DNA from: Candidatus Latescibacterota bacterium
GTDB lineage: Bacteria; Latescibacterota; UBA2968; GCA-2709665
Reading direction: 5' to 3'
DNA: 64,000 nucleotides
Assembly (NCBI GenBank): GCA_965116875.1
Contig: OZ220733.1
Location: 1,984,001 to 2,048,000, forward strand
Shown here: positions 1 to 64,000 of the stretch, in pieces
Layout: each line of letters starts with the position of its first letter
How positions within the stretch are numbered: position 1 is the first letter of the stretch
Program-made: the position numbers and the translations under genes
The notes under the pieces: generated by a model
The model's database searches: none
The model's input: only the letters and a program-made list of their open reading frames with translations
What the model was told of the DNA's origin: nothing

Positions 1-152
1 CGACCGTCGCCAGGGTCCTTTTCGAACGCGGCGCCGATCCGGAGTGGGTCAACCCGGCCGGTGAATCCGCATACCAGCAGGCAAAGTCTGGCGGACACAA
101 GATCGTCATGGACTGGATGAAGGCGCGCGGCATCGCGCCCGATGAGACATGA
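1..152 (+). CDS. Ankyrin-repeat-like protein, C-terminal fragment (5' truncated by window)
   Basis: Frame from nt 3 reads TVARVLFERGADPEWVNPAGESAYQQAKSGGHKIVMDWMKARG...*, matching the ankyrin pattern LxxGADx...GxTxL...GHxxxv; TGA at 150-152. Confidence 0.6.
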   Translation, partial: TVARVLFERGADPEWVNPAGESAYQQAKSGGHKIVMDWMKARGIAPDET

Positions 153-200
153 GCAGACGGGTACGTGCAGACTGTGGAGCGCGATTTCGAGTTCGAAGTC

Positions 201-228
201 TTGACAGACCCTTGGCGTGGGCTATATT
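201..228 (+). promoter_or_regulatory. sigma70-like promoter of the DUF433/DUF5615 operon
   Basis: TTGACA (201-206), 16 nt spacer, TATATT (223-228). Confidence 0.6.
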
Positions 229-278
229 TCCCTTGTGTCAACCATATTGGATGAAGTCTTTATGTAGGAGAGCGTGTT

Positions 279-503
279 ATGGCGACCCTGATGGACCGTA
301 TCACGGTAAATTCGAAACAGTGCGGGGGACGTCCCTGTATAAGAGGTATGCGCATTCGCGTGGCTGACGTATTGAATCTGCTTGCTCACGACCTCACTCG
401 TGAACAGATTCTTGTTGAGCATCCGGACCTCGAGCTTGAGGACATTCGTGCCTGTCTGCGTTTTGCGAGTGACCGGCTGAATCACCCGGTTCTCGCCGCA
501 TGA
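279..503 (+). CDS. DUF433-family antitoxin
   Basis: RITVNSKQCGGRPCIRGMRIRVADVL...EHPDLELEDIRACLRFA is the typical DUF433 signature; overlaps next gene (ATGA). Confidence 0.9.
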   Translation: MATLMDRITVNSKQCGGRPCIRGMRIRVADVLNLLAHDLTREQILVEHPDLELEDIRACLRFASDRLNHPVLAA

Positions 504-841
504 CACTTTGGCTCGATGCGCATCTCTCGCCTCATCTTGTTTCCTGGATTCAAGATACGTTCGGCGTAGACGTGGTACACATTCGCGATCTACATCTAAC
601 GCAGGCGGAGGATTCTGAGATTTTCAATCGAGCTCGAATTGCTGACGCAATTGTGATTACTAAGGACCGGGACTTTGTTGAGCAATTGAATCGACTGGGT
701 CCGCCTCCGAAAGTTATCTGGTGTACCTGTGGCAATACTTCCAATAATCGTTTGAGAGCTATTTTATCTGAAACGCTGGGAGATGCACTTGATCTGCTGA
801 ATCGAGGAGAAAGATTGGTGGAAATCAGCGACACAGATTGA
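500..841 (+). CDS. DUF5615/Mut7-C PIN-like toxin
   Basis: LWLDAHLSP...DSEIF...VITKDRDF...PPKVIW..CGNTSN; coupled to DUF433. Confidence 0.85.
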   Translation: MTLWLDAHLSPHLVSWIQDTFGVDVVHIRDLHLTQAEDSEIFNRARIADAIVITKDRDFVEQLNRLGPPPKVIWCTCGNTSNNRLRAILSETLGDALDLLNRGERLVEISDTD

Positions 842-878
842 GCGTTTGCCATGGGATCGACCCCATAGGGCACTTGAC

Positions 879-1457
879 GTGAGTCCCGAAGAATTCCCCA
901 TCGTCTTCCTGGGCAACGACTCGCAGGGTGGGTCGTATATACTGCGGATTCGCCTTGCGGAGCATACGGCGCTTCAATTCGGCGGATTCAGGGGCGGAAA
1001 GACCATCGAGCTTCCGTCGGGTGAGTACATCTACGTCGGATCGGCGGGGTCGGAGAAAGGCGCCGCGTCGCTGGCCAACCGCCTTGTCCGTCACGCCACG
1101 CGCATCGGCGGGAAGGAACCGCACAAAATCCGCCGCGAAATGTTACGTAGATTCAGTTCCATCGGCCTGGGAAACGGAAACCTCAAGCCCACCGGCCAAA
1201 AGAACCTGCACTGGAACATCGACCACCTGCTCGACCTGCCGGCTGCCGAACTGAACGGCGTCTGCATCCTTCGGACCCCTGGCAATTTCGAAGAACGCCT
1301 GGGACGATTCCTGGAGCGCGATCCCCACACCGTCGTTATCGAAAAAGGGCTGGGCGCAAACGACGCGCCCGGCAACACCCACCTCCTGCGCCTCGCGGCC
1401 GGCGACGCGTGGTGGGCTACACTTCCCGATCGGCTCAATGCCCAATTCGATATCTGA
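879..1457 (+). CDS. DUF123 / GIY-YIG (Uri)-like nuclease family protein (start 846 or 879)
   Basis: GGSYILRI...GEYIYVGSA...RLVRH...LHWNIDHLL...GLGAND..GNTHL. Confidence 0.75.
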   Translation: MSPEEFPIVFLGNDSQGGSYILRIRLAEHTALQFGGFRGGKTIELPSGEYIYVGSAGSEKGAASLANRLVRHATRIGGKEPHKIRREMLRRFSSIGLGNGNLKPTGQKNLHWNIDHLLDLPAAELNGVCILRTPGNFEERLGRFLERDPHTVVIEKGLGANDAPGNTHLLRLAAGDAWWATLPDRLNAQFDI

Positions 1458-1478
1458 CGCGTCCGGTGCGCCGAAAAT

Positions 1479-1504
1479 AGGGCAACGACAAGGTCTGTCC
1501 CTAC
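1479..1504. repeat. REP-like palindrome (degenerate GGGC..CACAAGG..CCCTAC type)
   Basis: AGGGCAACGACAAGGTCTGTCCCTAC between convergent genes; resembles copies at 19392 and 19466. Confidence 0.45.
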
Positions 1505-1585
1505 ATGCGCACGATCTACGTAGACGGAATTTCAGAGATGGAAAATGCGACTGATGGATGGCGGTCCGGAGGGAGAGATTCCTGC

Positions 1586-2608
1586 TCAGGTATCCTGACT
1601 GGATTCCTCAAACCGCTGCAGCACCTGTTCGGGTGACGCGGCGCCGGTTGTCCCAATTTGCTGGATGGTGATGGATGATACCAGTACGCCGACGCGGGCG
1701 GCATTGACGCAGGACGCGCCGGCGCAAAGCGCGGAGACGATCCCCGCGGAAACGCTGTCCCCCGCGCCCACGATATCGATGGGACCGGGCACGGGGATAC
1801 CGGGAACGTGTTGAGTCGCCTCCCCTTCGGCGCAGAGGATACCCTCAGGCCCAAGGGTGATAAATACGGGCTGTCCGGTGCGTTCCAGGAGGTACCGAAT
1901 GGCGGCGTCCGGACAGTTCGCGCCTTTCCTCCCGGAATCCGTTGAAGCCGCCCTGATCGCCTCTTCGCGGTTGACCTTGACCGTCACGTTCCGGAAAAGG
2001 CCGATGTGCGATCGGGAATCCGCAAGAAAAATGACGTCCGGATACTCAGTCGCGAGGCCCGCAATGCCCTCGCGAACCCGATCCGTAATGACGCCGCAAT
2101 TACGTTCCTGGACCTGGTCGAGTACAATCACACCGTGGACCTCGCCCAACCGTTTCTCCAGGGTGGCGAGAATGCGGTCTTCCACGTGTCGTGGAAGGGC
2201 CGAGCGATTCTTGATATCCAATCGCTCCATCTCCTTCCCGGTTGTGCTGAGAACCGGTTTGGTATAGGTTGGCGTGACGCGGCCGGGGATCTCCATCAGA
2301 TCTCGCGTATCGACACTGGATGCATGCAGCCCCGCCTTCAGATCGTACCCCTGTCCATCATCCCCAATCACCCCCAGCGCACGGATCTGTCCCACCTCAA
2401 GCGCATTCAGGTTACCGGTCACGGTTCCGGCAGCACCCGGCCGGTTTCGGACCTGTACGACCTGGCGGGCTTCCAGTCCGGTCTCCAGGGAGACTTCGGC
2501 GAGGGCAGGATCGACTTCGAGATAGCGATCCAGGAAGTAGTCCCCGATAACCAGGATCGCCAGATCCGAAAACGTACTCAGCAGCTTTTTCATTTCGGAA
2601 TGGGTCAT
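1586..2608 (-). CDS. PfkB-family carbohydrate kinase (RfaE/HldE domain-I-like)
   Basis: ILVIGDYFLDRY, PGAAGTV, and C-terminal DIVGAGDS PfkB motif. Confidence 0.85.
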   Translation of the reverse strand: MTHSEMKKLLSTFSDLAILVIGDYFLDRYLEVDPALAEVSLETGLEARQVVQVRNRPGAAGTVTGNLNALEVGQIRALGVIGDDGQGYDLKAGLHASSVDTRDLMEIPGRVTPTYTKPVLSTTGKEMERLDIKNRSALPRHVEDRILATLEKRLGEVHGVIVLDQVQERNCGVITDRVREGIAGLATEYPDVIFLADSRSHIGLFRNVTVKVNREEAIRAASTDSGRKGANCPDAAIRYLLERTGQPVFITLGPEGILCAEGEATQHVPGIPVPGPIDIVGAGDSVSAGIVSALCAGASCVNAARVGVLVSSITIQQIGTTGAASPEQVLQRFEESSQDT

Positions 2609-2630
2609 CAAATAACCGGGTCGTCCCGGA

Positions 2631-3476
2631 CTACGCGTCGAGGAGATAGTCCACGAGCAACTCCTGGCATCGGAAGTCCGGTACAATCAGGTCCGCTCCC
2701 GCTTGAATCAGTCGTTCGCGTTTCCACGCATTCACACCCTGGCGAAGGGCCTCATCAGATGCGACGCCCACGGCCGTTCCACCCGCCGACTTGACGTTTT
2801 CGATCTCTACGTATCCATCGCCAAAGCCCAGCAATTCCTCACCCTCGATCCCTTGCGAGGCAATCAGATCCCGGATTACCCTTTCTTTTGAAAAGTCCTG
2901 GTATCGGTCCAGCGCGCCGTACACGCGGTCTTCGAAGAAGGGCGTCAGCCCCAGAAGATCGGCCTCCTCTTTTACGTATACCTCGTCGGTGCCGCTTGCA
3001 AGGTACAGCGCGAATCCCCGGCGTTCCAGGTTGCGCAGAAGATCCAGAGACCCGGGCACCATCAGGTCTTCCATTTCAACAACACCGGAACGCAGACCTT
3101 GAATGCGGTCCCTTATGTGGCGGTTGAGCCGTTCGTGATATCGGTGTTTGTACGCCACCGGATCCGGAGGCTTGCCGCCGCGTTTTCGCACTTCCCCGGC
3201 GAGCTGGATCATCTGGTAGATCGTCTGTTTGCCGGTAAGCCGGTCGACAAAATCAGCCACAATCCGTGACAGTTGCGCCTCGGTTTCGCCGGTGCGGCAT
3301 CCGCCGAGCGTTTCGACCATCATCGGCACCATAATTTCCCGCCAGCCCTCGCGAATCAGCGAGAGCGTTCCGTCGAAATCGAAAAGCGCCGAGCGGAAGC
3401 GACCCCGGGCAATGCCGTCGTTCACACGTTCTATATCAGCCATACGCAAGGCATCGAGACGATCCGGCATAGACAC
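2631..3476 (-). CDS. HAD-superfamily hydrolase
   Basis: ALFDFDGTLS motif I, LYLASGT motif II, GFGDGYVE motif IV. Confidence 0.85.
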   Translation of the reverse strand: MSMPDRLDALRMADIERVNDGIARGRFRSALFDFDGTLSLIREGWREIMVPMMVETLGGCRTGETEAQLSRIVADFVDRLTGKQTIYQMIQLAGEVRKRGGKPPDPVAYKHRYHERLNRHIRDRIQGLRSGVVEMEDLMVPGSLDLLRNLERRGFALYLASGTDEVYVKEEADLLGLTPFFEDRVYGALDRYQDFSKERVIRDLIASQGIEGEELLGFGDGYVEIENVKSAGGTAVGVASDEALRQGVNAWKRERLIQAGADLIVPDFRCQELLVDYLLDA

Positions 3477-3788
3477 TGATTCCCTTCTTTCTTTAGAAAA
3501 AACGCGTTATTGTCCGGCGGCGATTCTCCGGAATGCCAATCTAAATGTGCCGCCACAATTGTCAAGGCATTTAACCCCAATTCGAATAAAACAGCAACCG
3601 GCCCTCGCGGTCAAAAAAATCTGCGTTGCGCGCCCTCGGCGGCACAGCGACGGTTTCAACGGACGGTTCAGCGCTCGTTCTTCGAGTTCAAATCTGCTTG
3701 TGAAATTTCAATTCTGCATTATCTTAATACTGTATGTGTTTTGTCATTCATGTTGAAGGAGGTTGAACGGACGTATCAGGGTCTGGCT

Positions 3789-4457
3789 ATGGATCGGCGG
3801 GTTGTGCAGCGTTCGTCCACCAGAACGGGTGAATTGCAGCTTGCGTCCGTTGAAGCCGGCACGGTCACCCATTTCGAACTCATCGTCAACGGTGTTTTCC
3901 TGATGGCCACCTACAATGCGTCTTCCAATCGCGCATTGATCGACACGGTCATGGAAACATCGAAATCCGGCAGGCACATCAACCTGCTTATCGGTGGTTT
4001 GGGATTGGGAATCTCCCTTCGACAGGCGCTCGCCTATTCAAACGTGCGTTCCGTGTGTGTCGTGGAACTCGAATCCCGTGTTGTAAACTGGAATCGCGAT
4101 TACCTGGACAACGCCGACGTTCTCGACGATGAGCGCACGGAGATGGTCGTCGGCGATTTTTACGAATACGTACAGGGAAATCCCCGAAGCTATCACGGCA
4201 TCGCGCTGGATATCGACAACGGTCCCGACTGGGTGGTGCGACCGGAAAACCGGCGCGCGTACAGCGTTTCAGCACTTCAGACGCTAAGGACACGGTTGCG
4301 TCCGGATGGTACCCTGGCGATCTGGAGCCATGCTGTCAACCGCTCGTACGAACGCGCGCTGGACCGTGTCTTCGGCGGGGTGACTTTTCAACAAACGTGT
4401 GACCGCAGCCTGACCGGAAAACCGCTCGAGAGTGTAATCTACTCGGTTCGGGCCTGA
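3789..4457 (+). CDS. Spermidine synthase-like SAM-binding protein (start 3750 or 3789)
   Basis: FELIVNGVFLM, LLIGGLGLG, VVELE, IALDIDNGPDW. Confidence 0.8.
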   Translation: MDRRVVQRSSTRTGELQLASVEAGTVTHFELIVNGVFLMATYNASSNRALIDTVMETSKSGRHINLLIGGLGLGISLRQALAYSNVRSVCVVELESRVVNWNRDYLDNADVLDDERTEMVVGDFYEYVQGNPRSYHGIALDIDNGPDWVVRPENRRAYSVSALQTLRTRLRPDGTLAIWSHAVNRSYERALDRVFGGVTFQQTCDRSLTGKPLESVIYSVRA

Positions 4458-4487
4458 CCGGCAGGTGCAGACGACTGGAAAGGAATT

Positions 4488-5798
4488 GTGTGGATGAACA
4501 AAGACTCACTTACCATAACGGACAATCGCACCGGAAAGACTTATCAGGTACCCATTCTTTATGGCACATACCCCGAATACGGGGCCGCCATTCGAACCGC
4601 TGACCTGAATCAAATCAAGGTTTCGGAGGACGATTTCGGGCTTCTCGGATACGACCCGTCGTATCTGAATACCGGTTCCTGCCAGAGTTCCGTGACGTTT
4701 ATCGACGGAGAGAAGGGCATCCTCAGATATCGTGGGTATCCGATCGAGCAGCTTGCACAGCACAGTACCTACCTCGAGACGTCGTATCTGCTGTTATACG
4801 GCGAACTGCCGTCACAGTCGCAACTGGATGCCTGGAACGAATCGGTGATGGCGTACGTCAAAGCCGAACCGAAGTTGACCGGTCTGGTAAGCGGATTTAA
4901 AAGGGGTTCCCATGCAATGGGGATGATGGTGGGCGTGCTGGGGTCTCTGTCCACATTCTACGACAATGCGAGAGACATCGGCACGGAGGAGGTTCAGGAA
5001 CAGCACATCCTCCGGCTGATGGGCATCGCCCCGGTCGCTGCGGCAGCCGTGTATCGCCAGAGCCAGGGGCTGCCTGTTGTGGACCCCGACCCGTCATTGG
5101 GATTCTGCGCCAACTATCTGAAAATGCTGTTCGAAGGTACGAGCGCATATAAGTCCGACCCTGCTCTGGTACGGGCATTGGAAGTCCTTCTCATTTTGCA
5201 CGCCGACCACGAACAGAACTGCAGCGCGAGTACCATGCGCGGGATTGGCAGCAGCGGAGCAGACCCGTATTCGGCGGCGGCGGGAGCGGCCGGCGCGTTG
5301 TACGGACCGGCGCATGGCGGGGCGAATGAAGCCGTCTTGAAAATGCTGAATGAGATCGGGTCGGTCGACAATATCCCGGCCTACATCGAGCGGGTACACA
5401 ACCGCGAAGTGCGTCTGCAGGGTTTCGGGCACCGGGTTTACAAGAACTACGATCCCAGAGCGGCGATCATCAAGAAGACGGCAGAGGAAGTATTCGAAGT
5501 CACCGGGAAGAACCCGCTCATCGACATCGCGGTGGAACTGGAGCGCATTGCACTTGAAGAAGAATATTTCATTTCTCGCAGTCTGTATCCGAACGTCGAT
5601 TTTTATTCGGGTATCATCTACCAGGCGATGGGTCTGCCCACGGACATGATGACAGTGATGTTCGCAGTGGGCCGAATGCCGGGATGGCTGGCGCAGTGGA
5701 AAGAACTGATGCACGATCAGGAGCAGCGCATCGCGCGTCCGCGGCAGATCTACATGGGTGAAGATATCCGGGACTATACGCCGATGGGAGAGAGGTAG
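4488..5798 (+). CDS. gltA: Citrate synthase
   Basis: TFIDGEKGILRYRGYPIEQLA, LHADHEQNCS, GPAHGGANE, GFGHRVYKNYDPRA, LYPNVDFYSG. Confidence 0.97.
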   Translation: MWMNKDSLTITDNRTGKTYQVPILYGTYPEYGAAIRTADLNQIKVSEDDFGLLGYDPSYLNTGSCQSSVTFIDGEKGILRYRGYPIEQLAQHSTYLETSYLLLYGELPSQSQLDAWNESVMAYVKAEPKLTGLVSGFKRGSHAMGMMVGVLGSLSTFYDNARDIGTEEVQEQHILRLMGIAPVAAAAVYRQSQGLPVVDPDPSLGFCANYLKMLFEGTSAYKSDPALVRALEVLLILHADHEQNCSASTMRGIGSSGADPYSAAAGAAGALYGPAHGGANEAVLKMLNEIGSVDNIPAYIERVHNREVRLQGFGHRVYKNYDPRAAIIKKTAEEVFEVTGKNPLIDIAVELERIALEEEYFISRSLYPNVDFYSGIIYQAMGLPTDMMTVMFAVGRMPGWLAQWKELMHDQEQRIARPRQIYMGEDIRDYTPMGER

Positions 5799-5830
5799 GA
5801 GTCGGATCGGACGCGACATCGAATCGATAC

Positions 5831-5874
5831 AACAAGAGCGCAAAGGCCACCGGCTTTTGCGCTCTTGTTTTTTT
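5831..5874 (+). terminator. Intrinsic terminator after gltA
   Basis: AACAAGAGCGCAAAGGCC-ACC-GGCTTTTGCGCTCTTGTT followed by a T run. Confidence 0.85.
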
Positions 5875-5988
5875 GCCTGCCGGCATTGGCGATTGGCATC
5901 GCAATTACGTATCGCGACCCGTCTTGATTGACCGATGATCGCAAAACCACTTCACCGGGGAACCCGTCACAAAGGAACACACATATTG

Positions 5989-6279
5989 CTAATTCAATGG
6001 ATGTGCATCCATGTATTCGCGTACCGCATTCCTGATTACCGTTCGAATACCTCCACCATGTTTCCTGCAGTATTCAAAGGTTTCCCGGTCTATAGGAATC
6101 TGCGCCAGTATTTCGGTCTTTTCCCAATCTTCAGCGCTCGAGAAAGGTGGCGCGTCGGGGTCGGAACACGCCGCCGCGTTCAATTCGGCTTCCGTCAACA
6201 CGTTGACCCGATTCCAGTCTGACTGTGAATCTTCCGGCAGGTCATCGCGGGAATATCTCACGATATTTTCTTCGCTCAT
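5989..6279 (-). CDS. brnA: BrnA-like antitoxin
   Basis: SQSDWNRVNVLTEAEL...SDPDAPP...IPIDRETFEY...IRNAVREYM; overlaps brnT. Confidence 0.75.
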   Translation of the reverse strand: MSEENIVRYSRDDLPEDSQSDWNRVNVLTEAELNAAACSDPDAPPFSSAEDWEKTEILAQIPIDRETFEYCRKHGGGIRTVIRNAVREYMDAHPLN

Positions 6280-6517
6280 TTCGATTGGCTCTCCGTGCGG
6301 AGATGATTCGAAGGCGTGTGTTGCGAATGGCGTATACAACGTAGAGTTCAGAGTCTTCAACCTTGCCAACGGAAACGTATCGGATTTCTCCGTAGTCTTT
6401 CCGGTTATCGATAAAGGTGAATACGGGTCCATCAAAAACGCGCGCAGCCGACAAAAAGCTTACACCGTGTTTCCGGATATTCAACTCGTTCTTGCGTTCG
6501 TCCCATTCGAATTCCAT
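6242..6517 (-). CDS. brnT: BrnT-family ribonuclease toxin
   Basis: MEFEWDERKNELNIRKHGVSF...DYGEIRY...RIISARRAN..ER. Confidence 0.92.
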   Translation of the reverse strand: MEFEWDERKNELNIRKHGVSFLSAARVFDGPVFTFIDNRKDYGEIRYVSVGKVEDSELYVVYAIRNTRLRIISARRANRNERRKYREIFPR

Positions 6518-6571
6518 AGCCAGTTGATGTCAAAGATATGGGATCGGCCGTGTGTCGTCAAGGTTTGGCGA

Positions 6572-7339
6572 TCACTCCCCGTAGAGCTTTAATGGCGAAA
6601 GTGTGATGAGGGATGGCTCGTCGTCGAGGACGCGGGAGACGTGTTCGAGGGTTGGAACGACGCGGAAAGCCTGCCAGACAGAGGATCCCACGCAATGCTG
6701 GCTGACGAGACCGGCGGATTTTACGCGTTCGCCCATCACGCTGAAGTTGAAACCGGGCCACATGCGCGAGTCGCCGGTGCTGGCGTAATTGCGCTCGACC
6801 CACAGGGCCTGGCTGTAGTGGAATATGGAGCAGACGTTGAAGCCGACGCCCATGAGCAGGTAGAGGGCGTTGCGCGCCACCAGCCAGTCCCATGGTGAGC
6901 CGTGGCCGAACGCTTTCTCGTCCCACGGGCTGAAACGAGGCCCGGCGGACCTGTGTCCTCCCATCGCTGCCCCGGCATCGGCCCCGATGGCGGCAAGCGA
7001 GTCGCAGCAGTGGTCGCTGCGCACGGCTTCCGGACGCTGGCGGAAGACCTCGGTGATGTGTCCGACGTCCGATGGCGACGAATGGATGTTCCACGCTTCC
7101 AGGCGTGTCCGGTAGGTTGCGGACTCGCCATTGACTTTCTGAACGAATGTGGGAACGACCACGGTACCCGACTCGCCGACGGCTTCGACTGCCCCGTCGA
7201 TGACGGTATCCGCGCCGCCCTCAACGTATCCGAAACTCCTGAGGGAACTGTGAAAGAGTAACGCATCGCCTTCCCGAAGGCCGAGCGCGGCGAAGCCCTG
7301 AAGGATGTCGGATTTGCGGACTGTCGGACGGTTTGTCAT
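6572..7339 (-). CDS. AAC(3)-family (aminoglycoside N3-acetyltransferase-like) protein
   Basis: LGLREGDALLFHSSLRSFGYVEGGADTVIDG...GTVVVPTF...RSDH...SLAAIG...LLMGVGF. Confidence 0.85.
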   Translation of the reverse strand: MTNRPTVRKSDILQGFAALGLREGDALLFHSSLRSFGYVEGGADTVIDGAVEAVGESGTVVVPTFVQKVNGESATYRTRLEAWNIHSSPSDVGHITEVFRQRPEAVRSDHCCDSLAAIGADAGAAMGGHRSAGPRFSPWDEKAFGHGSPWDWLVARNALYLLMGVGFNVCSIFHYSQALWVERNYASTGDSRMWPGFNFSVMGERVKSAGLVSQHCVGSSVWQAFRVVPTLEHVSRVLDDEPSLITLSPLKLYGE

Positions 7340-7368
7340 GGAGTGACCGTAAACGGGGTCATAGCGGT

Positions 7369-8715
7369 TCAACGTCGGCTTCGAAGCGCGTCGTCGACTG
7401 CAGCTACAAGCTGATCGACGTGCCGGTCTTCCATTGGCAATGAGACGTTACCGCCCAGTTTCCAGTAGATCCCGCGATTGAGCAGGGCGAAGAACAGCCA
7501 CCGGTGCAGGAGCTGGTTGTCACGGGCCGCTTCGCGGTAGTTCCGGGGCCGTTCGGCGAGGAAATGTACGCGGAACAGGGAGCCCGCCGTGATGACCCGT
7601 GCCTGGACGCCCGCAACCTGAAAGACACATTCGAGTCCTTCGGCGAGGCGCTGTGTCAGGGATGCCAGCCGTTCGTAGGCTTCCGGCGTGAGAAGGCGCA
7701 GGGTGGTGAGGCCCGCGACGATGGCGATGGGGTTGGCGTTATAGGTGCCGGAGTGCGGGATTTCCGGCGCGCTTCCGGTGGGGTTGTAGAGATCCAGAAT
7801 GTCGGCACGTCCCCCGACCACGGCGCCGGGTGTGCCGCCGGCAACGACTTTGCCCAGACACGTGAGGTCGGGGCGCAGGCCGTACGTTTCCTGCGCGCCG
7901 CCGCGGGACACGCGGAAGCTGACGATTTCATCGAAGATGAGCAGGACGCCGGCGCGTTCGGTGATTTCACGGAGCCGCGACAGAAAACCGTCTTTCGGAA
8001 GGGTGAAGCCGGCCGCCGTCGAGAGCGGATCGACAATCACCGCGGCCAGATCGTCCCGGTGATCGTTGATAATTGAATCGCAGGCATCGGGGTCGTTGAA
8101 CGGGAGGACGATGACGTTCTCGACAGCCTGGGGCGTGAGGCCCCGCGAGGAAGCCACGGATTCGGGACGTTCGGGCGGTCCCAGATTCCCGTCCAGCGGA
8201 GGGACGTGACTCACCATGACGTATTCGTCCATCCCATGGTACGCCCCTTCGAATTTGGCGATTCTGTTTTTGCCGGTGAAAGCGCGGGCGGCGCGGATGG
8301 CATTCAGGACGGCTTCGGTGCCCGAGCTGCAGAAGCGCACTTTTTCAAACGATCCAACACGGTTCTTCAGAAATTCGGCCATTTCGACTTCGAGGGCCAG
8401 TGGACGCGAGAAGCCCGTGCCGTGAGGGATCCGCTCCTGGAGGGCGGCGACGATTTCGGGATGCGCATGCCCCAGGATGAGGGCGGTGTTGTTGTTCACG
8501 AAATCGAGAAGGCGGTGGCCGTCCAGATCGATGAGATGGACGCCTTCGCCGCGATCGGCGTAGACCGGAAAGGGGTCGAAGTGGACGCCGGTGCGCGTGT
8601 TCCCGCCGGGCAGAGACGCCTGGGCGCGCCGGAACATCCCCCGGGAGCCGGGGTGGTTGTCCATGTATTCGGCAATCTGCCTGTCCAGGGAGGCCTGGAG
8701 GTTTCGCGGTTCCAT
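7369..8715 (-). CDS. Class III PLP aminotransferase (glutamate-1-semialdehyde aminomutase-like)
   Basis: LPGGNTR, DLDGHRLLDF, RFCSSGTEA, KFEGAYHG, LIFDEIVSFR, PDLTCLGKVVAGG, SGTYNANP. Confidence 0.88.
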   Translation of the reverse strand: MEPRNLQASLDRQIAEYMDNHPGSRGMFRRAQASLPGGNTRTGVHFDPFPVYADRGEGVHLIDLDGHRLLDFVNNNTALILGHAHPEIVAALQERIPHGTGFSRPLALEVEMAEFLKNRVGSFEKVRFCSSGTEAVLNAIRAARAFTGKNRIAKFEGAYHGMDEYVMVSHVPPLDGNLGPPERPESVASSRGLTPQAVENVIVLPFNDPDACDSIINDHRDDLAAVIVDPLSTAAGFTLPKDGFLSRLREITERAGVLLIFDEIVSFRVSRGGAQETYGLRPDLTCLGKVVAGGTPGAVVGGRADILDLYNPTGSAPEIPHSGTYNANPIAIVAGLTTLRLLTPEAYERLASLTQRLAEGLECVFQVAGVQARVITAGSLFRVHFLAERPRNYREAARDNQLLHRWLFFALLNRGIYWKLGGNVSLPMEDRHVDQLVAAVDDALRSRR

Positions 8716-8959
8716 GAAATCCTCGGCGCAGTGAGGGGGGCGACCAGGATGGTGAGGAAAACCGGCTCTGGCGGACGGCGTTGACAGAAGCGCTTCAAAA
8801 TACCGAAAAACAGGGCGGAATTTCAACTGATGATTGCAGTCGGGGCCGGGCGTCCCGTTGGTTGTGGGAAGGGGTTGACTTGCCCGGGGTACCGGCGTAG
8901 CATATAGTGGACGTTCCAAAGAGTCGGATTTGATATCGACGAATGACGGAGGTGTCGTT

Positions 8960-9976
8960 ATGGCGGGCCTGGAAGTCGATGGGTTGCCGCGGGTTTCCAG
9001 CGACCTGGGGTTGGCGAAGTCAAATATCGAGACATACGGGTATTGTTTGCTGAAGGACGCGCTGAGCCAGGGCCAGGTTTCGGCCATGCGAGAAAGGCTG
9101 GTGGAGCAGGCGGCGGCGGAAAGGCAACTCGGCGCGGCGTAGGAAGACGGAGGACGTGACCAGAACTGGGGATCGTTCCGGGACGAAGGCGGTCGGGTGC
9201 GGCCCGAGGCGTTCACGGCTGCGCAGGGGGGCGTCAACCAGCGGCTGTGGATGTTGATCAATAAGGGACGGGTATTTCATGAGGTGTTGTTTCAGGAACG
9301 GGTCCGGGAAGTGATTGGCCACGTTCTGGGCGAGGAGTACCTGCTTTCGAGCTTTACCGCGAATATTGCCAAACCGGGCGGGGTGGAGATGGATCTGCAT
9401 ACCGACCAGTGGTGGATGCCCGCGCCCACGCGTCCAGGCCGGAAGGCATTGCCGGTGGGCTCGATCACCCGGGAGCAGTTCGACGTGGACTCTAACGAAG
9501 CATCGCCGATGATCGCACCCGCGGCAGCGGTGAACGTACTCTGGATGCTCGTCGATTTCACCCCCGGAAATGGGGCAACGCGGGTCGTTCCGGGAAGCCA
9601 CCTGTTCGGGCGGCAGCCGCACGGGACTTCCGATTTGGAGGCAGTTTCCGCGGAGGGTCCGGCCGGTACGGCCCTGATTATCGACGCGCGGATCTGGCAT
9701 GGGACCGGGGCCAACGTGACCTGCGGCGAACGGTTGGCGCTGCTCACGACCTTCTGCGGCCCGCAGTTCCGGCCCCAGGAGAATTTCACAGTGGGCACGT
9801 CGCCGGAGGTGTTGCGGGAAGCCTCTCCCGAGTTGCTGGCGCTGCTCGGGTTCAAGGTCTGGCACGCATACGGTCGCATCGAAAACCCTGCCGTGGAGTT
9901 CATTTCGCCCGGCGAGCCGTCGCTGGGAGAACTGCGTCCGGAGTCGTGCGATGGCATCCAGAGATCGGGTCGATAG
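8960..9976 (+). pseudogene. Phytanoyl-CoA dioxygenase (PhyH) family gene interrupted by one in-frame TAG (9140-9142)
   Basis: ORFs 8930-9142 and 9197-9976 share a frame; GGAGG before ATG 8960; LHTDQ, DFTPGNGATRVVPGSH and WHGTGAN motifs intact. Confidence 0.8.
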
Positions 9977-10214
9977 ACGGACCATATCAATCCATTGCAC
10001 CGGATGCCGGACGCTGCTTTACAGATACCGCAAGGGCGGTAGAGGCGGCCTGGTCAAGTGCTTCGTGGAACGCATTGTCGAGGATTTTACCCGCGGAGAC
10101 CTGAATTGTCCGGAATGCGGGCAGGCGTTTGCGCGTGAACGGGTAATAAGCGGGCGACCCGTCCACAAGATCATCCAGGGCAAGGTGTATACCCGGGGGA
10201 TGTCGAGAAAGTAA
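9951..10214 (+). CDS. Small conserved Zn-ribbon-like hypothetical protein
   Basis: CTGC...YRKGGRGGLVKC...CPECG; sits between PhyH and msrA. Confidence 0.7.
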   Translation: MASRDRVDRRTISIHCTGCRTLLYRYRKGGRGGLVKCFVERIVEDFTRGDLNCPECGQAFARERVISGRPVHKIIQGKVYTRGMSRK

Positions 10215-10233
10215 TATCAGTCAGGAGAAGAAA

Positions 10234-10773
10234 ATGGCGGAAGAACGCGCGACGTTCGGAGGGGGATGCTTCTGGTGCGTGGAGGCATTTTATCAGGACC
10301 TGTCCGGCGTGCTGGAGGTGGTCTCGGGATACGCGGGGGGATCGGTTCCGAATCCGACGTACGGGGAGGTGTGCGAAGGGACCACGGGGCATGCGGAGGT
10401 GGTACAGATCCGATTCGATCCGGAGACGGTTTCCTACAGGGACCTGCTGGACGTGTTCTGGCGCACGCACGATCCGACGACACTGAACCGGCAGGGCGCG
10501 GACGTGGGAACACAGTACCGGTCCGTCGTTTTTTATCATGACGAGAAACAACGGGCCGAGGCGACACAATCCATGGCTGAGACCGACGCGTCGGAATTGT
10601 GGAAGGATCCCATCGTGACCGAGATTTCGCCGCTGAGCGAGTTCTACAGGGCCGAGGAGTACCATCAGAACTACTATCGTTCAAATCGCGCGCAGCCCTA
10701 CTGCATCTTTGTGATCGACCCGAAGATGAAGTGGTTCAGGGATGCGTTTCAGGGACGATTGAAGACCGGGTAG
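10234..10773 (+). CDS. msrA: Peptide methionine sulfoxide reductase A
   Basis: GGGCFWC, SGYAGG, TGHAEVV, HDPTTLNRQGADVGTQYRS, AEEYHQNYY. Confidence 0.97.
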   Translation: MAEERATFGGGCFWCVEAFYQDLSGVLEVVSGYAGGSVPNPTYGEVCEGTTGHAEVVQIRFDPETVSYRDLLDVFWRTHDPTTLNRQGADVGTQYRSVVFYHDEKQRAEATQSMAETDASELWKDPIVTEISPLSEFYRAEEYHQNYYRSNRAQPYCIFVIDPKMKWFRDAFQGRLKTG

Positions 10774-10777
10774 CGGG

Positions 10778-13003
10778 ATGGCTGGCGTTCGGTATGGATT
10801 CAGGCTGGAGGTGACGTCGGCGCTGCCCGCGGATCTCGGGCGTATTCCGATGTCTGTGGAGATGGATTTCGGTCGGGCGGTACAGGAAGTCGAGGCCACG
10901 GGCGTGTTCGATCCGAATTCCATCGAAGTTGAGGACGCGGTATCGGGCAAGCCGGTCGCGTTCGCCCGGACCGAGGATTTCGCCTATGGGGATCGGGGCA
11001 GAATCGAGTGGGTGATTGAAGATCCCGACCATACGGATTATGAAATCCGGTTTCGCACCCTGCCGAAGAGGCCGCCGCTACAGCCGCAGGAATACACGCC
11101 GATGATCGGCGTTGGCGATCTTCTGCGATACAACGCCGGGGTCCCGCGGCCGATTGCGCTGGCGCATTCGACGCGGCTTGTGGACGTCACCGGCGACGGC
11201 CGCGCCGATCTGGTGGGGTGCTGGAACTACTATTATCGACCGGGGTCGCCGGTCAGCGGGATTGTCTGTTATCCCCGTGTGGGACCGGAAGAGGATTTCA
11301 CGTTCGGGGATCTTGCCCGGCTGCGGTACGTGGAAAGAGAAGGATCGAGCCACTACAAGCACTTTCCGGACGTGTACGCCGAAGCGGATTTCTCGGATCT
11401 GAACGGCAACGGTTTGCCCGACATCGTGTACGCGGGGATGCGCGATACCGGGGTGACGGTCTACCTGAATTCCGGGAAACGGGACGGAGGCGGTTTGCCC
11501 GTCTTCGTGAAGGACATGGAGATTCCCGCGCCGGTCGGTCAGAACGCGGGGATCCACGTTGAGGATCTCAACGGGAATGGCGCTCCGGACCTGGTAGTCA
11601 ACGGACATTATATCCGGAATCAGAATCCGGACGGCTGGCCGTTCAGGGCCGCCGGGGCGGTGGATCTCGAGGTTGGGAAGCAACTCGTGTTCATGGACCT
11701 CGACGGCGACGGAATGCCGGACGTCATGGCGACGCCGGTTGGCGGTTGCGATCACCCATTGACGTGGCGGAAGAACCTGGGAGGCGATCCGCCCCGGTTC
11801 GGCCCGGAGCAGAAGCTGCGTGACCTGGAGCTGGACTTCTGCAGCCGCACAAGCACGGTAACGGACGGCAAGCGGAGCGGGATTCTGGTGCAGCACAATG
11901 CGTTTCAGAATCTCTCATTCTTTGAATTCGTCGGAACGCAGGACGGCCGGCCGCGATTCGAAAGCCGGGGAATATCCCGCTCGGTATCGGCGGTCATGTC
12001 ATTCAGCGATCAGGCGTGGCCGTGTCTGTCCGACTGGAACGGCGACGGGGTCTCCGATCTCGTCATCGGCGGCGGTTACGGGTGGCCGCGCGTGGTTGTC
12101 AATAGTGGGAGCAATGAGCGACCGGCCTGGACAGAGCCGGAACCGGTTCATTCCGAAGGTCAACCGATCCGTGTGTTGCGGGACGAGATCCTGCACAGCA
12201 GCCACTGGCACAATATGGGGTACCCGTATCCCGTGTTTGTGGATTGGGACGGGGACGGCCTGCCGGACCTGATGCTCCCCAATGAAACGAACCGGATTGT
12301 CTGGTACCGAAATATCGGAACGCCGGAAGAGCCTGCTTTTGGATCTCGCAGATTTCTCGAAGTGGATGGATACCCGGATTCCGAAGGACTGAGGGCCGAG
12401 TCGGGCAGGTACGCCGCAGACGAGACCCTGCCCAACAGTCCCTATCCCTCCGATACGCGGTCCCCGTTTTTCTGGCGGACCGGCGCGGCCTTTGCGGACT
12501 GGAACGGGGACGGTCTGATGGATTTCATCACACACGACCATACCCGTAAAGCAACGTTGTTCTTTCAATACAGGGATGGAGACGGTCACCGCAGACTCAG
12601 TCGCGGGGACCACGTTCGGCTGGTAGACGGCCGGGAGATCGACGATTCCATCGTGGGCCGGACGAAACACTGGACCGAGTCGTTCCGCGCCGTGGACTGG
12701 GACGGGGACGGATTGATCGACCTCGTCTATAATTTCGCGGGGACGGGCAAGATCTATCTGCTGCGCAACGTGGGATCGCTGGATGCGCCGGTGTTCGACC
12801 TGCCGAGAGAATTCAGGTGTTACGGCGAGGAGATCGCGTTTACGGTTCACGGACCGAACGCGTGGCCGGTTGATTTCAACGGTGATGGGAAGCCCGATCT
12901 GCTGGGATGCGTGGAGTGGAGCGTATATCCCTTCTACTCTCACGCGGCCCTGGAAATGGAGCGTCACCCCACGTACCGGATTGGAACAGCGAAGAGAATA
13001 TAG
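10778..13003 (+). CDS. FG-GAP/VCBS repeat beta-propeller protein
   Basis: Many D(W/L/F)(N/D)GDGxxDL repeats. Confidence 0.85.
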   Translation: MAGVRYGFRLEVTSALPADLGRIPMSVEMDFGRAVQEVEATGVFDPNSIEVEDAVSGKPVAFARTEDFAYGDRGRIEWVIEDPDHTDYEIRFRTLPKRPPLQPQEYTPMIGVGDLLRYNAGVPRPIALAHSTRLVDVTGDGRADLVGCWNYYYRPGSPVSGIVCYPRVGPEEDFTFGDLARLRYVEREGSSHYKHFPDVYAEADFSDLNGNGLPDIVYAGMRDTGVTVYLNSGKRDGGGLPVFVKDMEIPAPVGQNAGIHVEDLNGNGAPDLVVNGHYIRNQNPDGWPFRAAGAVDLEVGKQLVFMDLDGDGMPDVMATPVGGCDHPLTWRKNLGGDPPRFGPEQKLRDLELDFCSRTSTVTDGKRSGILVQHNAFQNLSFFEFVGTQDGRPRFESRGISRSVSAVMSFSDQAWPCLSDWNGDGVSDLVIGGGYGWPRVVVNSGSNERPAWTEPEPVHSEGQPIRVLRDEILHSSHWHNMGYPYPVFVDWDGDGLPDLMLPNETNRIVWYRNIGTPEEPAFGSRRFLEVDGYPDSEGLRAESGRYAADETLPNSPYPSDTRSPFFWRTGAAFADWNGDGLMDFITHDHTRKATLFFQYRDGDGHRRLSRGDHVRLVDGREIDDSIVGRTKHWTESFRAVDWDGDGLIDLVYNFAGTGKIYLLRNVGSLDAPVFDLPREFRCYGEEIAFTVHGPNAWPVDFNGDGKPDLLGCVEWSVYPFYSHAALEMERHPTYRIGTAKRI

Positions 13004-13047
13004 ATGTCTGTACGCCGGATTTACGATAACCGGACGGTCTCGTCGTT

Positions 13048-13899
13048 TCAACGCTGCGTAGGCGATTCAACGACGGCCTTCCGGCGTGCGGTGGCAAGCG
13101 CTCGGTAGCAGAACTCCGCGGCATGCCACGGGTCGTAATCCGGCCGGCTCCAGATCATGGCGCTGACTTCCGCGCCAACGGGTACTTCGGTTCCGGCATC
13201 GAGCAGGGTCTTGAAGTATTCGATGAGGTCAAGACTGCCTTCGCCCGGCAACAGAAACGTCACGGCGCCGTCCTTCATATATCCGTCTTTGATGTGAATG
13301 TGGACGGTGTCGGGCAGGCAGAGGCGTGCAGCGCGCTGGAGGTCAATGCCCTGCACGTGAAAGTGGCTGTGGTCGAAGTGGATCTTGAGGTGGGGATGAC
13401 GGGTGTTCTTCATCAGCCACCCCGCTTTTTCGGGTGTGTCCAGGATTGCGCCGACGTGCGGTTCCACGGCCAGGATGACGTGGTGTTCGGCTGCGAGGTC
13501 CGCAAGTTCGACCAGGTCGGCGGCGGCGGCGTCTCTGTCGGTTTCCCATCTTGAGAGAGGTCCGCTTACCGTGGTGGTGATTATGGCAGGGTCGCCGCCG
13601 AAATTCAGGTCCCGGGCAAGGACGCAATTCTGGATGAAACGTGCAAGGGCCGCGCCGCGCTCGCCGTTCCGCGCGCACGTTGAAACGGGGCCGAAGAGGA
13701 CCGGTGGCGGGAAGCCGAGATCCCGCACGGTGTCTGCAAGTCTGCGCCTGGTCTTCCCATTGAGCTTGTGCGGCGCCGTCGGCCACGCGTCGCCGATGGC
13801 GATTTCGACAGCTTCGTAGCCGATCGCCCGGATTCTCGGCAGGGCATCGAAGACGTCTACGTTCTGCGTGGCGTAGGTGCTGAAACCGATCGGGATCAC
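13048..13899 (-). CDS. Sugar phosphate isomerase/epimerase (xylose isomerase-like TIM barrel)
   Basis: IGFSTY, IGYEAVEI, LAVEPH, HFDHSH, HIHIKDG, LPGEG; GTG start at 13899; the longer ORF extension runs through repeats. Confidence 0.85.
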   Translation of the reverse strand: MIPIGFSTYATQNVDVFDALPRIRAIGYEAVEIAIGDAWPTAPHKLNGKTRRRLADTVRDLGFPPPVLFGPVSTCARNGERGAALARFIQNCVLARDLNFGGDPAIITTTVSGPLSRWETDRDAAAADLVELADLAAEHHVILAVEPHVGAILDTPEKAGWLMKNTRHPHLKIHFDHSHFHVQGIDLQRAARLCLPDTVHIHIKDGYMKDGAVTFLLPGEGSLDLIEYFKTLLDAGTEVPVGAEVSAMIWSRPDYDPWHAAEFCYRALATARRKAVVESPTQR

Positions 13900-13909
13900 A
13901 AGAGAACCT

Positions 13910-14036
13910 AAGGAAGAAGGATAAAGGATAAAGGAAGAAGGGAAAGGCGAGAGAATCGGGTAGAGGAGAGACGATAGACGGTAGAAGAAATGCGGGGAGA
14001 CGGTAGAGGTGAGACGGGAGAATAAGTCCTTGCCCG
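13910..14036. repeat. Purine-rich heptamer array plus dispersed GGTAGAGG-type repeat
   Basis: AAGGAAG AAGGATA AAGGATA AAGGAAG AAGGGAA (13910-13944); 13951-14036 shares blocks with 28844-28893. Confidence 0.7.
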
Positions 14037-14256
14037 GTTTGTTTTCCTTCCTTGCCTTCGGCACGAAAAGAATCCTCACAAGGCTGGCAATCTCTCCCCT
14101 CTCCCGTCTTCCTTCTCACCAGGCGGTGGGCCGGGGTGTGGTCCTCTACCCTCTTCCGTCTCACGTCTTCCCGCCTTTCGAAGAAAATCCAACATCCCCT
14201 TTGTGTCAAGCGGTGTTGAAGCAGGTGCGGCGGAAGACTTGAGAAGAGAGAACGAT

Positions 14257-15495
14257 ATGGAGCGGATCAACCTGGGATTGGTGGGGTGCGGCGGTATGGG
14301 AACGCGGCACCTGTACGGTCTGCGGACCCTCGCACAGACGCCGTACAACAGGATTGATTTGAAGGCGGTGTGCGACATCAATCCGGAGAATGCCGGGATG
14401 GCGGCCGCGGAGGCCGGAAAGTTGCTGGGTGTGAAGCCCGCGATCTTTACGGACCTGGAGGCAATGGCCGCCGCGATGCCGGAACTGGATGCCGTGGACG
14501 TGGTGACCGATCCCGCGGTACACCACGAGGTTGCCTGCAAGGCGCTGGATCTCGGACTGCACGTGATGGTGGAAAAGCCAATGGCGATTACCGTTCGCGC
14601 CTGTCTGAGGATGATCCAGGCGGCGGAGCGGAACCGACGTGTCTTGTCCGTGGCGGAGAATTACCGGCGGGATCCTTCTGCGAGGCTGGTGCGCCACGAA
14701 TTGGCCGGCGGCGCGATAGGGACTCCGTACATGGGCTTGTTTCACGAGGTAAGCGACGGGGACCGGATATTCATCACTCCGTGGCGCCACCTCAAGAGTC
14801 GCGGAGGGCCTCTGGTGGACATGGGGGTACACTTTGCAGACCTGATCCGCTATCAGTTGGGGGATATTCAGGAAGTATACGGCGACGCGCGTCTCGTCGA
14901 GCCTGTGCGGCGGAAGTCCGAATCGATGTGGAGGCCTTACGAGTTTTATCGGAAACAGTACGAAAACATGGCGCCTGTGGTCCCGGCCGACGCGGAGGAT
15001 TCGTCCGTGGCGATGTTTCGCATGGCCGGTGGCGCCACCGTGAGCTGGGTGGTCGGACTGGGAGGATACGGGGGTTGCAGTACGCAGTTGATTCTGGGCA
15101 CGGAGGGGTGCATCGAGGGTTTTGGGACCCGCGGCGGACGGGTTCGGATGCGCCGGGGGCGCGAAGAGTTCCGGGAACAGGAAGAGATGCTCGCACAGGC
15201 CGAGGGCTTCGAACAGGATGCGCTTGCCGCCCACTTCTTTCCCACCGGGCTGACGTCGGCGGATCGGGAGGTCGACAGGAAGCTTCTCGCCATGGAGGTT
15301 TACGAGTTGGGCGAAGCCATCGCGGAGGGCAGGAAAGTGGAGGTGGACGGAATGGAAGGGTTGAAGGACGTGGCGGCCGTCTATGCGGTGTTCGAGTCAG
15401 CCGCGGCAGGCCGGGCGGTACAGATGGCGGAGGTCGAAAGCGGCGAAATTGATGCCTATCAGGCGGAGATAGACACGGCGCTGGGCATCGTGTGA
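14257..15495 (+). CDS. Gfo/Idh/MocA family oxidoreductase
   Basis: LGLVGCGGMG Rossmann motif, HVMVEKPMA, VAENYRRDP, DMGVHFAD. Confidence 0.9.
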   Translation: MERINLGLVGCGGMGTRHLYGLRTLAQTPYNRIDLKAVCDINPENAGMAAAEAGKLLGVKPAIFTDLEAMAAAMPELDAVDVVTDPAVHHEVACKALDLGLHVMVEKPMAITVRACLRMIQAAERNRRVLSVAENYRRDPSARLVRHELAGGAIGTPYMGLFHEVSDGDRIFITPWRHLKSRGGPLVDMGVHFADLIRYQLGDIQEVYGDARLVEPVRRKSESMWRPYEFYRKQYENMAPVVPADAEDSSVAMFRMAGGATVSWVVGLGGYGGCSTQLILGTEGCIEGFGTRGGRVRMRRGREEFREQEEMLAQAEGFEQDALAAHFFPTGLTSADREVDRKLLAMEVYELGEAIAEGRKVEVDGMEGLKDVAAVYAVFESAAAGRAVQMAEVESGEIDAYQAEIDTALGIV

Positions 15496-15507
15496 GAGGA
15501 GTGCCAA

Positions 15508-16956
15508 ATGGGGGAAAAGCGGCCGAACGTGGTGCTGATCATGACCGATCAGCAGCGAGGGGATTGCGTGGGCCTTGACCCGAATTCGCCGGAGGTCCTG
15601 CAGACGCCCAACCTGGACTGGCTGGGCAACTCGGGGGCGTTTTTCGGTCGGGGTTACTCTGAGTGTCCCAGCTGTATTCCCGCACGACGTTCCCTGATGA
15701 CCGGCACAGCGCCGGCATCGAACGGCGTGGTGGGGTTTCAGGGCACGGAGTGGCATCCGCAGCATACCCTGGCCGGAGAACTATCCAGAGCGGGATATCA
15801 GACGGAGATGATCGGGAAGTTGCACCTGTCGCCGGCACGCAAACGGTACGGGTTCGACCATATGCAACTCGCGGACGGGACGAGGGGGCGCGAGAACGAC
15901 TATGTGGACTGGCTGCGGGAACGACACGGACGCACGGAGGTGGATCCGGGAATGGCCCACGGCATCTCGTCCAACGGATGGGTGGGACGGCCGCACCATT
16001 TGCCCGAAGAGCAGATGCATACGTTCTGGTGCGTGGACCGGGCGATGGCGTTTCTTCAGAAGCGGGATCCGTCCGCGCCCTTCTTCCTGAACCTCTCCTT
16101 CATCGATCCGCATCCGCCGCTGACCCCGCCGCGGGTCTACTACGACCGCTACGTCAATCGCGAGTTGCCTGAGCCCGTCGCGGGAGACTGGGCGCAGGCG
16201 TTCGACGGGCCGCTGAAGGGGCTGGATCCGGATGCTTCGGAGATCTGTCTGAGCGCCTACGACATGCAGTGCGCGCGTGCGGCGTACTACGGGATGGTGA
16301 ATTTCATCGACGATCAGATCGGGAGGTTGTTTCAATTCGCGAGGGGGCTGCTGAACGACTGCCTTGTCATATTTACGTCGGACCATGGCGAGATGCTCGG
16401 GGACCACCACCTGTTCCGGAAAACGTGGCCGTTCGAGGCTTCAGCGAGGGTGCCGTTTCTCATCCGGGCGCCCCGGAGTTGGGGCACCCCTGAATCCGTC
16501 ACGTGCGGTTCGCCGGTGGGCCTTCAGGATATCATGCCGACAATTCTGGATGCGTGCGGCGTCGACGTGCCGGAAACGTGTACGGGCAAGAGCCTGTTGC
16601 CGGTGGTGCGCGGCGAACCGGATGGCGTACGCGACGCGTTGCACGGCGAACACTCGGGGTGCTACGCGTACGAGCATGGAAATCACTATGTGACGGACGG
16701 TCGCCACAAGTACATCTGGTTCACCCAGACGGGCCGGGAACACCTGTTCGACCTGGACGCGGATCCGCACGAAACGCGTGACCTGGCGTTGGGAGAAGGC
16801 GCCGATGACCTGTTGTCCCCATGGCGGACGCGATTGATCCGGTTTCTCGAGGGTCGGCCCGAGGGATTCACCGACGGGGACAGGTTGATTACAGGCCGCG
16901 AACACCGGTCGGTGATGCCGGGGTACGAGCCGTCGTCGATGTTTCCATTCTTATAG
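15508..16956 (+). CDS. Sulfatase (formylglycine-dependent, Cys type)
   Basis: RPNVVLIMTDQQRGD, CIPARRSLMTG (CxPxR), GKLH, PHPP, FTSDHGEMLGDH. Confidence 0.93.
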   Translation: MGEKRPNVVLIMTDQQRGDCVGLDPNSPEVLQTPNLDWLGNSGAFFGRGYSECPSCIPARRSLMTGTAPASNGVVGFQGTEWHPQHTLAGELSRAGYQTEMIGKLHLSPARKRYGFDHMQLADGTRGRENDYVDWLRERHGRTEVDPGMAHGISSNGWVGRPHHLPEEQMHTFWCVDRAMAFLQKRDPSAPFFLNLSFIDPHPPLTPPRVYYDRYVNRELPEPVAGDWAQAFDGPLKGLDPDASEICLSAYDMQCARAAYYGMVNFIDDQIGRLFQFARGLLNDCLVIFTSDHGEMLGDHHLFRKTWPFEASARVPFLIRAPRSWGTPESVTCGSPVGLQDIMPTILDACGVDVPETCTGKSLLPVVRGEPDGVRDALHGEHSGCYAYEHGNHYVTDGRHKYIWFTQTGREHLFDLDADPHETRDLALGEGADDLLSPWRTRLIRFLEGRPEGFTDGDRLITGREHRSVMPGYEPSSMFPFL

Positions 16957-17111
16957 AACCATCACGGGCGTGACGGGTTTTGTTTGTGGAGGTTGCCCGT
17001 GCCCGCTATATTTCGATAAGAATCTGTGATGGTGTTCATCGCGTGTTGACGGATTCCCGCATTTCGTGTCGTTCCGTCGGTCAAACGTACCGGAAGAAGG
17101 AGATACATCCA

Positions 17112-17546
17112 ATGGATTCATTCAAACGCATCGTTGGCGTTTATCTCGTACTCGTCGCGGCTGTGGTGGCAATCCATACGGTCGTCGAACCCCTCTATTA
17201 TACATCCACAGAAGCCAGTCCATACAGCCCGCATTGGAGCAAGTTAAACGCGCTTATGGTGCTGGCGATCGTTCTCGGCGTGATCTTCGGAACCCTTCGC
17301 AAGCGCGGCGCCGGGGGTGAAAGCGGCGGCGCTACCGTAACCCGCGAATACGTCGAGGCCAACGTGCAATTCTACGGTCTCCTCTTCGTTGGCATTCTCT
17401 TTTTCTGGAACTTCTTCAACCTGCACAGTCCCGGATTCACCGCCATAGCAAGGGAAACGGTATCCGCGACGTGGATCGTGATCGACGCCGCCCTCCCGTT
17501 GCTCCTGGCCTCAATGGGCTTCTCCATGCTCAGATCCAGGGAGTAA
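17112..17546 (+). CDS. Hypothetical membrane protein (about 4 TM)
   Basis: AAGGAG RBS; four hydrophobic stretches. Confidence 0.65.
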   Translation: MDSFKRIVGVYLVLVAAVVAIHTVVEPLYYTSTEASPYSPHWSKLNALMVLAIVLGVIFGTLRKRGAGGESGGATVTREYVEANVQFYGLLFVGILFFWNFFNLHSPGFTAIARETVSATWIVIDAALPLLLASMGFSMLRSRE

Positions 17547-17695
17547 GCTCCGGTGAGTCCAAATCGAACCGCCGCGCATGACCGGCACATCTGTGGGGAG
17601 GACGAAAAAGCCGTCAGTTGGACTGTAGTCCGGTCTGACGGCTTTGTCATTGCAGGTGCCGATATTGCCTGATCGTGTCATTCAGTGTCGCCGGT

Positions 17696-18091
17696 TCAAC
17701 GCTTTCTGTCGCGGGTGATCAACAGGTCGGCAGGGATGCCGAGATTTTCGGTAAGGCGCCTGATCTGCCGAATGGAGAGCGTTCGCTTTCCGTTGTAAAA
17801 TTCGGAAACACGGCTTCTGCCGCCGAGCCATTCGGCGAGATCCGCTCGCGAGAGTCCTTTCTGTTCCAGCATGAATTCCACGATCTCGTGCGGGTCCATC
17901 GTTTCATCAATGGGAAACCGGGCATCTTCGTACGTCTTCACCAAAACGGAAAGGAATTCCAGGCGTTCATACGATTCTGAACCCGGTGCCGGGTCTGAAT
18001 CCAGCAGGTCGTCGATCTCGCGCACAGCCGCGTCGTATTCGGCTTCGTTTCGTAATACATGAGGCCTTGAGAAGTCCAGCAGTCTGGTCAT
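17696..18091 (-). CDS. higA: HigA-family HTH antitoxin
   Basis: LRNEAEYDAA...LEFLSVLVKTYE...FMLEQKGLSRADL...SRVSE..NGKRTLS..QIRRL. Confidence 0.9.
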   Translation of the reverse strand: MTRLLDFSRPHVLRNEAEYDAAVREIDDLLDSDPAPGSESYERLEFLSVLVKTYEDARFPIDETMDPHEIVEFMLEQKGLSRADLAEWLGGRSRVSEFYNGKRTLSIRQIRRLTENLGIPADLLITRDRKR

Positions 18092-18113
18092 ATTCAATCC
18101 CTCTGCAGATTGT

Positions 18114-18410
18114 TCACAGGTCGCCGCTTCGAGTTCGTCTGTTGTATTCTTCGTGTGTAAGGACGTGTCGGATGTAAATCCTTCCAAGATCATATCGCAT
18201 ATCGACAATCAGCCTGTATTTATTACCTCCGATGTTGAAAACGGTCCGCCATCTGCCGAGGAAACTCGCTGAGGGGAAATCACGTCGAACTTCGTAGGGG
18301 CTGAGATAGTTTATAGATTTTACCATGGCCAGCCAGGCCTTCAGTGGCCTCTGTGAATCAGAATGCTTTCTCCAGAATTCCAGTAGTCTTTTGCGGGTAA
18401 TTACGTGCAT
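18114..18410 (-). CDS. higB: HigB-family mRNA interferase
   Basis: MHVITRKRLLEFW..H...FPSAS...VFNIGGNKYRLI...LTHEEY. Confidence 0.92.
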   Translation of the reverse strand: MHVITRKRLLEFWRKHSDSQRPLKAWLAMVKSINYLSPYEVRRDFPSASFLGRWRTVFNIGGNKYRLIVDMRYDLGRIYIRHVLTHEEYNRRTRSGDL

Positions 18411-18492
18411 AGGGGATTACCTGGTTGCGCAATGCTTATGTTCCCAATATGGTAACTTACGGATGAAATGTCAAGAGATCATTTCTGGCTCT

Positions 18493-19377
18493 TCAGGTTG
18501 ATCGCTTACCGAGACGCTGAACCAGCAGGCCGCCGACGATAAGAACCAGCCCGATAACGGTGGAGGGCAGGATTGCTTCGCCGACCAGAAAGTGGATGAA
18601 GACCAGGGAGACGAACGGTGAGATGAAGATGAGGTTGGCGACTCTGGCCGCGGTTTCCGACAGCCGCAGCGCGACGAGCCAGAACACGAAGGCGATGCCC
18701 ATCTCGACCACGCCCACGTACGCGGCGCCCGCCAACCCGTAGAGATCGGCAATGCGAATATCCGAGAAAAACGCACAGAGGATAAAAACAAACGGCAGGG
18801 CGAACGTGAAGTTCAGGAAAAGGCCGACCACGGCGTCCCGGTCATCTCGCGTGTTGTAGATCCAGTACAGGGCCCAGACGATCGTGCTGGCAAGGGCAAG
18901 TGTCACGCCGAGGGGATCCGACAGCCGGAAGTCCAGGAGGTTGCCGCGCGTGGAGATCACCAGGACGCCGGAATAACACACGAATCCGGCGAGGATTTCC
19001 TGCGGTCTCACGCGTTGTCTCAATAAAGGAATGGAGAGGAGCGAGAGTGTAATGGCCCAGGTGTAGTTCAGGGGCTGGGCTTCCTGAGCGGGAAGAAGAT
19101 CGTACGCCTTGAAGAGGATCATGTAGTAGAGACACGGGTTGAGCAGGCCGAACAGGAGGGACTTCAGATATTGTTTTCTTGAGTACGAGAAGATGAGGCT
19201 TCCTTTGCCCTGGATGACGATAATGAGCGCCAGGGTGCAGACGGAAGCCAGGCAGGCATAGAGGAGAAGCTGCAGCGGGTCCAGGTAGCGGAGGGTGATC
19301 TTGAATGCGGTGGCGACGGTCGACCAGAGAAGAACCGTTGCGATGGCATAGAGGTAGGCTTTATTCTGGTCGCGCAT
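18493..19377 (-). CDS. DMT/EamA family transporter
   Basis: WSTVATAFK, LLPAQEAQPLNYTW, about 10 TM segments. Confidence 0.88.
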   Translation of the reverse strand: MRDQNKAYLYAIATVLLWSTVATAFKITLRYLDPLQLLLYACLASVCTLALIIVIQGKGSLIFSYSRKQYLKSLLFGLLNPCLYYMILFKAYDLLPAQEAQPLNYTWAITLSLLSIPLLRQRVRPQEILAGFVCYSGVLVISTRGNLLDFRLSDPLGVTLALASTIVWALYWIYNTRDDRDAVVGLFLNFTFALPFVFILCAFFSDIRIADLYGLAGAAYVGVVEMGIAFVFWLVALRLSETAARVANLIFISPFVSLVFIHFLVGEAILPSTVIGLVLIVGGLLVQRLGKRST

Positions 19378-19391
19378 GGTTGCCGGGACCA

Positions 19392-19490
19392 GGGCGCCCA
19401 CAAGGAACGCCCCTACGCATTAAGGGAATACGATTGGGTATAAAACCGAAGGAATGATTGAAATTGTAGGGGCGTCCCTTGTGGGCGCCC
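19392..19490. repeat. Inverted pair of GTAG-type REP palindromes (REPIN-like)
   Basis: GGGCGCCCACAAGGAACGCCCCTAC (19392-19416) and GTAGGGGCGTCCCTTGTGGGCGCCC (19466-19490), 24/25 complementary. Confidence 0.8.
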
Positions 19491-19513
19491 GCATCTCGCT
19501 GATTGGCGCTTTA

Positions 19514-20449
19514 TTATTCCTTTTCCACCTTATCCAATTTTCGTTCGTAGGAAAGGTCGATTTCAGCGCGGATGTTGTCCACGGGCTTTCTGTGGTCGAC
19601 GCGCCGTACCTCGGGACGGGTAAGGTTCGTTCGCACTTTGTGGGAGATGACGATGCCGCGGGTGGCATCGATGACCCAGGTGCCATTGCCTTCTCCGGTC
19701 CCGTCCACGACCAGTTGCAGGGAGCCGATATTGACGGGCGCCCTGAAACGTACTTTTCTGTCTTCCTCGAATGTGACGATCTTATTTCCCTTTTTGGTGG
19801 CGACTTTTTTCACCTTGTACGTGCTCTTGAGCTCCACGATGGCTTCGTCATCGATCATCATGACCGGTGTTTTGAAATTCAGTTCGCCGGTCCACGTGTC
19901 TCCGGGACCCACCGGATTCTCAGGAAGGATCGGACCAAGTTCGGGGGTCCAGATCTGCCACAGGTCCGTCAGGATGTCGGGACGGTTGAGGTCTCGTGGG
20001 GAATTGTCGCTTGAATGGCGCTGAACCGTTCCGTCTTCCGAGAGAAACCACGTGAGTTCCCAGTCGTCCAACTGCTCCAGCGTGTAAGGGAACTGGTCGT
20101 GCGTAAGGCGTTTGTTTTCGAAGAAAAAGCCGTTGACGGCCTTGCTGACGGTTGCGACCAGGCGCGTGGCACTGTCTTCGGACTCACCACCGGCGCCGGC
20201 GTGAACGACTTCCCGGCTTCGCCATTCGCCCCTGATCTCTCCCGAGGTGAATCCGCGCTGCATGCGTCCGGGCACAATGACTTCCGAGCGGTCGCTCTTC
20301 AGGGCGAATGAATATTTATGCTTATATTTGACGGTGCGTCCGTCCGGATAGGTGACCCGAAGCCCGACTTTCTCTTTGGCATGGAGGGTGGCGCCTATCG
20401 ACAGAAGAACGGCAAGACACAGGACCGAGGGTGTGGCCGGAGATTTCAT
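19514..20449 (-). CDS. Secreted hypothetical protein (LPEKPVxPGDTW-type beta-rich domain)
   Basis: AAAGGAGG RBS, signal peptide ending TLHA, LPENPVGPGDTW motif. Confidence 0.7.
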   Translation of the reverse strand: MKSPATPSVLCLAVLLSIGATLHAKEKVGLRVTYPDGRTVKYKHKYSFALKSDRSEVIVPGRMQRGFTSGEIRGEWRSREVVHAGAGGESEDSATRLVATVSKAVNGFFFENKRLTHDQFPYTLEQLDDWELTWFLSEDGTVQRHSSDNSPRDLNRPDILTDLWQIWTPELGPILPENPVGPGDTWTGELNFKTPVMMIDDEAIVELKSTYKVKKVATKKGNKIVTFEEDRKVRFRAPVNIGSLQLVVDGTGEGNGTWVIDATRGIVISHKVRTNLTRPEVRRVDHRKPVDNIRAEIDLSYERKLDKVEKE

Positions 20450-20478
20450 GCTGAGTCCTCCTTTGTGGACGATCAGTC

Positions 20479-21732
20479 TCACTTGAAGAGTAATCCGAAA
20501 TAAAACAGCGGGCTGAACAGCTTTTTCTTTGGAACCGCGTTGGCGATCATGCCGGTGATGAGATCGCTGATCTGCGGATTTTGTGCGGCCTTTTGAATGA
20601 CGAGATTGAGCAGGGGCCGCCATCGGCCCAGGTCCTGCAGGCGCTTGCTGGTTCTGAGCTCGTCGCCGATTGCATCCCAGAGGCGGTCTTCGTACCGTTT
20701 CAGGAAGGCTTCGCTGAAGTCATTCGCCGACCTGGCTTCGGCGGCGGTTTGCGCCGCGAAACGTGCGGCGTACAGGGCGTTGCCAATGCCCTCTCCCGTA
20801 AAGGGGTCGATCAGCCCCGCGGCGTCGCCCAGAAGCATGAAGCCGTTGCCGTAGCTCTTCCTCCGGATGCTGCCGATGGGCAGATTCCATCCGATGGGTT
20901 CTTCCATCGCGCGCGCATTGGCGAATCGCCGGTCGAAGGGCGGGCGGCTGATCACCGATTGAAGCGCGTCTTTCAGGTTGACCCTGCGGCGCTTGAGGCT
21001 GCTGTGCAGCATGCCGATGCCAACGTTCGCATAGCCGTTCTCGAGGGGGAAGGCCCAGAAGTACCCGGGCAGGACTTCATTGACGAAGTGCAGTTCGATC
21101 TGGTTCTTCAGTCCCGTAACGTTCTCGTAATAGCAGCGCAGGGCCACAACCCAGTGCCGGCCGTCGTGGCGATATTGCCCGGTTCGGCGTGCGACGATGG
21201 AGTTGAAGCCGTCACAGCCCAGGACCAGGTTGGCGCGGTAGGTCTGCTGTTGTCCGTTGGCGCTGCCGGTTACGCCGTTGACGATTCCGTTTTCCCGGAC
21301 CAGATCTCTAACCGCAAACCCTTCGACGCATGCGTCGACGCTGTTTTGGGCCTCACGGAAGAGGAAGGCGTCAAAAACCGTCCGGCGGATGACAAATCCC
21401 TCCATGGGGAGATTCCGGCCGGTGCCAATGTCGTGAAGCGTATGCCGCTCCAGATCGATCCAGGCATCCACGTGATCCGGGCTGCTGAAGACGATTTTGT
21501 TGATGAGGGCGCCGGGAAGATCCCGAATCCTGTCGAGCAGGCCGAGTTCGAGCAGTATGGCAACGGCTTTTCCCGACAGGGCGTCGCCGCAGATTTTGTC
21601 TCTGGGAAAAGTGGACTTGTCCAGGAGAAGGGTCTTGAGACCGTGTCGCGACGCGTACAAGGCGGCGGCGGCGCCCGCCGGCCCAGCGCCAACGATGATG
21701 AGATCATAAGTGGTTCGTTGAGGGTCCGGCAT
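20479..21732 (-). CDS. Geranylgeranyl reductase family FAD-dependent oxidoreductase
   Basis: YDLIIVGAGPAG, FPRDKICGD, GYFWAFP, LLGDAAGLIDPFTGEGIGNA. Confidence 0.9.
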   Translation of the reverse strand: MPDPQRTTYDLIIVGAGPAGAAAALYASRHGLKTLLLDKSTFPRDKICGDALSGKAVAILLELGLLDRIRDLPGALINKIVFSSPDHVDAWIDLERHTLHDIGTGRNLPMEGFVIRRTVFDAFLFREAQNSVDACVEGFAVRDLVRENGIVNGVTGSANGQQQTYRANLVLGCDGFNSIVARRTGQYRHDGRHWVVALRCYYENVTGLKNQIELHFVNEVLPGYFWAFPLENGYANVGIGMLHSSLKRRRVNLKDALQSVISRPPFDRRFANARAMEEPIGWNLPIGSIRRKSYGNGFMLLGDAAGLIDPFTGEGIGNALYAARFAAQTAAEARSANDFSEAFLKRYEDRLWDAIGDELRTSKRLQDLGRWRPLLNLVIQKAAQNPQISDLITGMIANAVPKKKLFSPLFYFGLLFK

Positions 21733-21849
21733 AAGCTCCCAGGCGCAGAGCGGCTCTAACTTCAACACGTGGTACCTTTTAACATATCTTTATCGCGTGC
21801 ACGCGTCAAGGGAGAAAACCGTGCCGCACGCAGCAGGAGGGGCCGGGAA

Positions 21850-24024
21850 TTGAGCAGGAGGCAAGCGCGAAAATCAAGGCGGCAGCGCCACGCCGGAGTC
21901 CGGAAACCGGCGACCGTCGCAGGCGTGTTCCTGGGTCTCCACGTCCTTCTCGCCTACTGGCGTCCCAATCCCTTCTGGGGCGCGGATTTCCTGTATTACT
22001 ATACCGACCCGCTGCGTGTTGTGTTCATTCTGCTGGCCGTACTCGTTTTTATTCCATGCCTTCGTACTCGAATCGGCGCGTTGTTCGGGACGATTCCTTC
22101 CATGCTATGGGGCAGCGGCGTCCGCACCTGGGCGGTTCGCATTCTGCTTGTTCTCCTGGCGCTTGCCGGATTCATTGCGCTCCAGTCCGCAAGGCATCTC
22201 CTGGGCGATGGGTACCTTTATCTGCGGGAGTTGGACGCCGGCATCACACAGCGCGTGGACAGGGCGCCGCTTACCTTCACCCTCATTCGATTCCTGCATG
22301 GTGCAGGCGCCGCGGTCTGGCAAACCGCCGAGAACACGTACCGTGTCTACAGCTACGCCTCAGGACTTCTCTATCTGTTGCTGTCCCTGGCCACGGCCGG
22401 CGCCCTCGGAAGGAACGACCGGGAGAAATCCGTGGCGTTCGCCTTCCTCGTCACCGCCGGTTACGTACAGCTCTTCTTCGGATACGTGGAAAACTACGCC
22501 TTCTACATGCCGGCCAGTCTGCTCTACCTGCTTGCGGGTCTTCGGCGCCTTGAAAACCGCGCGCCCCTCTACGCGCCCGCGCTGGTGCTGGGACTGCTCG
22601 TCCCGTTTCACTTTCTGTTCGTCCTCTTCGCGCCCTCCCTGCTCGTCCTTGGCTACCACGGGTACCGGCAGAGCGAGGCATCGATGCCGCGATGGAAGAA
22701 CGTCGCGGAGAAACTGGCCGCGTTATGTACCGCCCCTGCGGCCGCTGTGCTGGTCCTCTGGATCGCCGGATTCGACTTCGGCGCCTTTCTGGAGCGGACC
22801 GGCGGAAAACACCACATTCTCCCCCTGTTTTCCGAAACGGGCTTTCATGTGCCCTACCGCATCGTCTCCATCTCCCATCTTCTCGATTTTGTGAATCTGC
22901 AGATCCTCTCTGCCCCCGCCGCGGTGATGGCCGTGTTCCTTTTCGGCGGAAGGGACTTTCGCCACCATCCATTCCTGCTTTCGGCCGCCGCCGTCCCTCT
23001 CTTCTTCACGTTTATTGCAAATCCTGAAATCGGCGCCTTCAGAGACTGGGACATCCTGGCGCTTCCGGCCCTGCCGCTTACGCTCTGGGCAGCCTCGGCG
23101 CTGCTGGAACGCCGGCGACGGGAGGAACGGACCCACCGAAGCGTCTCTGTCATCTGCGCGGCTGCCGCCCTGCACACCATGCTGTGGATTGGTCTGAATG
23201 CCAACCCCGCTGCCGCCGAGGCGCGATACGTACACCTCATGGGCAGACTCAGCGGTCATGCCGGCTCATACGGTTGGGAGACGCTGGGTACATACTATCG
23301 TCATCAGGGAAGAACCGTACCGGCGTTGAACGCTTACAGGCGCGCGCTGGATGCGAATCCGGAGAATCCCCGCCACTGGTTGTCCGTAGGTATCATCTAC
23401 TGCGACATTGGCCGGCCGGACCGCGGGATCGACCACCTCAGAAAGGCAACGGAGATCCAGCCCGACCTCGCTGAGGCGCATATCAATCTGGGCGCCGCGT
23501 ACCTGGGGAGCGGTCGGCACGAGGCCGCGATCGACCACCTCGAGAAAGCCGTCGAACTCCAGCCCGAAACGGCGCTCGCGCTTGTCAATCTCGGCGCCGC
23601 CTACAACGAGGCGGGAAGATACAGTGAAGCCCTGGACCCTCTCGATAGAGCCCTCGAAATCCAACCCCGACACCCGGGCGCGCACGTCAATATCGGCGCC
23701 TCATACCACGGCCTTGGCCGATACGAGGAGGCCGTAGAGCACCTCGAGACCGCGCTCGAGCTTCAACCGGCCCTGGCCAACGCGCAGACCTACCTGAACA
23801 TCGGTGGGACCTACCACAGTATGGGTCGGTTCGAAGAAGCGATCCCGTATCTTCAGAAAGCCATTCAGATCAATCCCAGGCTTACGAATGCCTACTTCAA
23901 CCTGGGCCTGGCATACGGCGCACTGAATCGCATTGAGGAAGCGAGGGCCAACCTTCGAAAAGTGCTGGAGCTGAATCCCAACGATCCCCAGGCGCCGGTG
24001 ATCAGGCAGTTGTTGGGAAAGTAA
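21850..24024 (+). CDS. Polytopic membrane protein (GT-C-like) with C-terminal TPR repeats (start uncertain)
   Basis: Many TM segments, LLGDG and FFGYVENY motifs, then about 6-7 TPRs (AHINLGAAY, AYFNLGLAY). Confidence 0.75.
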   Translation: MSRRQARKSRRQRHAGVRKPATVAGVFLGLHVLLAYWRPNPFWGADFLYYYTDPLRVVFILLAVLVFIPCLRTRIGALFGTIPSMLWGSGVRTWAVRILLVLLALAGFIALQSARHLLGDGYLYLRELDAGITQRVDRAPLTFTLIRFLHGAGAAVWQTAENTYRVYSYASGLLYLLLSLATAGALGRNDREKSVAFAFLVTAGYVQLFFGYVENYAFYMPASLLYLLAGLRRLENRAPLYAPALVLGLLVPFHFLFVLFAPSLLVLGYHGYRQSEASMPRWKNVAEKLAALCTAPAAAVLVLWIAGFDFGAFLERTGGKHHILPLFSETGFHVPYRIVSISHLLDFVNLQILSAPAAVMAVFLFGGRDFRHHPFLLSAAAVPLFFTFIANPEIGAFRDWDILALPALPLTLWAASALLERRRREERTHRSVSVICAAAALHTMLWIGLNANPAAAEARYVHLMGRLSGHAGSYGWETLGTYYRHQGRTVPALNAYRRALDANPENPRHWLSVGIIYCDIGRPDRGIDHLRKATEIQPDLAEAHINLGAAYLGSGRHEAAIDHLEKAVELQPETALALVNLGAAYNEAGRYSEALDPLDRALEIQPRHPGAHVNIGASYHGLGRYEEAVEHLETALELQPALANAQTYLNIGGTYHSMGRFEEAIPYLQKAIQINPRLTNAYFNLGLAYGALNRIEEARANLRKVLELNPNDPQAPVIRQLLGK

Positions 24025-24308
24025 GCTGTCTGCCGTCAGCAATCTGCCATCAGCTCAGAACCAAAGGCGAAAACCACATCTGAGGATATCTGTACCAATG
24101 CGATCTCCGTGCGGGGTCTCGCTATCGGATAAGAATTCGGTTTCCGAACGTGATGCCACTCGAGAGGACTACCGGAGCAGGGCGCGTTGTTCCGTCCCGC
24201 ACATATTCGTGTTATACGCCGGTGTTGGCAGGCCATCGTTTCGGGTGAGTCCGGTGAGGGTATTCGCGCCGTGCATGTGGCAGGCCCCGCGCCCAGCGGC
24301 GACTTTTG

Positions 24309-24335
24309 GTTCCTTTTGGTCGCTTCAAAAGGAAC
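24309..24335. repeat. GTTCCTTTTG/CAAAAGGAAC palindrome in a ~400 bp intergenic spacer edged by GCTGA-type heptamer-like repeats
   Basis: Perfect 10-bp inverted repeat; GCTGATGGCTGACGGCTGATAGCTG at ~24402-24426. Confidence 0.5.
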
Positions 24336-24438
24336 ACGCCGTAGGCAGGGAATCTGGGGAGAAGGGGTTGTTTTTGATCTTGCTCTTCATTCTTGCCTTT
24401 AGCTGATGGCTGACGGCTGATAGCTGTTTTTTCCGACG

Positions 24439-25290
24439 TTGGTGACGACATTGGAACGAATCTATTTTATATCCGACGTTCATATTGGTGCGCCCGATAT
24501 AGAAGGCAGCGCCCGCGAACGGGAAGACGTCCTGATCGACTTCCTGAAGTCCATCCGTCACAACGCGGAGGCGCTTTACATCGTTGGCGACCTCTTTGAC
24601 TTCTGGTTCGAGTACCGCACGACGGTCCCTTCGAGCGGCGCCCGGGTCCTGTTCGAATTGTACAACCTCGTGGAGTCCGGCGTTCGCGTGATATACCTGC
24701 CCGGGAATCACGACCTGTGGCCGGGCGATTACTTTTCGGGACAGCTCGGCGTTGAACTGCCGGGCGGCCCGATTACGGTTACGCACCAGGGTCTCAGGAT
24801 CCATATTGCCCACGGAGACGAAATCCGGACCGACTGGCGGTTCCGCCTCAGCCGCGGCATTCTGAAGAACCGGTTCTGCGTGGGCTTGTTTCGCCTGCTC
24901 CATCCGGACCTTGGGGCCATGCTCGCCAGGTACACCTCCCGGCTGTCCGAATACCGGATCCGGAGAAGGGGTTCCGGAAACCGGGATATTCTCTACAAAG
25001 CAGCAAGAGAGAAGATCGGCCAGGGTGTCGACGTCGTCATTCATGGCCACTACCACTTCACGCTCCACGCCCGCGTGGGCGGATCACCAAACCATCACGC
25101 GGTCACGGAAACGGGTACCGCTAAGCACACGGATGCCGGATCTGAACGTACCGGCGAACTGGTCGTCCTGGGCGACTGGATTCAGCAATGCACCTATGCG
25201 GTCTTGGAAAACGGCGGAATCCGGCTGGGCAAGTGGAATGAGGGTACAATGTCCGAGCAGACGATCCTGACGGAAGAAGAGGATCGGTGA
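24439..25290 (+). CDS. lpxH: UDP-2,3-diacylglucosamine diphosphatase (LpxH-like metallophosphoesterase)
   Basis: YFISDVHIG, GDLFDFWFEY, PGNHD, AHGD, HGHYH, LGDWI. Confidence 0.85.
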   Translation: MVTTLERIYFISDVHIGAPDIEGSAREREDVLIDFLKSIRHNAEALYIVGDLFDFWFEYRTTVPSSGARVLFELYNLVESGVRVIYLPGNHDLWPGDYFSGQLGVELPGGPITVTHQGLRIHIAHGDEIRTDWRFRLSRGILKNRFCVGLFRLLHPDLGAMLARYTSRLSEYRIRRRGSGNRDILYKAAREKIGQGVDVVIHGHYHFTLHARVGGSPNHHAVTETGTAKHTDAGSERTGELVVLGDWIQQCTYAVLENGGIRLGKWNEGTMSEQTILTEEEDR

Positions 25291-25350
25291 GATCGCGATG
25301 CGACAACGACCCATTCAGACACACTCGTGCGATCAGTTCCGGGCGTCTTC

Positions 25351-26907
25351 ATGATTCTTTCAATCGACCAGGGAACCACGGGTACGACCGTGCTCGTCAT
25401 CAACCGCGGAGGCGATATCGTCGGCCGCGCCTACGCGGAGTTCAGCCAGATCTATCCGCAACCCGGCTGGGTTTCTCACAATGCGGATGAAATCTGGCGC
25501 TCCACATGCGCGGTAATCGCCGACGCGATGGAAGATTCAGGCATCCGCCCGGGGGACCTCGCAGGCATCGGGATCGCCAACCAGCGGGAGACCACAGTCC
25601 TATGGGACCGTCGCACCGGAGAACCGGTGCATGACGCCATCGTGTGGCAGTGCCGCCGTACCGCGGACGTCTGCCGGCGTTACCGGGAGCGGGGCCTGGA
25701 AGAGTTGGTCCGAAAAAAGACGGGCCTTGTGATTGACGCCTACTTTTCCGCGACGAAGATCGTCTGGTTTATGGAAAACGTACCCGGTATCCGTCTCAGG
25801 GCGGAGGCTGGCGACGTCTGCTTCGGCACGATCGATACCTACCTGCTCTACCGGCTCACCGGCGGTGACGTCCACGCAACCGACCTGACCAATGCCTCCC
25901 GCACCATGTGTTTCAATATCCATTCGCGCGAGTGGGACCCGGACCTGCTCGACGCGTTCGATATCCCCCGGGCGATACTCCCGGAGGTGCATCGCTCAGC
26001 CCATGTGTTCGGAAACACCCGGGGCGCGGGACCCCTGCCGGACGGGGTCCCGATTGCCGGTATCGCAGGGGACCAGCAGGCGGCGCTCTTTGGGCAGCGC
26101 GGCGTATCCATGGGGGACGTCAAGAACACCTACGGCACAGGCTGCTTCGCGCTGTTCCACACGGGCTCGAACGCGTTTCCATCGGAGAACGGTCTGCTCA
26201 CCACGCTTGCCTGCGATTCCCTCGGCGGTCCCGCATTCGCCCTGGAAGGCTCGGTTTTCAGCGCGGGCTCGGCCGTTCAGTGGCTGCGCGACGGTCTCGG
26301 TCTGATCGCGAATGCGTCCGATACGGAAGCGCTCGCACGATCGGTTCCGGACAATGGCGGCGTGTATCTCGTCCCCGCCTTCACGGGCCTGGGCGCGCCG
26401 TATTGGGATCCCGATGCCCGCGGGACGGTCGTCGGCATCAACCGGGGCACCCAACGGGCCCACTTTGCGCGCGCCGCCCTCGAATCCATCGCCTACCAGA
26501 GCGCCGCCCTTGTGGATGCCATGGCCGCCGACACGGGACGTCCCGTCACCGGAATGCGGGTCGACGGCGGCGCCTCCGTCAACGACTTCCTGATGCAGTT
26601 CCAGGCCGATATCCTCGATGTGCCGGTCATCCGTCCACGCCATACGGAGACCACCGCCCTGGGCGCCGCCATGCTCGCGGGTCTGACGACGGGTTTCTGG
26701 ACCGGGCCGGGTGCGCTTTCGGACCTGAACCCTCCCGAACGGACGTTCGAACCGTCCATGCCGAAGAAAAAGTGCGACGCCCTGCTGAATCAATGGCGTC
26801 GCGCCGTTCGAACCGCCCGCTACCACGGCAATCCGGTAAGTAGAGACAAGGAAGAAGGAAAAAGGAAGAAGGAAGAAAGGAGAAGAGGCGGAAACTTTAC
26901 TGTATGA
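25351..26907 (+). CDS. glpK: Glycerol kinase
   Basis: IDQGTTG, NQRETT, AIVWQCRRT, YFSATK, GDQQAALFGQ, KNTYGTGCF, FTGLGAPYW. Confidence 0.96.
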   Translation: MILSIDQGTTGTTVLVINRGGDIVGRAYAEFSQIYPQPGWVSHNADEIWRSTCAVIADAMEDSGIRPGDLAGIGIANQRETTVLWDRRTGEPVHDAIVWQCRRTADVCRRYRERGLEELVRKKTGLVIDAYFSATKIVWFMENVPGIRLRAEAGDVCFGTIDTYLLYRLTGGDVHATDLTNASRTMCFNIHSREWDPDLLDAFDIPRAILPEVHRSAHVFGNTRGAGPLPDGVPIAGIAGDQQAALFGQRGVSMGDVKNTYGTGCFALFHTGSNAFPSENGLLTTLACDSLGGPAFALEGSVFSAGSAVQWLRDGLGLIANASDTEALARSVPDNGGVYLVPAFTGLGAPYWDPDARGTVVGINRGTQRAHFARAALESIAYQSAALVDAMAADTGRPVTGMRVDGGASVNDFLMQFQADILDVPVIRPRHTETTALGAAMLAGLTTGFWTGPGALSDLNPPERTFEPSMPKKKCDALLNQWRRAVRTARYHGNPVSRDKEEGKRKKEERRRGGNFTV

Positions 26908-27043
26908 GACGCATTGGAATGGACGCGTATTGTGAATAACGAGAAGTGATTCTCAAAGGGCAGCGTGAGACCGTTTGGATGTGATCGTTTCCCGGCTCCC
27001 GCCTTCCGCTTTTCTCTTCCTTCTTCCTTTTTCCTTCTTCCTT
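26848..27043. repeat. 29-bp perfect inverted polypurine heptamer repeat between convergent glpK and ilvD
   Basis: AAGGAAGAAGGAAAAAGGAAGAAGGAAGA at 26848-26876 and its reverse complement at 27015-27043. Confidence 0.85.
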
Positions 27044-27048
27044 TTTTT

Positions 27049-28722
27049 TTACTCGTCCGTCACGCATCCCTCGGAAGCCGTGGTCACGGTCTTGATGTAT
27101 TTGTAGAGCGTCCCCTGCGAGGCTTTGTAAGGCGGCGCGGTCCAGGCCGCACGCCGCTTCGCCAGTTCCCCGTCGCTCAGATGCACGCTGATCTCGTTGG
27201 CCTCCGCGTCGATGGTAATCACGTCCCCATTCTCGACCAGGGCGATGGCGCCGCCCTCCTGCGCCTCGGGCGTGATATGCCCCACAACGAACCCGTGCGA
27301 CCCGCCCGAAAACCGTCCGTCCGTAATCAGGGCCACGTCCTTGCCGAGTCCCGCGCCCATAATCACCGACGTGGGTGTGAGCATCTCGGGCATGCCCGGA
27401 CCGCCCGTGGGCCCTTCGTAACGGATGACCACCACGCATCCCTTCTTCACTTCGCTTCGTTCCACCGCCCCGAGCAGGTCCTCCTCCCTGTCGAATACCG
27501 CCGCCGGACCGGAGAACCGCACCCCCTCCTTCCCCGTGATCTTGGCCACCGCGCCCTCGGACGCCAGATTTCCCCTCAGAATGCGCAGATGCCCCGTGGC
27601 CTTGATCGGCCGGTCCATGGGGCGAACCACCTCCTGACCCTCGTCAAGTCCGGGCAATTCCACGAGGTTCTCCGCAATCGTCCGACCCGTCACGGTCAGG
27701 CAGTCTCCATTCAGCAAGCCGTTCTCCAGCAGAGCTTTCATTACGCCGGGCGTTCCGCCGACGTTGTGGAGATCCTCCATCACGTACATCCCGCTGGGTT
27801 TGAAGTCCGCCAATAACGGCACCCGGTCGCTCACCGCCTGAAAGTCGTCGATGGTCAGCGGCACGCCAACGGATTTTGCGATTGCGATCATGTGCAGCAC
27901 CGCATTGGTCGACCCGCCGAGGGCCATCACCACGACCATGGCGTTCTCGAACGCCTCGCGGGTCATGATGTCCCTGGGTTTGATATCCTGCTCGAGCAGA
28001 TTTCGGATGGCCGCGCCGGACCGGAAGCACTCCTCCAGCTTGCCCTTGTCCACCGCGGGCGTCGATGAACTGTAAGGCAGCGACATGCCCATCGCTTCGA
28101 TGGCGGACGCCATCGTATTCGCGGTGTACATCCCGCCGCACGCTCCGGCGCCCGGGCAGGCGTGCTGCACAACGCCCTTTCTCCCCACCTCGTCCAGTTC
28201 GCCGGCCAGGTACTCCCCGTAGCTCTGAAAGGCCGACACGATATCGAGCTTCTTGTGGTCGCGGAATCCGGGCTTGATCGTACCTCCGTAAATCATCAAT
28301 GACGGCCGGTTCAGCCGCCCCATGGCCATCACACACCCCGGCATGTTCTTGTCGCAGCCCGGCAGGGATATATTGGCGTCGTACCACTGCGCGCCCATCA
28401 CGGTCTCGATCGAATCCGCGATGAGGTCGCGCGACTGGAGCGAAAAACTCATGCCATCCGTGCCCATGGAAATCCCGTCGCTGACGCCGATTGTGTTGAA
28501 TCGCATGCCCAGAAGACCCGCCGCATCCACTCCCTGCTTCACCTTCGCGGCGAGATCCAGCAGGTGCATATTGCAGGTATTGCCCTCGTACCACATGCTC
28601 GAGATGCCCACCTGCGCCTTGTCCATATCCGCTTCGGTCATGCCGGTTCCATACAACATCGCCTGGGACGCGCCCTGGGATTTCACCTGGGTGATCCGGG
28701 AGCTGTACTTGTTCAACGCCAT
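27049..28722 (-). CDS. ilvD: Dihydroxy-acid dehydratase
   Basis: [58 protein letters not shown]. Confidence 0.97.
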
Positions 28723-29073
28723 GCTGTTCCTTTCTCGTTTGTCCGGCTGAAGCCGTCTTGTCCGCGCGCCAGGGTTGTTTCTGGCTTGTTTTCATTCATT
28801 CCGGATTTAATTTAAGCGAATGCAAGGCAACGGTCAACTGTGGGAGAATCGGGTAGAGGTGAGACGGCAGCCGGTAGAAGAAATCCTTGCCCGATGTTTA
28901 ATTCCTCCTTGCCTGCGGCATGAGAAAAAACCTGACGAGGATGGACACCATTCGACGCGCCCCGGATGTCGGCATACCTGGAGGCGCCGGACCGTTTGGA
29001 CGGGTCGCGCGTGGTGGATGGCAATGGATTCCCCCTTTCCGCCCATCGATGTTCATGACGAGGAGACGCGCTA

Positions 29074-30342
29074 ATGGCCGGAGACGCTACGATAATTGAT
29101 CCTGCTGGGAACCCGGGCGCCGCTCCCGTTCCACAGACCGAGCGCATCGAATCGATTGACGTTCTCCGCGGCGTGGCCCTGCTAGGCATCCTCGTCATGA
29201 ACATCCAGGCATTTGCCATGCCGCAGGCGGCGTACTTCAACCCGACCGCCTATGGCGACCTCACCGGCGCGAACCGTTACGTCTGGATCGCGGGCCGGAT
29301 GCTGGCCGATCAGAAGTTCATGACGATTTTTTCGTTGCTCTTCGGCGCGGGCATTGTCCTGATGACGGGACGGGCGGAGGCACGCGGCGACGCCCGTCGG
29401 GTGCACTACCGGCGCATGAGGTGGCTGCTGGTCATCGGGCTGCTCCACGGGCATCTTCTCTGGTGGGGGGATATCCTCTTCCATTACGCTGTCTGCGGGA
29501 TGCTGGTGTATCCGCTGCGCCGCCTGTCGCCGCGGCGGCTGTTCGCCCTTGGCGTGGTGCTGCTTGTCGCTTTTTCCGCGTTCTGGGGCGTATTTGGACT
29601 GACGTTCCCGTACTGGCCGGAGGAGGCACGCGCCGAGTTTGTCGCAGACGCCTGGAAGCCGCCGCAGGAAAGGCTCGATGCGGAAATCGCCACCTACCGC
29701 GGCGGCTGGCTCCAACAGATGCCGGATCGATCAGTGACGGCGCTTGGGAGCGAGACGCTGGTGCTGATCTTTTGGGCCGTATGGCGCGCAGGTGGGTTGA
29801 TGCTGATCGGGATGGCGCTTTTCAAGAGAGACGTGTTTAACGCGCGACGCTCGACACGCTTCTACGTGTCGCTGATCGCTATGGCGGCCGCCGTCGGGAT
29901 TCCCCTCCAGGCGTACGGAATCGCACTTGACTTCGCGTCCGGGTGGTCGGTCCGGTCGCTATTCGCGGGCCTTCAGCTGGTCTATTGGACAAGTATTGCT
30001 GTCAGTCTCGGCTACGTCGGTGCGATTATGCTGGCGTGCCGGACTCGGGCGCTTCGCCGTTACACGCGTCCGTTCGCGGCCGTCGGCCAGACCGCCCTTA
30101 CCAACTATCTGCTGCAAACGGTTATCTGCACGACGATCTTCTACGGCCACGGCCTGGGATGGTTCGGCTCGGTGGATCGCGTCGGACAGGTCGGAGTGGT
30201 GGCCGGTGTCTGGGCCGTGCAGCTCATCGCCTCGCCGCTGTGGCTGCGCCGGTACCGCTTCGGGCCCGTGGAGTGGGCATGGCGGTCTCTCACCTACCGC
30301 GCGCGGCAGCCCATGAGGCGGGAAACGGCGCCCGGGCAGTGA
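29074..30342 (+). CDS. DUF418 (YeiB-like) membrane protein
   Basis: RIESIDVLRGVALLGILVMNI, KFMTIFSLLFGAG, GQTALTNYLLQ, FGPVEWAWRSLTY. Confidence 0.9.
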   Translation: MAGDATIIDPAGNPGAAPVPQTERIESIDVLRGVALLGILVMNIQAFAMPQAAYFNPTAYGDLTGANRYVWIAGRMLADQKFMTIFSLLFGAGIVLMTGRAEARGDARRVHYRRMRWLLVIGLLHGHLLWWGDILFHYAVCGMLVYPLRRLSPRRLFALGVVLLVAFSAFWGVFGLTFPYWPEEARAEFVADAWKPPQERLDAEIATYRGGWLQQMPDRSVTALGSETLVLIFWAVWRAGGLMLIGMALFKRDVFNARRSTRFYVSLIAMAAAVGIPLQAYGIALDFASGWSVRSLFAGLQLVYWTSIAVSLGYVGAIMLACRTRALRRYTRPFAAVGQTALTNYLLQTVICTTIFYGHGLGWFGSVDRVGQVGVVAGVWAVQLIASPLWLRRYRFGPVEWAWRSLTYRARQPMRRETAPGQ

Positions 30343-30818
30343 GCGTCACGTCGTCTGGCTGGACATAGCTTGCGCGGTGTGTTCTCGCTTGCGATACGTG
30401 CAGACTTACGGGTGCATATGACGGCGACTGACGGTTAGCCAGGCCAGGTTATTGGCCTTTCAGGACGAATTGCGCCTCTCCGCTTAAACCCCTGGGGGAG
30501 GCGTTTTTCTTTTGAACCACCTCCGCATTCCACCAACCGAAACCGACGACACGTTTCACGCCGGCTCTTCACTTGCCAATTCCGAACTGCGCTTTGGATG
30601 CTCCGGCTCATCGTGTTCTGTACGAGCATTGCAGCCGGTTTGACAGGGGGACGCGATGTGGCGTCATGTGCAATTACGCGTATCCGGTTCATCCACATCC
30701 GGCTGTATTCAGGCGACTCTAACGGGCAGGAAAGGGAACGGAAGACCCGACGTCTCTATCTAACAAAATGGCCGCCTGACTCTCAATCTTCAGACGCCGG
30801 GAGAAAATGGAGGCGCAT

Positions 30819-33251
30819 GTGAAGCGAATTGTGTTATTGGTTTCGTGCGTGTTGGCGATGAGCGTCAGCACTCAGGTTCATGCAAAGGGAACGGTCCGTG
30901 GTACCGTGCGTGATGCGACGAACGGTGAGACACTGCCGTACGCCAATGTTGTCGTCGACAGTATGCGCATTGGCGTATCTACGGACAAGACCGGCTACTT
31001 TGTCATCGGGAGCCTGCCGCCGGGTTCGCACAGGGTTACAGCCAGCTACATCGGGTACGAAAGCCGATCTGTCCCAGTCACGATTGAGTCGGTTGAGACC
31101 CGGCGGATCGACATCGAACTCGATCCCGTTGAATTAAGGGGCGAAGCGATCGAAGTCATCGGCGATCCGGTGGCGCCGACCGAGGTCACACCGGTGAGCG
31201 CGTTCGGCACGCGGGTCACCGAACTGGCGCGCATTCCAACCGTGGGACAGCCCGATCTCCTGCGGGGCATTCAACTCCTCCCCGGCGTCCAGGCAGGAAG
31301 TGAGAATTCCGCGGGTTTGTACGTGCGGGGAGGTACGCCCGGCCAGAACCTGATTCTGCTGGACGACGTGGTTGTCTATAACCCGAATCACCTGTTCGGG
31401 TTCTTCAGCACGTTCAATCCCGACGCATTGAAGGACGTGACGTTGATCAAGGGGACATTTCCCGCGCGGTATGGGGACCGCCTTTCGAGTGTGTTGGATA
31501 TAACAAACCTGGACGGCAACCGAAAAGCGTTCGATGCGCGCGGCTCAATCGATCTGATCAGCGCGGGACTGACGGCAGGCGGACCGGTGGGCGATCGCGG
31601 GTCCTGGATGTTGTCGGGGCGACGTACGTACCAGGACGTATTGAAGTCGCCATTGTTCAGTCACCTGGTTGACGAGATGTTCAGCACCCGAATCGGGACC
31701 ATTGCCGCGAGTCCCGGCGCCGGCGGAGGTCCGCCCGGCTTCGGCGGCCGCCCGGGCGGAGGACGGTTCGGAGGGACGCGATTCAATTTCCAGCAGCAGA
31801 CTGGCGATTTCGATCAGGACTACGGATTCTACGATGCGAATTTCAAGCTGAACCTGGAGTTGTCCGACAATAACCGGATCTCCGTCAGCGGATACCTGGG
31901 CAGCGACGCACTCAATCTATCCCTGCCTTCTTTCCGCGAGCAGACCCGTGATCAACTCATGGATTGGGGCAATCGGATCGCCCGGTTCAAGTGGATGCGC
32001 ATCTTTGCCGACAATCTAATTGGCAACGTGCAGTTGTCGGCAAGCCGGTATATATCGAACTTCGACGTTGCCACCAATCAGAACGCCGATCAGAGCGGGC
32101 AGGGTGGCGAGGGCCGACTGGGACGCGGATTCGGGCTGAATCGCAACAACGAACTGAACGACCTGACGGCAAAGGCGACATTCGACTTCTATTCCGGACC
32201 GTTTCACACCACGCGAATGGGCGCCCAGCTTACGGCCTACGACGCATTCTACAGGCAGGGGGTGGGTGACTCCATCCGAACGGGAATCAATACGGCGTCG
32301 TTGTATCAGACGGGTTTTCTGGAGCACGGGTTGCGCCTGGGTCGCCTGGAACTGACCCCGGGAATCCGCGTGAGCCACTTCAACAGCGGAAACTACACCC
32401 GGTGGTCGCCGCGAGCGACGGGGCTGTTCCAATTCGATGAGCATATCGCGCTCAAGGGCGGTTGGGGCATTTACCACCAGTTCGTCAATTTGATTTCGAT
32501 CGAAGCCAACACGTACACGACGGATATGTGGCTACCTGTGGATGAGACCCTGACGCCGGGAAAAGCCGTTCACAGCGCGTTCGGCCTGATGTTGACGCCA
32601 AACGACGGATGGCAGGTCGATCTGGAGTTTTATCACAAGGACCTCGAAGACCTCGTGGAATTCCAGTCGCAGGTGCGTCTGGACGATTCTACCCCGCTCT
32701 CGGACCTGTTCGTAACCGGATCGGGCAGATCCTACGGCGGGGAAGTCCTGCTTCGGAAGACGGAAGGGCGTCTGAAGGGATGGATTGGATATACATTGAG
32801 CAAGACGGAACACACCTTCCCGGAATTGAACCGGGGCGACCCGTTTTCGCCGAAGTACGATCGACGTCATGACCTTTCCCTGGTGACTGACTATTCCCTG
32901 GGCAGAGGCTGGAACCTGAACGCCAACTGGGTCTATGGTACGGGACAGGCATACACGATTCCGGAAGCGCGCTATGAGGTGCAACAGCCTACGGGCCAGA
33001 CCATTCCCTATGTCCATGTCTCTGAGAAGAACGCCTACCGGCTGCCGGCCTATCACCGGCTCGATCTCGGAATCACGCGTGAAATGAACCTGGGCGGCGT
33101 CGAAGGGGAACTGGTGTTCAACCTGTTCAACGTGTACAACCGGCGCAACGTATGGTATCGCTCGTTTGATGCGACCGAGCCGGAAGTTCTGGTACAGGAT
33201 GTGTTACTGCAGCCCATATTGCCGAGTGTCGGTCTACGATTCAACATGTAA
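30819..33251 (+). CDS. TonB-dependent receptor with N-terminal carboxypeptidase-regulatory-like domain
   Basis: GGAGG RBS, signal peptide, GTVRDATNGETLPYANV, LYVRGG..QNLILLD, RLPAYHRLDL. Confidence 0.92.
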   Translation: MKRIVLLVSCVLAMSVSTQVHAKGTVRGTVRDATNGETLPYANVVVDSMRIGVSTDKTGYFVIGSLPPGSHRVTASYIGYESRSVPVTIESVETRRIDIELDPVELRGEAIEVIGDPVAPTEVTPVSAFGTRVTELARIPTVGQPDLLRGIQLLPGVQAGSENSAGLYVRGGTPGQNLILLDDVVVYNPNHLFGFFSTFNPDALKDVTLIKGTFPARYGDRLSSVLDITNLDGNRKAFDARGSIDLISAGLTAGGPVGDRGSWMLSGRRTYQDVLKSPLFSHLVDEMFSTRIGTIAASPGAGGGPPGFGGRPGGGRFGGTRFNFQQQTGDFDQDYGFYDANFKLNLELSDNNRISVSGYLGSDALNLSLPSFREQTRDQLMDWGNRIARFKWMRIFADNLIGNVQLSASRYISNFDVATNQNADQSGQGGEGRLGRGFGLNRNNELNDLTAKATFDFYSGPFHTTRMGAQLTAYDAFYRQGVGDSIRTGINTASLYQTGFLEHGLRLGRLELTPGIRVSHFNSGNYTRWSPRATGLFQFDEHIALKGGWGIYHQFVNLISIEANTYTTDMWLPVDETLTPGKAVHSAFGLMLTPNDGWQVDLEFYHKDLEDLVEFQSQVRLDDSTPLSDLFVTGSGRSYGGEVLLRKTEGRLKGWIGYTLSKTEHTFPELNRGDPFSPKYDRRHDLSLVTDYSLGRGWNLNANWVYGTGQAYTIPEARYEVQQPTGQTIPYVHVSEKNAYRLPAYHRLDLGITREMNLGGVEGELVFNLFNVYNRRNVWYRSFDATEPEVLVQDVLLQPILPSVGLRFNM

Positions 33252-33274
33252 GACCGCTGGCGGAGGAAATATCC

Positions 33275-34111
33275 ATGATCAAACTACGATTCATGCTGTG
33301 TCTTGCCATCGGTCTTGGATCCGGTGCGTGCAGTACGGCGCCCACAGAATCTTTGGGGGAGTTTCGGGAGACGATTCTCATCGAAGGATATCTTCAGGCG
33401 GGAACCAACGTTACCGGTTTATACGTAGGCACGACGATGCCGCTCTCGAGCGAATACGACCGCGACGCCAGCGCGCTTTCCGATGCAGACGTGACGATTG
33501 CGGTGGACGGTGTAACGCATTCCCTGTCATCCGTTCCGGATAAGCCCGGCACATACAATCAGCCGGACCTTGTCGTCCAACCGGGCAAGACCTATCATCT
33601 GTCAGTCACGACGGGATTGGGGAAGGCGACCGCGCAGACGACCGTGCCGTTCCCGCCGACGGCTTCGGGGGGTCCCGTGGTTTATGCTGGCGGCGATCCA
33701 TACCGCGTGACGTGGGAAGGCAAGACAAATGGCGGTTACGTCACGTCGAGGCAGGCCATCGATCTTCTGGAGCGAATTCCACCGGAGAGCCAGTTTGGAG
33801 GGGGGCGATTTGGCGGCGGCTTCGGCGGGGCGATTGACACCACAGGGTTTGGCGCGCTGAGGGACAGTATCGCCCGGGCGGACCAATGGCGGTTCCTGCA
33901 AGGGCAATCCCAGTCGTTGAATCCCCTTCAGTTTTCCTATTATGGCACCTATTCATTTCTGGTCTTCGCTCTCGACGAGAATTACGGTGACTTTCTGATC
34001 TCGAGCCAGCAGGACAGGGCCACGCTCGACGAACCTCGTTTCCACATAGAAGGTGGAATCGGGCTGTTCGCATCCATGGCCGCGGATTCGGTCCTGTTTC
34101 GAGTAGAATGA
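33275..34111 (+). CDS. DUF4249-like lipoprotein partner of the TonB receptor
   Basis: Lipobox-like GSGAC, ILIEGYL, PGKTYHLSV, IEGGIGLF. Confidence 0.75.
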   Translation: MIKLRFMLCLAIGLGSGACSTAPTESLGEFRETILIEGYLQAGTNVTGLYVGTTMPLSSEYDRDASALSDADVTIAVDGVTHSLSSVPDKPGTYNQPDLVVQPGKTYHLSVTTGLGKATAQTTVPFPPTASGGPVVYAGGDPYRVTWEGKTNGGYVTSRQAIDLLERIPPESQFGGGRFGGGFGGAIDTTGFGALRDSIARADQWRFLQGQSQSLNPLQFSYYGTYSFLVFALDENYGDFLISSQQDRATLDEPRFHIEGGIGLFASMAADSVLFRVE

Positions 34112-34123
34112 CCCGTCCCCCGC

Positions 34124-34152
34124 TTGACAGGGACAGGCTGCCGGGCTATATT
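34124..34152 (+). promoter_or_regulatory. sigma70 promoter of ssrA
   Basis: TTGACA (34124-34129), 17 nt spacer, TATATT (34147-34152). Confidence 0.75.
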
Positions 34153-34199
34153 TTCAGCGTCCGGGCGGCCAGGCGGCCCGGGACAGGGCGATACCGTGT

Positions 34200-34559
34200 G
34201 GGGGCGACCTGGATTCGACGGGGGTGGAGAGGCGATGGCTGCGTGTCGAGGTCCCATGTCCTCGTTAAACCGTGGGAACACTCTATAATTGCGGACGATA
34301 CGTACGCAATGGCTGCGTAACGAAAACGCAGTCCGTTCCGACGGGCTTCGCCTGCAGGGCCCGACCGGAGCGCCGACTTATGCGGGCTGGCTCGTGGACC
34401 TCCGTTCAAGGGTCCGGGAGCGAGAGCTGATTGAACTGGCGCGTTGGCAACCCCGTTTACCGGGGCGCCCGCGCGTGAGATTCAAAAGGTAAACTACACA
34501 CGTAGACGCTGTCGTTGATCTGCTTTCGGACGCGGGTTCGATTCCCGCCGCCTCCACCA
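34200..34559 (+). ncRNA. ssrA: tmRNA; tag peptide (A)ADDTYAMAA*
   Basis: 5' GGGGGCGACCTGGATTCGAC pairs with 3' CGCCTCCACCA; T-arm GCGGGTTCGATTCCCGC; tag ORF 34291-34320 after ATAATT. Confidence 0.97.
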
Positions 34560-34696
34560 GATAACCATCAATTCGCATTCTTCCATACAAAACGAACGGA
34601 AAACAAGACGGAGAGTCACATCAGGGCTACTGGTGCAATTGAGATGGGAAGACTGGATCGGTGATTCGAGGTTGAAATAGCGAGATTTAATCGAAC

Positions 34697-34730
34697 TGAC
34701 GCCCCGGCAAACCCGTTTGTCGGGGCGTCA
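34697..34730 (+). terminator. Strong hairpin downstream of ssrA
   Basis: TGACGCCCCGGCAAAC / GTTTGTCGGGGCGTCA stem; no clear U-tract. Confidence 0.5.
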
Positions 34731-34930
34731 TCGCGTTAGATCCAAGGGGTCCGGGCGAATCTCACATCATCCCCGCTCCATCCTCCACCGGTTGAAACCT
34801 CGTCTATAGCTCGCCAGTGCGCTTCCTGCCCGGTTCTGTGCGATTCCGAATTGCCTTGCTTTTCAGGTCACAATCAGACATATTATTATCACTTGTAATT
34901 AAATAGTGACAATTTGTCTGCGGCTGGACC

Positions 34931-35524
34931 ATGCGTGACCAACCCGAAGAAATCTTCCGCCGGCACGGCGGCCAACTTCGCATGAGCGAAGCCCTGGCGT
35001 ACGGGATCTCGCGCTACTCGCTCTATATGCTGCGGGACCGGGGCATCGTGGAGCCGGTGAGCAGGGGGATCTATCGGCTGGCGGAACTTCCTCCCATGGG
35101 CAACCCGGACCTTGTGACGGTGAGCCTGCGCTTCCCGAAGGCTGTAGTCTGTCTCGTCTCAGCGCTGGCTTTCCATGACATGACAACCCAGATCCCTCGA
35201 GCAGTTTCCGTGGTGGTGCCGCGCGGGTCGCGTCCGCCTTCGTTGGACTATCCGCCGGTTCGGGCGCACAGGTTCTCTACGCAGGCATACGAGCACGGTA
35301 TCGAAACGCATCTAATGGATGGTGCGGAAGTCAAGGTCTACAGCCGCGAAAAGACCCTCGCCGACTCGTTCAAGTTCCGCAACCGGATCGGCATGGACGT
35401 GGTACTGGAAGCGCTGCGCCTTTACAGGGGACGACATGGCTTCAATCCAGGCGCCGTGCTGGGCTCCGCCAGGGTTTGCAGGGTCGAGAACGTGATGCGA
35501 CCCTATCTTGAGGCTATGCTGTGA
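34931..35524 (+). CDS. Type IV TA / AbiEi-family antitoxin
   Basis: GGQLRMSEA...GI...VSRGIYRL, VVCLVSALAFHDMTTQIP, VYSREKTLAD.FKFRNRIGMDVVLEAL. Confidence 0.88.
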   Translation: MRDQPEEIFRRHGGQLRMSEALAYGISRYSLYMLRDRGIVEPVSRGIYRLAELPPMGNPDLVTVSLRFPKAVVCLVSALAFHDMTTQIPRAVSVVVPRGSRPPSLDYPPVRAHRFSTQAYEHGIETHLMDGAEVKVYSREKTLADSFKFRNRIGMDVVLEALRLYRGRHGFNPGAVLGSARVCRVENVMRPYLEAML

Positions 35525-35628
35525 CGACGTCCCGCAACGTGCCCGCCTCGATTCGCCCCCTCGCTCTGGCACAATTGGCTCTTCGCCGGTCTTCACCTGG
35601 AACGCAGGCACGCCCGGGTTTCTCGTGA
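35521..35628 (+). pseudogene. Possible truncated AbiEii toxin stub
   Basis: GTGA overlap with antitoxin stop; reads MTTSRNVPASIR (AbiEii-like N-terminus NxxASxR), then diverges and stops after about 35 codons. Confidence 0.5.
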
Positions 35629-36092
35629 CAATCAGCCGATGTCACATATCTCTGTTCCTGTACTTGACAGTCTGAACCTTCCGCCCTATATTCTGCCGGA
35701 TTTGATTCTCGCGGTATCAAAGAGTTGAGCAAACTGAGGCGTAGGCATTCAATCACGCACTGGCGGATGGGTATCGAGTGGGCGGTAAGGATGGATATGC
35801 TCCTCAAGGGGCGCCAGCGGTTGGGGAGTCGAGAGTACGCAGCATACGTAGACGTTATGATTGATCAGTATTCAGTATCGGGTTTGATTCCCGATGCGTG
35901 TAACAAGGGATCGAAGACACAAGAGTTCCGGGCTGTGGCTCGAAGACTGGACGGGTCGTGGGATACTTTCCATACTGACGTTCGATCGCGATCTCCCGAA
36001 CTGTTGGTAAGCAGAACCGACCGTTTGCCTGCACTTCGCGCATGGTCCATTTACCCTACACGCCTCCGGTACCGCCGGGGGCGTATTTCGTG

Positions 36093-37106
36093 ATGATCAT
36101 GGCCGATCAAGACCTGGTTTCCGTCATCATTCCAACTTACAATAGAGCGAACTTTCTTGTTGAGTCGCTCGAAAGTGTATTGGCGCAGACGTATCGGAAT
36201 CTTGAGGTGATCGTCGTCAACGACGGCTCAACGGATGAAACGAAAACGAAGTTGGAGCCATTTCTCCATCGAATATCGTACTTTGAGAAATCGAACGGGG
36301 GCAAATCATCCGCCTTGAATCTCGGACTCAAACACATCTCCGGTGACTATGTATGGGTCTTTGACGACGACGATGTCGCGCTGCCTGAACTGGTTGAATT
36401 GCATATTTCGGTTTTCGAATCGCAACCCGAGGTTGATTTCGTCTATAGTGGATTCGCGTATTTTGAGGGAAAGAACGCAGACAATGTGATTGAAACGGTA
36501 GAGGCTACCTCACATCCGGAAGGAGAAATGCTGGGCCAACTCCTGAGCGGGAATTTTATCAGCGGTGTTTCAGTTGTCGTTCGCAGACAGTGTTACGATC
36601 GCGTGGGAATCTATGATGAAAGGCTGATTCGCGCTCAGGACTACGATATGTGGATCCGGCTAGCGCGTGCTGGATTTAAGGCAGGAGTCATACGACAGCC
36701 CTTAGTGAGAGTACGCAAACACGATGGTTTACGGGGATCTGGAGAGGATCGATTCAAGACGTCGGAACTGAGGGAAAAACACCTCGAATATCATCGAATC
36801 ATCATGCAGAAGATCTATTGGGAAGTCCCTTTGGATGTCATATCTCCGGAAATGGCCGAAGCGCCACACGATCCGACCCAGGTATTACGGGCGTTATTGA
36901 AGCGCACCTGGATCGTAGCCAATAGAATGCTGGTGGAAGAGACCATCCGAGACCTGGGATTCGTTCGGGATCACATTATGCGGTATCGGGAACTGCATCT
37001 GGATGATCGCCAGCGCCGGTTCCTTGCGGCTCTACGTGACTATGCCACAAGGTTACGGCAGAGCGAAATCGCGGATCTGAGCGAGTTGATTTTGCAGTTT
37101 AGATGA
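36093..37106 (+). CDS. Family 2 glycosyltransferase with helical C-terminal extension
   Basis: VSVIIPTYNR, VVNDGSTD, NGGKSSALN, FDDDD, AQDYDMWIRL. Confidence 0.9.
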   Translation: MIMADQDLVSVIIPTYNRANFLVESLESVLAQTYRNLEVIVVNDGSTDETKTKLEPFLHRISYFEKSNGGKSSALNLGLKHISGDYVWVFDDDDVALPELVELHISVFESQPEVDFVYSGFAYFEGKNADNVIETVEATSHPEGEMLGQLLSGNFISGVSVVVRRQCYDRVGIYDERLIRAQDYDMWIRLARAGFKAGVIRQPLVRVRKHDGLRGSGEDRFKTSELREKHLEYHRIIMQKIYWEVPLDVISPEMAEAPHDPTQVLRALLKRTWIVANRMLVEETIRDLGFVRDHIMRYRELHLDDRQRRFLAALRDYATRLRQSEIADLSELILQFR

Positions 37107-37153
37107 CATTTGCAGCCGGGGAATGATCGCGCCAAATCTTGTGATTCATTAAG

Positions 37154-39010
37154 GTGGCTTCTTTGAACACGCCAATTGCAAGTACGGTTTTCTTCGCTCT
37201 CACGCATTTCCTCAGCTTCTTCGTTGTAGAGGCTGGCGCCGCTGAGGTATGGAAAAAAGTAGAGAAGATCCTCGCGGAGGATCAGGGGCTGATGGTGCTG
37301 GACGGGACCGAGAAGGTTTCGCCGCGTTACACAGGGAATGACAGTCCCGTCTATGGGGACTGGCTGGTTTTACATGCGTTCTCGGAGCCGGCAACGCTGA
37401 ACCCGTATGGAAAGATGGACTATGGCTCTCACAGAATCCTGGAGAACATGTTCGAGTCACTGCTGTACATGGAGAACACGCCGCCGTACAAGTTCAAGGG
37501 CAAACTGGCCGCCGATTATCCGACGGTGTCCCCGGACAAGCTTTCCTATGCGTTCGACATTCGCAAGGGCGCCCGCTTTTCGGACGGCAGGCCGGTGACC
37601 GCGGCGGACGTCCTGTTCAGCTTCAAGGTGATCAAGAATCCGGAGGTCCAGCTATCCGGATACATGCGAAGCGGCTTCAAGGACCTCAAAGCGGTCCGGC
37701 TGGAAGGACCCTACAGGATCACGTTTGTCTACGGCGAACCGTATTTCTACAATGCGATCAACATCGGACGCAGATGGATCCTGCCGAAACACTTCTACGA
37801 CCCGGACGGATTGATGGATAGCGTATCCATCGACGCGCTCATCGACGGTTCCTGGCAAGCCGGCCCGCAGGCCGACCTCGTGCGCCGTTTCGCGGAACAG
37901 TTCAACAGGGATTTCAACCGCCGCGTGTTGGGATCCGGCCCCTACGTGCTGGCATCCTCCGTGGAAAACGCGGCGTCAACCGGAAAGACCGTTCTGAATC
38001 GTGACCCGAACTATTGGGGAATCGGAAGGAAGGACCTTCCTTCTCCCGGCTTCGTCGATAAACTGGTCTTCAAAGTGGTCGTCAATCCGGATGCCGCATT
38101 TATCGAACTGACGAATGGGAACCTGGACGTTTTGAATATGTATCCGCTGCCGTTCAAGGAGAAAAGCTGGTCGCCGGAGTTTACGTCGCGTTTTCTCAAG
38201 GCGATCCGGTACGCGAGCGGAATCAATTACATCATCTGGAACAACACCCACCCGGTTTTTCGCGATAAACGGGTCCGCAGGGCGATGTCGCATCTCACAC
38301 CGCGCAAGAGCATGATTCGAGACCTGATCCACGGACTCGGCGTTACCATTGACGGACCGGTGCATATGTCCCGTCCGGAATTTTACGCCGGCCTGGAACC
38401 ACTCGAATACGACCGCGATCGTGCCGCAGAATTGCTCCAGGCGGCCGGCTGGTTCGATACGGACGGCGACGGCGTTCTGGATAAGGTTGTGGATGGTGTC
38501 AAGACAGCATTCAGGTTTGAATTCCTGGTGCCCGCCGGTTCTCAACTCAGCAAGGACATCGGCCTGGTCATGCAAGACAAACTGGCGGACGTGGGAATCG
38601 TCTGTAACGTACGGGAAATCGATTACTCCATTTACCTCGACCGGTTGCGAAAGCGGGAGTTCGAGGCGTTATTCTCCGGCGGTGGGACCCATCCGGCGGT
38701 GCCGCTCGATCTCTATTCAAGCTGGCATTCATCGCAGGTCAAGGACGGCGGGAATTATTCATGTTTCGAAAATGAAGAGGCGGACCGGATCATGGAACGG
38801 TATCGCCGGACATTTGACGCGGAACAACGGATTTCACTCTACCGCAGGCTCCAGGAAATCCTGTACGAGGAACAGCCATATACGTTTCTTTTTGTAGGAC
38901 GTGGCGTAACGGCCTACAGCCGGCGGTTTCGAGGCGTGAATTGGTATCCCTCGGGATGGACGGACTTTCGGGAATGGTGGGTGCCACGTTCGGACAGGCG
39001 GTACCCGTAA
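37154..39010 (+). CDS. Peptide ABC-type substrate-binding protein (family 5, OppA/DppA-like), no permease adjacent
   Basis: EPATLNP, FESLL, FSDGRPVTAADVLFSF, GSGPY, FRDKRVRRAM, LYEEQPYTFL. Confidence 0.9.
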   Translation: MASLNTPIASTVFFALTHFLSFFVVEAGAAEVWKKVEKILAEDQGLMVLDGTEKVSPRYTGNDSPVYGDWLVLHAFSEPATLNPYGKMDYGSHRILENMFESLLYMENTPPYKFKGKLAADYPTVSPDKLSYAFDIRKGARFSDGRPVTAADVLFSFKVIKNPEVQLSGYMRSGFKDLKAVRLEGPYRITFVYGEPYFYNAINIGRRWILPKHFYDPDGLMDSVSIDALIDGSWQAGPQADLVRRFAEQFNRDFNRRVLGSGPYVLASSVENAASTGKTVLNRDPNYWGIGRKDLPSPGFVDKLVFKVVVNPDAAFIELTNGNLDVLNMYPLPFKEKSWSPEFTSRFLKAIRYASGINYIIWNNTHPVFRDKRVRRAMSHLTPRKSMIRDLIHGLGVTIDGPVHMSRPEFYAGLEPLEYDRDRAAELLQAAGWFDTDGDGVLDKVVDGVKTAFRFEFLVPAGSQLSKDIGLVMQDKLADVGIVCNVREIDYSIYLDRLRKREFEALFSGGGTHPAVPLDLYSSWHSSQVKDGGNYSCFENEEADRIMERYRRTFDAEQRISLYRRLQEILYEEQPYTFLFVGRGVTAYSRRFRGVNWYPSGWTDFREWWVPRSDRRYP

Positions 39011-39318
39011 TGATGTTTGAAGGGCAACCTGATCGGGGCGTCGCACCCGCGATTGGTTCCAATGGAGATTGAAACGAAGAAGATATCAGCCATCAGCTCT
39101 CAGCCGTCAGACCGCCCATCCCACAACCAATCAGCCTCATTTCCAAAATAGACAGCCGATCACTGCTGTCCAGGATCGTTTGGAAAAGACGATCTTAGAC
39201 GCGTAAGCACGTGTTTTTCTTTAAAGTCGTTTCGAAGTGCAGATGCAGGTTCACATCTTTGGGCCACGGCTGTCCGAGACAGGAACCGACTTGGGGCCGG
39301 TGTGGTTGGCGTTCCCGA

Positions 39319-39464
39319 GAGCGAGGGCATCCTGCCCTCGAAATCGGACAACTCGTCGCACACGGTGTTTTCCGCGAACCGGTGTTGGATTGAATGGACG
39401 CGTCAGTCCCTCGACGCGAATAGGGATCGGTGACGCGAAGTTCGAGGGCAGGATGCCCTCGCTC
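39319..39464. repeat. Inverted pair of REP-like palindromes
   Basis: GAGCGAGGGCATCCTGCCCTCGAA (39319-39342) and its perfect reverse complement (39441-39464). Confidence 0.8.
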
Positions 39465-39784
39465 CGGAAATTCGTGGATCAGGCCGTGATAGTGGTTGGA
39501 AAAGCCGATTTTGGACAGGTGTGACAGCCGGTAGATTTACCACAGAAAGCACAAAGGACACAAAAGGTATCAGCGAGAAAGCGGGGTATCGAGGTCGTTC
39601 AAAAGGATGAGATTTCCTTGCACCTCCATCGACGTCAAGTATCCTGGAACTGTGAAATGGATTCGCCTTTTTTCTGGTGTGTATAATCCGACAGTCAGGT
39701 CCCCGTATGATTACGAATCATAGTTAGAGAAAACGTGAACGAATCTGAAATCGTGTACAAAGATAATCTTTCGCCGGGTTAACT

Positions 39785-42700
39785 ATGTCCGAACTCGAGG
39801 CAGGAACGGTCGTCGACGGGTGTTACGAGATCCTGGCTACAATTGGCAGCGGTGGGCTGGGTACCGTATACCGCGCGCGTGACGTAAACGATGACGCCAC
39901 GGTGGCGCTGAAGATGTTGGATATCGTGGGAGACGAGGCACAGCGGCGATTCCTCAGGGAGTTCAATATTCTCTCGAGAATTCGGCATCCCCGGTTTGTC
40001 CGGTCCCACAAATGGGGACTCCATGCCGGGAAGCCGTACTTTTCCATGGACTATATTCGCGGTCACCCCCTATCCGACCTGATCGCCAGCGCGGAAGAGC
40101 TCGAACGGCTGAGAACGGGGTGGCTCGTTCCACTCATCCGGCAGATCGGAGAGGGGATGGCTTATATCCACGAACAGGGTGTGGTGCACAGGGACCTGAA
40201 GCCAGCCAATATCATGGTTTCGCAGAATCGCGGGACGCCCGAGGTTACGATTCTGGACCTTGGCTTAGCACGTTTTCGAGATTCGAGTGGACAATGCGTG
40301 ACGCCGCCGGGTACTCCTACCGGGACCGCGGAGTACATGTCTCCCGAACAGATACGAGGACGACAGCCTGACCAGAGGTCCGATTTGTATTCGCTGGGCA
40401 TCGTCTTGTACGAGATTCTCACCGGGAAACCACCCTTCACGGCCGAGAATCCGGCTTCGGTGATGTTCCAGCATTTGAGAGACCTGCCCCCACCGCCGCG
40501 CCAGTCTAACGGCGGTGCTTCCGCCGCGATTGAAGAATCAGTCATGAAACTGCTGGAGAAAGAGCCGATCGACCGCTACGACTCGGTGTGGAGCTTGTTG
40601 CGCGATCTACCAGTAGGCAAGGACGGGAGATTCGCCAAAGAGTTCGTTTCACCACTTGCTGCGAGTCGGCCGGTGCTATTCTTGCAGCCGAAATTTACAG
40701 GGCGGGAGCGTGAGAAGAAGGCCCTCCGGGAGATCCTGAGGGAAACCGGACGCGGATTTGGGCGCATGGTCCTGGTGAGCGGTGAGGTGGGAATCGGGAA
40801 ATCCGAGTTGTTGGAGGAGTTCCGGGCCGACGCACGCGTTCACGGAATGTGCATCCTGAACGGGTGCTGCTACGAAAGCGGCACACGTGCTTATGGTCCG
40901 TTCCTGGAAGCTTTGGAGGCTCTAGCGGACAGGAGGGGTATCGACGGCTTGGATCTCGAAAGGGAGGTGGAACGTGTCCTAGCGCAGTTTGAACGGCCGA
41001 CAGACGGGAATCAGACAGATCCTTACGCTTTAATGGAGATTCTCTGTGAATTCCTTGTCGACCTGAGTCGGAAGGCCCCTACCCTTATTTTTATTGAAGA
41101 TTTACAATGGGCAGACGACTTGACCGTTCGGTTCCTGGACTTTATGAGGAGGAATCCGGACCCGGCGCCCCTAGTCTTCGGGCTTGCCTGCCGCAAAATG
41201 GACGAAGAACCGCTGCCCCCGGATATTGACCAGTTGACAGAAGGGCCGAATGTAACTGGTGTTGTACATTTGCAACTCGAGCCCCTCGATTTGGAGGAAA
41301 CAAGCAATCTTGCTGCGTCCCTTGTTGGCGAGCGGGGGGTTCCCGAGTGGGAAACCTGCAGAATTTTCCAAGAGACCGGTGGAAATCCTCTGTTTGTGGT
41401 CGAACTTATCCGCGGCTCAATTGAAGAGGGCTTGATATGGAGGGATTCGTCAGGCATATGGAGGTGGCCGGAATCTACGGAATGGCCGATGCCTCAAAGC
41501 ATTATGCAAGCCATCGGGTCGCGTCTTGGAAGTTTGCAGCCTGTCCAGAAGCATGCGCTGGAGTTTGTTTCGATATTTCGCGGCGCGATTTCGTTTGACC
41601 TGATTTCAGCGGTCTGGCACGAGAATGAACTACGGTTGTTGGAGGTTCTGGAGGTACTTGTCCGCCTGGGTCTTCTGAGAGCCCTAGAGGACCGTGAGGG
41701 ACGGTACCGGTTTTCACATGCATTGATCCAGCGAGCGGTTTACGCGGGTGCGGTGGAAGAGAAGCGACAGTTGCTTCACCTGAAGGTTGGAACGGAACTG
41801 GAGAGACGTTATGTGGCAGGCGACTCGGAGACCTTGGATGAATTGGCCTATCACTTTTCGAGATCGGACGATCTAAAAAAAATGGCGCGGTATCTGACGG
41901 CTTCCGGCCGTCTAGCGTTGCGGATGCATAATTTTTCACACGCAGTCGAACAGTTCGAAGCGGTCAATAACAATAGGGGCGTTTTCTCGTCAGATGATCA
42001 TAAGGAGATTTCCCGGGGATCCGCGATGCACCTGGAGTTTCTTTGCGCCTACGCCGAAGGCCTATCTGGATGCGGGCGGTTTGAGGACGCTCGGCACCTG
42101 TTGGATGAGGCAATGCCGTGGGTCTCAAGGCAGACCCAGGCTCAGAATGCACACGTCTTAAAGGTTCTGGGGATAAACCACATACATTTGGGGGAATATA
42201 ACAAGGCCGTGTCCGTGTTTTTGGAAGCGTTGGGAAATTTCCGAAGATTAGCTGACAAAGAGAACGAACTGGCCTTATTGGGACTATTGTCAGATGTATA
42301 CATAGCCTTAGAAGATAATGTACAGGCGATACGATATTGCCATTCTGCTGCGAAGAAATGTCGGGAAATGGGAGGAGAAATAAACGAAGCGCGGTCACTG
42401 ATGTATTTGGGATTCTCGGAAGTTTTCACATTCCATAACAGCAGGGCGAAAACACTTTTGGAATCTTCGTTGGAATTGCTGGATCAGGAGGGTGACCGAG
42501 TCTACCGATATACCAGTTTGTACTTGCTGGGGCGTATTGAGTTTAGGCTGGGCAACTTAGACAGGGCTGGAGATATATTCAAGGAACTTCAAGCGTACTG
42601 GTATAGACGCGGATCGAGCGATACTGAAGCTGAGATGCACATTCGCTTAGGTAGGGTTGACCAGGAACGGGGAGAAAAAGAGAAAGCGGAGGGGCACGCA

Positions 42701-44656
42701 CGTGCCGCGGAGCGGCTATTGACTGGTAAGAAGAGCGGGGAAGGATATTTCAGGGCCTGTTCGTTGCTCGCCGAAATTACGGCTGAAACTGGCCGCGTTA
42801 ACGAAGCGCTAGCTTGGTCCAAAAAGGCCTTGCCCGGCCTGGAGTACGGCGGGAATGTACGCGCCGTTGCCTGGGCCGCGAAGGCAAAATCGCTTGCCGC
42901 GGCTGGGCGTCACCGAGAAGTCGATAACCTCTTTGTTCATGTATCGAAGGTTCAGTGTGAGCCAAAAGGGCTAGAACAGGTATATCTGGTTCTAATTGCA
43001 GGCGAATACTACCTACGGAGGGGGCGTCTTTCCGCTGCACGGCTGACCTTGGAGGAGGCAAGAAATGCCGCCGAAAAGATGGAGATGTGCCATTATGCCC
43101 GGAAAGCAGCGGGATTACTGAAGAAGATCTTTGAGGTGGATTGTCTGATGTCGCCAACATCGGAGAGTTCCTCCTCGCTTTCGCAGGAGCACCTCCTGAC
43201 GCTTTACGAGGCTTCTGAGGACTTGACGTCGATCCTGGACCTGAACGTGCTTCTGGACCGGATTCTGGACCGCCTGAAGATGGTGAGCCGCGCCGAACGC
43301 GTGTTGATTGCTCTCAAGGATGACTCGGTAGATCAAGTGGAAGTCGCGCGACGGCATAACCTGGACGACGTGGAGACACACGAGATCAGCCGGGGAATCA
43401 TCAAATGGTCGATGGATCGAAACGAGCCGGCATTGAGCCTGGATGCTCGCACCGACGAGCGTTTCAGGCGAAGGGCGAGCGTTACGGATTACGGCATCCG
43501 TTCGGTGCTCTGCGTACCCCTACGGCACGCGGAGTCAGGCGTAATCGGCGCGCTCTATATGGATCATAGAAAGCTTGAGGATCTATTCTCCGATGAGGAT
43601 AGAGCCCTGTTTTCGGGATTTGGAAATCTGGTGTCGATTGCAGTCGTCAACGCCCGAAAGTATTCTAAGATCCAGGAGCGAACGACTTATTTGCAGAAGC
43701 GGCTTGAAGAGCGCGGACGTCTGGAAAAAATGGTAGGGGCGAGCCAAGTAATGCAGGAGGTGTTCAATCTCGTCGAGGTCGCGTCGGAAGGTGATATTAC
43801 CGTGTTGATCCAGGGCGAGACAGGAACGGGCAAGGAACTGGCTGCCAGAGCCGTCCACGCCCGAAGCGAACGCAAGTCGAAGCCTTTCCTTTCCGCGAAC
43901 TGCGCTGCAGTGACTCACGAACTCCTTCAGAGCGAATTATTCGGACACAAGAAGGGTGCGTTTACCGGGGCGTCGTCCGATCGGAAAGGATTGTTCGTTT
44001 CCGCGGACGGGGGAACGGTATTCCTGGACGAGATCGGGAATGCGTCCCCACAGTTGCAGTCGAGCCTGTTGCGCGTGCTCCAGGACGGAGAAATCCAGCG
44101 GGTGGGCGAGGCAGAGGTGCGGAACGTGGACGTGCGGGTGATCGCGGCGACGAATCGCGACCTGGAAGCGGATGTGCGCAACGGGCTGTTTCGGGAGGAC
44201 CTGTACTACAGACTGCGAGTGTTGCAGATCGAAATGCCACCCCTTCGCAGGCGTATCGAGGATATTCCATTGTTGTGTGATGATATTTTAACGCGCGTGT
44301 GTTCTAACGGGAATAAGGTCGTAGCAGGATTTACGTCCGGGGCCATCCGGGCATTGATGGACTACAATTGGCCGGGTAATGTGAGGGAGCTAGAAAACGA
44401 GATCAGGCGGGCGGTGGCGTTGGTGGAGGAAGGCGAAAACGTTTCGCCCGACTTATTCTCCGATAACATAAGGCTTATCTTACGATCAAATCCGATTGAG
44501 CAGAGTGAGTTCAAAGCACGAGTCGCTTCCTTTGAGAAACGGATGATAGTCGATGCGCTCGACCAGAGCGGGGGCAACATCACTCGTGCCGCCAGTCAAC
44601 TGGGTCTAAGTAGAAACGGACTTCAAAAGAAGATGACCCGGTATCAGCTGAGGTAA
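39785..44656 (+). CDS. Ser/Thr kinase - STAND/AAA ATPase - TPR - GAF - sigma54 activator (bEBP) - Fis HTH fusion
   Basis: IGSGGLGTVY, HRDLKPAN, DLGLAR, GTAEYMSPEQ; GEVGIGKS, IEDLQWAD, GGNPLF; GAF (SVLCVPL...GALYMD); GETGTGKE, SELFGHKKGAFTGA, FLDEIG, FREDLYYRL, WPGNVRELEN; GNITRAASQLGLSR. Confidence 0.93.
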   Translation: MSELEAGTVVDGCYEILATIGSGGLGTVYRARDVNDDATVALKMLDIVGDEAQRRFLREFNILSRIRHPRFVRSHKWGLHAGKPYFSMDYIRGHPLSDLIASAEELERLRTGWLVPLIRQIGEGMAYIHEQGVVHRDLKPANIMVSQNRGTPEVTILDLGLARFRDSSGQCVTPPGTPTGTAEYMSPEQIRGRQPDQRSDLYSLGIVLYEILTGKPPFTAENPASVMFQHLRDLPPPPRQSNGGASAAIEESVMKLLEKEPIDRYDSVWSLLRDLPVGKDGRFAKEFVSPLAASRPVLFLQPKFTGREREKKALREILRETGRGFGRMVLVSGEVGIGKSELLEEFRADARVHGMCILNGCCYESGTRAYGPFLEALEALADRRGIDGLDLEREVERVLAQFERPTDGNQTDPYALMEILCEFLVDLSRKAPTLIFIEDLQWADDLTVRFLDFMRRNPDPAPLVFGLACRKMDEEPLPPDIDQLTEGPNVTGVVHLQLEPLDLEETSNLAASLVGERGVPEWETCRIFQETGGNPLFVVELIRGSIEEGLIWRDSSGIWRWPESTEWPMPQSIMQAIGSRLGSLQPVQKHALEFVSIFRGAISFDLISAVWHENELRLLEVLEVLVRLGLLRALEDREGRYRFSHALIQRAVYAGAVEEKRQLLHLKVGTELERRYVAGDSETLDELAYHFSRSDDLKKMARYLTASGRLALRMHNFSHAVEQFEAVNNNRGVFSSDDHKEISRGSAMHLEFLCAYAEGLSGCGRFEDARHLLDEAMPWVSRQTQAQNAHVLKVLGINHIHLGEYNKAVSVFLEALGNFRRLADKENELALLGLLSDVYIALEDNVQAIRYCHSAAKKCREMGGEINEARSLMYLGFSEVFTFHNSRAKTLLESSLELLDQEGDRVYRYTSLYLLGRIEFRLGNLDRAGDIFKELQAYWYRRGSSDTEAEMHIRLGRVDQERGEKEKAEGHARAAERLLTGKKSGEGYFRACSLLAEITAETGRVNEALAWSKKALPGLEYGGNVRAVAWAAKAKSLAAAGRHREVDNLFVHVSKVQCEPKGLEQVYLVLIAGEYYLRRGRLSAARLTLEEARNAAEKMEMCHYARKAAGLLKKIFEVDCLMSPTSESSSSLSQEHLLTLYEASEDLTSILDLNVLLDRILDRLKMVSRAERVLIALKDDSVDQVEVARRHNLDDVETHEISRGIIKWSMDRNEPALSLDARTDERFRRRASVTDYGIRSVLCVPLRHAESGVIGALYMDHRKLEDLFSDEDRALFSGFGNLVSIAVVNARKYSKIQERTTYLQKRLEERGRLEKMVGASQVMQEVFNLVEVASEGDITVLIQGETGTGKELAARAVHARSERKSKPFLSANCAAVTHELLQSELFGHKKGAFTGASSDRKGLFVSADGGTVFLDEIGNASPQLQSSLLRVLQDGEIQRVGEAEVRNVDVRVIAATNRDLEADVRNGLFREDLYYRLRVLQIEMPPLRRRIEDIPLLCDDILTRVCSNGNKVVAGFTSGAIRALMDYNWPGNVRELENEIRRAVALVEEGENVSPDLFSDNIRLILRSNPIEQSEFKARVASFEKRMIVDALDQSGGNITRAASQLGLSRNGLQKKMTRYQLR

Positions 44657-44708
44657 ATCATGGATACAATAAGAGGTTTACTGTAGATGGTGTGCGGGTT
44701 GACACGGT

Positions 44709-44750
44709 CGGTGACGTCGACGATGTTGTCACCGTTTTAACCGTTTGATA
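44709..44750. promoter_or_regulatory. Candidate bEBP upstream activator sequence plus IHF site
   Basis: CGGTGAC-N12-GTCACCG dyad (44709-44734); minus-strand TATCAAACGGTTA (44738-44750) matches WATCAANNNNTTR. Confidence 0.55.
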
Positions 44751-44919
44751 TTTAAAAATATATAAGCGTCAAAAGGGTTAAATCGATAGCGTGCATCGGT
44801 GATATGTATACATTGTATACGCTACTCAGATAATTGATTCTATATAACAGAACAACGACAACCGCTATATTTGCTTGATTTATCGCGTCTGTGTGCAAAC
44901 ACAGGCGTTTTTTCTGTTT

Positions 44920-44935
44920 TGGTACGAAGTTTGCG
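44920..44935 (+). promoter_or_regulatory. sigma54 -24/-12 promoter
   Basis: TGGTACG-AAGT-TTGCG with exact GG-N10-GC spacing, directly downstream of a bEBP gene. Confidence 0.8.
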
Positions 44936-45030
44936 TTGAAAAACTAGCGCAAATATACGATTGCCTTTTGCTATTAGCCGTATACACGTCCGAAAGCAAG
45001 TATATCCAACCCACTCAATCGAGGCCAACA

Positions 45031-45225
45031 TTGAAACGAGATCAAACCGATCATTTGCTGTTCTCAATCAACGCGGAAATTGACAGGACTGGAAGAATCC
45101 AGGGTTGTTTTGCATCGCCGACTCCGATTGAAGATCACGTCTGTGGATGGCCACGTTTTCCCATATTACCCCCGCCGATGACAACAGAAGCAACTCTTGA
45201 AGCTCACACTAGGTTGTCTGTCTGA
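45031..45225 (+). CDS. Putative RiPP precursor peptide, 64 aa (TTG start)
   Basis: GAGG 6 nt before TTG; MKRDQTDHLLFSINAEIDRTGRIQGCFASPTPIEDHVCGWPRFPILPPP...; first ORF after the sigma54 promoter, 39 nt before the radical SAM gene. Confidence 0.6.
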   Translation: MKRDQTDHLLFSINAEIDRTGRIQGCFASPTPIEDHVCGWPRFPILPPPMTTEATLEAHTRLSV

Positions 45226-45264
45226 AGAGTGAGCTAGTCCGATTATTTCGATCGACATTGAAGG

Positions 45265-46752
45265 ATGCTAGAATTGATGAAGATCACAAGATCGGAAATA
45301 CATCTATTCAGGACGCGCGCAAACGCGCGTGCGATTGCCTTTCAGGTTAACACCGGGCTATTTTTTGGGTTAAGCGAGCTTAGCGAGTCGGTTTTGAGAA
45401 AGTCTCAGGTGTTTTCGGACGGAACTGTAGCAGTCGAGCTAGGTCGTGAAATTGATCGAAGAGAGGTGCTGAATGCGATCGGTGTACTTTGTAAAGTAGG
45501 GCTAATTAATGTTGGGTGCGACGGACTGCATCAGATATGTATACCGAGCGATACAGGGGTTTGTACAAACCAAGAGTCTGCTGGGAAGGCAGATCAATTT
45601 CATATAACGCTTCACGTCGCGCACACGTGCAATGTCAAGTGTGCATATTGCTTTGCTCACGGCGGGGATTATGGCGGTTCGCCAAGACTAATGCGGCCCG
45701 ATGTCGCACGGCAAGCTGTGCGTTGGGCTTTACAGGAGGCAAAGTCATTCCAGAGATGCCAGATTGACTTCTTTGGTGGTGAGCCACTGCTTAATTTCAA
45801 ACTGATTCGAGAAATTATCCCTTACGCCCGCGAGCATGCCGATTTGGTTGGCATTGCCGTATCATTTGGAATTGCAACAAACGGCACTGTGATGTCGCCG
45901 GAGATACTTGAGTTTCTGATCGATCAGGAAGTACAGATTCAAGTAAGCATCGATGGCACCGTGAAAGATCAAAACCGACTTCGTAAGTTTCACGACGGAA
46001 GCGATACATACGATGTCGTTGCTGAAAACGTGACGAAGTTGATGGATAGATCGCCTGATAGTGTATCTGTCCGTGCAACAATGACGTCCTACAACGTGGA
46101 CCGGGAGTCCATCGTGAACGGTTTGGCTCAATTTGGCGCATCCCGCGTGGAAGTAGCTCCGGTTGTGGCTGCGCCTCACGAGCCTTTTGCGTTTCGAGAG
46201 GAACATCTCCCTGCAATAAAGCAGAAACTCTGCGAGCTAAGCAGGTATGAGACGGAAAAAATCCTTGAAGGATCGAAGGACCGAGGGTTTTTCGACGATT
46301 ACATGGAGAGGTTAATGACACGTGCGAAATCTTGTTATGGCTGTCAAGGTGGACGCACATTTTTCGCGGTGGACGTTGATGGAGACATCTATTTTTGCTC
46401 AAGTCTTGCCGATCGGCCGGAGTTTAAGATGGGCGATGTTTTCTCTGGTCTTGACAAAAATGTCCAGAATGGATTCAAAGATTCGTTCCATATCGATTCC
46501 CGTTCCGACTGCCGGCGGTGCTGGGCAAGAAACCTGTGCGGAGGGGGATGTATATATGATGCCCGAACTGCAACAGGGGACCCAATAAAGCCGAACCCTG
46601 TCTCCTGCGAGCAGATCCGTTACAGCTATGAACTCGCCATGGAAATGTGTATGGAGATTCAGAGCGCAAACGAGACTTTGTTGCACGAGAGATACAATCT
46701 AACGTGGGTTGATGCAGACGGCGAATCGTGGGACGACGATTCTGTCAAATGA
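45265..46752 (+). CDS. RRE-radical SAM-SPASM peptide maturase (QhpD/PapB/SCIFF-maturase-like)
   Basis: N-terminal RRE-like HLF...FQVNTGLFFGL; CNVKCAYC; FFGGEPLLN; SIDG; CYGCQGG...VDVDGDIYFC; CRRCWARNLCGGGC...C. Confidence 0.92.
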   Translation: MLELMKITRSEIHLFRTRANARAIAFQVNTGLFFGLSELSESVLRKSQVFSDGTVAVELGREIDRREVLNAIGVLCKVGLINVGCDGLHQICIPSDTGVCTNQESAGKADQFHITLHVAHTCNVKCAYCFAHGGDYGGSPRLMRPDVARQAVRWALQEAKSFQRCQIDFFGGEPLLNFKLIREIIPYAREHADLVGIAVSFGIATNGTVMSPEILEFLIDQEVQIQVSIDGTVKDQNRLRKFHDGSDTYDVVAENVTKLMDRSPDSVSVRATMTSYNVDRESIVNGLAQFGASRVEVAPVVAAPHEPFAFREEHLPAIKQKLCELSRYETEKILEGSKDRGFFDDYMERLMTRAKSCYGCQGGRTFFAVDVDGDIYFCSSLADRPEFKMGDVFSGLDKNVQNGFKDSFHIDSRSDCRRCWARNLCGGGCIYDARTATGDPIKPNPVSCEQIRYSYELAMEMCMEIQSANETLLHERYNLTWVDADGESWDDDSVK

Positions 46753-46878
46753 CGAATCGAAGGGCCGATTGACCGTGGCTTTTTGACCGATAGATGCCCG
46801 CTCTCGTTGAGAACACGTCGTTTCCATCATGAAAACGGGTCATGGCTCTTGCGGGAACAATCCCGGAAATTTACGAAA

Positions 46879-47457
46879 ATGGCAATTGGGTTTCGTTGGT
46901 CATGGATTCCAAACGGTACTGTCGTCCTTCTGATATTCGTAAACGTGACTCTCGCGGCAATAGTGACATCACGACATTTCGAACTGAAACGACTTCAAGA
47001 AGAAGAACAAAACAGTCTACATGAGAATTTCCCGCCACTGAAAAGGACCCAAGTCAGTTCGTACCTTAATCAGCTGTTTCCAGGTTCTGTGGAATTTGAT
47101 CATGCGACCTTTGGGAAAACGATAAAATATCGGGTTTATGACCAAACAACACTGCTTGGAAATGCCTATCAAGTCCGAGAAGATATCCATTGCCCGGTCT
47201 GCAGGGATGTAAGGTTTTTCATTGGTGTGGATATTGACAACATTATTTCTGGTATTGTTCTGGTTAACCCATTCCACTTCTATGGCGAACCCCTAAAAGC
47301 CGAAATTGTAGATGAATTTCTCGGTCAGTTTCTCAATAGGCAAGTTAGTGATCAATTGCACCTTGGCAGTAACATTCACGGAATAACCGGGGCAACCAAG
47401 ACGGTTGAGCATTTTCTGGACGGAGTCGTTGGAATTCAAAAATTACATTTCGAATAG
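46879..47457 (+). CDS. Membrane-anchored FMN-binding (flavinylation substrate) protein with CxxC
   Basis: N-terminal TM; HCPVC; FLGQF; HGITGATKT fits the [S/T]GA[S/T] flavinylation motif. Confidence 0.75.
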   Translation: MAIGFRWSWIPNGTVVLLIFVNVTLAAIVTSRHFELKRLQEEEQNSLHENFPPLKRTQVSSYLNQLFPGSVEFDHATFGKTIKYRVYDQTTLLGNAYQVREDIHCPVCRDVRFFIGVDIDNIISGIVLVNPFHFYGEPLKAEIVDEFLGQFLNRQVSDQLHLGSNIHGITGATKTVEHFLDGVVGIQKLHFE

Positions 47458-47462
47458 ATACA

Positions 47463-48080
47463 ATGTTGAAAAAGAAAAAGTTGTACTGGGTGATGGCAGT
47501 TCCAATATTGGTGTTAAGTGCCATCCAGTTAGCGACAACCGTTGATGATCTGGGACAAGAAATCACTAATGCCAAACTAATCCGAGATCGTGGCAAACGA
47601 ATTGAGGAATTCTTCACTGAATCAGTTCCAATTGGGTCAATAGCGCCGTCCTTTCAGTTACGGTCCGTCAAAGGAAAATTGGTTTCGTTTGATCCTAGTG
47701 CATCGAGATTTTCCTTACTTATTTTCTTTAATCCAACGGACTGTTCATGGTGTCTGCTTGAGTCGTCGCTCTGGCGGGAAATCGATTCCATCTACGACGA
47801 AGATCAACTAACCATCCTTGGTATTACAACCGAGGAAGGCCTCAAAGATCGAGATGTCGTGCTTTTTTCCAAAGGGAGAGAGTTGAATTTCCCAATTCTC
47901 CGATGTGAAGATAGTGAACTCATTAAGGCATATGGAATTACCCATACACCAACTCGGATCCTTGTCGACGACTCAGGACGAATTCTGGATGCTGGTTCCT
48001 CTACTCATAGTACTCAACGGCACACGAAGTTTAAAGAGAAGATCGCGCTCTTGTTGCGTCGAGAATTGAACACTCCCTAG
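47463..48080 (+). CDS. Membrane-anchored redoxin (AhpC/TSA/TlpA-like thioredoxin fold)
   Basis: IGSIAPSFQLRSVKG, IFFNPTDCSWC, YGITHTPTRILVD..GRI. Confidence 0.82.
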   Translation: MLKKKKLYWVMAVPILVLSAIQLATTVDDLGQEITNAKLIRDRGKRIEEFFTESVPIGSIAPSFQLRSVKGKLVSFDPSASRFSLLIFFNPTDCSWCLLESSLWREIDSIYDEDQLTILGITTEEGLKDRDVVLFSKGRELNFPILRCEDSELIKAYGITHTPTRILVDDSGRILDAGSSTHSTQRHTKFKEKIALLLRRELNTP

Positions 48081-48156
48081 CTTGAGCAAGCACTCAAATG
48101 ACGCGCCATGTCCAAAACCGTAACGTTCGTTTCATTCACTCACAACGGAGGTTGTC

Positions 48157-48387
48157 ATGAATCGAGTCTACGTAGTTGTTCGAGGGCTCCTGTTTATCGC
48201 AATTGTATTTTCCTGCTTTACGCAGGCAACCGCGGAAGACTGCGACCCAGAAGTAAATGTATCTGGATGCCAAGGTCCGAACATGGTAATCCAAGCGTTT
48301 GATTGTTGGTCGTCGGATTGCAACTTTCAGGACGAGGACGGAGATTGTTACTATTGTTGTGATGTCGAAACAGGGGAGTGTTTTTAA
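48157..48387 (+). CDS. Secreted Cys/Asp-rich peptide, 76 aa
   Basis: GGGAGG RBS; signal peptide ending A-T-A; 50-aa mature part with 8 Cys, 13 Asp/Glu and no Lys/Arg. Confidence 0.8.
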   Translation: MNRVYVVVRGLLFIAIVFSCFTQATAEDCDPEVNVSGCQGPNMVIQAFDCWSSDCNFQDEDGDCYYCCDVETGECF

Positions 48388-48462
48388 TATCGTTTAGTTG
48401 CCCAATCAACTTCCTCGTCTTTGGACATGGCGCGTTTTCTAACAGTGAGGCTAGTTTGTAGA

Positions 48463-49518
48463 ATGAGAATCGGTGGGTTAAGAAATCTTCCGTTGAGTTT
48501 GTCTCTGATCATCGGTTGTGGGAACCAGGGTGCAAAGCCTTTGTGGATAGAAACAAATACCATGGAGTTGAAGCAGCAACTCACTATTGGGACTAGCGAC
48601 ATAAAAAGGAACGAATACGTCTTCGGGAACGTATCGGACATTAAATGCGATACCGATGGGGATATTTACATTGCCGATGCTGGATTGTTTCGCATTCAGA
48701 AATACTCGTCGAATGGGACCTTCGAAAGGTCCTTTGGAATGGGTAATGGCCGAGAGCCAGGGCAGTTTATGCGATTGATGCATATCGATGTAGACAAAAG
48801 CAAGGACGTATATGCAACAGACTACGCATTGCGCAGAATTACTGTTTTCGATTCTATCGGGATAGTGAAGAATACGATACGAGTCCGTATGAAACCGGCA
48901 CAGATCATCGTCGGACAGAAAGGTTCGATATACATAATTGGAAATCCGATGTCGTATACTGGACCGCTCATACATATGCTCAATTTGCACGGCACATTTG
49001 TGAAGAGCTTTTGTAAGCGTGACGGAATACCGGATTTAGCACTCAAATCGGGAAACTTCGGGTGGTTAGCAACCGACAACGATGGCAACATATACTATAC
49101 ACTTACATATCCGATCGAAATTAGGAAATTCACTGAGGATGGGGATTTATTGGCACGATTCACCCGCCCCGTCCCATTTTTGTCGCCGCCAATCGTGGTT
49201 CGGGCCAAAGGTGGAATGAAAAAAGTCTGGATGGGGAGCGGGTCCATGAATCTCTTCGCACTTCCAGATGGAAAGTTGGTACACCTCATCTACCACCGTG
49301 ATAGAAACAAGCCAGAAATGTATCCAAGATTGTATTTCGACATTTTCTCTCGAAGAGGTGAATGGCTTCTCTGTGTTCCATTGTCGCGCTTAGGATTGCG
49401 GAAATACGGTACGTTAGGTACGGACTTACGTGGTGGTCTTTATGTCAATCACAGAACTCCGTACTCCCGGGTAACGAAGTACTCACTTACTTTCCCAGAC
49501 AATGTTCAAGATTACTGA
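48463..49518 (+). CDS. 6-bladed beta-propeller (NHL-like) lipoprotein
   Basis: Lipobox-like LIIGC; FGNVSDI..D.DGDIYIAD...RIQKYS..GTFERSFG.G.G.EPGQF. Confidence 0.8.
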   Translation: MRIGGLRNLPLSLSLIIGCGNQGAKPLWIETNTMELKQQLTIGTSDIKRNEYVFGNVSDIKCDTDGDIYIADAGLFRIQKYSSNGTFERSFGMGNGREPGQFMRLMHIDVDKSKDVYATDYALRRITVFDSIGIVKNTIRVRMKPAQIIVGQKGSIYIIGNPMSYTGPLIHMLNLHGTFVKSFCKRDGIPDLALKSGNFGWLATDNDGNIYYTLTYPIEIRKFTEDGDLLARFTRPVPFLSPPIVVRAKGGMKKVWMGSGSMNLFALPDGKLVHLIYHRDRNKPEMYPRLYFDIFSRRGEWLLCVPLSRLGLRKYGTLGTDLRGGLYVNHRTPYSRVTKYSLTFPDNVQDY

Positions 49519-49545
49519 CTTCATTACATATTTCATTTGTTAAAG

Positions 49546-50601
49546 ATGGCGAAGAAAACGCAACGAGCAATCGCTAGGACCGATAATACCTGCTTGGCAC
49601 ATGGTCGATTGATCTATATTATGATGTCGTGTTTCTGCATCTGCTTATCGGCCGAAGTTCTGGCTGATGAAATCAGAAGAACGCGCATAATGATGGGAAC
49701 GTCGGTTTCAATAACGATTGATCAAAACTCTTACGAAACGACTGCAGCAATTGACATTGCTTTCCGGGAAATCGCAAGAATCGAACAAATCTTGAGTACG
49801 TATGTTTCCGATAGCCATATTTCAAAGTTAAATCGACTAGGTCGCCTTTCATATCCCCCTATCGAACTACACGATGTAATTTCCCGAGGACTCTACTTCG
49901 GTTTGATTTCTGACGGAGCCTTTGATATTACGATCAAGCCGGTTCTGGACCTATATCGAGAATGTATTCGCACAAAACAACGCCCACCAACGGCTATTGA
50001 ACTTGCTGTAACCACTGCCTTGGTCAACTATCGCAATGTTGCAGTGCATGGAGATTGTATCCAAATACAAAGACGAGGCACTCAAATCACTACCGACGGC
50101 ATCGCAAAGGGATACATAATCGACCGAGCAATTGCGGTTCTTGAGCGGAACGGCGTCGAATCTGCGCTTATAAATATTGGAGGAGACGCTCGCGCGATGG
50201 GCAGGAGATCGAATGGGTTGCCATGGATCATTGCACTACAAAATCCACGAGACCAAGAAGTAAATTTAGCAATTATTCCTCTACAAGATAAGGCTGTAGC
50301 GACTTCAGGAGACTATGAGCGGTACTTTGTACCTGAGAAAACGATACACCATATTGTCGATCCTCGCACGGGTCATTCGGCAACATCATTGATAAGTTCA
50401 ACGGTGATTGCGAAGACAGCCATCGACGCTGATGCCTTGGCGACAACTGTATTTGTGATGGGTCCGGAAAAGGGAATGTCTTTGGTGGAGAGTATTAATG
50501 ACGTCGAGGCACTTGTTGTTACCCGGGGATTTAGGGTGCTGAAATCAAGTGGTCTCACGTTGTTGACTGAGTCATTCAAAAATCCAATCACGCAAGATTA
50601 A
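49546..50601 (+). CDS. apbE: FAD:protein FMN transferase
   Basis: MMGTSVSI, SDGAFDITI, GIAKGYIID, INIGGD, ATSGDYERYF, HHIVDPRTG, ADALATTVFVMG. Confidence 0.93.
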   Translation: MAKKTQRAIARTDNTCLAHGRLIYIMMSCFCICLSAEVLADEIRRTRIMMGTSVSITIDQNSYETTAAIDIAFREIARIEQILSTYVSDSHISKLNRLGRLSYPPIELHDVISRGLYFGLISDGAFDITIKPVLDLYRECIRTKQRPPTAIELAVTTALVNYRNVAVHGDCIQIQRRGTQITTDGIAKGYIIDRAIAVLERNGVESALINIGGDARAMGRRSNGLPWIIALQNPRDQEVNLAIIPLQDKAVATSGDYERYFVPEKTIHHIVDPRTGHSATSLISSTVIAKTAIDADALATTVFVMGPEKGMSLVESINDVEALVVTRGFRVLKSSGLTLLTESFKNPITQD

Positions 50602-50721
50602 CGAGAAATTCAACTATACCGGTCAATGTCATTTGAATGCAGTGTGGGCTCAACATCCCGGGTTATGCTAAGTGGCGTAAATCTAATTTCAGGTTTCGTT
50701 TCTGGCGGATATATTAGGACG

Positions 50722-51756
50722 ATGAAACGCATTTCAACCGTCGTGATTGTCTTGGTGCTGACGATATTTGGCAAGGGTAAGCTGTTGGAGGCGCAGTCCT
50801 CCAACAATGCGGATTTCGATGCCAATGGCATTGTCGAGTTCGGTGATTTCATTCTGTTAGCGCAGGCTTTCGGGACAAATGAAACACGTTTCGACCTTGA
50901 CGGCAGTGGAAAGGTGGATTTTCCCGATTTCATCCTTTTCGCAAAGCGATTTGGCGAGGGCGCGCCGAGAAGGGACATAAGTGTCACGCTTCCAGGTGGC
51001 GCGAAGCTGGATATGCGTTGGATCCATTCTGGGGTATTTCTGATGGGTTCGCCCGTTTCAGAGCCAGATCGCAATGACGACGAGGGTCCTCAGCATCAGG
51101 TGACGATTACAAAGGGGTTTTATCTGGGAAGGTACGAGGTCACACAGCAGCAGTGGGAGAGCGTGATGAATACGCGTCCGTGGCATCGGCGAGGGGAATC
51201 CCAGGATCCTAGGAGAGTGAACTTCCCGGCCTCATATATGGGTTGGGAGGATGTTGAGAATTTCATACGCAAATTGAACGAAATGGAGGGTAAACAGGTT
51301 TATCGATTGCCCACAGAGGCGGAATGGGAATACGCGTGCAGGGCCGGGACCACGACGCCCTGGTCGTTCGGAGACGACTCGACTCGGGTCGGTGACTTCG
51401 CACGTTACTATGAGAACTCTCGGTCAGTAATCGTCTTGGCCGACGGTCGTACGGTTTATGGTAGTCGAGAAGCCCAGGAAACAGGAGGCGTGTTTCCTAA
51501 TCCGTGGGGTCTGTACGATATGCACGGAAATGTCGCCGAATGGGTTCAGGACTACTTGGGACCGTACACGGCACAGCCTAAGTTCGATCCGAAAGGGCCC
51601 GACAAGCCCAGTGGAGATGGACCTCCGGAATACAATCATGTCGTAAGAGGAGGAACTTATTTGGACTATGGGCAGGCATTACGGTCGGCTGCTCGTTGGC
51701 GAGGTTGGGCGGGGAGCATTCGCATAGGATTTCGACTGTTGAGAGAACACAGATAG
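50722..51756 (+). CDS. Secreted dockerin/EF-hand-like plus FGE-sulfatase (C-type lectin fold) protein
   Basis: Signal peptide; ADFDANGIVEFGDF / FDLDGSGKVDFPDF; FLMGS, YEVTQQQW, RLPTEAEWEYACRAG, NPWGLYDMHGNVAEW, RGG...RSA.R...IGFR. Confidence 0.88.
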   Translation: MKRISTVVIVLVLTIFGKGKLLEAQSSNNADFDANGIVEFGDFILLAQAFGTNETRFDLDGSGKVDFPDFILFAKRFGEGAPRRDISVTLPGGAKLDMRWIHSGVFLMGSPVSEPDRNDDEGPQHQVTITKGFYLGRYEVTQQQWESVMNTRPWHRRGESQDPRRVNFPASYMGWEDVENFIRKLNEMEGKQVYRLPTEAEWEYACRAGTTTPWSFGDDSTRVGDFARYYENSRSVIVLADGRTVYGSREAQETGGVFPNPWGLYDMHGNVAEWVQDYLGPYTAQPKFDPKGPDKPSGDGPPEYNHVVRGGTYLDYGQALRSAARWRGWAGSIRIGFRLLREHR

Positions 51757-51794
51757 ATTCCACACACCAAATTAACTGAAGATTCCTCTATTCG

Positions 51795-54700
51795 ATGTAT
51801 GAGGCTTGGAGTTCTGAACTTCAAGTCCGTATTTTTGTGTCATGTACCCTGATCAGATTGATGTCAAATACGCAAGTGATCCCTTTTATGCTGAACGGAA
51901 AACGAACCAACGAATTAGGCGTTCCGGTTTGGGCCGTGTTTTGCATTGTGGCACCTTTCTGGTCCACACAAATTCGTTCAATGGAGACTCGCTTCGTGAA
52001 ATCTCCCATTGGAGCGATTCGCGCAAGTGCCATCCAACGCGGCGAGCGGCGGGCGTTGCTGACCGAGATATGGCTGTCCCGATACGGCGGCGCCAGTCGC
52101 GAAAGGATCAGGACCTACCCGGGCGCGGCGGGCTCGCTCGGATTCCTGCCGGATGGCAGCGCGATCGTCTATCTGGAACGCGGCCTCAGATATCCCGCCT
52201 TCGGGTCGTACCTCTCGGGCGGCCGCAGCCTGCCGATCGTGAAGAATCGGATCTGGGAATTGGCGGTCGACGGATCGGACGAGTCCCGCTGGCCGCTTCC
52301 ACCTGAGCTCAATCCATTGGACCTTGCCGTTTCGCCTGACGGCGATTTTCTCGCGGTACGTGGCGAGTGGGACGCATTGGTGGACTCGGGTCAACCGGGG
52401 CTCTGGAGGGTCGACCGAACGGGACAGGCAAAACAACTCCGGATCGGCAGGACAGCCGGCGCCCCGCGCTGGTCCGGAGACGGCGCCAAAGTCTATTTCG
52501 CCGAGGGCGATACGACGTCGATGGAAGTAAAGTTCGTGCACGTGGAGACCGGAGAGGTGGGTACTGAAACTGCTTCCGACAAAGCCGCCGGCGTTCGCGT
52601 CACTGCTGAGACCCCGCGCTCCAAATTCGAACCCACTCCCGATGCTCGCGAACAGAGTCCCCTGCAAAGAGCCCTGGTCGAGTTGCAGAGAGGATTGAGC
52701 CGGTACAGCCGGATGAACTCGGCCGTGCACCGGGCGGACCGTCACAGAGAAAAGGACGCGCGAAAGGCCGTTGAACGGATGTTTGCGGGGTTCCACAAAC
52801 ATTACAAGGCCCTCCGGATCTCGAAAGCAAGCTGCCTTGCTTACGTGGCGGCGCTGCGCGAACAGCAACTCAGAACCGCTGCCGCCGCGGGGGAACACAC
52901 CTGCCTGGAACACATGCTCGTGTTGAACGACCTGGCAGGGCGCTACGCCGAAAAACACGGCGCCCTTCCAACTGAACACGGTATTCTGTTCGGGTGGTTG
53001 AAACAGAAAGTCGATCTGCATGCGACCGGGGAAGCGGAACTCAGGCGGGACAGGGAAGTCCTGGACATTGTCTTCAGTTGCCCGGCAACTTCCGATTCGG
53101 AGCCGTTGATCGAACATCTCTACAGGCCGGATGCCGCGCCCGGCATGCCAATCCTGGCGTGTTTCAGGCACCCGGACCGGTATCTCCACCTGACGGAAAC
53201 GCCGGATGCACGAAGCCTCGAGGCGGTGGAGATGCGTTCTGAGACGGTCGACTCCCTCTTCGCGGTTGTGGTGCAGCGAACCGGAGAGGACCGGTTGCTG
53301 GAGGCGGCCGCCCTCTTCCAGCTCGTCGCCGTTCAGCGCCCGAAGGACGCGCCTCTCCACATCGAACTCGGCCACGCGTACTACAGGGCGAAAGACTACA
53401 AGCGCGCGATGTGGGCCTTCAAGAAAGCGATCTCTCTACAGGGAGGCGCCAGGGCCTATTACGGCGTGGGTCTGGTCTACGCGGAGATTCCGAAGGAACG
53501 CAACCTGGCCATCCACTATTTCCAGGAGGCCCTCGCCCGGGACCACGGGTACGTGGACGCCCGATATCAGATCGCAAGGCTGCGATACCTGATGAATGAG
53601 TACGACGTGGGCCGTGCGGTCGACCGCGTACTGGAGCTCGACCCGAACTACGCTGACGCCTATCGCCTGATGGGCGAGTGGTACGCCGATTTCTGGAAGG
53701 ACTACGAACAGGCCATTGTCTGGTACACCCGATATATGGCGCTGAGACCCGGCGATTCCAGCCTGCGCAGCCGGCTGGGCGTCGCGTATCTGATGATCGA
53801 AGACTACGAGAAAATCATGGCGAAACTGCTGGGTTTCGTCGAAGAGAACCCCGATGCGATTGAACTCATGCCGATCGTTGCGCAAGCATCCATGAAGCAG
53901 GGAAAGCCGGATATGGCGATGGAGTTCTTCGAGGACTACGTAGCAAAACTCCCGTCTCATGAGCGGGTTTTGTATGAGGACATCCGCCTGGTTTCGTCGT
54001 TAGAGGAACTCGGCGAATTCAACAATACTCCGGAGGCTGAACGCGCCGCTTTCCTGAAACGGTTCTGGAACGACCGGGATCCGGATCTCTCCACGCCTGT
54101 AAACGAACGTTTGCTGGAGCACTACCGCCGCGTCTGGCACGCACTCACCGAGTTTTCGGAAAACAAACAGCCGTGGGACGTGAGGGGCGAAGTCTACGTA
54201 CGTTTCGGAGAACCGGACCACCGCTCCAGGTCCGACCGGCCCAACTACAAACAAAGCCTGGCCGTGCAGCGGGTCAAGGAACGCCTTGCCGCGAACATCT
54301 ACGGCGCCGACGGCATGGGTGAGTCGTTTATGGGTCCCGTCTTTCCGGTTCGCGGCATGCGACGACTGGAGGGTGAATGGTACGAGTTTCGAGAAGCCGA
54401 GACTCCGGGAATTCGTGGGGGTGACGCGGGATCGCCCGGCGAAAGCGGAGGGTCCGCGGGCGGGGATGAGTACTCCGGAGGGGGTGGAGGGTTTGGCGGA
54501 CACGTACCGGTCGCGGACGTTATGGATACCGTGAGGCTTGGTCTCATGGATATGGACAAGCGCCTCGGCTTTGGAGACTATCACCCGGTCACGTCCGGTG
54601 AAGACAGAGGGACGATCCCATGGGAGACGTGGATCTACACCGACGTGGGCGGTGGCATTGAAATCACGTTCACGGACGAATTCGGCGCCGGAACCTATGA

Positions 54701-55652
54701 GTACGCCCCGATGCCGCCGAATCGGGGGGACATCGACCTCGGCCAGACTGCGAAGTTGAGAAACCACTCTCCCAGAGAGATCTACAAGCGCGCGGCGCGT
54801 GTAGAACCGAATTACTATGCGCCGGAAGAGGAGACGGCGTCCCTCGATTTCCACTATTCGCTGGCGGATTTCAGGGGCGAGGATGGCCGCAGCTTCCTCG
54901 AAATCTACTACGGGGTCCCCATCCTCCCCGCCCACTACGATTCGGAAGAGGACGTCACGCGCCAGGTGCTCACGCACCATGCGGCGCTCATTTCATCCTC
55001 GCTGGACACAATTTACCGGCAATCAGACGGGCTGACGTACGAGGCGGAAGGAAACCAGGCCGGAGAGGGCATCCAGGTTCCCGGCGTCCTCAAGCTGAAC
55101 CTGCCGCCGGGCGCTTACCGGCTGGAGGTGAAGGCGCAGGACCGGCGCAGAGGGCGAATGGGCGCCTATCGACAGCAGGTCGTCGTAGAGCCATACGGCG
55201 ACGCCGGGTTGCAGATGAGTGACCTGGAACTGGCTTGGAAGGTAGCCGAGGAAAAAGCGGACAGCCCGTTCAACAAGGGAGAACTGAACGTCGTTCCGAT
55301 GCCGTCACGAACGTTCAGGAAAGGCCAGGGCGTTTTTGTGTACTACGAAATCTACAACCTGGCGAAAGACGCGTTCGGGCAGACGAATTACACTATATCC
55401 CATACGATCACATTCAGAGACACACCGGGCGCCATCAGCAACATCTCCCGCCTGTTCCGCTGGGGGACCGGGATACGCGAGGAACTGGCCGTCACCTACG
55501 AACAGCAGGGAGAGGCAACGCAGGAAGTGGAATACGTTGAATTGGACCTCGCCGAACAGGTCCCGGGTCGATACTCGCTGAAGGTGGCGATCGAAGACAA
55601 GAACAGCGGTGAAACGGCGGCTAAAGACGTTGTGTTCGTTATTGTGAAATAG
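51795..55652 (+). CDS. Large TPR + GWxTD-type domain protein with TolB-like propeller blades (start uncertain)
   Basis: FLPDG/SPDG/WSGDG blades; TPRs; FWNDRDPDLSTPVNERLLEHYRRV...PWDVRGEVYVRFGEPD; MSDLELA; VYYEIYNL. Confidence 0.85.
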   Translation: MYEAWSSELQVRIFVSCTLIRLMSNTQVIPFMLNGKRTNELGVPVWAVFCIVAPFWSTQIRSMETRFVKSPIGAIRASAIQRGERRALLTEIWLSRYGGASRERIRTYPGAAGSLGFLPDGSAIVYLERGLRYPAFGSYLSGGRSLPIVKNRIWELAVDGSDESRWPLPPELNPLDLAVSPDGDFLAVRGEWDALVDSGQPGLWRVDRTGQAKQLRIGRTAGAPRWSGDGAKVYFAEGDTTSMEVKFVHVETGEVGTETASDKAAGVRVTAETPRSKFEPTPDAREQSPLQRALVELQRGLSRYSRMNSAVHRADRHREKDARKAVERMFAGFHKHYKALRISKASCLAYVAALREQQLRTAAAAGEHTCLEHMLVLNDLAGRYAEKHGALPTEHGILFGWLKQKVDLHATGEAELRRDREVLDIVFSCPATSDSEPLIEHLYRPDAAPGMPILACFRHPDRYLHLTETPDARSLEAVEMRSETVDSLFAVVVQRTGEDRLLEAAALFQLVAVQRPKDAPLHIELGHAYYRAKDYKRAMWAFKKAISLQGGARAYYGVGLVYAEIPKERNLAIHYFQEALARDHGYVDARYQIARLRYLMNEYDVGRAVDRVLELDPNYADAYRLMGEWYADFWKDYEQAIVWYTRYMALRPGDSSLRSRLGVAYLMIEDYEKIMAKLLGFVEENPDAIELMPIVAQASMKQGKPDMAMEFFEDYVAKLPSHERVLYEDIRLVSSLEELGEFNNTPEAERAAFLKRFWNDRDPDLSTPVNERLLEHYRRVWHALTEFSENKQPWDVRGEVYVRFGEPDHRSRSDRPNYKQSLAVQRVKERLAANIYGADGMGESFMGPVFPVRGMRRLEGEWYEFREAETPGIRGGDAGSPGESGGSAGGDEYSGGGGGFGGHVPVADVMDTVRLGLMDMDKRLGFGDYHPVTSGEDRGTIPWETWIYTDVGGGIEITFTDEFGAGTYEYAPMPPNRGDIDLGQTAKLRNHSPREIYKRAARVEPNYYAPEEETASLDFHYSLADFRGEDGRSFLEIYYGVPILPAHYDSEEDVTRQVLTHHAALISSSLDTIYRQSDGLTYEAEGNQAGEGIQVPGVLKLNLPPGAYRLEVKAQDRRRGRMGAYRQQVVVEPYGDAGLQMSDLELAWKVAEEKADSPFNKGELNVVPMPSRTFRKGQGVFVYYEIYNLAKDAFGQTNYTISHTITFRDTPGAISNISRLFRWGTGIREELAVTYEQQGEATQEVEYVELDLAEQVPGRYSLKVAIEDKNSGETAAKDVVFVIVK

Positions 55653-56183
55653 ATATGGCGAGGGTAAATGAAATCTGAATTCAGTTGCAGCGTTCCGGTT
55701 TCGATTATGATGTTTAGGAGACCGTCGCGCCACGCAAACTCACAACTCAACCTCCTGGGGCTGGGTCAATTACATTCGTACCTATCCTGAATCAAAGGTC
55801 CAGTAGGCACCCCTGGCACAATCGACTATTGTAAAGGCGACATTCACGAGTGGTACCGAGCCTTTGGATGAAGCCAATTTGGTTCACTGTTTGGCCACCT
55901 TTCGAGGTGTTATCACTTTGATTCCAGAGGGAAAGTTTTTGGGATAGCTTTCCTAGCTCGTGATTGACGATAGGAGGTTCCAGACGGGCTGTCGTGTCGG
56001 CATCACGACCGATCCGGTCAGACGAAAACAAGATTGGGAAAGAAAATATCACAGTCTGAGGAATTGGACAATCCTGAGTACACATTATTCCAAGAGTGCC
56101 GCTTAGCAAAGGGAAAAACAGGAGGCATGGAACAGAGGTTCTGTAGCTCTGGCTTTAGGTTTAACTTCCCAGGGAGGATCTAA

Positions 56184-58907
56184 ATGAAGACGATGAATCG
56201 ATCCCAATTGGCTGTCTTTGCAACAATGAAGTCGCGTGATTCGAAGTTGCAGATGCGGTGGGATCACGACAAGATGGCACCAGCCGCGCTTAAGGGATTT
56301 CTCGCTGAACCCTTCCAAGGGCCGGCCGCCAAACTCGTCACCGCCGCGGCGCTCGATTTTCTTGATGACAACAAACAGCTCTTTCGAATGAATAAACCGA
56401 AGGAGGAACTGAGCGTCATTCAGAAAACAACCGATGCCCGGGGGAACCTATGCGTGGCGCTGCAGCAGAAGTACGAGAGAATTCCCGTGGAGGGCGCAAC
56501 GGTACGTGTGCATTTCAACCTTGATAAAACTGTTTATCAGGTTACAAGCAAGTACGAGCCTGGAATCGAGCTTGATGACGTGGAACCCACAATCAGCTGT
56601 GAACAGTCATACGCCAGAGCGCTTGAAGATGCCGGAGGCGGTACGCGGGTTGATGCTGTTATCCCCGAACTTGTCATTTGCCCAGAAAAGGATGGACCTA
56701 AACTGGCATGGGTCGTCGAAGTGATCGGCGAGGATACCAAGCTACCAATGAAGTACTATGTCGATGCCAAAGACGGCACCGTTCTGCGAAAGTTCAGCGA
56801 TCTCTATTTCATGGGCACCGGGACTGGGATCTACTCAGGTACGGGCGCTCTACATACGGTTCCTCACAATGGGGCGTTTCGACTCATTGATAACACCCGC
56901 AAGGCTACGGGCGGACCTGCTATTCATATCTGCGACATGAACAACAGCGCCTTATACGGGGCAGATACGGAGCCAAAGCCCGACCTGACAAACGTTTGTG
57001 AGGATACCGATAACAATTGGGAAGATAACACCACGATCCCCCGCCACAATAATCAACGCACCGAAGTGGATATTCATCGATACATGGGAGAGGTGGTTGA
57101 CTACTTTCGCGACACCCATGACTGGAACAGTTTCGACAACTTAGGGTCTGATATCTTCTGCGGTGCCCATGCGCGGATTTCTGGGTCGCCAAATAACGCA
57201 GCCTACTCGCCCACGAGGAAATGCTTTTACTTTGGCGACGGGGATAACGTTACCTTCAACTACCTTTCCCCACTGGATGTAGTCGCCCATGAGTTCATGC
57301 ATGGCGTAACGGATTACACCTCGAAGCTATTTTATAATAACCAGTCGGGTGGGCTCAATGAGGCGTTTTCTGATATATTCGCGGCCTTTATAGACAACGC
57401 CGATACCCAAATTGGCGAGGATTGCACGACGCCCACCAAGCCCGGTGATTGCCTGCGACGGATGGATGATCCATCAAGCTCGAACGCCCTTTCTCGTATT
57501 CCCAACCACGTTTTGGCTTCGCATGACTCCATGAACATCGGCTACTACGACGGTCAAGACCCTCACTATGCTTGCGGTCCGGTTATCTACGCAGCGGCCC
57601 TTCTGCTTGTCGGAGGAACGCATCCCAATACCAATATAACGGTTCAGCCAATTGGGTACGCGCGGTGCGAGCAGATCTTCTGGCATGTCCAGTCGAACGG
57701 CCTTCTCGGCAATAGCAATGCAACCTTCCTCGAGTGCAGGGAAGCTGCAGTCAACGCGGTGGACGCCCTGTTCAGCGATAATGCAGACTACCTCCGAATA
57801 CTCAATTCGGTGAAAAACGCCTTTACGGCGGTTGGCATCGGTCCTGACATTTATATCAGGGACAACACCGGTGATGATGGGACCGTTCCGAATACGGCAC
57901 CTCTTTACAGGAGCCCCGATATCATTGTGCGCCAGAACGAAGAAGCATCGCCCCAGACTGCTTTCGCCGACCTCGACGATGACTCGCTGAGTGAGAATGC
58001 TGAAGCGGGCCAGAATAACTGGATATACCTACGCTTGCAAAACCGCGGTTCCGTTGTGGGCGACGTGGAGGTGAACGTCTATTGGGCGGCCCCGAACACT
58101 TTTGCGTTTCCCAGCCAATGGAATCTGATCGACACCGTCAATGTGATGTCCATTCAACCGGGTGGTCTTTCCATAGGTGCGCTCAAATGGCGCGCGCAAG
58201 ATCTGCCTCCCATGGGACACTTCTGTTTGATTGCCGAATTGCACAACACGGTTGATCCAGCTCCGGATAAAACGTTGATCACCAACGGGGAGACGTTCAG
58301 CAGATTTGTCGCGGAGAGCAACAATTTCGCATGGAAAAACATCAATGTCGTCGATGTTCTTCCTTCCGGACTGGCTGGTTTCAATTTCCTGATTAGTGGG
58401 GACGATGAATCATCGTCGGAGGTCCAGATTGACCTGACCGAACTCCCGGATACTGCTGAGGTATACATGCGGGCTCTTGGTCGGCTCTGTGAAGATGCCG
58501 AGATTATCGGCATGAGTTTCCTAGAGGCGAACAGCCGGTACAAGTACTACGATTTGGTACCCGGGACCGTGGGCCGGATACGCAACGTTTCCTTCGCGAA
58601 CAACGACACGTCGGAGATTCACTTGTACGCACGAATCCCCGAAGGCGCGACCCAGACCTATTCAATTACCACCACACAACTGACCAACGGCAACGTCACC
58701 GGCCGCATTACCCAGGTGCTGAACCTGATGTCCGGGGATGTTTTTGGCTTCATAGGCAATGTCAACACCCGTGAAGTCCACGAGCAAAACTGTCGCTGGG
58801 TCGGTACAATGAGCGACAAAAACAAACGTGGGTTTCGTTCCCTGAACAACGCTCATCAGGCCGGATACGACAACTGTGCATACTGTATTGGCGATTCAAA
58901 GCGGTAA
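56184..58907 (+). CDS. M4 (thermolysin-like) metallopeptidase with FTP/PepSY propeptide and C-terminal extensions
   Basis: QQKYERIPV, YYVDAKDG, NNAAY, DVVAHEFMHGVT, SGGLNEAFSDIF; GGAGG RBS. Confidence 0.9.
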   Translation: MKTMNRSQLAVFATMKSRDSKLQMRWDHDKMAPAALKGFLAEPFQGPAAKLVTAAALDFLDDNKQLFRMNKPKEELSVIQKTTDARGNLCVALQQKYERIPVEGATVRVHFNLDKTVYQVTSKYEPGIELDDVEPTISCEQSYARALEDAGGGTRVDAVIPELVICPEKDGPKLAWVVEVIGEDTKLPMKYYVDAKDGTVLRKFSDLYFMGTGTGIYSGTGALHTVPHNGAFRLIDNTRKATGGPAIHICDMNNSALYGADTEPKPDLTNVCEDTDNNWEDNTTIPRHNNQRTEVDIHRYMGEVVDYFRDTHDWNSFDNLGSDIFCGAHARISGSPNNAAYSPTRKCFYFGDGDNVTFNYLSPLDVVAHEFMHGVTDYTSKLFYNNQSGGLNEAFSDIFAAFIDNADTQIGEDCTTPTKPGDCLRRMDDPSSSNALSRIPNHVLASHDSMNIGYYDGQDPHYACGPVIYAAALLLVGGTHPNTNITVQPIGYARCEQIFWHVQSNGLLGNSNATFLECREAAVNAVDALFSDNADYLRILNSVKNAFTAVGIGPDIYIRDNTGDDGTVPNTAPLYRSPDIIVRQNEEASPQTAFADLDDDSLSENAEAGQNNWIYLRLQNRGSVVGDVEVNVYWAAPNTFAFPSQWNLIDTVNVMSIQPGGLSIGALKWRAQDLPPMGHFCLIAELHNTVDPAPDKTLITNGETFSRFVAESNNFAWKNINVVDVLPSGLAGFNFLISGDDESSSEVQIDLTELPDTAEVYMRALGRLCEDAEIIGMSFLEANSRYKYYDLVPGTVGRIRNVSFANNDTSEIHLYARIPEGATQTYSITTTQLTNGNVTGRITQVLNLMSGDVFGFIGNVNTREVHEQNCRWVGTMSDKNKRGFRSLNNAHQAGYDNCAYCIGDSKR

Positions 58908-59371
58908 GAAATATCGAATCGTAATTTTCACTTCATTATACTGTGGGGACCGTTAGCCTATGCTATGAGCCTGTCTCAGAACCCCAATTTTGGCCCATCG
59001 ACATACTATATAGAGCACAACTCCCTTTTTAATACAATATATAGTAGGCCATAAAATGATGGCATAGGTATTCCGGCAGGCGCCTAGGCATATCACATAC
59101 CCTGTTTCAGACGACCTGATAGAAAGAGTGCTCCAAATCTTAGAAGTGTCTTGGCGGCGTGTTGCCCAAGAATTCGACGCTCAGCGTCCTGATCGGAAAA
59201 GTAATACTCAGTAGACATATAAATCCTCCAGTTGAGGGTTTTCTCAAATATCCGATGGTTCTGTACGACTATGTGGTTTAATTCGTCAGGAGCCATACGG
59301 AACTTGTCAGCTTTCAGATAAAGGTCGTGTAAAGCGGAAGGCGGAAGCTGGAGAATACAAAAGGATATAAT

Positions 59372-60292
59372 TTGATGGAAAAAAGATTCAGTCTAACATT
59401 CGAAATTGAGAATGAGCAAGATAATTCTGTAAAAGGGCTTGATGTGGCAAATGCCATCGTGAATTTAAACGCGATAATTCAAGAAACTGCTGGCGTGGCA
59501 TCAAATAAACAAGCTAAGACTACATTAAAAATCGAGGCATTCAAACCAGGTAGTTTAGACGTCGATCTACTGATTGTTTTTATGGAATATGGTGAATTAT
59601 TCCTGAGACATAGTGGGGAATTATTAGAAATGGTTTCTAATAAAACCGTCCATGCATTAGACTTGGTTCGCGATAATCTAACCCAACAGAGAATTAAGGG
59701 GATCTTTAATCTTTTATCTGAGCTACGTTCACGAAAACCAACTAGGATTTCACAAGATAAGGAAGGTAATGCAAGATTTCATGTTGGAAATGAAACGATA
59801 ACAACTGAGTCAATAGTTAAGGACATATTTGAAAATGAAAAAATAAGAACCGCCATAGAGAACTTAACCAAAATCTCAGAAGCTGAAAATATCTCGTCAA
59901 TTAAGATTAATAAAACAGACAATAGTCAATTTTCCTGCAGATTTGAAAAAAGCGACATCGTACATTATCAATACGTTAAGGATACCCCTATTGTTGATAC
60001 AACTAAAAATGAGGATATATGGGGTATGGAAGTGATCAGTCCTTCCTTTGGACAATATGCTTGGCGAGTGCTGCATCAAGGCCAAAGTTATCAAATTCGT
60101 GTCCTTGACGAAAAATTCAAAGAAAAAATAAGAAACAGAGATATTAAATTTGGAAACGGTGATCAGATAAAGGCGCTAGTTCGCAGAACTGGTGAGACTC
60201 GGACTGGCGGGAACCCACAGTACGGTATTGTTGAAGTAATTGACTATAATCCGGCACCAGACCAAACAGAGTTAGGACTTGATCTGTCATAG
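59372..60292 (+). CDS. AT-rich hypothetical protein of a phage/MGE-associated type
   Basis: 306-aa ORF in strongly AT-rich DNA; LKIEAFKPGS and FGNGDQIK patterns. Confidence 0.6.
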   Translation: MMEKRFSLTFEIENEQDNSVKGLDVANAIVNLNAIIQETAGVASNKQAKTTLKIEAFKPGSLDVDLLIVFMEYGELFLRHSGELLEMVSNKTVHALDLVRDNLTQQRIKGIFNLLSELRSRKPTRISQDKEGNARFHVGNETITTESIVKDIFENEKIRTAIENLTKISEAENISSIKINKTDNSQFSCRFEKSDIVHYQYVKDTPIVDTTKNEDIWGMEVISPSFGQYAWRVLHQGQSYQIRVLDEKFKEKIRNRDIKFGNGDQIKALVRRTGETRTGGNPQYGIVEVIDYNPAPDQTELGLDLS

Positions 60293-60527
60293 ATTCGAAA
60301 AAACACAGAATAAGGCTAACTGCTTTTGCGCGGTTCACTCTACAACACGACAACACACCCCTGGGATACCTCGTAGCCCAAGGGTTTTGATCGATATCTC
60401 ATAAAGCGTTTGTATTGCCTAAACCCTGTACGTTAGGCCTGAATCCCGGAAAACTTGCCACGGATCGTCCAAGTCACGCGACCGATGATCGGCATATTGG
60501 AGCCACTTAGAAATGGCGATTTTGGGG

Positions 60528-60564
60528 TTTCGGACGTGGGTTCGATTCGCGCCGTCTCGACCAG
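60528..60564 (+). repeat. Degenerate copy of the tmRNA 3' end (attR-like)
   Basis: TTTCGGACGTGGGTTCGATTCGCGCCGTCTCGACCAG vs TTTCGGACGCGGGTTCGATTCCCGCCGCCTCCACCAG, 33/37. Confidence 0.8.
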
Positions 60565-60790
60565 TTGACGCTATTTTTCGTTTTCCACAATTCCCCCTGT
60601 TAGCCAAGATACTTTGGAACAAGGGGTTTTTCATTTTTGTGGCGTGCATACCACTTGGTTTATCGAATTTCTATCTATATAGCGACGCTCACCACGCCGC
60701 GGACACGTGCTCTCTTTGCGCCGTGTTTCGGCAGCAGATGATGGAGCAAGCCTCAATCGTCCTCGACAGCGGGGATTAAGCCGTGGGTGA

Positions 60791-61409
60791 ATGCAAGCCC
60801 AATCGAACGGCTCCGGACCAGAGTACGCACGAGTCCCAGTTGGGGTGCCGGCCGGAGAGTTTGCGGGGCTGGCGATCACGCTGCTGGCGATTTTCGGCAT
60901 TGGTACTCGTTACTGCCTCCGAAGCGACCTCAACGTCATCCATCGTCTGCTGAGTCTGTTTTTCGCGAGCAATCTGGCATTTTGCTATTGGGAGATCTGT
61001 CTGTTCCTGAGGCGGGACCTGATCGAAACGCGCGCCGGGTATTGACGCAACCGGCGGCGTGAAACCTGCCGAACGCCTCCCGTCGAGTTCCTCTGCGCCA
61101 ATGTGCCGTTCAGACGGTTTCGTGACGCCGGTTCCCACGCTGATCCTTTAGGCTGCCTGTACCGTCGATTTCATGCCGGCCGTATTTGCCGGCATTTTCG
61201 GGCTCGTACTGTCGTGACAGTGGGCCTACGTGACCTTGGTCTACTGGGTCAGTTTTTTCGTGGCCCGGCGGCAGCGTCACATCACCAGGGGCGAGTTGTA
61301 CGTCTACATTGGCGCATTGAATGCCCCATGGGTGCTTTTCGCGTTACTGGGAGTGTACGTATCCGGTCACCTGATCCTGGATTGGAGCTACAGCGTTCTG
61401 GGTTATTGA
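60791..61409 (+). pseudogene. Decayed membrane-protein gene
   Basis: ...CYWEICLFLRRDLIETRAGY*RNRR..., frameshift, then FVTPVPTLIL*AAC...LVLS*QWAYVTLVYWVSFF...NAPWVLF...SYSVLGY*. Confidence 0.7.
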
Positions 61410-61613
61410 AAGGCGCTCTGCGCAGGCGTTTGTGAAAAGCCACGGAAAAAAAGATCCTGAGGTACGATTAGAGTCCGGACGGTGCGCTGTCCGGGCTCTA
61501 ATCATTTGCGTTTTTTTGAACTCATGGCGCATGGTCTGTGTCTTTTGGGAAGGAAGGTCTATGGATATCAGCCTCAGTTAAATGTCCACGACGCAAAAAT
61601 TGAAGGTCTTGCA

Positions 61614-63932
61614 ATGCCATCTCTGATAGTTCGTCAGGTGGGGCGTTACCGTGCAGCATTGAGTTCTTTGGTGTTGGTTGTACTCTGCATTGGATTCGTT
61701 CTCACAGGGCCGAGTGACGCCGGTGATACTCAGCTTGCGGAAAGGCTCTATGAGACGGCGATGGAGCAGGCCGGTCGCGTTTCTGCTAAGGAGAATATTA
61801 AAGCCTTCCAGCGAGTCTTGACGGTGGACCGGGACTTTGCGCCTGCCCACTACGAAATCGCGAAGCTGTATATGTCCCTTGACACGCCGATGGACCGTCA
61901 GAGCGCCCGGAAGGCGCTGGACGAGGCGATTCGGCTGGATCCAGGCAACGGGGACTATCAATTGAAGCTTGGTGAGTTACTCGGTAAGCAGGGGCTATGG
62001 TTGAATGCCGAACGTCATTATGAAAAGGTATGTGAGACCCATCCCGAAAAGTTTTCCGAGGCAGCCTATATGGTAGGTTTTTTTGCCATGCAGGCGTTCC
62101 TGAAGTATATCGATATGGAGCATATAGATATCATCAGTGGAGGGGGGCCACCTACATATCACCTGTTTCGTTGGGAAGAATTCGGTGCGCGCGATCGGGA
62201 AAAAGCACTGGCATTCTTAACCAAAAGCATAGAGTCCGATCCTCGAATTCGAGCCGCGTATTTCGATTTAGGACTGATACATTTCGAAAGCAGAAACCCC
62301 AAAGGATTGCTGATGGCATCAAAGCTATGCCTGGATCAGTATCCCGAGGATAAGGACGCGCTGCTTTATTGCGGCCTGGGACATCAGGAAATTGGCGAAG
62401 AGGATGTTGCCTACACCTACTATACCCGTGCCCTGGAGCGAATGTCGGCGCAGGAACGCGCGTTAATGGAGTCGGTGGACCTGATTGCAAGCCAGAAGGA
62501 ACAAACGGCGCTTGATTCGATTGCGACAACCGATACGACCCGAACCGGATGGACGGATGACACTGAGCGGGTGCGGTTCTGGCGGAAGCGCGATCCTCTT
62601 TATCTGACGGCATTCAGCGAGCGGCGGATGGAACACTACGGGCGCGTGGCGTATGCCAATCTTCGATACGGGCAGCGATTGAAGGGCATACCGGGGTGGC
62701 AAACGGACCGTGGGAAAGCACATATCAAATTCGGGCGGTATCTCAGCAAAACGGCAACTCGGCTGGAGCTGCCAGGCGGTGTCGATGGGTTAAGCACCGG
62801 GATTAGCAGAGTCGTTCAGGGTGGGAATGAGGAGTGGTTCTATAGTGGATTTTCGATTTCGTTTGTCAACAGCGACGGGCTGGATTCGTGGCGTTTCGAC
62901 ACCCGTCCGGGTCGCGTATCGGCTCGATATACGTTCGATCATCAACCGACTCATTATCTGGACCCGTTCCGTCTCAGCAAGTATAGAGTCCCATACCAGG
63001 TTGCAAGTTTCAAGGACGGCGACACGTACCGTGTGGAACTGGCGTATGCGCTGCACAAATACAATGTGTCTGCTACCCATGCCGACGATGACTTTGTCCT
63101 GGAAAACGGGGTGTTTCTGTTTGACGAGCAGTGGGACGAGGTGTATCAGAAGCGTTCCGATCTCAACCTTAGTTGGCCTGAGTTAACGTCCAGCGGATAT
63201 CCCGTTGCGGACAGCCTGCGCAATAGCCATCTGGTGTTTCAGCTGGCATTCAAAGTGCCGGCCGGGACGTACCATCTGGTGGGCGAGGTGCGGGACAAAG
63301 AGAAGGGGTCGATCGGGACGTTCGGTGAGGAGCGTGGCGTTGCGACTGCAGATTCTTCCTTGTCGATGAGCGATCTGCTGTTGGCTACGCAGATTGAGAC
63401 GGGGACGGCGTTTCCGGAGAGAAGGAGTCACCTCAACGTTGTGGCGAATCCACTGCGGACCTACCATCATTCTGAACCTGCGTTCATCTACCTGGAAGTG
63501 TATAACCTGAAGCGAGATGAGTACGGACGCACGGAATATGAGATCTCCTATCGTATCGGCAGGCCTGGAGAGGACGAAATCGATCCGTACCTGTTCCTGG
63601 CGCAGCGGTTGCCGGAGAATGGCAAGTCATCGGGTGCGGCACAGGTGAGTGTGACGCGGAACGAAAGGCTGGAGGTCACGGAGGTGAAAGAGGTACGGGA
63701 GCCTGGAGACGATGAAGAGGCCAGGCGGATCAAAGAAAAGGCACGAAGCCAAGAGGGGTTGGAGACGACGGTAACGAGCCGTTATGAGGGAGATCGCGAG
63801 GACGATTTCACGTATTTGCAGATCGACCTGGACCACGTCCCTGTGGGTGTGCATCGATTAACGGTGCGTGTCAAGGACGTGCATACCGGACAAACCGCGG
63901 CGCGCGAAGAGTTGTTCCGCGTGATCGAGTGA
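61614..63932 (+). CDS. TPR + GWxTD domain protein
   Basis: Signal peptide; TPRs; FWRKRDPLYLT..SERRMEHYGRVAYAN...GWQTDRGKAHIKFG; MSDLLLA; IYLEVYNL. Confidence 0.9.
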   Translation: MPSLIVRQVGRYRAALSSLVLVVLCIGFVLTGPSDAGDTQLAERLYETAMEQAGRVSAKENIKAFQRVLTVDRDFAPAHYEIAKLYMSLDTPMDRQSARKALDEAIRLDPGNGDYQLKLGELLGKQGLWLNAERHYEKVCETHPEKFSEAAYMVGFFAMQAFLKYIDMEHIDIISGGGPPTYHLFRWEEFGARDREKALAFLTKSIESDPRIRAAYFDLGLIHFESRNPKGLLMASKLCLDQYPEDKDALLYCGLGHQEIGEEDVAYTYYTRALERMSAQERALMESVDLIASQKEQTALDSIATTDTTRTGWTDDTERVRFWRKRDPLYLTAFSERRMEHYGRVAYANLRYGQRLKGIPGWQTDRGKAHIKFGRYLSKTATRLELPGGVDGLSTGISRVVQGGNEEWFYSGFSISFVNSDGLDSWRFDTRPGRVSARYTFDHQPTHYLDPFRLSKYRVPYQVASFKDGDTYRVELAYALHKYNVSATHADDDFVLENGVFLFDEQWDEVYQKRSDLNLSWPELTSSGYPVADSLRNSHLVFQLAFKVPAGTYHLVGEVRDKEKGSIGTFGEERGVATADSSLSMSDLLLATQIETGTAFPERRSHLNVVANPLRTYHHSEPAFIYLEVYNLKRDEYGRTEYEISYRIGRPGEDEIDPYLFLAQRLPENGKSSGAAQVSVTRNERLEVTEVKEVREPGDDEEARRIKEKARSQEGLETTVTSRYEGDREDDFTYLQIDLDHVPVGVHRLTVRVKDVHTGQTAAREELFRVIE

Positions 63933-64000
63933 ACTGGTTGACGTTGCGGATGTACTCGACGGAGCAGATGCAGCAAAATCAGCATCAGCACAGATGCGTG

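What the first reader, a model, noticed from the sequence alone, without database searches (positions are those of the whole stretch)
39785..50601. Putative sigma54-controlled RiPP pathway coupled to a dedicated flavinylation/thiol-redox module
Seen in sequence: one co-oriented, lower-GC block. It runs kinase-STAND-GAF-bEBP regulator, sigma54 promoter, 64-aa peptide, RRE-radical SAM-SPASM enzyme, membrane-anchored CxxC+TGAT FMN-binding protein, membrane-anchored CxxC redoxin, secreted 8-Cys acidic peptide, beta-propeller lipoprotein, ApbE. Established: RRE-rSAM-SPASM enzymes such as QhpD, PapB and SCIFF maturases install Cys-to-carbon thioethers, and ApbE covalently attaches FMN to [S/T]GA[S/T] motifs of extracytosolic proteins. 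Inference: a cytoplasmic crosslinking step is paired with a periplasmic flavin-to-dithiol-to-peptide redox chain to mature or use a Cys-rich peptide. I know of no characterised RiPP cluster with this gene set.
Basis: partly seen in the sequence, partly recalled or inferred. Interest (0 to 1): 0.9.

Follow-up and report, generated by a model that had tools for sequence, protein, structure and literature searches.

The report
Peptide-modifying cassette joined to flavin-thiol module
The gene block is real, but it is two separable uncharacterised systems placed in one probable operon: a regulated peptide-crosslinking cassette, and a cell-surface flavin/thiol module built around a cysteine-rich secreted peptide that usually occurs on its own.

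Summary
Every listed gene is present at the stated coordinates. The block has lower GC, 0.467 against 0.576. It reads as two cassettes.

Cassette A is the kinase-STAND-GAF-bEBP regulator, a sigma54 promoter, the 64-aa precursor and the RRE-rSAM-SPASM enzyme. This unit is conserved at all 29 assessable related loci in Latescibacterota/Gemmatimonadota MAGs. A complex model puts the peptide leader on the enzyme's N-terminal domain (0.74, best control 0.00).

Cassette B is an RnfG-like FMN protein with an invariant CPxC and TGAT, a CxxC redoxin, an 8-Cys secreted peptide, an NHL propeller lipoprotein and ApbE. Relatives of its FMN protein sit beside a redoxin at 40 of 46 loci. A family rSAM lies near only 3 of them. 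The same genome holds a second copy of B with no rSAM.

Conversely, 27 of 30 rSAM loci have no FMN-protein gene within the stretch fetched. The coupling is therefore facultative co-location, not one obligate pathway.

My best guess for B is a QSOX-like flavin-to-dithiol relay that folds disulfide-rich peptides. None of the 28 genomes carrying it has DsbB or VKOR. All chemistry is inferred.

The parts
39785..44656 (+). Regulator: Ser/Thr kinase, STAND ATPase (AAA_16), TPR, GAF, sigma54-activator AAA+ and Fis-type HTH; 1623 aa
   Evidence: Pfam: Pkinase 1e-47, AAA_16 6e-29, TPR_12, GAF 5e-14, Sigma54_activat 1e-68, HTH_8 1e-13. A homologue lies directly upstream of the rSAM at every related locus that has upstream sequence.
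44885..44908 (+). Terminator-like hairpin (10 pairs plus a T-run) after the regulator gene
   Evidence: Consensus scan. Pattern match only.
44920..44935 (+). Sigma54-type promoter, GG-N10-GC (TGGTACGAAGTTTGCG), 111 nt upstream of the precursor start
   Evidence: An element with up to 2 mismatches lies 59-124 nt upstream of the peptide at 27 of 28 related loci and at L004, against 37 of 2000 random windows. rpoN is present in the genome.
45031..45225 (+). 64-aa precursor peptide: TTG start with GAGG ending 6 nt upstream; leader motif L-x-x-I-N-[GA]-x-x-D-x-x-G-x-I; core with invariant Cys38 followed by a Pro-rich stretch
   Evidence: A homologous small ORF lies directly upstream of the rSAM at 29 of 29 loci with upstream sequence. 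Invariant columns N14, G21, C38, P44 and P49 in 28 sequences. Complex model 0.74 against 0.00. No Pfam or NCBIfam family.
45265..46752 (+). RRE-radical SAM-SPASM peptide maturase; 495 aa (the database copy starts at 45277)
   Evidence: Radical_SAM 6e-15; SPASM 19.1 bits, below the 21.5 cut-off. Best NCBIfam models are SCIFF 254, nif11 248, PapB 243 and QhpD 234 bits, all below their cut-offs. The CX3CX2C and SPASM cysteines are invariant in 16 family members. PF05402 is annotated on several homologues.
46876..47457 (+). Membrane-anchored RnfG-like FMN-binding protein with CPVC and the ITGATKT flavinylation motif
   Evidence: The AF2 model matches RnfG chains first. CPxC and [TS]GAT are conserved. 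In a profile search of PDB sequences the motif aligns to AITGATIT of RnfG, but weakly, E 0.12. ESM Atlas neighbours carry FMN_bind, a lead only (score 0.89). No direct Pfam hit.
47463..48080 (+). Membrane-anchored thioredoxin-fold redoxin (AhpC/TSA, ResA/TlpA-like) with CSWC
   Evidence: Pfam AhpC-TSA 1.3e-9 and Redoxin 6.5e-7. NCBIfam ResA 5.6e-13, below its cut-off.
48157..48387 (+). 76-aa secreted Cys-rich acidic peptide: 26-aa signal-like N-terminus and a 50-aa mature part with 8 Cys
   Evidence: Six Cys columns are invariant in the 4 homologues that sit in the same position of the module in 4 genomes. No Pfam or NCBIfam family.
48421..49518 (+). Six-bladed NHL beta-propeller lipoprotein (lipobox L-I-I-G-C)
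   Evidence: AF2 pLDDT 79.3. Foldseek matches NHL domains at E about 1e-15. Weak DUF5128 and ScyF-NHL hits.
49537..50601 (+). ApbE FAD:protein FMN transferase with a signal-like N-terminus
   Evidence: PF02424 at 3.9e-79. It is one of only two ApbE genes in the genome, and both sit in FMN-protein modules.
50626..51756 (+). FGE-sulfatase (SUMF1/PvdO-like) domain protein with a dockerin/EF-hand-like N-terminal part; a probable last gene of the transcription unit and not conserved in related modules
   Evidence: PF03781 at 1.1e-40. It starts 24 nt after ApbE. It has no tblastn match in any related locus scanned with it as query (L004-L033, L081, L112-L115). It was not a query against L116 or L147-L186.
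51803..51827 (+). Terminator-like hairpin (11 pairs plus a T-run), the likely end of the unit
   Evidence: Consensus scan. Pattern match only.

Best explanation
The block is one probable sigma54-driven transcription unit made of two separable cassettes.

Cassette A (39785-46752) is a member of a RiPP-like family restricted to Latescibacterota and Gemmatimonadota. The kinase-STAND-GAF-bEBP regulator activates a sigma54 promoter in front of a 64-aa precursor. The precursor's conserved leader docks on the N-terminal RRE of the rSAM-SPASM enzyme. The enzyme then modifies the core around the single invariant cysteine (Cys38). The most likely product is an intramolecular thioether, as made by its nearest relatives SCIFF, PapB, QhpD and Nif11 maturases.

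Cassette B (46876-50601) is a self-contained module outside the cytoplasm. ApbE attaches FMN to the threonine of the TGAT motif of a membrane-anchored RnfG-like protein. That protein also carries an invariant CPxC. The flavin/dithiol centre exchanges electrons with the CxxC redoxin, which acts on the secreted 8-Cys peptide. I think the direction is oxidative: peptide thiols to redoxin, to CPxC, to FMN, to O2 or quinone. That is the logic of a QSOX/Erv sulfhydryl oxidase. The role of the NHL propeller lipoprotein is open.

What is shown: gene identities, conservation, synteny and the modelled leader-RRE fit. What is inferred: all chemistry, flavinylation itself, the direction of electron flow and co-transcription.

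The two cassettes are joined in a few lineages only, so I read the junction as shared regulation, not biosynthetic dependence.
For: Cassette A
- The regulator, precursor and rSAM are syntenic at all related loci with upstream sequence: WIN, L004, L005-L027 and L029-L032.
- A sigma54 element is conserved at 27 of 28 loci, and rpoN is present.
- The rSAM family is discrete: about 60 protein clusters at 37% identity or more, then a drop to SCIFF maturases at about 32-35%.
- Complex model of rSAM and peptide: median score 0.74, best of 3 controls 0.00. That mark was reached by 58 of 80 solved complexes and 2 of 110 mismatched pairs. The runs agree in at least 51% of contacts, and the partner's pLDDT is at least 50. 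Leader residues 8-15 sit on enzyme residues 27-36. Core residues 32-40, including Cys38, sit at 344-362 and 422-425.

Cassette B
- RnfG-like fold; invariant CPxC and [TS]GAT.
- G000 has only two ApbE genes, both inside such modules, and no PF04205 hit elsewhere.
- Across 46 loci with an FMN-protein homologue, 40 have a redoxin within 3 kb on the same strand. A strict filter finds a Cys-rich signal-bearing ORF within 7 kb at 32. It misses WIN, L116 and L147, where the looser scan found one.
- The exact four-gene order (FMN protein, redoxin, 6-Cys-scaffold peptide, propeller) recurs in 4 genomes.

Separability
- A family rSAM lies within 10.5 kb at 2 of 46 FMN-protein loci, plus L081 where it lies 8-9 kb upstream.
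- An FMN-protein gene is present at 3 of 30 rSAM loci.

Direction of electron flow
- The ORFs I read in modules of both types (window, L081, L113, L114, L116) include no membrane electron-input partner.
- G000 has no DsbB or VKOR.
- By my comparison of the lists, 0 of the 28 FMN-protein genomes have DsbB or VKOR, against 39 of the other 140.

Operon
- Gaps between genes are 5-123 nt, the only terminator-like hairpins outside genes flank the unit, and GC is uniformly low.
Against: - No experiment or RNA data bears on any step.
- The window's FMN protein does not reach Pfam FMN_bind. Sequence-only matches to RnfG are not significant, E 0.12.
- The complex model may partly reflect likeness to solved RRE-leader complexes, as the tool itself warns.
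- No acidic or other acceptor residue is invariant in the precursor core. A thioether, and its type, is only an analogy.
- The redoxin of G142 and G144 has CPAG, with the second Cys lost. That fits a simple dithiol relay less well.
- 101 of the 168 genomes have neither DsbB, VKOR nor the FMN protein. Lack of DsbB/VKOR is therefore common in the phylum, and related genomes are not independent.
- Against mere juxtaposition: three same-strand co-locations of the two cassettes exist (WIN, L029/L081, L012=L149). A redoxin and a propeller also follow the paralogous rSAM at L004/L005, and a redoxin follows at L011. Two further metagenome contigs probably carry both an rSAM and an FMN protein, since their contig lengths are equal (5497 and 15755). 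That last point is inferred, not seen.
Confidence: 0.6

Rival explanations
1. One integrated pathway. The rSAM-crosslinked peptide is exported and then matured or used by the flavin/redoxin/propeller proteins. Alternatively, the 8-Cys peptide is a second rSAM substrate.
For: - The cassettes share a strand, sit close together and have one conserved sigma54 promoter in the window.
- The two cassettes lie together in three places: WIN, L029/L081 and L012=L149. L029 and L012 also share the sub-block glycosyltransferase, FMN protein, redoxin.
- With 1-4 FMN-protein loci per genome of about 5.5 Mb, I estimate under 0.5 chance co-locations among 30 rSAM loci. This is my own rough estimate, not a tool result.
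- A redoxin and a DUF5128 propeller follow the paralogous rSAM at L004/L005.
Against: - 27 of 30 rSAM loci lack an FMN-protein gene, and 24 of 30 lack a matching redoxin.
- 43 of 46 FMN-protein loci have no family rSAM nearby. One is a complete second module in the same genome.
- The 8-Cys peptide has a signal-like N-terminus and none of the leader motif that the complex model places on the RRE.
- WIN and L029 belong to one genus, so they may count as a single event.
Confidence: 0.2
2. Cassette B runs reductively or as a general electron conduit. On this reading it resembles the hybrid flavinylation/thioredoxin-like clusters described by Meheust et al. 2021. The small Cys-rich protein would be a redox carrier, like DUF4266, or a metal-binding factor, not a folding substrate.
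For: Meheust et al. 2021 (PMC8238504, passages read) describe clusters of ApbE, a flavinylated DUF3570, a thioredoxin-like protein and a small secreted CXC protein (DUF4266), with or without DsbD. They propose electron transfer from DsbD. G000 has one DsbD_TM gene about 15 kb upstream of the window.
Against: - No DsbD, NapH-like, PepSY-like or Rnf/Nqr membrane partner lies in the modules I read.
- The Cys-rich peptides vary strongly in sequence and number. Up to three occur in tandem, at L148 and L180. That suits products or substrates better than a fixed redox carrier.
- They do not match DUF4266 or any other Pfam family.
Confidence: 0.12
3. A quinohemoprotein-amine-dehydrogenase-like enzyme. 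The rSAM would act as QhpD, the small Cys/Trp peptide as the crosslinked gamma subunit and the propeller as the beta subunit, with the flavoprotein replacing the haem subunit.
For: - The QhpD model TIGR03906 aligns over residues 17-475 of the rSAM.
- The paralogous locus L004 adds an S8 protease and an ABC exporter, which recalls QhpE and QhpF. The qhp gene roles are from my recall.
Against: - The QhpD score is 233.8 against a cut-off of 453.
- The precursor has one invariant Cys and no invariant Trp or acidic acceptor.
- No CxxCH haem motif occurs in any protein of the block.
- The propeller is a six-bladed NHL type.
- The propeller is absent from most rSAM loci.
Confidence: 0.03

Closest known systems
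Thioether-forming RRE-rSAM-SPASM maturases (SCIFF maturase ScfB/CteB, PapB, QhpD, Nif11-peptide maturase)
   Same: - N-terminal peptide-binding domain, CX3CX2C radical SAM core and full SPASM cysteine set.
- These are the four best NCBIfam models, at 234-254 bits.
- The precursor is encoded directly upstream and has a conserved Cys.
   Different: - The protein is below every family cut-off: 425, 518.7, 340 and 453 bits.
- It forms a separate clade, dropping from 37% or more to about 33% identity.
- The precursor has one invariant Cys, a Pro-rich core and, in most members, an acidic D-rich tail. It has no six-Cys or CX3D/E pattern.
- It is always paired with a giant kinase-STAND-GAF-bEBP regulator and a sigma54 promoter.
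Hybrid flavinylation/thioredoxin-like clusters of Meheust et al. 2021 (ApbE + DUF3570 + thioredoxin-like + DUF4266, with or without DsbD)
   Same: ApbE, a flavinylated extracytosolic protein, a thioredoxin-fold protein and a small secreted Cys-bearing protein are encoded together (passages of PMC8238504).
   Different: - Here the flavin carrier is an RnfG-like FMN_bind-fold protein with its own invariant CPxC, not DUF3570.
- The small protein has 6-10 Cys and no Pfam family.
- No DsbD lies in the cluster.
- An NHL propeller, or an A24-like peptidase in the other module type, is added.
RnfG / NqrC, the FMN-carrying subunits of Rnf and Nqr
   Same: A single N-terminal membrane helix, an FMN_bind fold and an [S/T]GA[S/T] motif near the C-terminus.
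   Different: - No other Rnf or Nqr subunit genes are adjacent.
- The genome has no PF04205 hit at all.
- A CPxC lies just upstream of the stretch that aligns to RnfG (where the alignment starts after it). What RnfG has at that position I did not see.
QSOX / Erv / Ero1 flavin sulfhydryl oxidases (works-like comparison only)
   Same: The proposed logic is the same: substrate thiols pass to a thioredoxin-fold CxxC, then to a flavin-proximal CxxC, then to flavin, then to an oxidant. This is established knowledge of those enzymes, from my recall and the abstracts listed.
   Different: There is no sequence or fold relation, since the fold here is RnfG-like. The flavin here is covalent FMN installed by ApbE, not FAD. 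No activity has been shown.

Membership tests
Radical SAM / SPASM superfamily | CX3CX2C cluster motif and the C-terminal SPASM cysteine set | tested here: met
   PF04055 at 56.2 bits against 29.5. PF13186 at 19.1 bits, just under its 21.5 cut-off. C118, C122, C125, C356, C374, C412, C415, C421, C425 and C444 are invariant in 16 members.
SCIFF maturase (TIGR03974) | Score at or above the equivalog cut-off of 425 bits, and a six-Cys-in-45 precursor | tested here: not met
   254.4 bits. The precursor has 2 Cys, only one of them invariant.
PapB-family ranthipeptide maturase (NF047865) | Score at or above 340 bits, and a precursor with repeated Cys-X3-Asp/Glu motifs (the motif is from my recall) | tested here: not met
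   243.4 bits. No invariant acidic residue lies near the Cys. Whether the link is at a non-alpha carbon cannot be tested here.
QhpD / QHNDH system (TIGR03906) | Score at or above 453 bits, a dihaem subunit and a multi-Cys gamma subunit | tested here: not met
   233.8 bits. No CxxCH motif in the block. One invariant Cys.
RiPP recognition element (PqqD-like, PF05402) | An N-terminal PqqD-like domain that binds the leader peptide | tested here: inconclusive
   PF05402 is not found in the window protein at E<=0.01. It is annotated on several homologues, for example P0015, P0017 and P0019. The complex model puts leader residues 8-15 on enzyme residues 27-36 and 66-74 (0.74 against 0.00).
Sigma54-dependent regulation | A bEBP with a Sigma54_activat AAA+ domain, a GG-N10-GC promoter, and rpoN in the genome | tested here: met
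   PF00158 at 1.2e-68 and HTH_8. Promoter conserved at 27 of 28 loci. PF04552 hit at 1.2e-59. Transcription itself was not tested.
ApbE (PF02424) | Family HMM above its cut-off | tested here: met
   266.3 bits against 25.6.
ApbE substrate: FMN_bind domain (PF04205) | FMN_bind domain, an [S/T]GA[S/T] motif and extracytosolic location | tested here: inconclusive
   The HMM is not reached. One homologue, P0124, carries PF04205, and the second-module homologue scores E 0.011. The fold matches RnfG. The motif is invariant. An N-terminal helix is predicted at residues 9-50. Covalent FMN cannot be tested with these tools.
Thioredoxin-fold redoxin (AhpC/TSA, Redoxin) | Family HMM above its cut-off and a CxxC motif | tested here: met
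   38.5 bits against 26, and 29.7 against 26.6. CSWC at residue 94.
DsbD-type flavinylation cluster (Meheust 2021) | DsbD, DUF3570 and DUF4266 in the cluster | tested here: not met
   No such Pfam hits on the block's proteins. The only DsbD_TM gene lies at G000:C1:1968881, outside the block.
NHL six-bladed beta-propeller | Six-bladed propeller fold | tested here: met
   AF2 pLDDT 79.3 and pTM 0.80. The top Foldseek hits are NHL domains at E 1e-15 to 1e-12, with target-normalised TM-scores of 0.53-0.77. The sequence HMMs are below their cut-offs.

The most novel reading that the evidence does not exclude
The ApbE-flavinylated, RnfG-like CPxC protein is a third kind of bacterial de novo disulfide generator. 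It would follow QSOX/Erv logic on an FMN_bind scaffold. In Latescibacterota it would stand in for DsbB or VKOR and serve dedicated redoxins that fold families of hypervariable, disulfide-rich secreted peptides. In a few lineages it has been placed under the sigma54 switch of a new thioether-type RiPP.
Probability: 0.3. Interest if true: 0.85.

Novelty: new variant of a known kind. Interest (0 to 1): 0.6.

Why it matters
Cassette A would add a phylum-restricted RiPP family. It has an unusual one-Cys, proline-rich precursor and a strictly linked kinase-STAND-GAF-bEBP/sigma54 switch. That switch is a rare, well-defined regulatory handle for an uncultured group.

Cassette B matters more if my reading is right. 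It would extend ApbE flavinylation from electron transport to thiol-disulfide chemistry. It would also offer an answer to how bacteria without DsbB or VKOR make disulfides in secreted peptides. Both claims can be tested directly with a handful of small genes in E. coli.

A practical lesson follows for genome mining. The apparent "RiPP plus flavinylation" cluster is a mosaic, so cluster boundaries drawn by proximity alone would mislead.

Tried and rejected
- QHNDH-like reading: considered because of the QhpD alignment and the S8 protease and ABC exporter at the paralogous locus. Rejected (see the rival explanation).
- FGE-sulfatase gene as a conserved partner: not found in any related locus scanned with it as query.
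- Flp-prepilin-like leader: the Cys-rich peptides of the second module type have N-termini that reminded me, from recall, of Flp prepilin leaders. An A24-like membrane protein is adjacent at 30 of 46 loci. Pfam gives no Flp family for 5 of 5 peptides tested, and the A24 hit is 26.3 bits against a 26.5 cut-off. I keep this as an observation only.
- JGI metagenome scan with the FMN-protein alignment: 107 pattern matches, none confirmed. The allowed second scan was not used.
- Sequencing runs: no RNA holder listed, so read laying was not used and co-transcription is untested.
- A strict sigma54 regular expression matched only 15 of 28 loci. It was replaced by the mismatch-tolerant test with a control.
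- In the window alone, the sigma54 pattern is not enriched.
- Profile search of PDB sequences: only non-significant RnfG hits.
- ESM Atlas: scores of 0.89, a lead only.

Literature
- 'Latescibacteria' + 'radical SAM' + 'RiPP': 0 papers.
- 'ranthipeptide', 'SPASM', 'sigma-54': 27 papers hold 2 of the 3 terms. Of the 12 listed, none holds 'sigma-54' (listing only).
- 'FMN-binding domain', 'CXXC', 'ApbE', 'thiol-disulfide oxidoreductase': 1 unrelated paper.
- PMC11334425 has no occurrence of thioredoxin, disulfide, CXXC or cysteine.
- The srp RiPP preprint concerns NHLP/YcaO peptides and is unrelated (passages).
- PMC12993501 reports antiSMASH 'ranthipeptide' and 'RRE' clusters in sponge Latescibacterota MAGs without detail (passages). 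Automated pipelines may therefore already flag cassette A.
Supplementary files 1 and 2 of PMC8238504 may list clusters like cassette B, and I could not see them.

Tools
The two ENA/Logan contigs inferred to carry both an rSAM and an FMN protein could therefore not be read.

Rows dropped
- L027's divergent peptide was left out of alignment A3. It is in the alignment.
- L028 lacks upstream sequence and L183 has only an FMN-protein fragment. Both are left out of the respective counts.
- L033-L077 are 34% identical or less, or partial, and were not treated as family members.

Full report

- The 1623-aa regulator carries Pkinase, AAA_16, TPR, GAF, Sigma54_activat and HTH_8 domains.
- A terminator-like hairpin at 44885-44908 follows it.
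- The element TGGTACGAAGTTTGCG lies at 44920-44935.
- A 64-aa ORF follows at 45031-45225. It starts with TTG, and a GAGG ends 6 nt upstream.
- The next gene is a radical SAM/SPASM protein. Its best NCBIfam models are the thioether-forming maturases: SCIFF 254 bits, nif11 248, PapB 243 and QhpD 234. All are well below their cut-offs.
- Then come a 193-aa membrane-anchored protein with CPVC and ITGATKT, an AhpC/TSA redoxin with CSWC, and a 76-aa peptide. The mature 50 residues of the peptide hold 8 Cys, 13 acidic and no basic residues.
- A lipoprotein and ApbE (266 bits) complete the list.

The block 44657-51756 has GC 0.467 against 0.576 for the rest of the window. Gaps between genes are 5-123 nt. 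The run continues through an FGE-sulfatase-domain gene to a second terminator-like hairpin at 51803-51827.

**Two assignments needed more than Pfam.** The "FMN-binding" protein has no FMN_bind hit. Its AF2 model, built on 10 homologues (pLDDT 83.6), finds RnfG chains as its only three Foldseek matches below E 0.001 (3.9e-7, 2.4e-6, 2.6e-4). CPxC and G[IV][TS]GATK are invariant or nearly so. A profile search of PDB sequences aligns the motif to AITGATIT of RnfG, but at a non-significant E of 0.12. The "propeller" has only sub-threshold HMM hits. Its AF2 model (pLDDT 79.3) matches six-bladed NHL domains at E about 1e-15.

**Cassette A is a conserved family.** The rSAM has about 60 protein clusters at 37% identity or more, named where named as Gemmatimonadota or Latescibacteria. 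Identity then drops sharply to SCIFF maturases at about 32-35%.

- A scan of one genome per species returned 28 family loci, L005-L032, all from Latescibacterota/Gemmatimonadota MAGs and often 2-3 per genome.
- The window's own genome has a paralogous locus at 70% identity, L004.
- At every locus with upstream sequence, a homologue of the giant regulator sits directly upstream. Between it and the rSAM lies a small ORF of one family, found at 29 of 29 such loci. L028 begins inside the rSAM.
- The peptides share a leader, L-x-x-I-N-[GA]-x-x-D-x-x-G-x-I, one invariant Cys, and a Pro-rich stretch. Most also have an acidic D-rich tail. In 28 aligned sequences the invariant positions are M1, N14, G21, C38, P44 and P49 (L027 was left out as divergent).
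- A GG-N10-GC element within 2 mismatches of TGGCACG-N4-TTGCA lies 59-124 nt upstream of the peptide at 27 of 28 loci and at L004. Only 37 of 2000 random 130-nt windows of the same loci match as well. rpoN is present.
- A complex model of the rSAM and peptide alignments scored 0.74 (median of three runs), against 0.00 for the best of 3 controls. That mark was reached by 58 of 80 solved complexes and 2 of 110 mismatched pairs. The runs agree in at least 51% of contacts, and the partner's pLDDT is at least 50. The leader lies on enzyme residues 27-36 and 66-74, and the Cys38 region lies near the SPASM part. The tool warns that likeness to solved complexes can produce such a pass.

I conclude that the 64-aa ORF is a real precursor and the rSAM's substrate. 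A thioether at Cys38 is an analogy, not a result.

**What follows the rSAM varies**. The followers are:

- a stand-alone bEBP and a UvrD-like helicase at about ten loci;
- an unassigned 300-aa protein and an AraC-type response regulator at about eight loci;
- a second rSAM and a glycosyltransferase at four loci;
- at L004/L005, a DUF5128 propeller, a redoxin, an ABC exporter, a rhodanese, an S8 protease and an ACP.

An FMN-protein gene is present at 3 of 30 loci (WIN, L029, L012). A matching redoxin is present at 6 of 30.

**Cassette B is a system of its own.**

- Close homologues of the window's FMN protein are rare. There are 9 clusters among 5.8 billion proteins, and 3 of the 167 other genomes of the phylum have one (G054, G142, G144).
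- In G054 (the same genome as handle G001) the whole order recurs about 8 kb downstream of the rSAM: FMN protein, redoxin, Cys-rich signal peptide, propeller, ApbE. There the ApbE gene is split by an insertion element.
- In G142 and G144 the first four genes recur with no rSAM and no ApbE within about 10 kb.
- The four peptides share six invariant Cys columns.
- The window's genome has only two ApbE genes. The second lies in another module at 3.55 Mb (L116): propeller, ApbE, an FMN protein with CSTC and SGAT, two redoxins, an A24-like membrane protein, a 97-aa Cys-rich peptide and a MacB-like permease. No rSAM is nearby.
- Using that FMN protein as query, 27 of 168 genomes match, at about 47 places.

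I fetched 40 of those places and scored 46 FMN-protein loci in all:

| Feature near the FMN-protein gene | Loci of 46 |
|---|---|
| Redoxin within 3 kb, same strand | 40 |
| Cys-rich signal-bearing ORF within 7 kb (strict filter) | 32 |
| A24-like gene | 30 |
| Propeller | 8 |
| ApbE (all in genus g1) | 4 |
| Family rSAM within 10.5 kb | 2 |

The strict peptide filter misses WIN, L116 and L147, where the looser scan found a peptide. L081 adds a third rSAM case, since the rSAM lies just outside the fetched stretch.

The conserved core is therefore the CxxC-bearing FMN protein, one or more redoxins and one or more Cys-rich peptides. The rSAM is not part of it.

**How cassette B may work.** ApbE flavinylating the TGAT threonine follows from established knowledge of ApbE and [S/T]GA[S/T] motifs (Meheust et al. 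2021, PMC8238504, passages read). It also follows from the fact that both ApbE genes of this genome sit in such modules, while no other FMN_bind protein is detectable.

An invariant CxxC in the flavin carrier, next to a dedicated CxxC redoxin and a multi-Cys secreted peptide, suggests a flavin-dithiol relay. I favour the oxidative direction for three reasons:

- I read the ORFs of the window, L081, L113, L114 and L116 and saw no membrane electron-input partner.
- The genome has no DsbB or VKOR.
- By my comparison of the lists, none of the 28 FMN-protein genomes has DsbB (20 of 168 genomes) or VKOR (21 of 168). Of the other 140 genomes, 39 have one. Within genus g25 the split is 17 with the FMN protein, 4 with DsbB and none with both.

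Several caveats apply. 101 genomes have none of the three. Related genomes are not independent. ApbE is common (141 of 168), so its presence in all 28 says little. The G142/G144 redoxin has lost its second Cys. The propeller's role is open. Foldseek also lists peptide-acting NHL-type enzymes, PAL and virginiamycin B lyase, at E about 1e-10.

**Are the cassettes coupled?** They are together, on one strand, in the window, in L029/L081 (same genus) and in L012=L149 (another family). L029 and L012 share the sub-block glycosyltransferase, FMN protein, redoxin. Two metagenome contigs probably carry both genes, since an rSAM and an FMN protein come from contigs of equal length (5497 and 15755). This is inferred, because the contigs could not be read. 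By my rough estimate that is more than chance. But the large majority of both families occur apart. I therefore read the junction as facultative, most simply as placing cassette B under the sigma54 switch of cassette A. No RNA run holds the region, so co-transcription is untested.

**Comparison with what is known, and novelty.** Cassette A works like the SCIFF, PapB and QhpD maturases, but it fails each family's score cut-off and precursor pattern (see the membership test). Cassette B is closest to the hybrid flavinylation/thioredoxin-like clusters of Meheust et al., with different proteins in each role. I found no description of either in the searches, or in the passages. One paper reports antiSMASH "ranthipeptide" and "RRE" clusters in sponge Latescibacterota without detail. 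Supplements were closed and may hold relevant cluster lists. My verdict is that these are new variants of known kinds, and that the integrated-pathway reading is only partly supported.

Noticed in passing
L004 = G000:C1:257000-276000 (minus strand): A paralogous cassette A in the same genome: 1628-aa regulator, 72-aa precursor and an rSAM at 70% identity. It is followed by a DUF5128 propeller, a small 3-Cys ORF, a CQPC redoxin, an ABC exporter, a rhodanese, an S8 protease-DUF1611 fusion, an ACP and a Kelch lipoprotein. L005 is its near-identical orthologue in another genome.
   Followed up: partly
L116 = G000:C1:3540000-3558000 (minus strand, 3245-12259): A second flavin/thiol module with no rSAM: AraC-type response regulator, propeller, ApbE, FMN protein (CSTC, SGAT), two redoxins, an A24-like membrane protein (PF01478 at 26.3 bits against 26.5), a 97-aa Cys-rich peptide and a MacB-like permease.
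   Followed up: yes
L148 14154-15140; L180 11410-17420; L151, L155-L157, L166, L182: Families of 85-120-aa Cys-rich peptides with a highly conserved N-terminal part (an S-G step, then a Pro/Arg/Gly stretch and a hydrophobic helix) and variable 6-10-Cys ends. They often occur in 2-3 copies near the FMN-protein/redoxin/A24-like genes. The N-termini reminded me (recall) of Flp prepilin leaders, but Pfam finds no family.
   Followed up: partly
phylum set of 168 genomes: The 28 genomes with the CxxC FMN protein and the 39 genomes with DsbB or VKOR do not overlap. In genus g25 the split is 17, 4 and 0 with both. 101 genomes have none of the three.
   Followed up: partly
L081 5871-8722 (G001:C15): The ApbE gene of the orthologous module is split by a 548-aa transposase-like ORF on the opposite strand (6209-7855). 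The ApbE N-terminal piece is at 5871-6200, and the rest lies within 7235-8722.
   Followed up: no
window 50626-51756: A gene for an FGE-sulfatase/PvdO-like domain protein with a dockerin/EF-hand-like N-terminal part starts 24 nt after ApbE and lies before the terminator-like hairpin. It has no tblastn match in the related loci scanned with it as query (L004-L033, L081, L112-L115).
   Followed up: partly
L113 10490-11086 and L112 9473-10057: The module redoxin of G144 and G142 reads CPAG where the others have CxxC, so the second Cys is lost.
   Followed up: no
L009, L010, L013, L014, L021-L024, L026, L032 (about 11.5-16 kb in each locus): In one subgroup the rSAM is followed by a stand-alone sigma54 activator (about 335 aa: AAA+ and HTH_8, with no sensor domain) and a protein of about 1090 aa with UvrD-helicase domains.
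   Followed up: no
L029 18136-20765 and L012 15788-18171: The same sub-block (GT4 glycosyltransferase, FMN protein, redoxin) lies downstream of the rSAM in two different families of the phylum, although the two FMN proteins belong to the two different module types.
   Followed up: partly

Follow-up and report, generated by a model that had tools for sequence, protein, structure and literature searches.

The window analysed here is a stretch of 64,000 nucleotides from a Candidatus Latescibacterota bacterium, in which a short peptide frame lies between the gene for a giant sigma-54 regulator and that for a radical SAM/SPASM enzyme. The features of the locus, numbered by position in the window, are as follows.

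39785-44656, + strand: regulator of 1623 aa with Ser/Thr kinase, AAA_16 (STAND) NTPase, TPR (MalT-like), GAF, sigma-54 AAA+ and Fis-type HTH domains (Pfam, NCBIfam)
44806-44820, no strand assigned: palindrome GTATACATTGTATAC, a candidate activator binding site about 100 nt upstream of the -24 element
44885-44908, + strand: 10-pair hairpin with a T-run behind it, just before the promoter; terminator of the regulator gene
44920-44934, + strand: sigma-54 type -24/-12 promoter TGGTACGAAGTTTGC, GG-N10-GC, with GG at 44921-22 and GC at 44933-34
45021-45024, + strand: GAGG ribosome-binding site, 6 nt from the TTG
45031-45225, + strand: putative precursor peptide gene, 64 aa, TTG start at 45031 and stop at 45225
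45058-45099, + strand: leader motif L10..I23, inside the peptide gene
45070-45072, + strand: N14 codon, inside the peptide gene
45142-45144, + strand: codon of the invariant C38, inside the peptide gene
45142-45177, + strand: core C38-x-W-P-x-F-P-x-L-P-P-P49, inside the peptide gene
45277-46752, + strand: radical SAM/SPASM maturase with an N-terminal RRE-like domain; the database call of 491 aa fits ATG 45277
46783-51756, + strand: five closely spaced, co-oriented genes for a 224-aa unknown protein, an AhpC/TSA-type thiol-disulfide oxidoreductase, an NHL-type beta-propeller, ApbE and an FGE-sulfatase-domain protein

The peptide frame shares its reading frame and stop with a 116-aa open reading frame at 44875-45225. 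The first-pass annotation had argued that the start of this longer frame precedes the sigma-54 promoter and that translation begins instead at TTG 45031, behind a GAGG. Its 64-aa translation was reproduced identically and the GAGG is present; the 116-aa frame contains both the terminator and the promoter in its 5' part, and what precedes 45031 is therefore spurious. As a gene, the 116-aa frame was rejected, its first 52 codons overlapping these two elements. All 13 other peptides of alignment A1 have an ATG behind GGAG(G) at the site equivalent to 45031, with the same distance between ribosome-binding site and start codon as in the window. Because the window copy begins with TTG, whereas the 13 relatives compared use ATG, it may be weakly translated, a point against the explanation preferred below.

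Among ten pairs of peptide genes, dN/dS ranged from 0.19 to 0.76 and was below 1 in every pair, and synonymous divergence is near saturation between genera. A paralogous peptide elsewhere in the same genome (55% identity, E = 2.3e-14) lies upstream of a 70%-identical maturase. The frame had been described as unannotated, and this holds: none of five start variants of the window ORF is found among about 15 billion predicted proteins, a collection in which the adjacent maturase, unlike the peptide, is present (P0123). A protein search with the peptide family returned 264 clusters, and those named by their source are all called ‘hypothetical protein’. In NCBI, records of relatives are labelled Gemmatimonadota or Gemmatimonadetes bacterium, and Candidatus Latescibacteria bacterium. 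Of the sequencing runs listed for this DNA, two contain the entire stretch and none is an RNA run; runs labelled sponge metagenome share small parts of it, too little to indicate a habitat. Judged from sequence, the frame at 45031-45225 is a real gene that the public gene calls lack and codes for a short peptide, in agreement with the original observation.

The region upstream of the peptide is built in the same way in related loci. An xGGYACG-N4-TTGCR element stands 60-122 nt upstream of the peptide start in 14/14 loci, an equivalent hairpin and T-run precede the -24 element in all ten loci inspected by eye, and palindromes containing GTATAC, likewise scored by eye, occupy the same position in the six own-genus-type loci inspected. 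Of 24 wider loci, 22 encode a homologue of the regulator immediately before the peptide, and the other two are a contig start and a decayed locus. The combination that marks a sigma-54 operon, a GG-N10-GC promoter with an adjacent enhancer-binding protein, is present in the window cassette, and sigma-54-dependent transcription is predicted.

A profile HMM built from the 14 peptides of alignment A1 places a small ORF directly upstream of the maturase gene in 29/29 full-length homologous loci, 15 of which had no part in building it; some of the conservation counts given here rest on sequences picked by this same profile and are to that extent circular. A conserved small ORF upstream of homologous radical SAM genes was one of the checks that the first-pass annotation had set for itself. 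In three more distant loci, with maturases 42-45% identical, the ORF listing shows a single-Cys ORF with an (I/V)N motif ahead of the maturase, and all three also encode a homologue of the regulator.

Across 38 peptides, only M1, N14, C38 and P49 are invariant, and L10, I23, P44 and P47 are kept at 90% or more. The second-genus-type peptides in the databases (n = 119) have an invariant C, N and P..PFP, with exactly one Cys in 105 of them. This pattern bears directly on residues singled out at first sight. C26, one of the two Cys noted there, is replaced in most relatives, including the closest (P0249, Tyr), so that C38 is the sole invariant Cys; of the proposed acceptors E34 and D35, the latter is not conserved and position 34 is occupied by E, K, Q, F, Y or G. 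A part in conserved chemistry was therefore rejected for C26 and for E34/D35 on the 38-peptide conservation. HLLFSIN, taken by eye for a leader motif like those of SCIFF, QhpC and PapA, does coincide with the best conserved N-terminal motif of the peptide, L10-x-x-(I/V)13-N14, and the SCIFF motif KHIKTLN agrees with 62 SCIFF-type precursors found among 63 candidate ORFs. Homology to SCIFF leaders is not detectable, which we count against the explanation preferred below. No homology can be detected behind the echoes of QhpC and SCIFF (hhalign probability of 0.2% against 25 SCIFF precursors, with no PDB, NCBIfam or Pfam match). The comparison with QhpC is nevertheless useful at the level of the pathway, since a QhpE-like protease and an ABC exporter are encoded in sister cassettes. 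The central reading, that of a precursor starting at TTG 45031 downstream of a sigma-54 promoter and serving the adjacent radical SAM/SPASM enzyme, is supported by conservation, synteny and a CteB-like maturase with a candidate RRE-type domain at its N terminus.

The peptide family itself has no match in Pfam, NCBIfam or the PDB. The 38-peptide profile has no PDB match at E <= 10, none of 14 peptides matches an NCBIfam or Pfam peptide family, and the ESM Atlas gave nothing usable, with all scores at or below 0.86. Scans of the peptides at E <= 10 produced stray single matches to WIAG-tail, RepA_N and GH98C, in one member each.

The maturase frame opens at ATG 45265 (495 aa). Its best NCBIfam scores are to SCIFF (254 bits), nif11-rSAM (248 bits), PapB (243 bits) and QhpD (234 bits), all of them thioether maturases, and thioether maturase families are matched by 13/13 members of its clade; QhpD is the top NCBIfam match for some of these (best E = 1.1e-93). 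The window enzyme is below the curated cutoff of every named family, with 254.4 bits against 425 for the SCIFF maturase TIGR03974, 243.4 against 340 for PapB NF047865 and 233.8 against 453 for the QhpD equivalog, although the last match spans positions 17-475, end to end. Because of these cutoffs, the chemistry is not confidently transferable, which we count against the explanation preferred below. The enzyme belongs to a clade of its own on a long stem (52 versus 60 sequences, support 1.0, stem 0.71). Searching the genome contigs with the single maturase gave only two distant archaeal radical SAM genes, and alignment A2 against metagenome contigs gave 80 loci at about 30% identity, which are ordinary SCIFF systems and served as the comparison set.

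The closest solved structure is CteB (5WGG), by profile (E = 3.7e-92, positions 9-452) and by Foldseek (E = 2.3e-27, TM 0.70/0.78, 461 columns). The ten cluster ligands of CteB, in the numbering given in the structural account of PMC10177961, where auxiliary cluster 1 has three Cys ligands, correspond to C122/126/129, C360/378/429 and C416/419/425/448, invariant in 13 clade members, so the CxxxCxxC motif and the SPASM cysteines are kept in the window enzyme. An extra, non-invariant C357 lies near auxiliary cluster 1. At the N terminus, the AF2 model has a beta3-alpha3 domain over residues 4-83 with pLDDT 75-86. The PqqD Pfam model reaches its cutoff in two of four N-terminal domains tested, with no match at E <= 10 for the window copy and its paralogue, and PqqD/RRE Pfam matches are precomputed on several clade members. 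In the window copy, an RRE-type domain is a candidate assignment, going by the AF2 model and the alignment to CteB, and the weak PqqD signal there counts against the explanation preferred below.

Downstream of the maturase, the five genes share a block of low GC content (43-50%, against 51-63% in the flanks) and are possibly members of the operon. They are not conserved across cassettes: only the pair of 224-aa protein and redoxin recurs, at one other locus (G001), and the FGE-sulfatase and ApbE were rejected as parts of a conserved system, being absent from other cassettes. An NHL-type propeller and a thiol-disulfide oxidoreductase are encoded in both cassettes of this genome, and the two propellers have no detectable homology to each other. 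Candidates for processing come from sister cassettes. Two of these, one paralogous and one of the second genus, encode QhpE-like S8 protease fusions that score 143.8 and 140.7 bits against a QhpE cutoff of 165, and 103.7 and 122.9 bits against TIGR04066 (cutoff 200); an ABC exporter lies beside the fusion in the paralogous cassette. Pfam and NCBIfam scans found neither a QhpE-like protease nor an ABC exporter in the window cassette, and the whole genome has only one QhpE-like fusion gene, which also counts against the preferred explanation. The same two libraries, run on ten neighbouring proteins, gave no homologue of QhpA (dihaem), QhpB or QhpG and no cytochrome.

We consider it fairly probable that the cassette specifies a leader-guided RiPP-type pathway with a sigma-54 switch, docking on an RRE and a radical SAM thioether at C38, a proposal read from sequence comparison throughout. 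The peptide would be the first gene of a sigma-54-dependent unit that, from the promoter and the synteny, is presumably switched on by the adjacent kinase/STAND/TPR/GAF enhancer-binding protein. Its leader would be the N-terminal third, L10-x-x-(I/V)-N14-(G/A)-x-x-D-x-x-G-x-I23, which may dock on the RRE-type N-terminal domain of the CteB/QhpD-like radical SAM/SPASM enzyme. The enzyme would then modify the lone invariant C38 in the proline-rich core C-x-W-P-x-F-P-x-L-P-P-P. Family membership makes one intramolecular thioether the most likely product, formed as in SCIFF, PapA and QhpC: C38 would coordinate auxiliary cluster 1 at its open iron, and the acceptor carbon would lose a hydrogen by abstraction. 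Candidate acceptors are the conserved core residues P44, L46, P47 and P49, or the invariant N14. At the short spacing on the C-terminal side that PapA, CteA and QhpC use, the 38 peptides have no conserved residue of the Asp, Glu, Thr or Asn type, which also counts against this explanation. Leader removal and export, as for QhpC, may be the task of the QhpE-like subtilisin fused to a TIGR04066-type maturation domain and of the ABC exporter of sister cassettes; speculatively, the window cassette may borrow both from the paralogous one.

The peptide could also be the substrate of the enzyme without forming any Cys thioether, C38 being converted to formylglycine, as by the anaerobic sulfatase maturase, or serving only as a cluster ligand or handle while a C-C or ether cross-link (to W40, other aromatics or prolines) or an epimerisation is introduced. 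We regard this as unlikely, though several observations speak for it. The enzyme is under all curated cutoffs and in a separate, long-stem clade, and the function of such enzymes is described as unpredictable without very high identity in the passages on function prediction of PMC10288494. The anaerobic sulfatase maturase is its second-best structural match (Foldseek E = 1.7e-16), and enzymes that form cyclophanes or ethers have the same fold. Near C38 there is no conserved acceptor of the acidic, Thr or Asn kind, and C-x-W-P, with its aromatic residue after the Cys, is present in 12/12 own-genus-type peptides. Set against this, the six top family matches are thioether formers, with scores 2.5 times as high as that for the anaerobic sulfatase maturase (254 versus 101 bits; for TIGR03942 precisely 100.7 bits, below the cutoff of 349.45). 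W40 is not kept in the second-genus type, many of whose peptides have no Trp; the sulfatase motif C/S-x-P-x-R is absent from the peptides; and the Cys is the sole invariant side chain with known chemistry in the enzyme clade.

We give less weight still to the idea that the cross-linked peptide, rather than being a free natural product, belongs to a periplasmic complex as a small subunit with a structural or cofactor-bearing role, comparable to that of QhpC, the gamma subunit of quinohemoprotein amine dehydrogenase, and acts with the downstream propeller and redox proteins; this we consider improbable. It draws on the end-to-end match to QhpD, the top family for some clade members, on the proteases and exporter of the sister cassettes, on the propeller and oxidoreductase found in both cassettes of the genome, on the low-GC block shared by the downstream genes and on a Cys and a Trp two residues apart in the own-genus-type core. 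The locus scans, however, gave no QhpA or QhpB homologue and no cytochrome, the two propellers are not detectably homologous and the downstream genes vary from cassette to cassette, while Trp is missing from many second-genus-type peptides and the peptide profile has no PDB match.

It is very unlikely that the product is a real small protein that stays unmodified, as an anti-activator or co-sensor partnering the giant regulator, with the radical SAM enzyme acting on another substrate. Activator, peptide and enzyme are inherited together, and in one near-identical pair of cassettes divergence is highest in the peptide and in the sensor half of the activator, which speaks for such a partnership; but the enzyme has the peptide-binding architecture of CteB, the peptide gene directly precedes the enzyme gene in 29/29 loci, a leader followed by a Cys core is the layout typical of such substrates and there is no other conserved small Cys-containing ORF at the locus. 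That the frame is untranslated and its conservation is that of a structured 5' untranslated leader of the maturase mRNA, as the TTG start and the absence of the window copy from public gene predictions might hint, is more unlikely still, with the frame, the start with its ribosome site and the stop kept in 29/29 loci while the DNA diverges, dN/dS below 1 in all ten pairs and relatives called as proteins in 264 clusters.

Returning to a modified peptide, a further and tentative proposal, which we hold to be rather unlikely as it stands, is that the product signals to the regulator of its own cassette as the cognate ligand: its proline-rich, cross-linked core would bind to the TPR sensor of the kinase/STAND/sigma-54 activator, and the activator would then drive the promoter of peptide and maturase. 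In three families, activator, peptide and maturase stay together as a unit through inheritance, and every paralogous cassette has its own activator and a different peptide core. In the one near-identical cassette pair, pN is 0.139 for the peptide and 0.078-0.124 for the kinase/STAND/TPR half of the activator, and several-fold lower for the maturase (0.021) and for the DNA-binding/AAA+ half of the activator (0.006). The fixed coupling to a giant activator, the several diverged cassettes per genome and, in that pair, the faster divergence of peptide and sensor half together suggest a regulatory role for a radical-SAM peptide. If the proposal is true, each cassette forms a self-amplifying peptide channel private to itself, genomes of the related genus, with their two to three cassettes, have as many orthogonal channels, and the system parallels, with sigma-54 and STAND, the regulators by which Gram-positive bacteria sense peptides through TPR domains.

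In the literature, we found neither an account of these peptides nor one that links a kinase/sigma-54 activator with a radical SAM peptide; the sponge-microbiome papers PMC12993501 and PMC11832590, in their cluster inventories, list antiSMASH ‘ranthipeptide’ clusters only, without precursors. The peptides make up a hitherto unnamed putative precursor family of several hundred sequence clusters that is invisible to current tools, having no Pfam or NCBIfam model, and the standard thioether precursor scorer was trained on Cys-rich peptides with single-Cys cases omitted, according to the account of its training in PMC10288494. A proline-rich core with one Cys would be a clean substrate for a CteB/QhpD-like enzyme without an Asp, Glu or Thr acceptor and could reveal a new type of acceptor.

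Of the known systems, SCIFF/thermocellin (CteA/CteB; Tte1186a/Tte1186) has the maturase of closest structure, similar over its full length including the N-terminal peptide-binding domain, with the ten cluster cysteines kept and the precursor gene directly upstream. Both leaders contain a short, hydrophobic motif of strand-like character with Asn as its last residue, and the single cross-link proposed here has a parallel in Tte1186, which installs one according to the part of PMC10177961 that deals with this enzyme. Unlike SCIFF, with six Cys in 45 residues, the present peptides have one invariant Cys and a Pro-rich core; the window maturase is in a separate clade below the TIGR03974 cutoff; and the cassette is under the predicted control of sigma-54 and a giant regulator and belongs to uncultured lineages of Gram-negative type, not to Clostridia.

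With QhpC/D/E/F, for which the logic of maturation is outlined in the pathway description of PMC7876137, the cassette has in common an enzyme that is QhpD-like end to end, a leader a few dozen residues long, on which enzyme binding presumably depends, and, in sister cassettes only, a QhpE-like subtilisin and an ABC exporter. It differs in having one conserved Cys where QhpC has four, no conserved Asp/Glu acceptors, no QhpA, QhpB or QhpG homologue in the locus scans, and a sister-cassette protease that is fused to a TIGR04066/DUF1611 domain.

The resemblance to PapA/PapB (freyrasin) is on the side of the enzyme, PapB being the third-best family match of the window maturase and, as characterised in the relevant part of PMC10177961, a SPASM enzyme that forms thioethers and whose auxiliary cluster 1 has three Cys ligands. 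The C-x3-D repeats of PapA have no equivalent here, where the residue at +4 from C38 is Arg in the window copy and variable elsewhere. One Cys per precursor is shared with the single-Cys thioether precursors of the KgrA type, a group on which the standard sactipeptide/ranthipeptide precursor scorer was not trained, as its training is described in PMC10288494; KgrC, compared here by description only, is said in the same source to be divergent in sequence from ranthisynthases.

The regulator, finally, has a likeness in another giant kinase fusion: its kinase-STAND-TPR part matches TIGR03903 with 267.5 bits, far short of the cutoff of 705.75. The TOMM system kinase/cyclase fusion proteins of that family sit next to ribosomal-peptide clusters. 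The window regulator, by contrast, has no cyclase domain and ends in GAF, sigma-54 AAA+ and HTH domains, and is therefore a transcription activator.

The 64-aa peptide encoded directly upstream of the radical SAM/SPASM maturase is, as judged from sequence, the product of a conserved gene whose place, after a sigma-54 promoter and before the gene of a CteB/QhpD-like enzyme, is fixed. The ORF listing covers this stretch with a 116-aa frame (44875–45225), within which the first-pass annotation had proposed a start at TTG 45031; translating from this in-frame codon reproduces its 64 residues. Because a hairpin with a T-run and a sigma-54-type element sit in the 5′ part of the longer frame, that frame is artefactual upstream of 45031. 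The proposed start agrees with the other members of our 14-peptide alignment, 13/13 of which have an ATG behind GGAG(G) at the equivalent position. The TTG is probably the reason that the window copy has gone uncalled; none of five start variants of the window ORF occurs among ~15 billion predicted proteins.

Features around the peptide gene
39785–44656, + strand: activator, a 1623-aa Ser/Thr kinase, AAA_16, TPR, GAF, sigma-54 AAA+ and HTH_8 fusion (domain scan)
44806–44820: palindrome GTATACATTGTATAC in the AT-rich spacer after the activator stop
44885–44908, + strand: 10-pair hairpin and T-run, inside the 5′ part of the 116-aa frame
44920–44934, + strand: sigma-54-type promoter TGGTACGAAGTTTGC, GG-N10-GC spacing, eleven bases past the hairpin and T-run
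45021–45024, + strand: GAGG ribosome site, six bases 5′ of the TTG

All 10 loci inspected share one order, with palindromes and hairpins read by eye: activator stop, AT-rich spacer with palindromes, hairpin and T-run, promoter, ribosome site, peptide. The −24/−12 element lies 60–122 nt before the peptide start in 14/14 loci. Of 24 wider loci, 22 have an activator homologue immediately before the peptide, and the other two are a contig start and the decayed G038; each of the three distant loci described below has one too.

The same genome holds a paralogous cassette outside the window (locus L040, G000:C1:257377–274822), composed of an activator, a 72-aa peptide 55% identical to that of the window (E 2.3e-14) and, behind it, a maturase 70% identical to the window's. 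Across 41 genomes of the same order, this one included, a profile HMM built from the 14 aligned peptides finds a peptide ORF directly upstream of every full-length maturase homologue (29/29 loci, E 6.6e-33 to 1.2e-14), 15 of these loci being independent of profile building. The profile has no match at maturase fragments in genomes G017 and G031, or at one locus in G038, where a frame-shifted maturase lies beside transposase-like genes. The G038 locus (L049, about 6900–8300) is a decayed cassette, its maturase split in two frames and its peptide only a remnant. All 10 peptide pairs compared give dN/dS of 0.19–0.76 (Nei–Gojobori). Among 168 genomes of the phylum, the peptide profile matches 20 genomes in 2 of 49 genera, with two to three hits in each second-genus genome, and maturase homologues reach E ≤ 1e-60 in 27 genomes from 8 genera. 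In a large protein database the profile matches 264 clusters (E ≤ 0.01), and among the 120 clusters listed none has a Pfam domain and the few named by their source are hypothetical proteins; several of the peptide counts come from sequences retrieved with the family's own profile.

Alignment of 38 peptides, 32 of them from loci (29 cassettes and the three distant loci) and the rest database representatives, shows that M1, N14, C38 and P49 are invariant and that L10, I23, P44 and P47 are at least 90% conserved. Most of the peptides are of one of two main types. In the own-genus type, ..L-x-x-(I/V)-N-(G/A)-x-x-D-x-x-G-x-I.. precedes P-I-x-x-x-x-C-x-W-P-x-F-P-x-L-P-P-P, and the tail after it varies. 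The second-genus type opens with M-A-T-R-R-K-L-T-L-I-N-G-x-x-D-x-E-G-x-I, continues with about 13 variable residues and C-x(6)-V-P-x-L-P-F-P, and ends in an acidic tail, D-D-D-D-D-W-D-D-F-D. Its 119 database representatives have invariant L, N-G, G, C and P..P-F-P and mostly a single Cys (exactly one in 105, two in 14), figures that are partly circular, as these sequences were selected by profile. The distant loci, in G077, G079 and G080 (maturases 42–45% identical), have an upstream ORF that pairs the (I/V)-N motif with one Cys, in ..(T/S)-L-S-C... The G077 peptide gene (L132, about 6700–6950) is frame-shifted and decayed, running in two frames against its G079 counterpart with a 5-nt length difference. 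Two long repeat proteins, P0254 and P0257, weakly match the leader part of the profile through L-R-L-V-N-G-x-x-x-x-E-G-R-I (E 1.4e-8, summed over 5 repeats); their repeats, which we take to resemble scavenger-receptor cysteine-rich (SRCR) repeats, probably match by chance or strand-motif resemblance.

The family alignment narrows the residues that the first-pass annotation had put forward for cross-linking, two Cys with E34 and D35 as candidate acceptors. In P0249, the nearest relative, Tyr replaces C26, and most other relatives lack this Cys too; position 34 varies among E, K, Q, F, Y and G, and D35 is not conserved. The positions conserved around C38 hold Pro, Leu/Val and aromatic residues, and N14, within the presumed leader, is the one further polar residue that is invariant. 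No conserved Asp, Glu, Thr or Asn stands in the alignment at the short acceptor spacings of PapA, CteA or QhpC.

The maturase frame is 495 aa and contains Radical_SAM, Fer4_12 and SPASM domains; the protein is probably 491 aa with its start at ATG 45277, in agreement with the database call P0123. Its best NCBIfam matches are all Cys-thioether maturases, all below cutoff (bits/cutoff: SCIFF 254.4/425, nif11-type 248.5/518.7, PapB 243.4/340, QhpD 233.8/453), and 13/13 clade members match those families too. Database relatives of at least 37% identity score 327–1141 bits, and after a gap come ordinary SCIFF maturases, none above 248 bits; in a FastTree phylogeny of 112 of the listed proteins, grouped beforehand by their hit-list rank, the 52 high-scoring relatives form one clade (support 1.0, stem 0.71). 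Among solved structures the nearest is CteB (5WGG; profile E 3.7e-92 over positions 9–452; Foldseek E 2.3e-27, TM 0.70/0.78, 461 columns). The ten cluster ligands named for CteB (PMC10177961) align to C122/126/129, C360/378/429 and C416/419/425/448, all invariant in 13 clade members. An AF2 model (mean pLDDT 70) contains an N-terminal beta3-alpha3 domain (residues 4–83, pLDDT 75–86). In two relatives this domain reaches the cutoff of the PqqD/RRE Pfam model, which has no match in the domain of the window maturase or its paralogue. Within the first 60 codons of the gene lies a terminator-like GC-rich hairpin (45314–45333), which may be fortuitous or could reduce transcription of the maturase compared with that of the peptide.

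L040 and its counterpart in another species (L041, genome G009) are 95–99% identical in DNA over most of 17 kb, including the maturase and the AAA+/HTH half of the activator. Identity drops to 86.7% in a 300-nt stretch with the peptide gene and to 68–90% in the kinase/STAND/TPR half of the activator.

Divergence between L040 and L041 by segment (one cassette pair)
Propeller: pN 0.010, pS 0.025
Maturase: pN 0.021, pS 0.066
Peptide: pN 0.139, pS 0.178
Kinase: pN 0.124, pS 0.327
STAND/TPR: pN 0.078, pS 0.261
GAF/AAA+/HTH: pN 0.006, pS 0.040

Since pS is raised, recombination contributes to this divergence. Recombination notwithstanding, a co-diversifying signal–sensor pair would look like this.

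Genes downstream of the maturase vary from cassette to cassette. In the window they encode a 224-aa unknown, a thiol-disulfide oxidoreductase, an NHL-type propeller, ApbE and an FGE-sulfatase protein, in a single orientation; one other locus repeats the unknown and the oxidoreductase, and none of the other three recurs. From the peptide to the fifth downstream gene (44700–51800), GC content is 43–50% against 51–63% in the flanks, and this block may be an acquired unit. An ORF at 34931–35524 with an AbiEi antitoxin-type N-terminal domain (Pfam E 1.9e-12) is unrelated to the cassette. L040 further encodes an NHL propeller, a redoxin, an ABC exporter, a rhodanese and a 638-aa fusion, the only S8/TIGR04066 fusion in the genome. 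Against the QhpE protease model (cutoff 165) its N-terminal S8 domain reaches 143.8 bits, and against the TIGR04066 'peptide maturation system protein' (cutoff 200) its C-terminal TIGR04066/DUF1611 part reaches 103.7 bits. The fusion is also encoded in one second-genus cassette (140.7 and 122.9 bits). Several cassettes have a second, diverged radical SAM/SPASM gene and glycosyltransferases. Such a gene comes right after the first at L043 7548–9029, L134 196–1572 and L042 8310–9701, its best NCBIfam match is QhpD (195 and 112 bits), and the genes after it often encode group-1 glycosyltransferases, a hexapeptide transferase, a methyltransferase and an AraC-type regulator.

A literature search found no description of the peptide family or its regulator coupling, and two sponge-microbiome papers list only antiSMASH 'ranthipeptide' clusters. 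NCBIfam and Pfam peptide families match 0/14 peptides, the peptide profile has 0 hits in the PDB at E ≤ 10, and hhalign gives the precursor a probability of 0.2% against 25 SCIFF precursors. In QhpC, a 28-residue leader is required for QhpD binding, QhpE cleaves it off once the cross-links are in place, and export of the product is by the ABC transporter QhpF (PMC7876137); in CteB, auxiliary cluster 1 is held by three Cys and has a free site to which a Cys of the substrate binds (PMC10177961). We propose that the peptide leader would dock on the N-terminal domain of the maturase, that C38 would bind auxiliary cluster 1 and be joined to a carbon of an acceptor residue, and that, in cassettes having those genes, a QhpE-like protease would remove the leader and the product would be exported. 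Judged against the SCIFF and QhpC systems, the window system falls outside both, its maturase scoring below both cutoffs and its precursor showing no detectable similarity, but by analogy its maturation would work like theirs.
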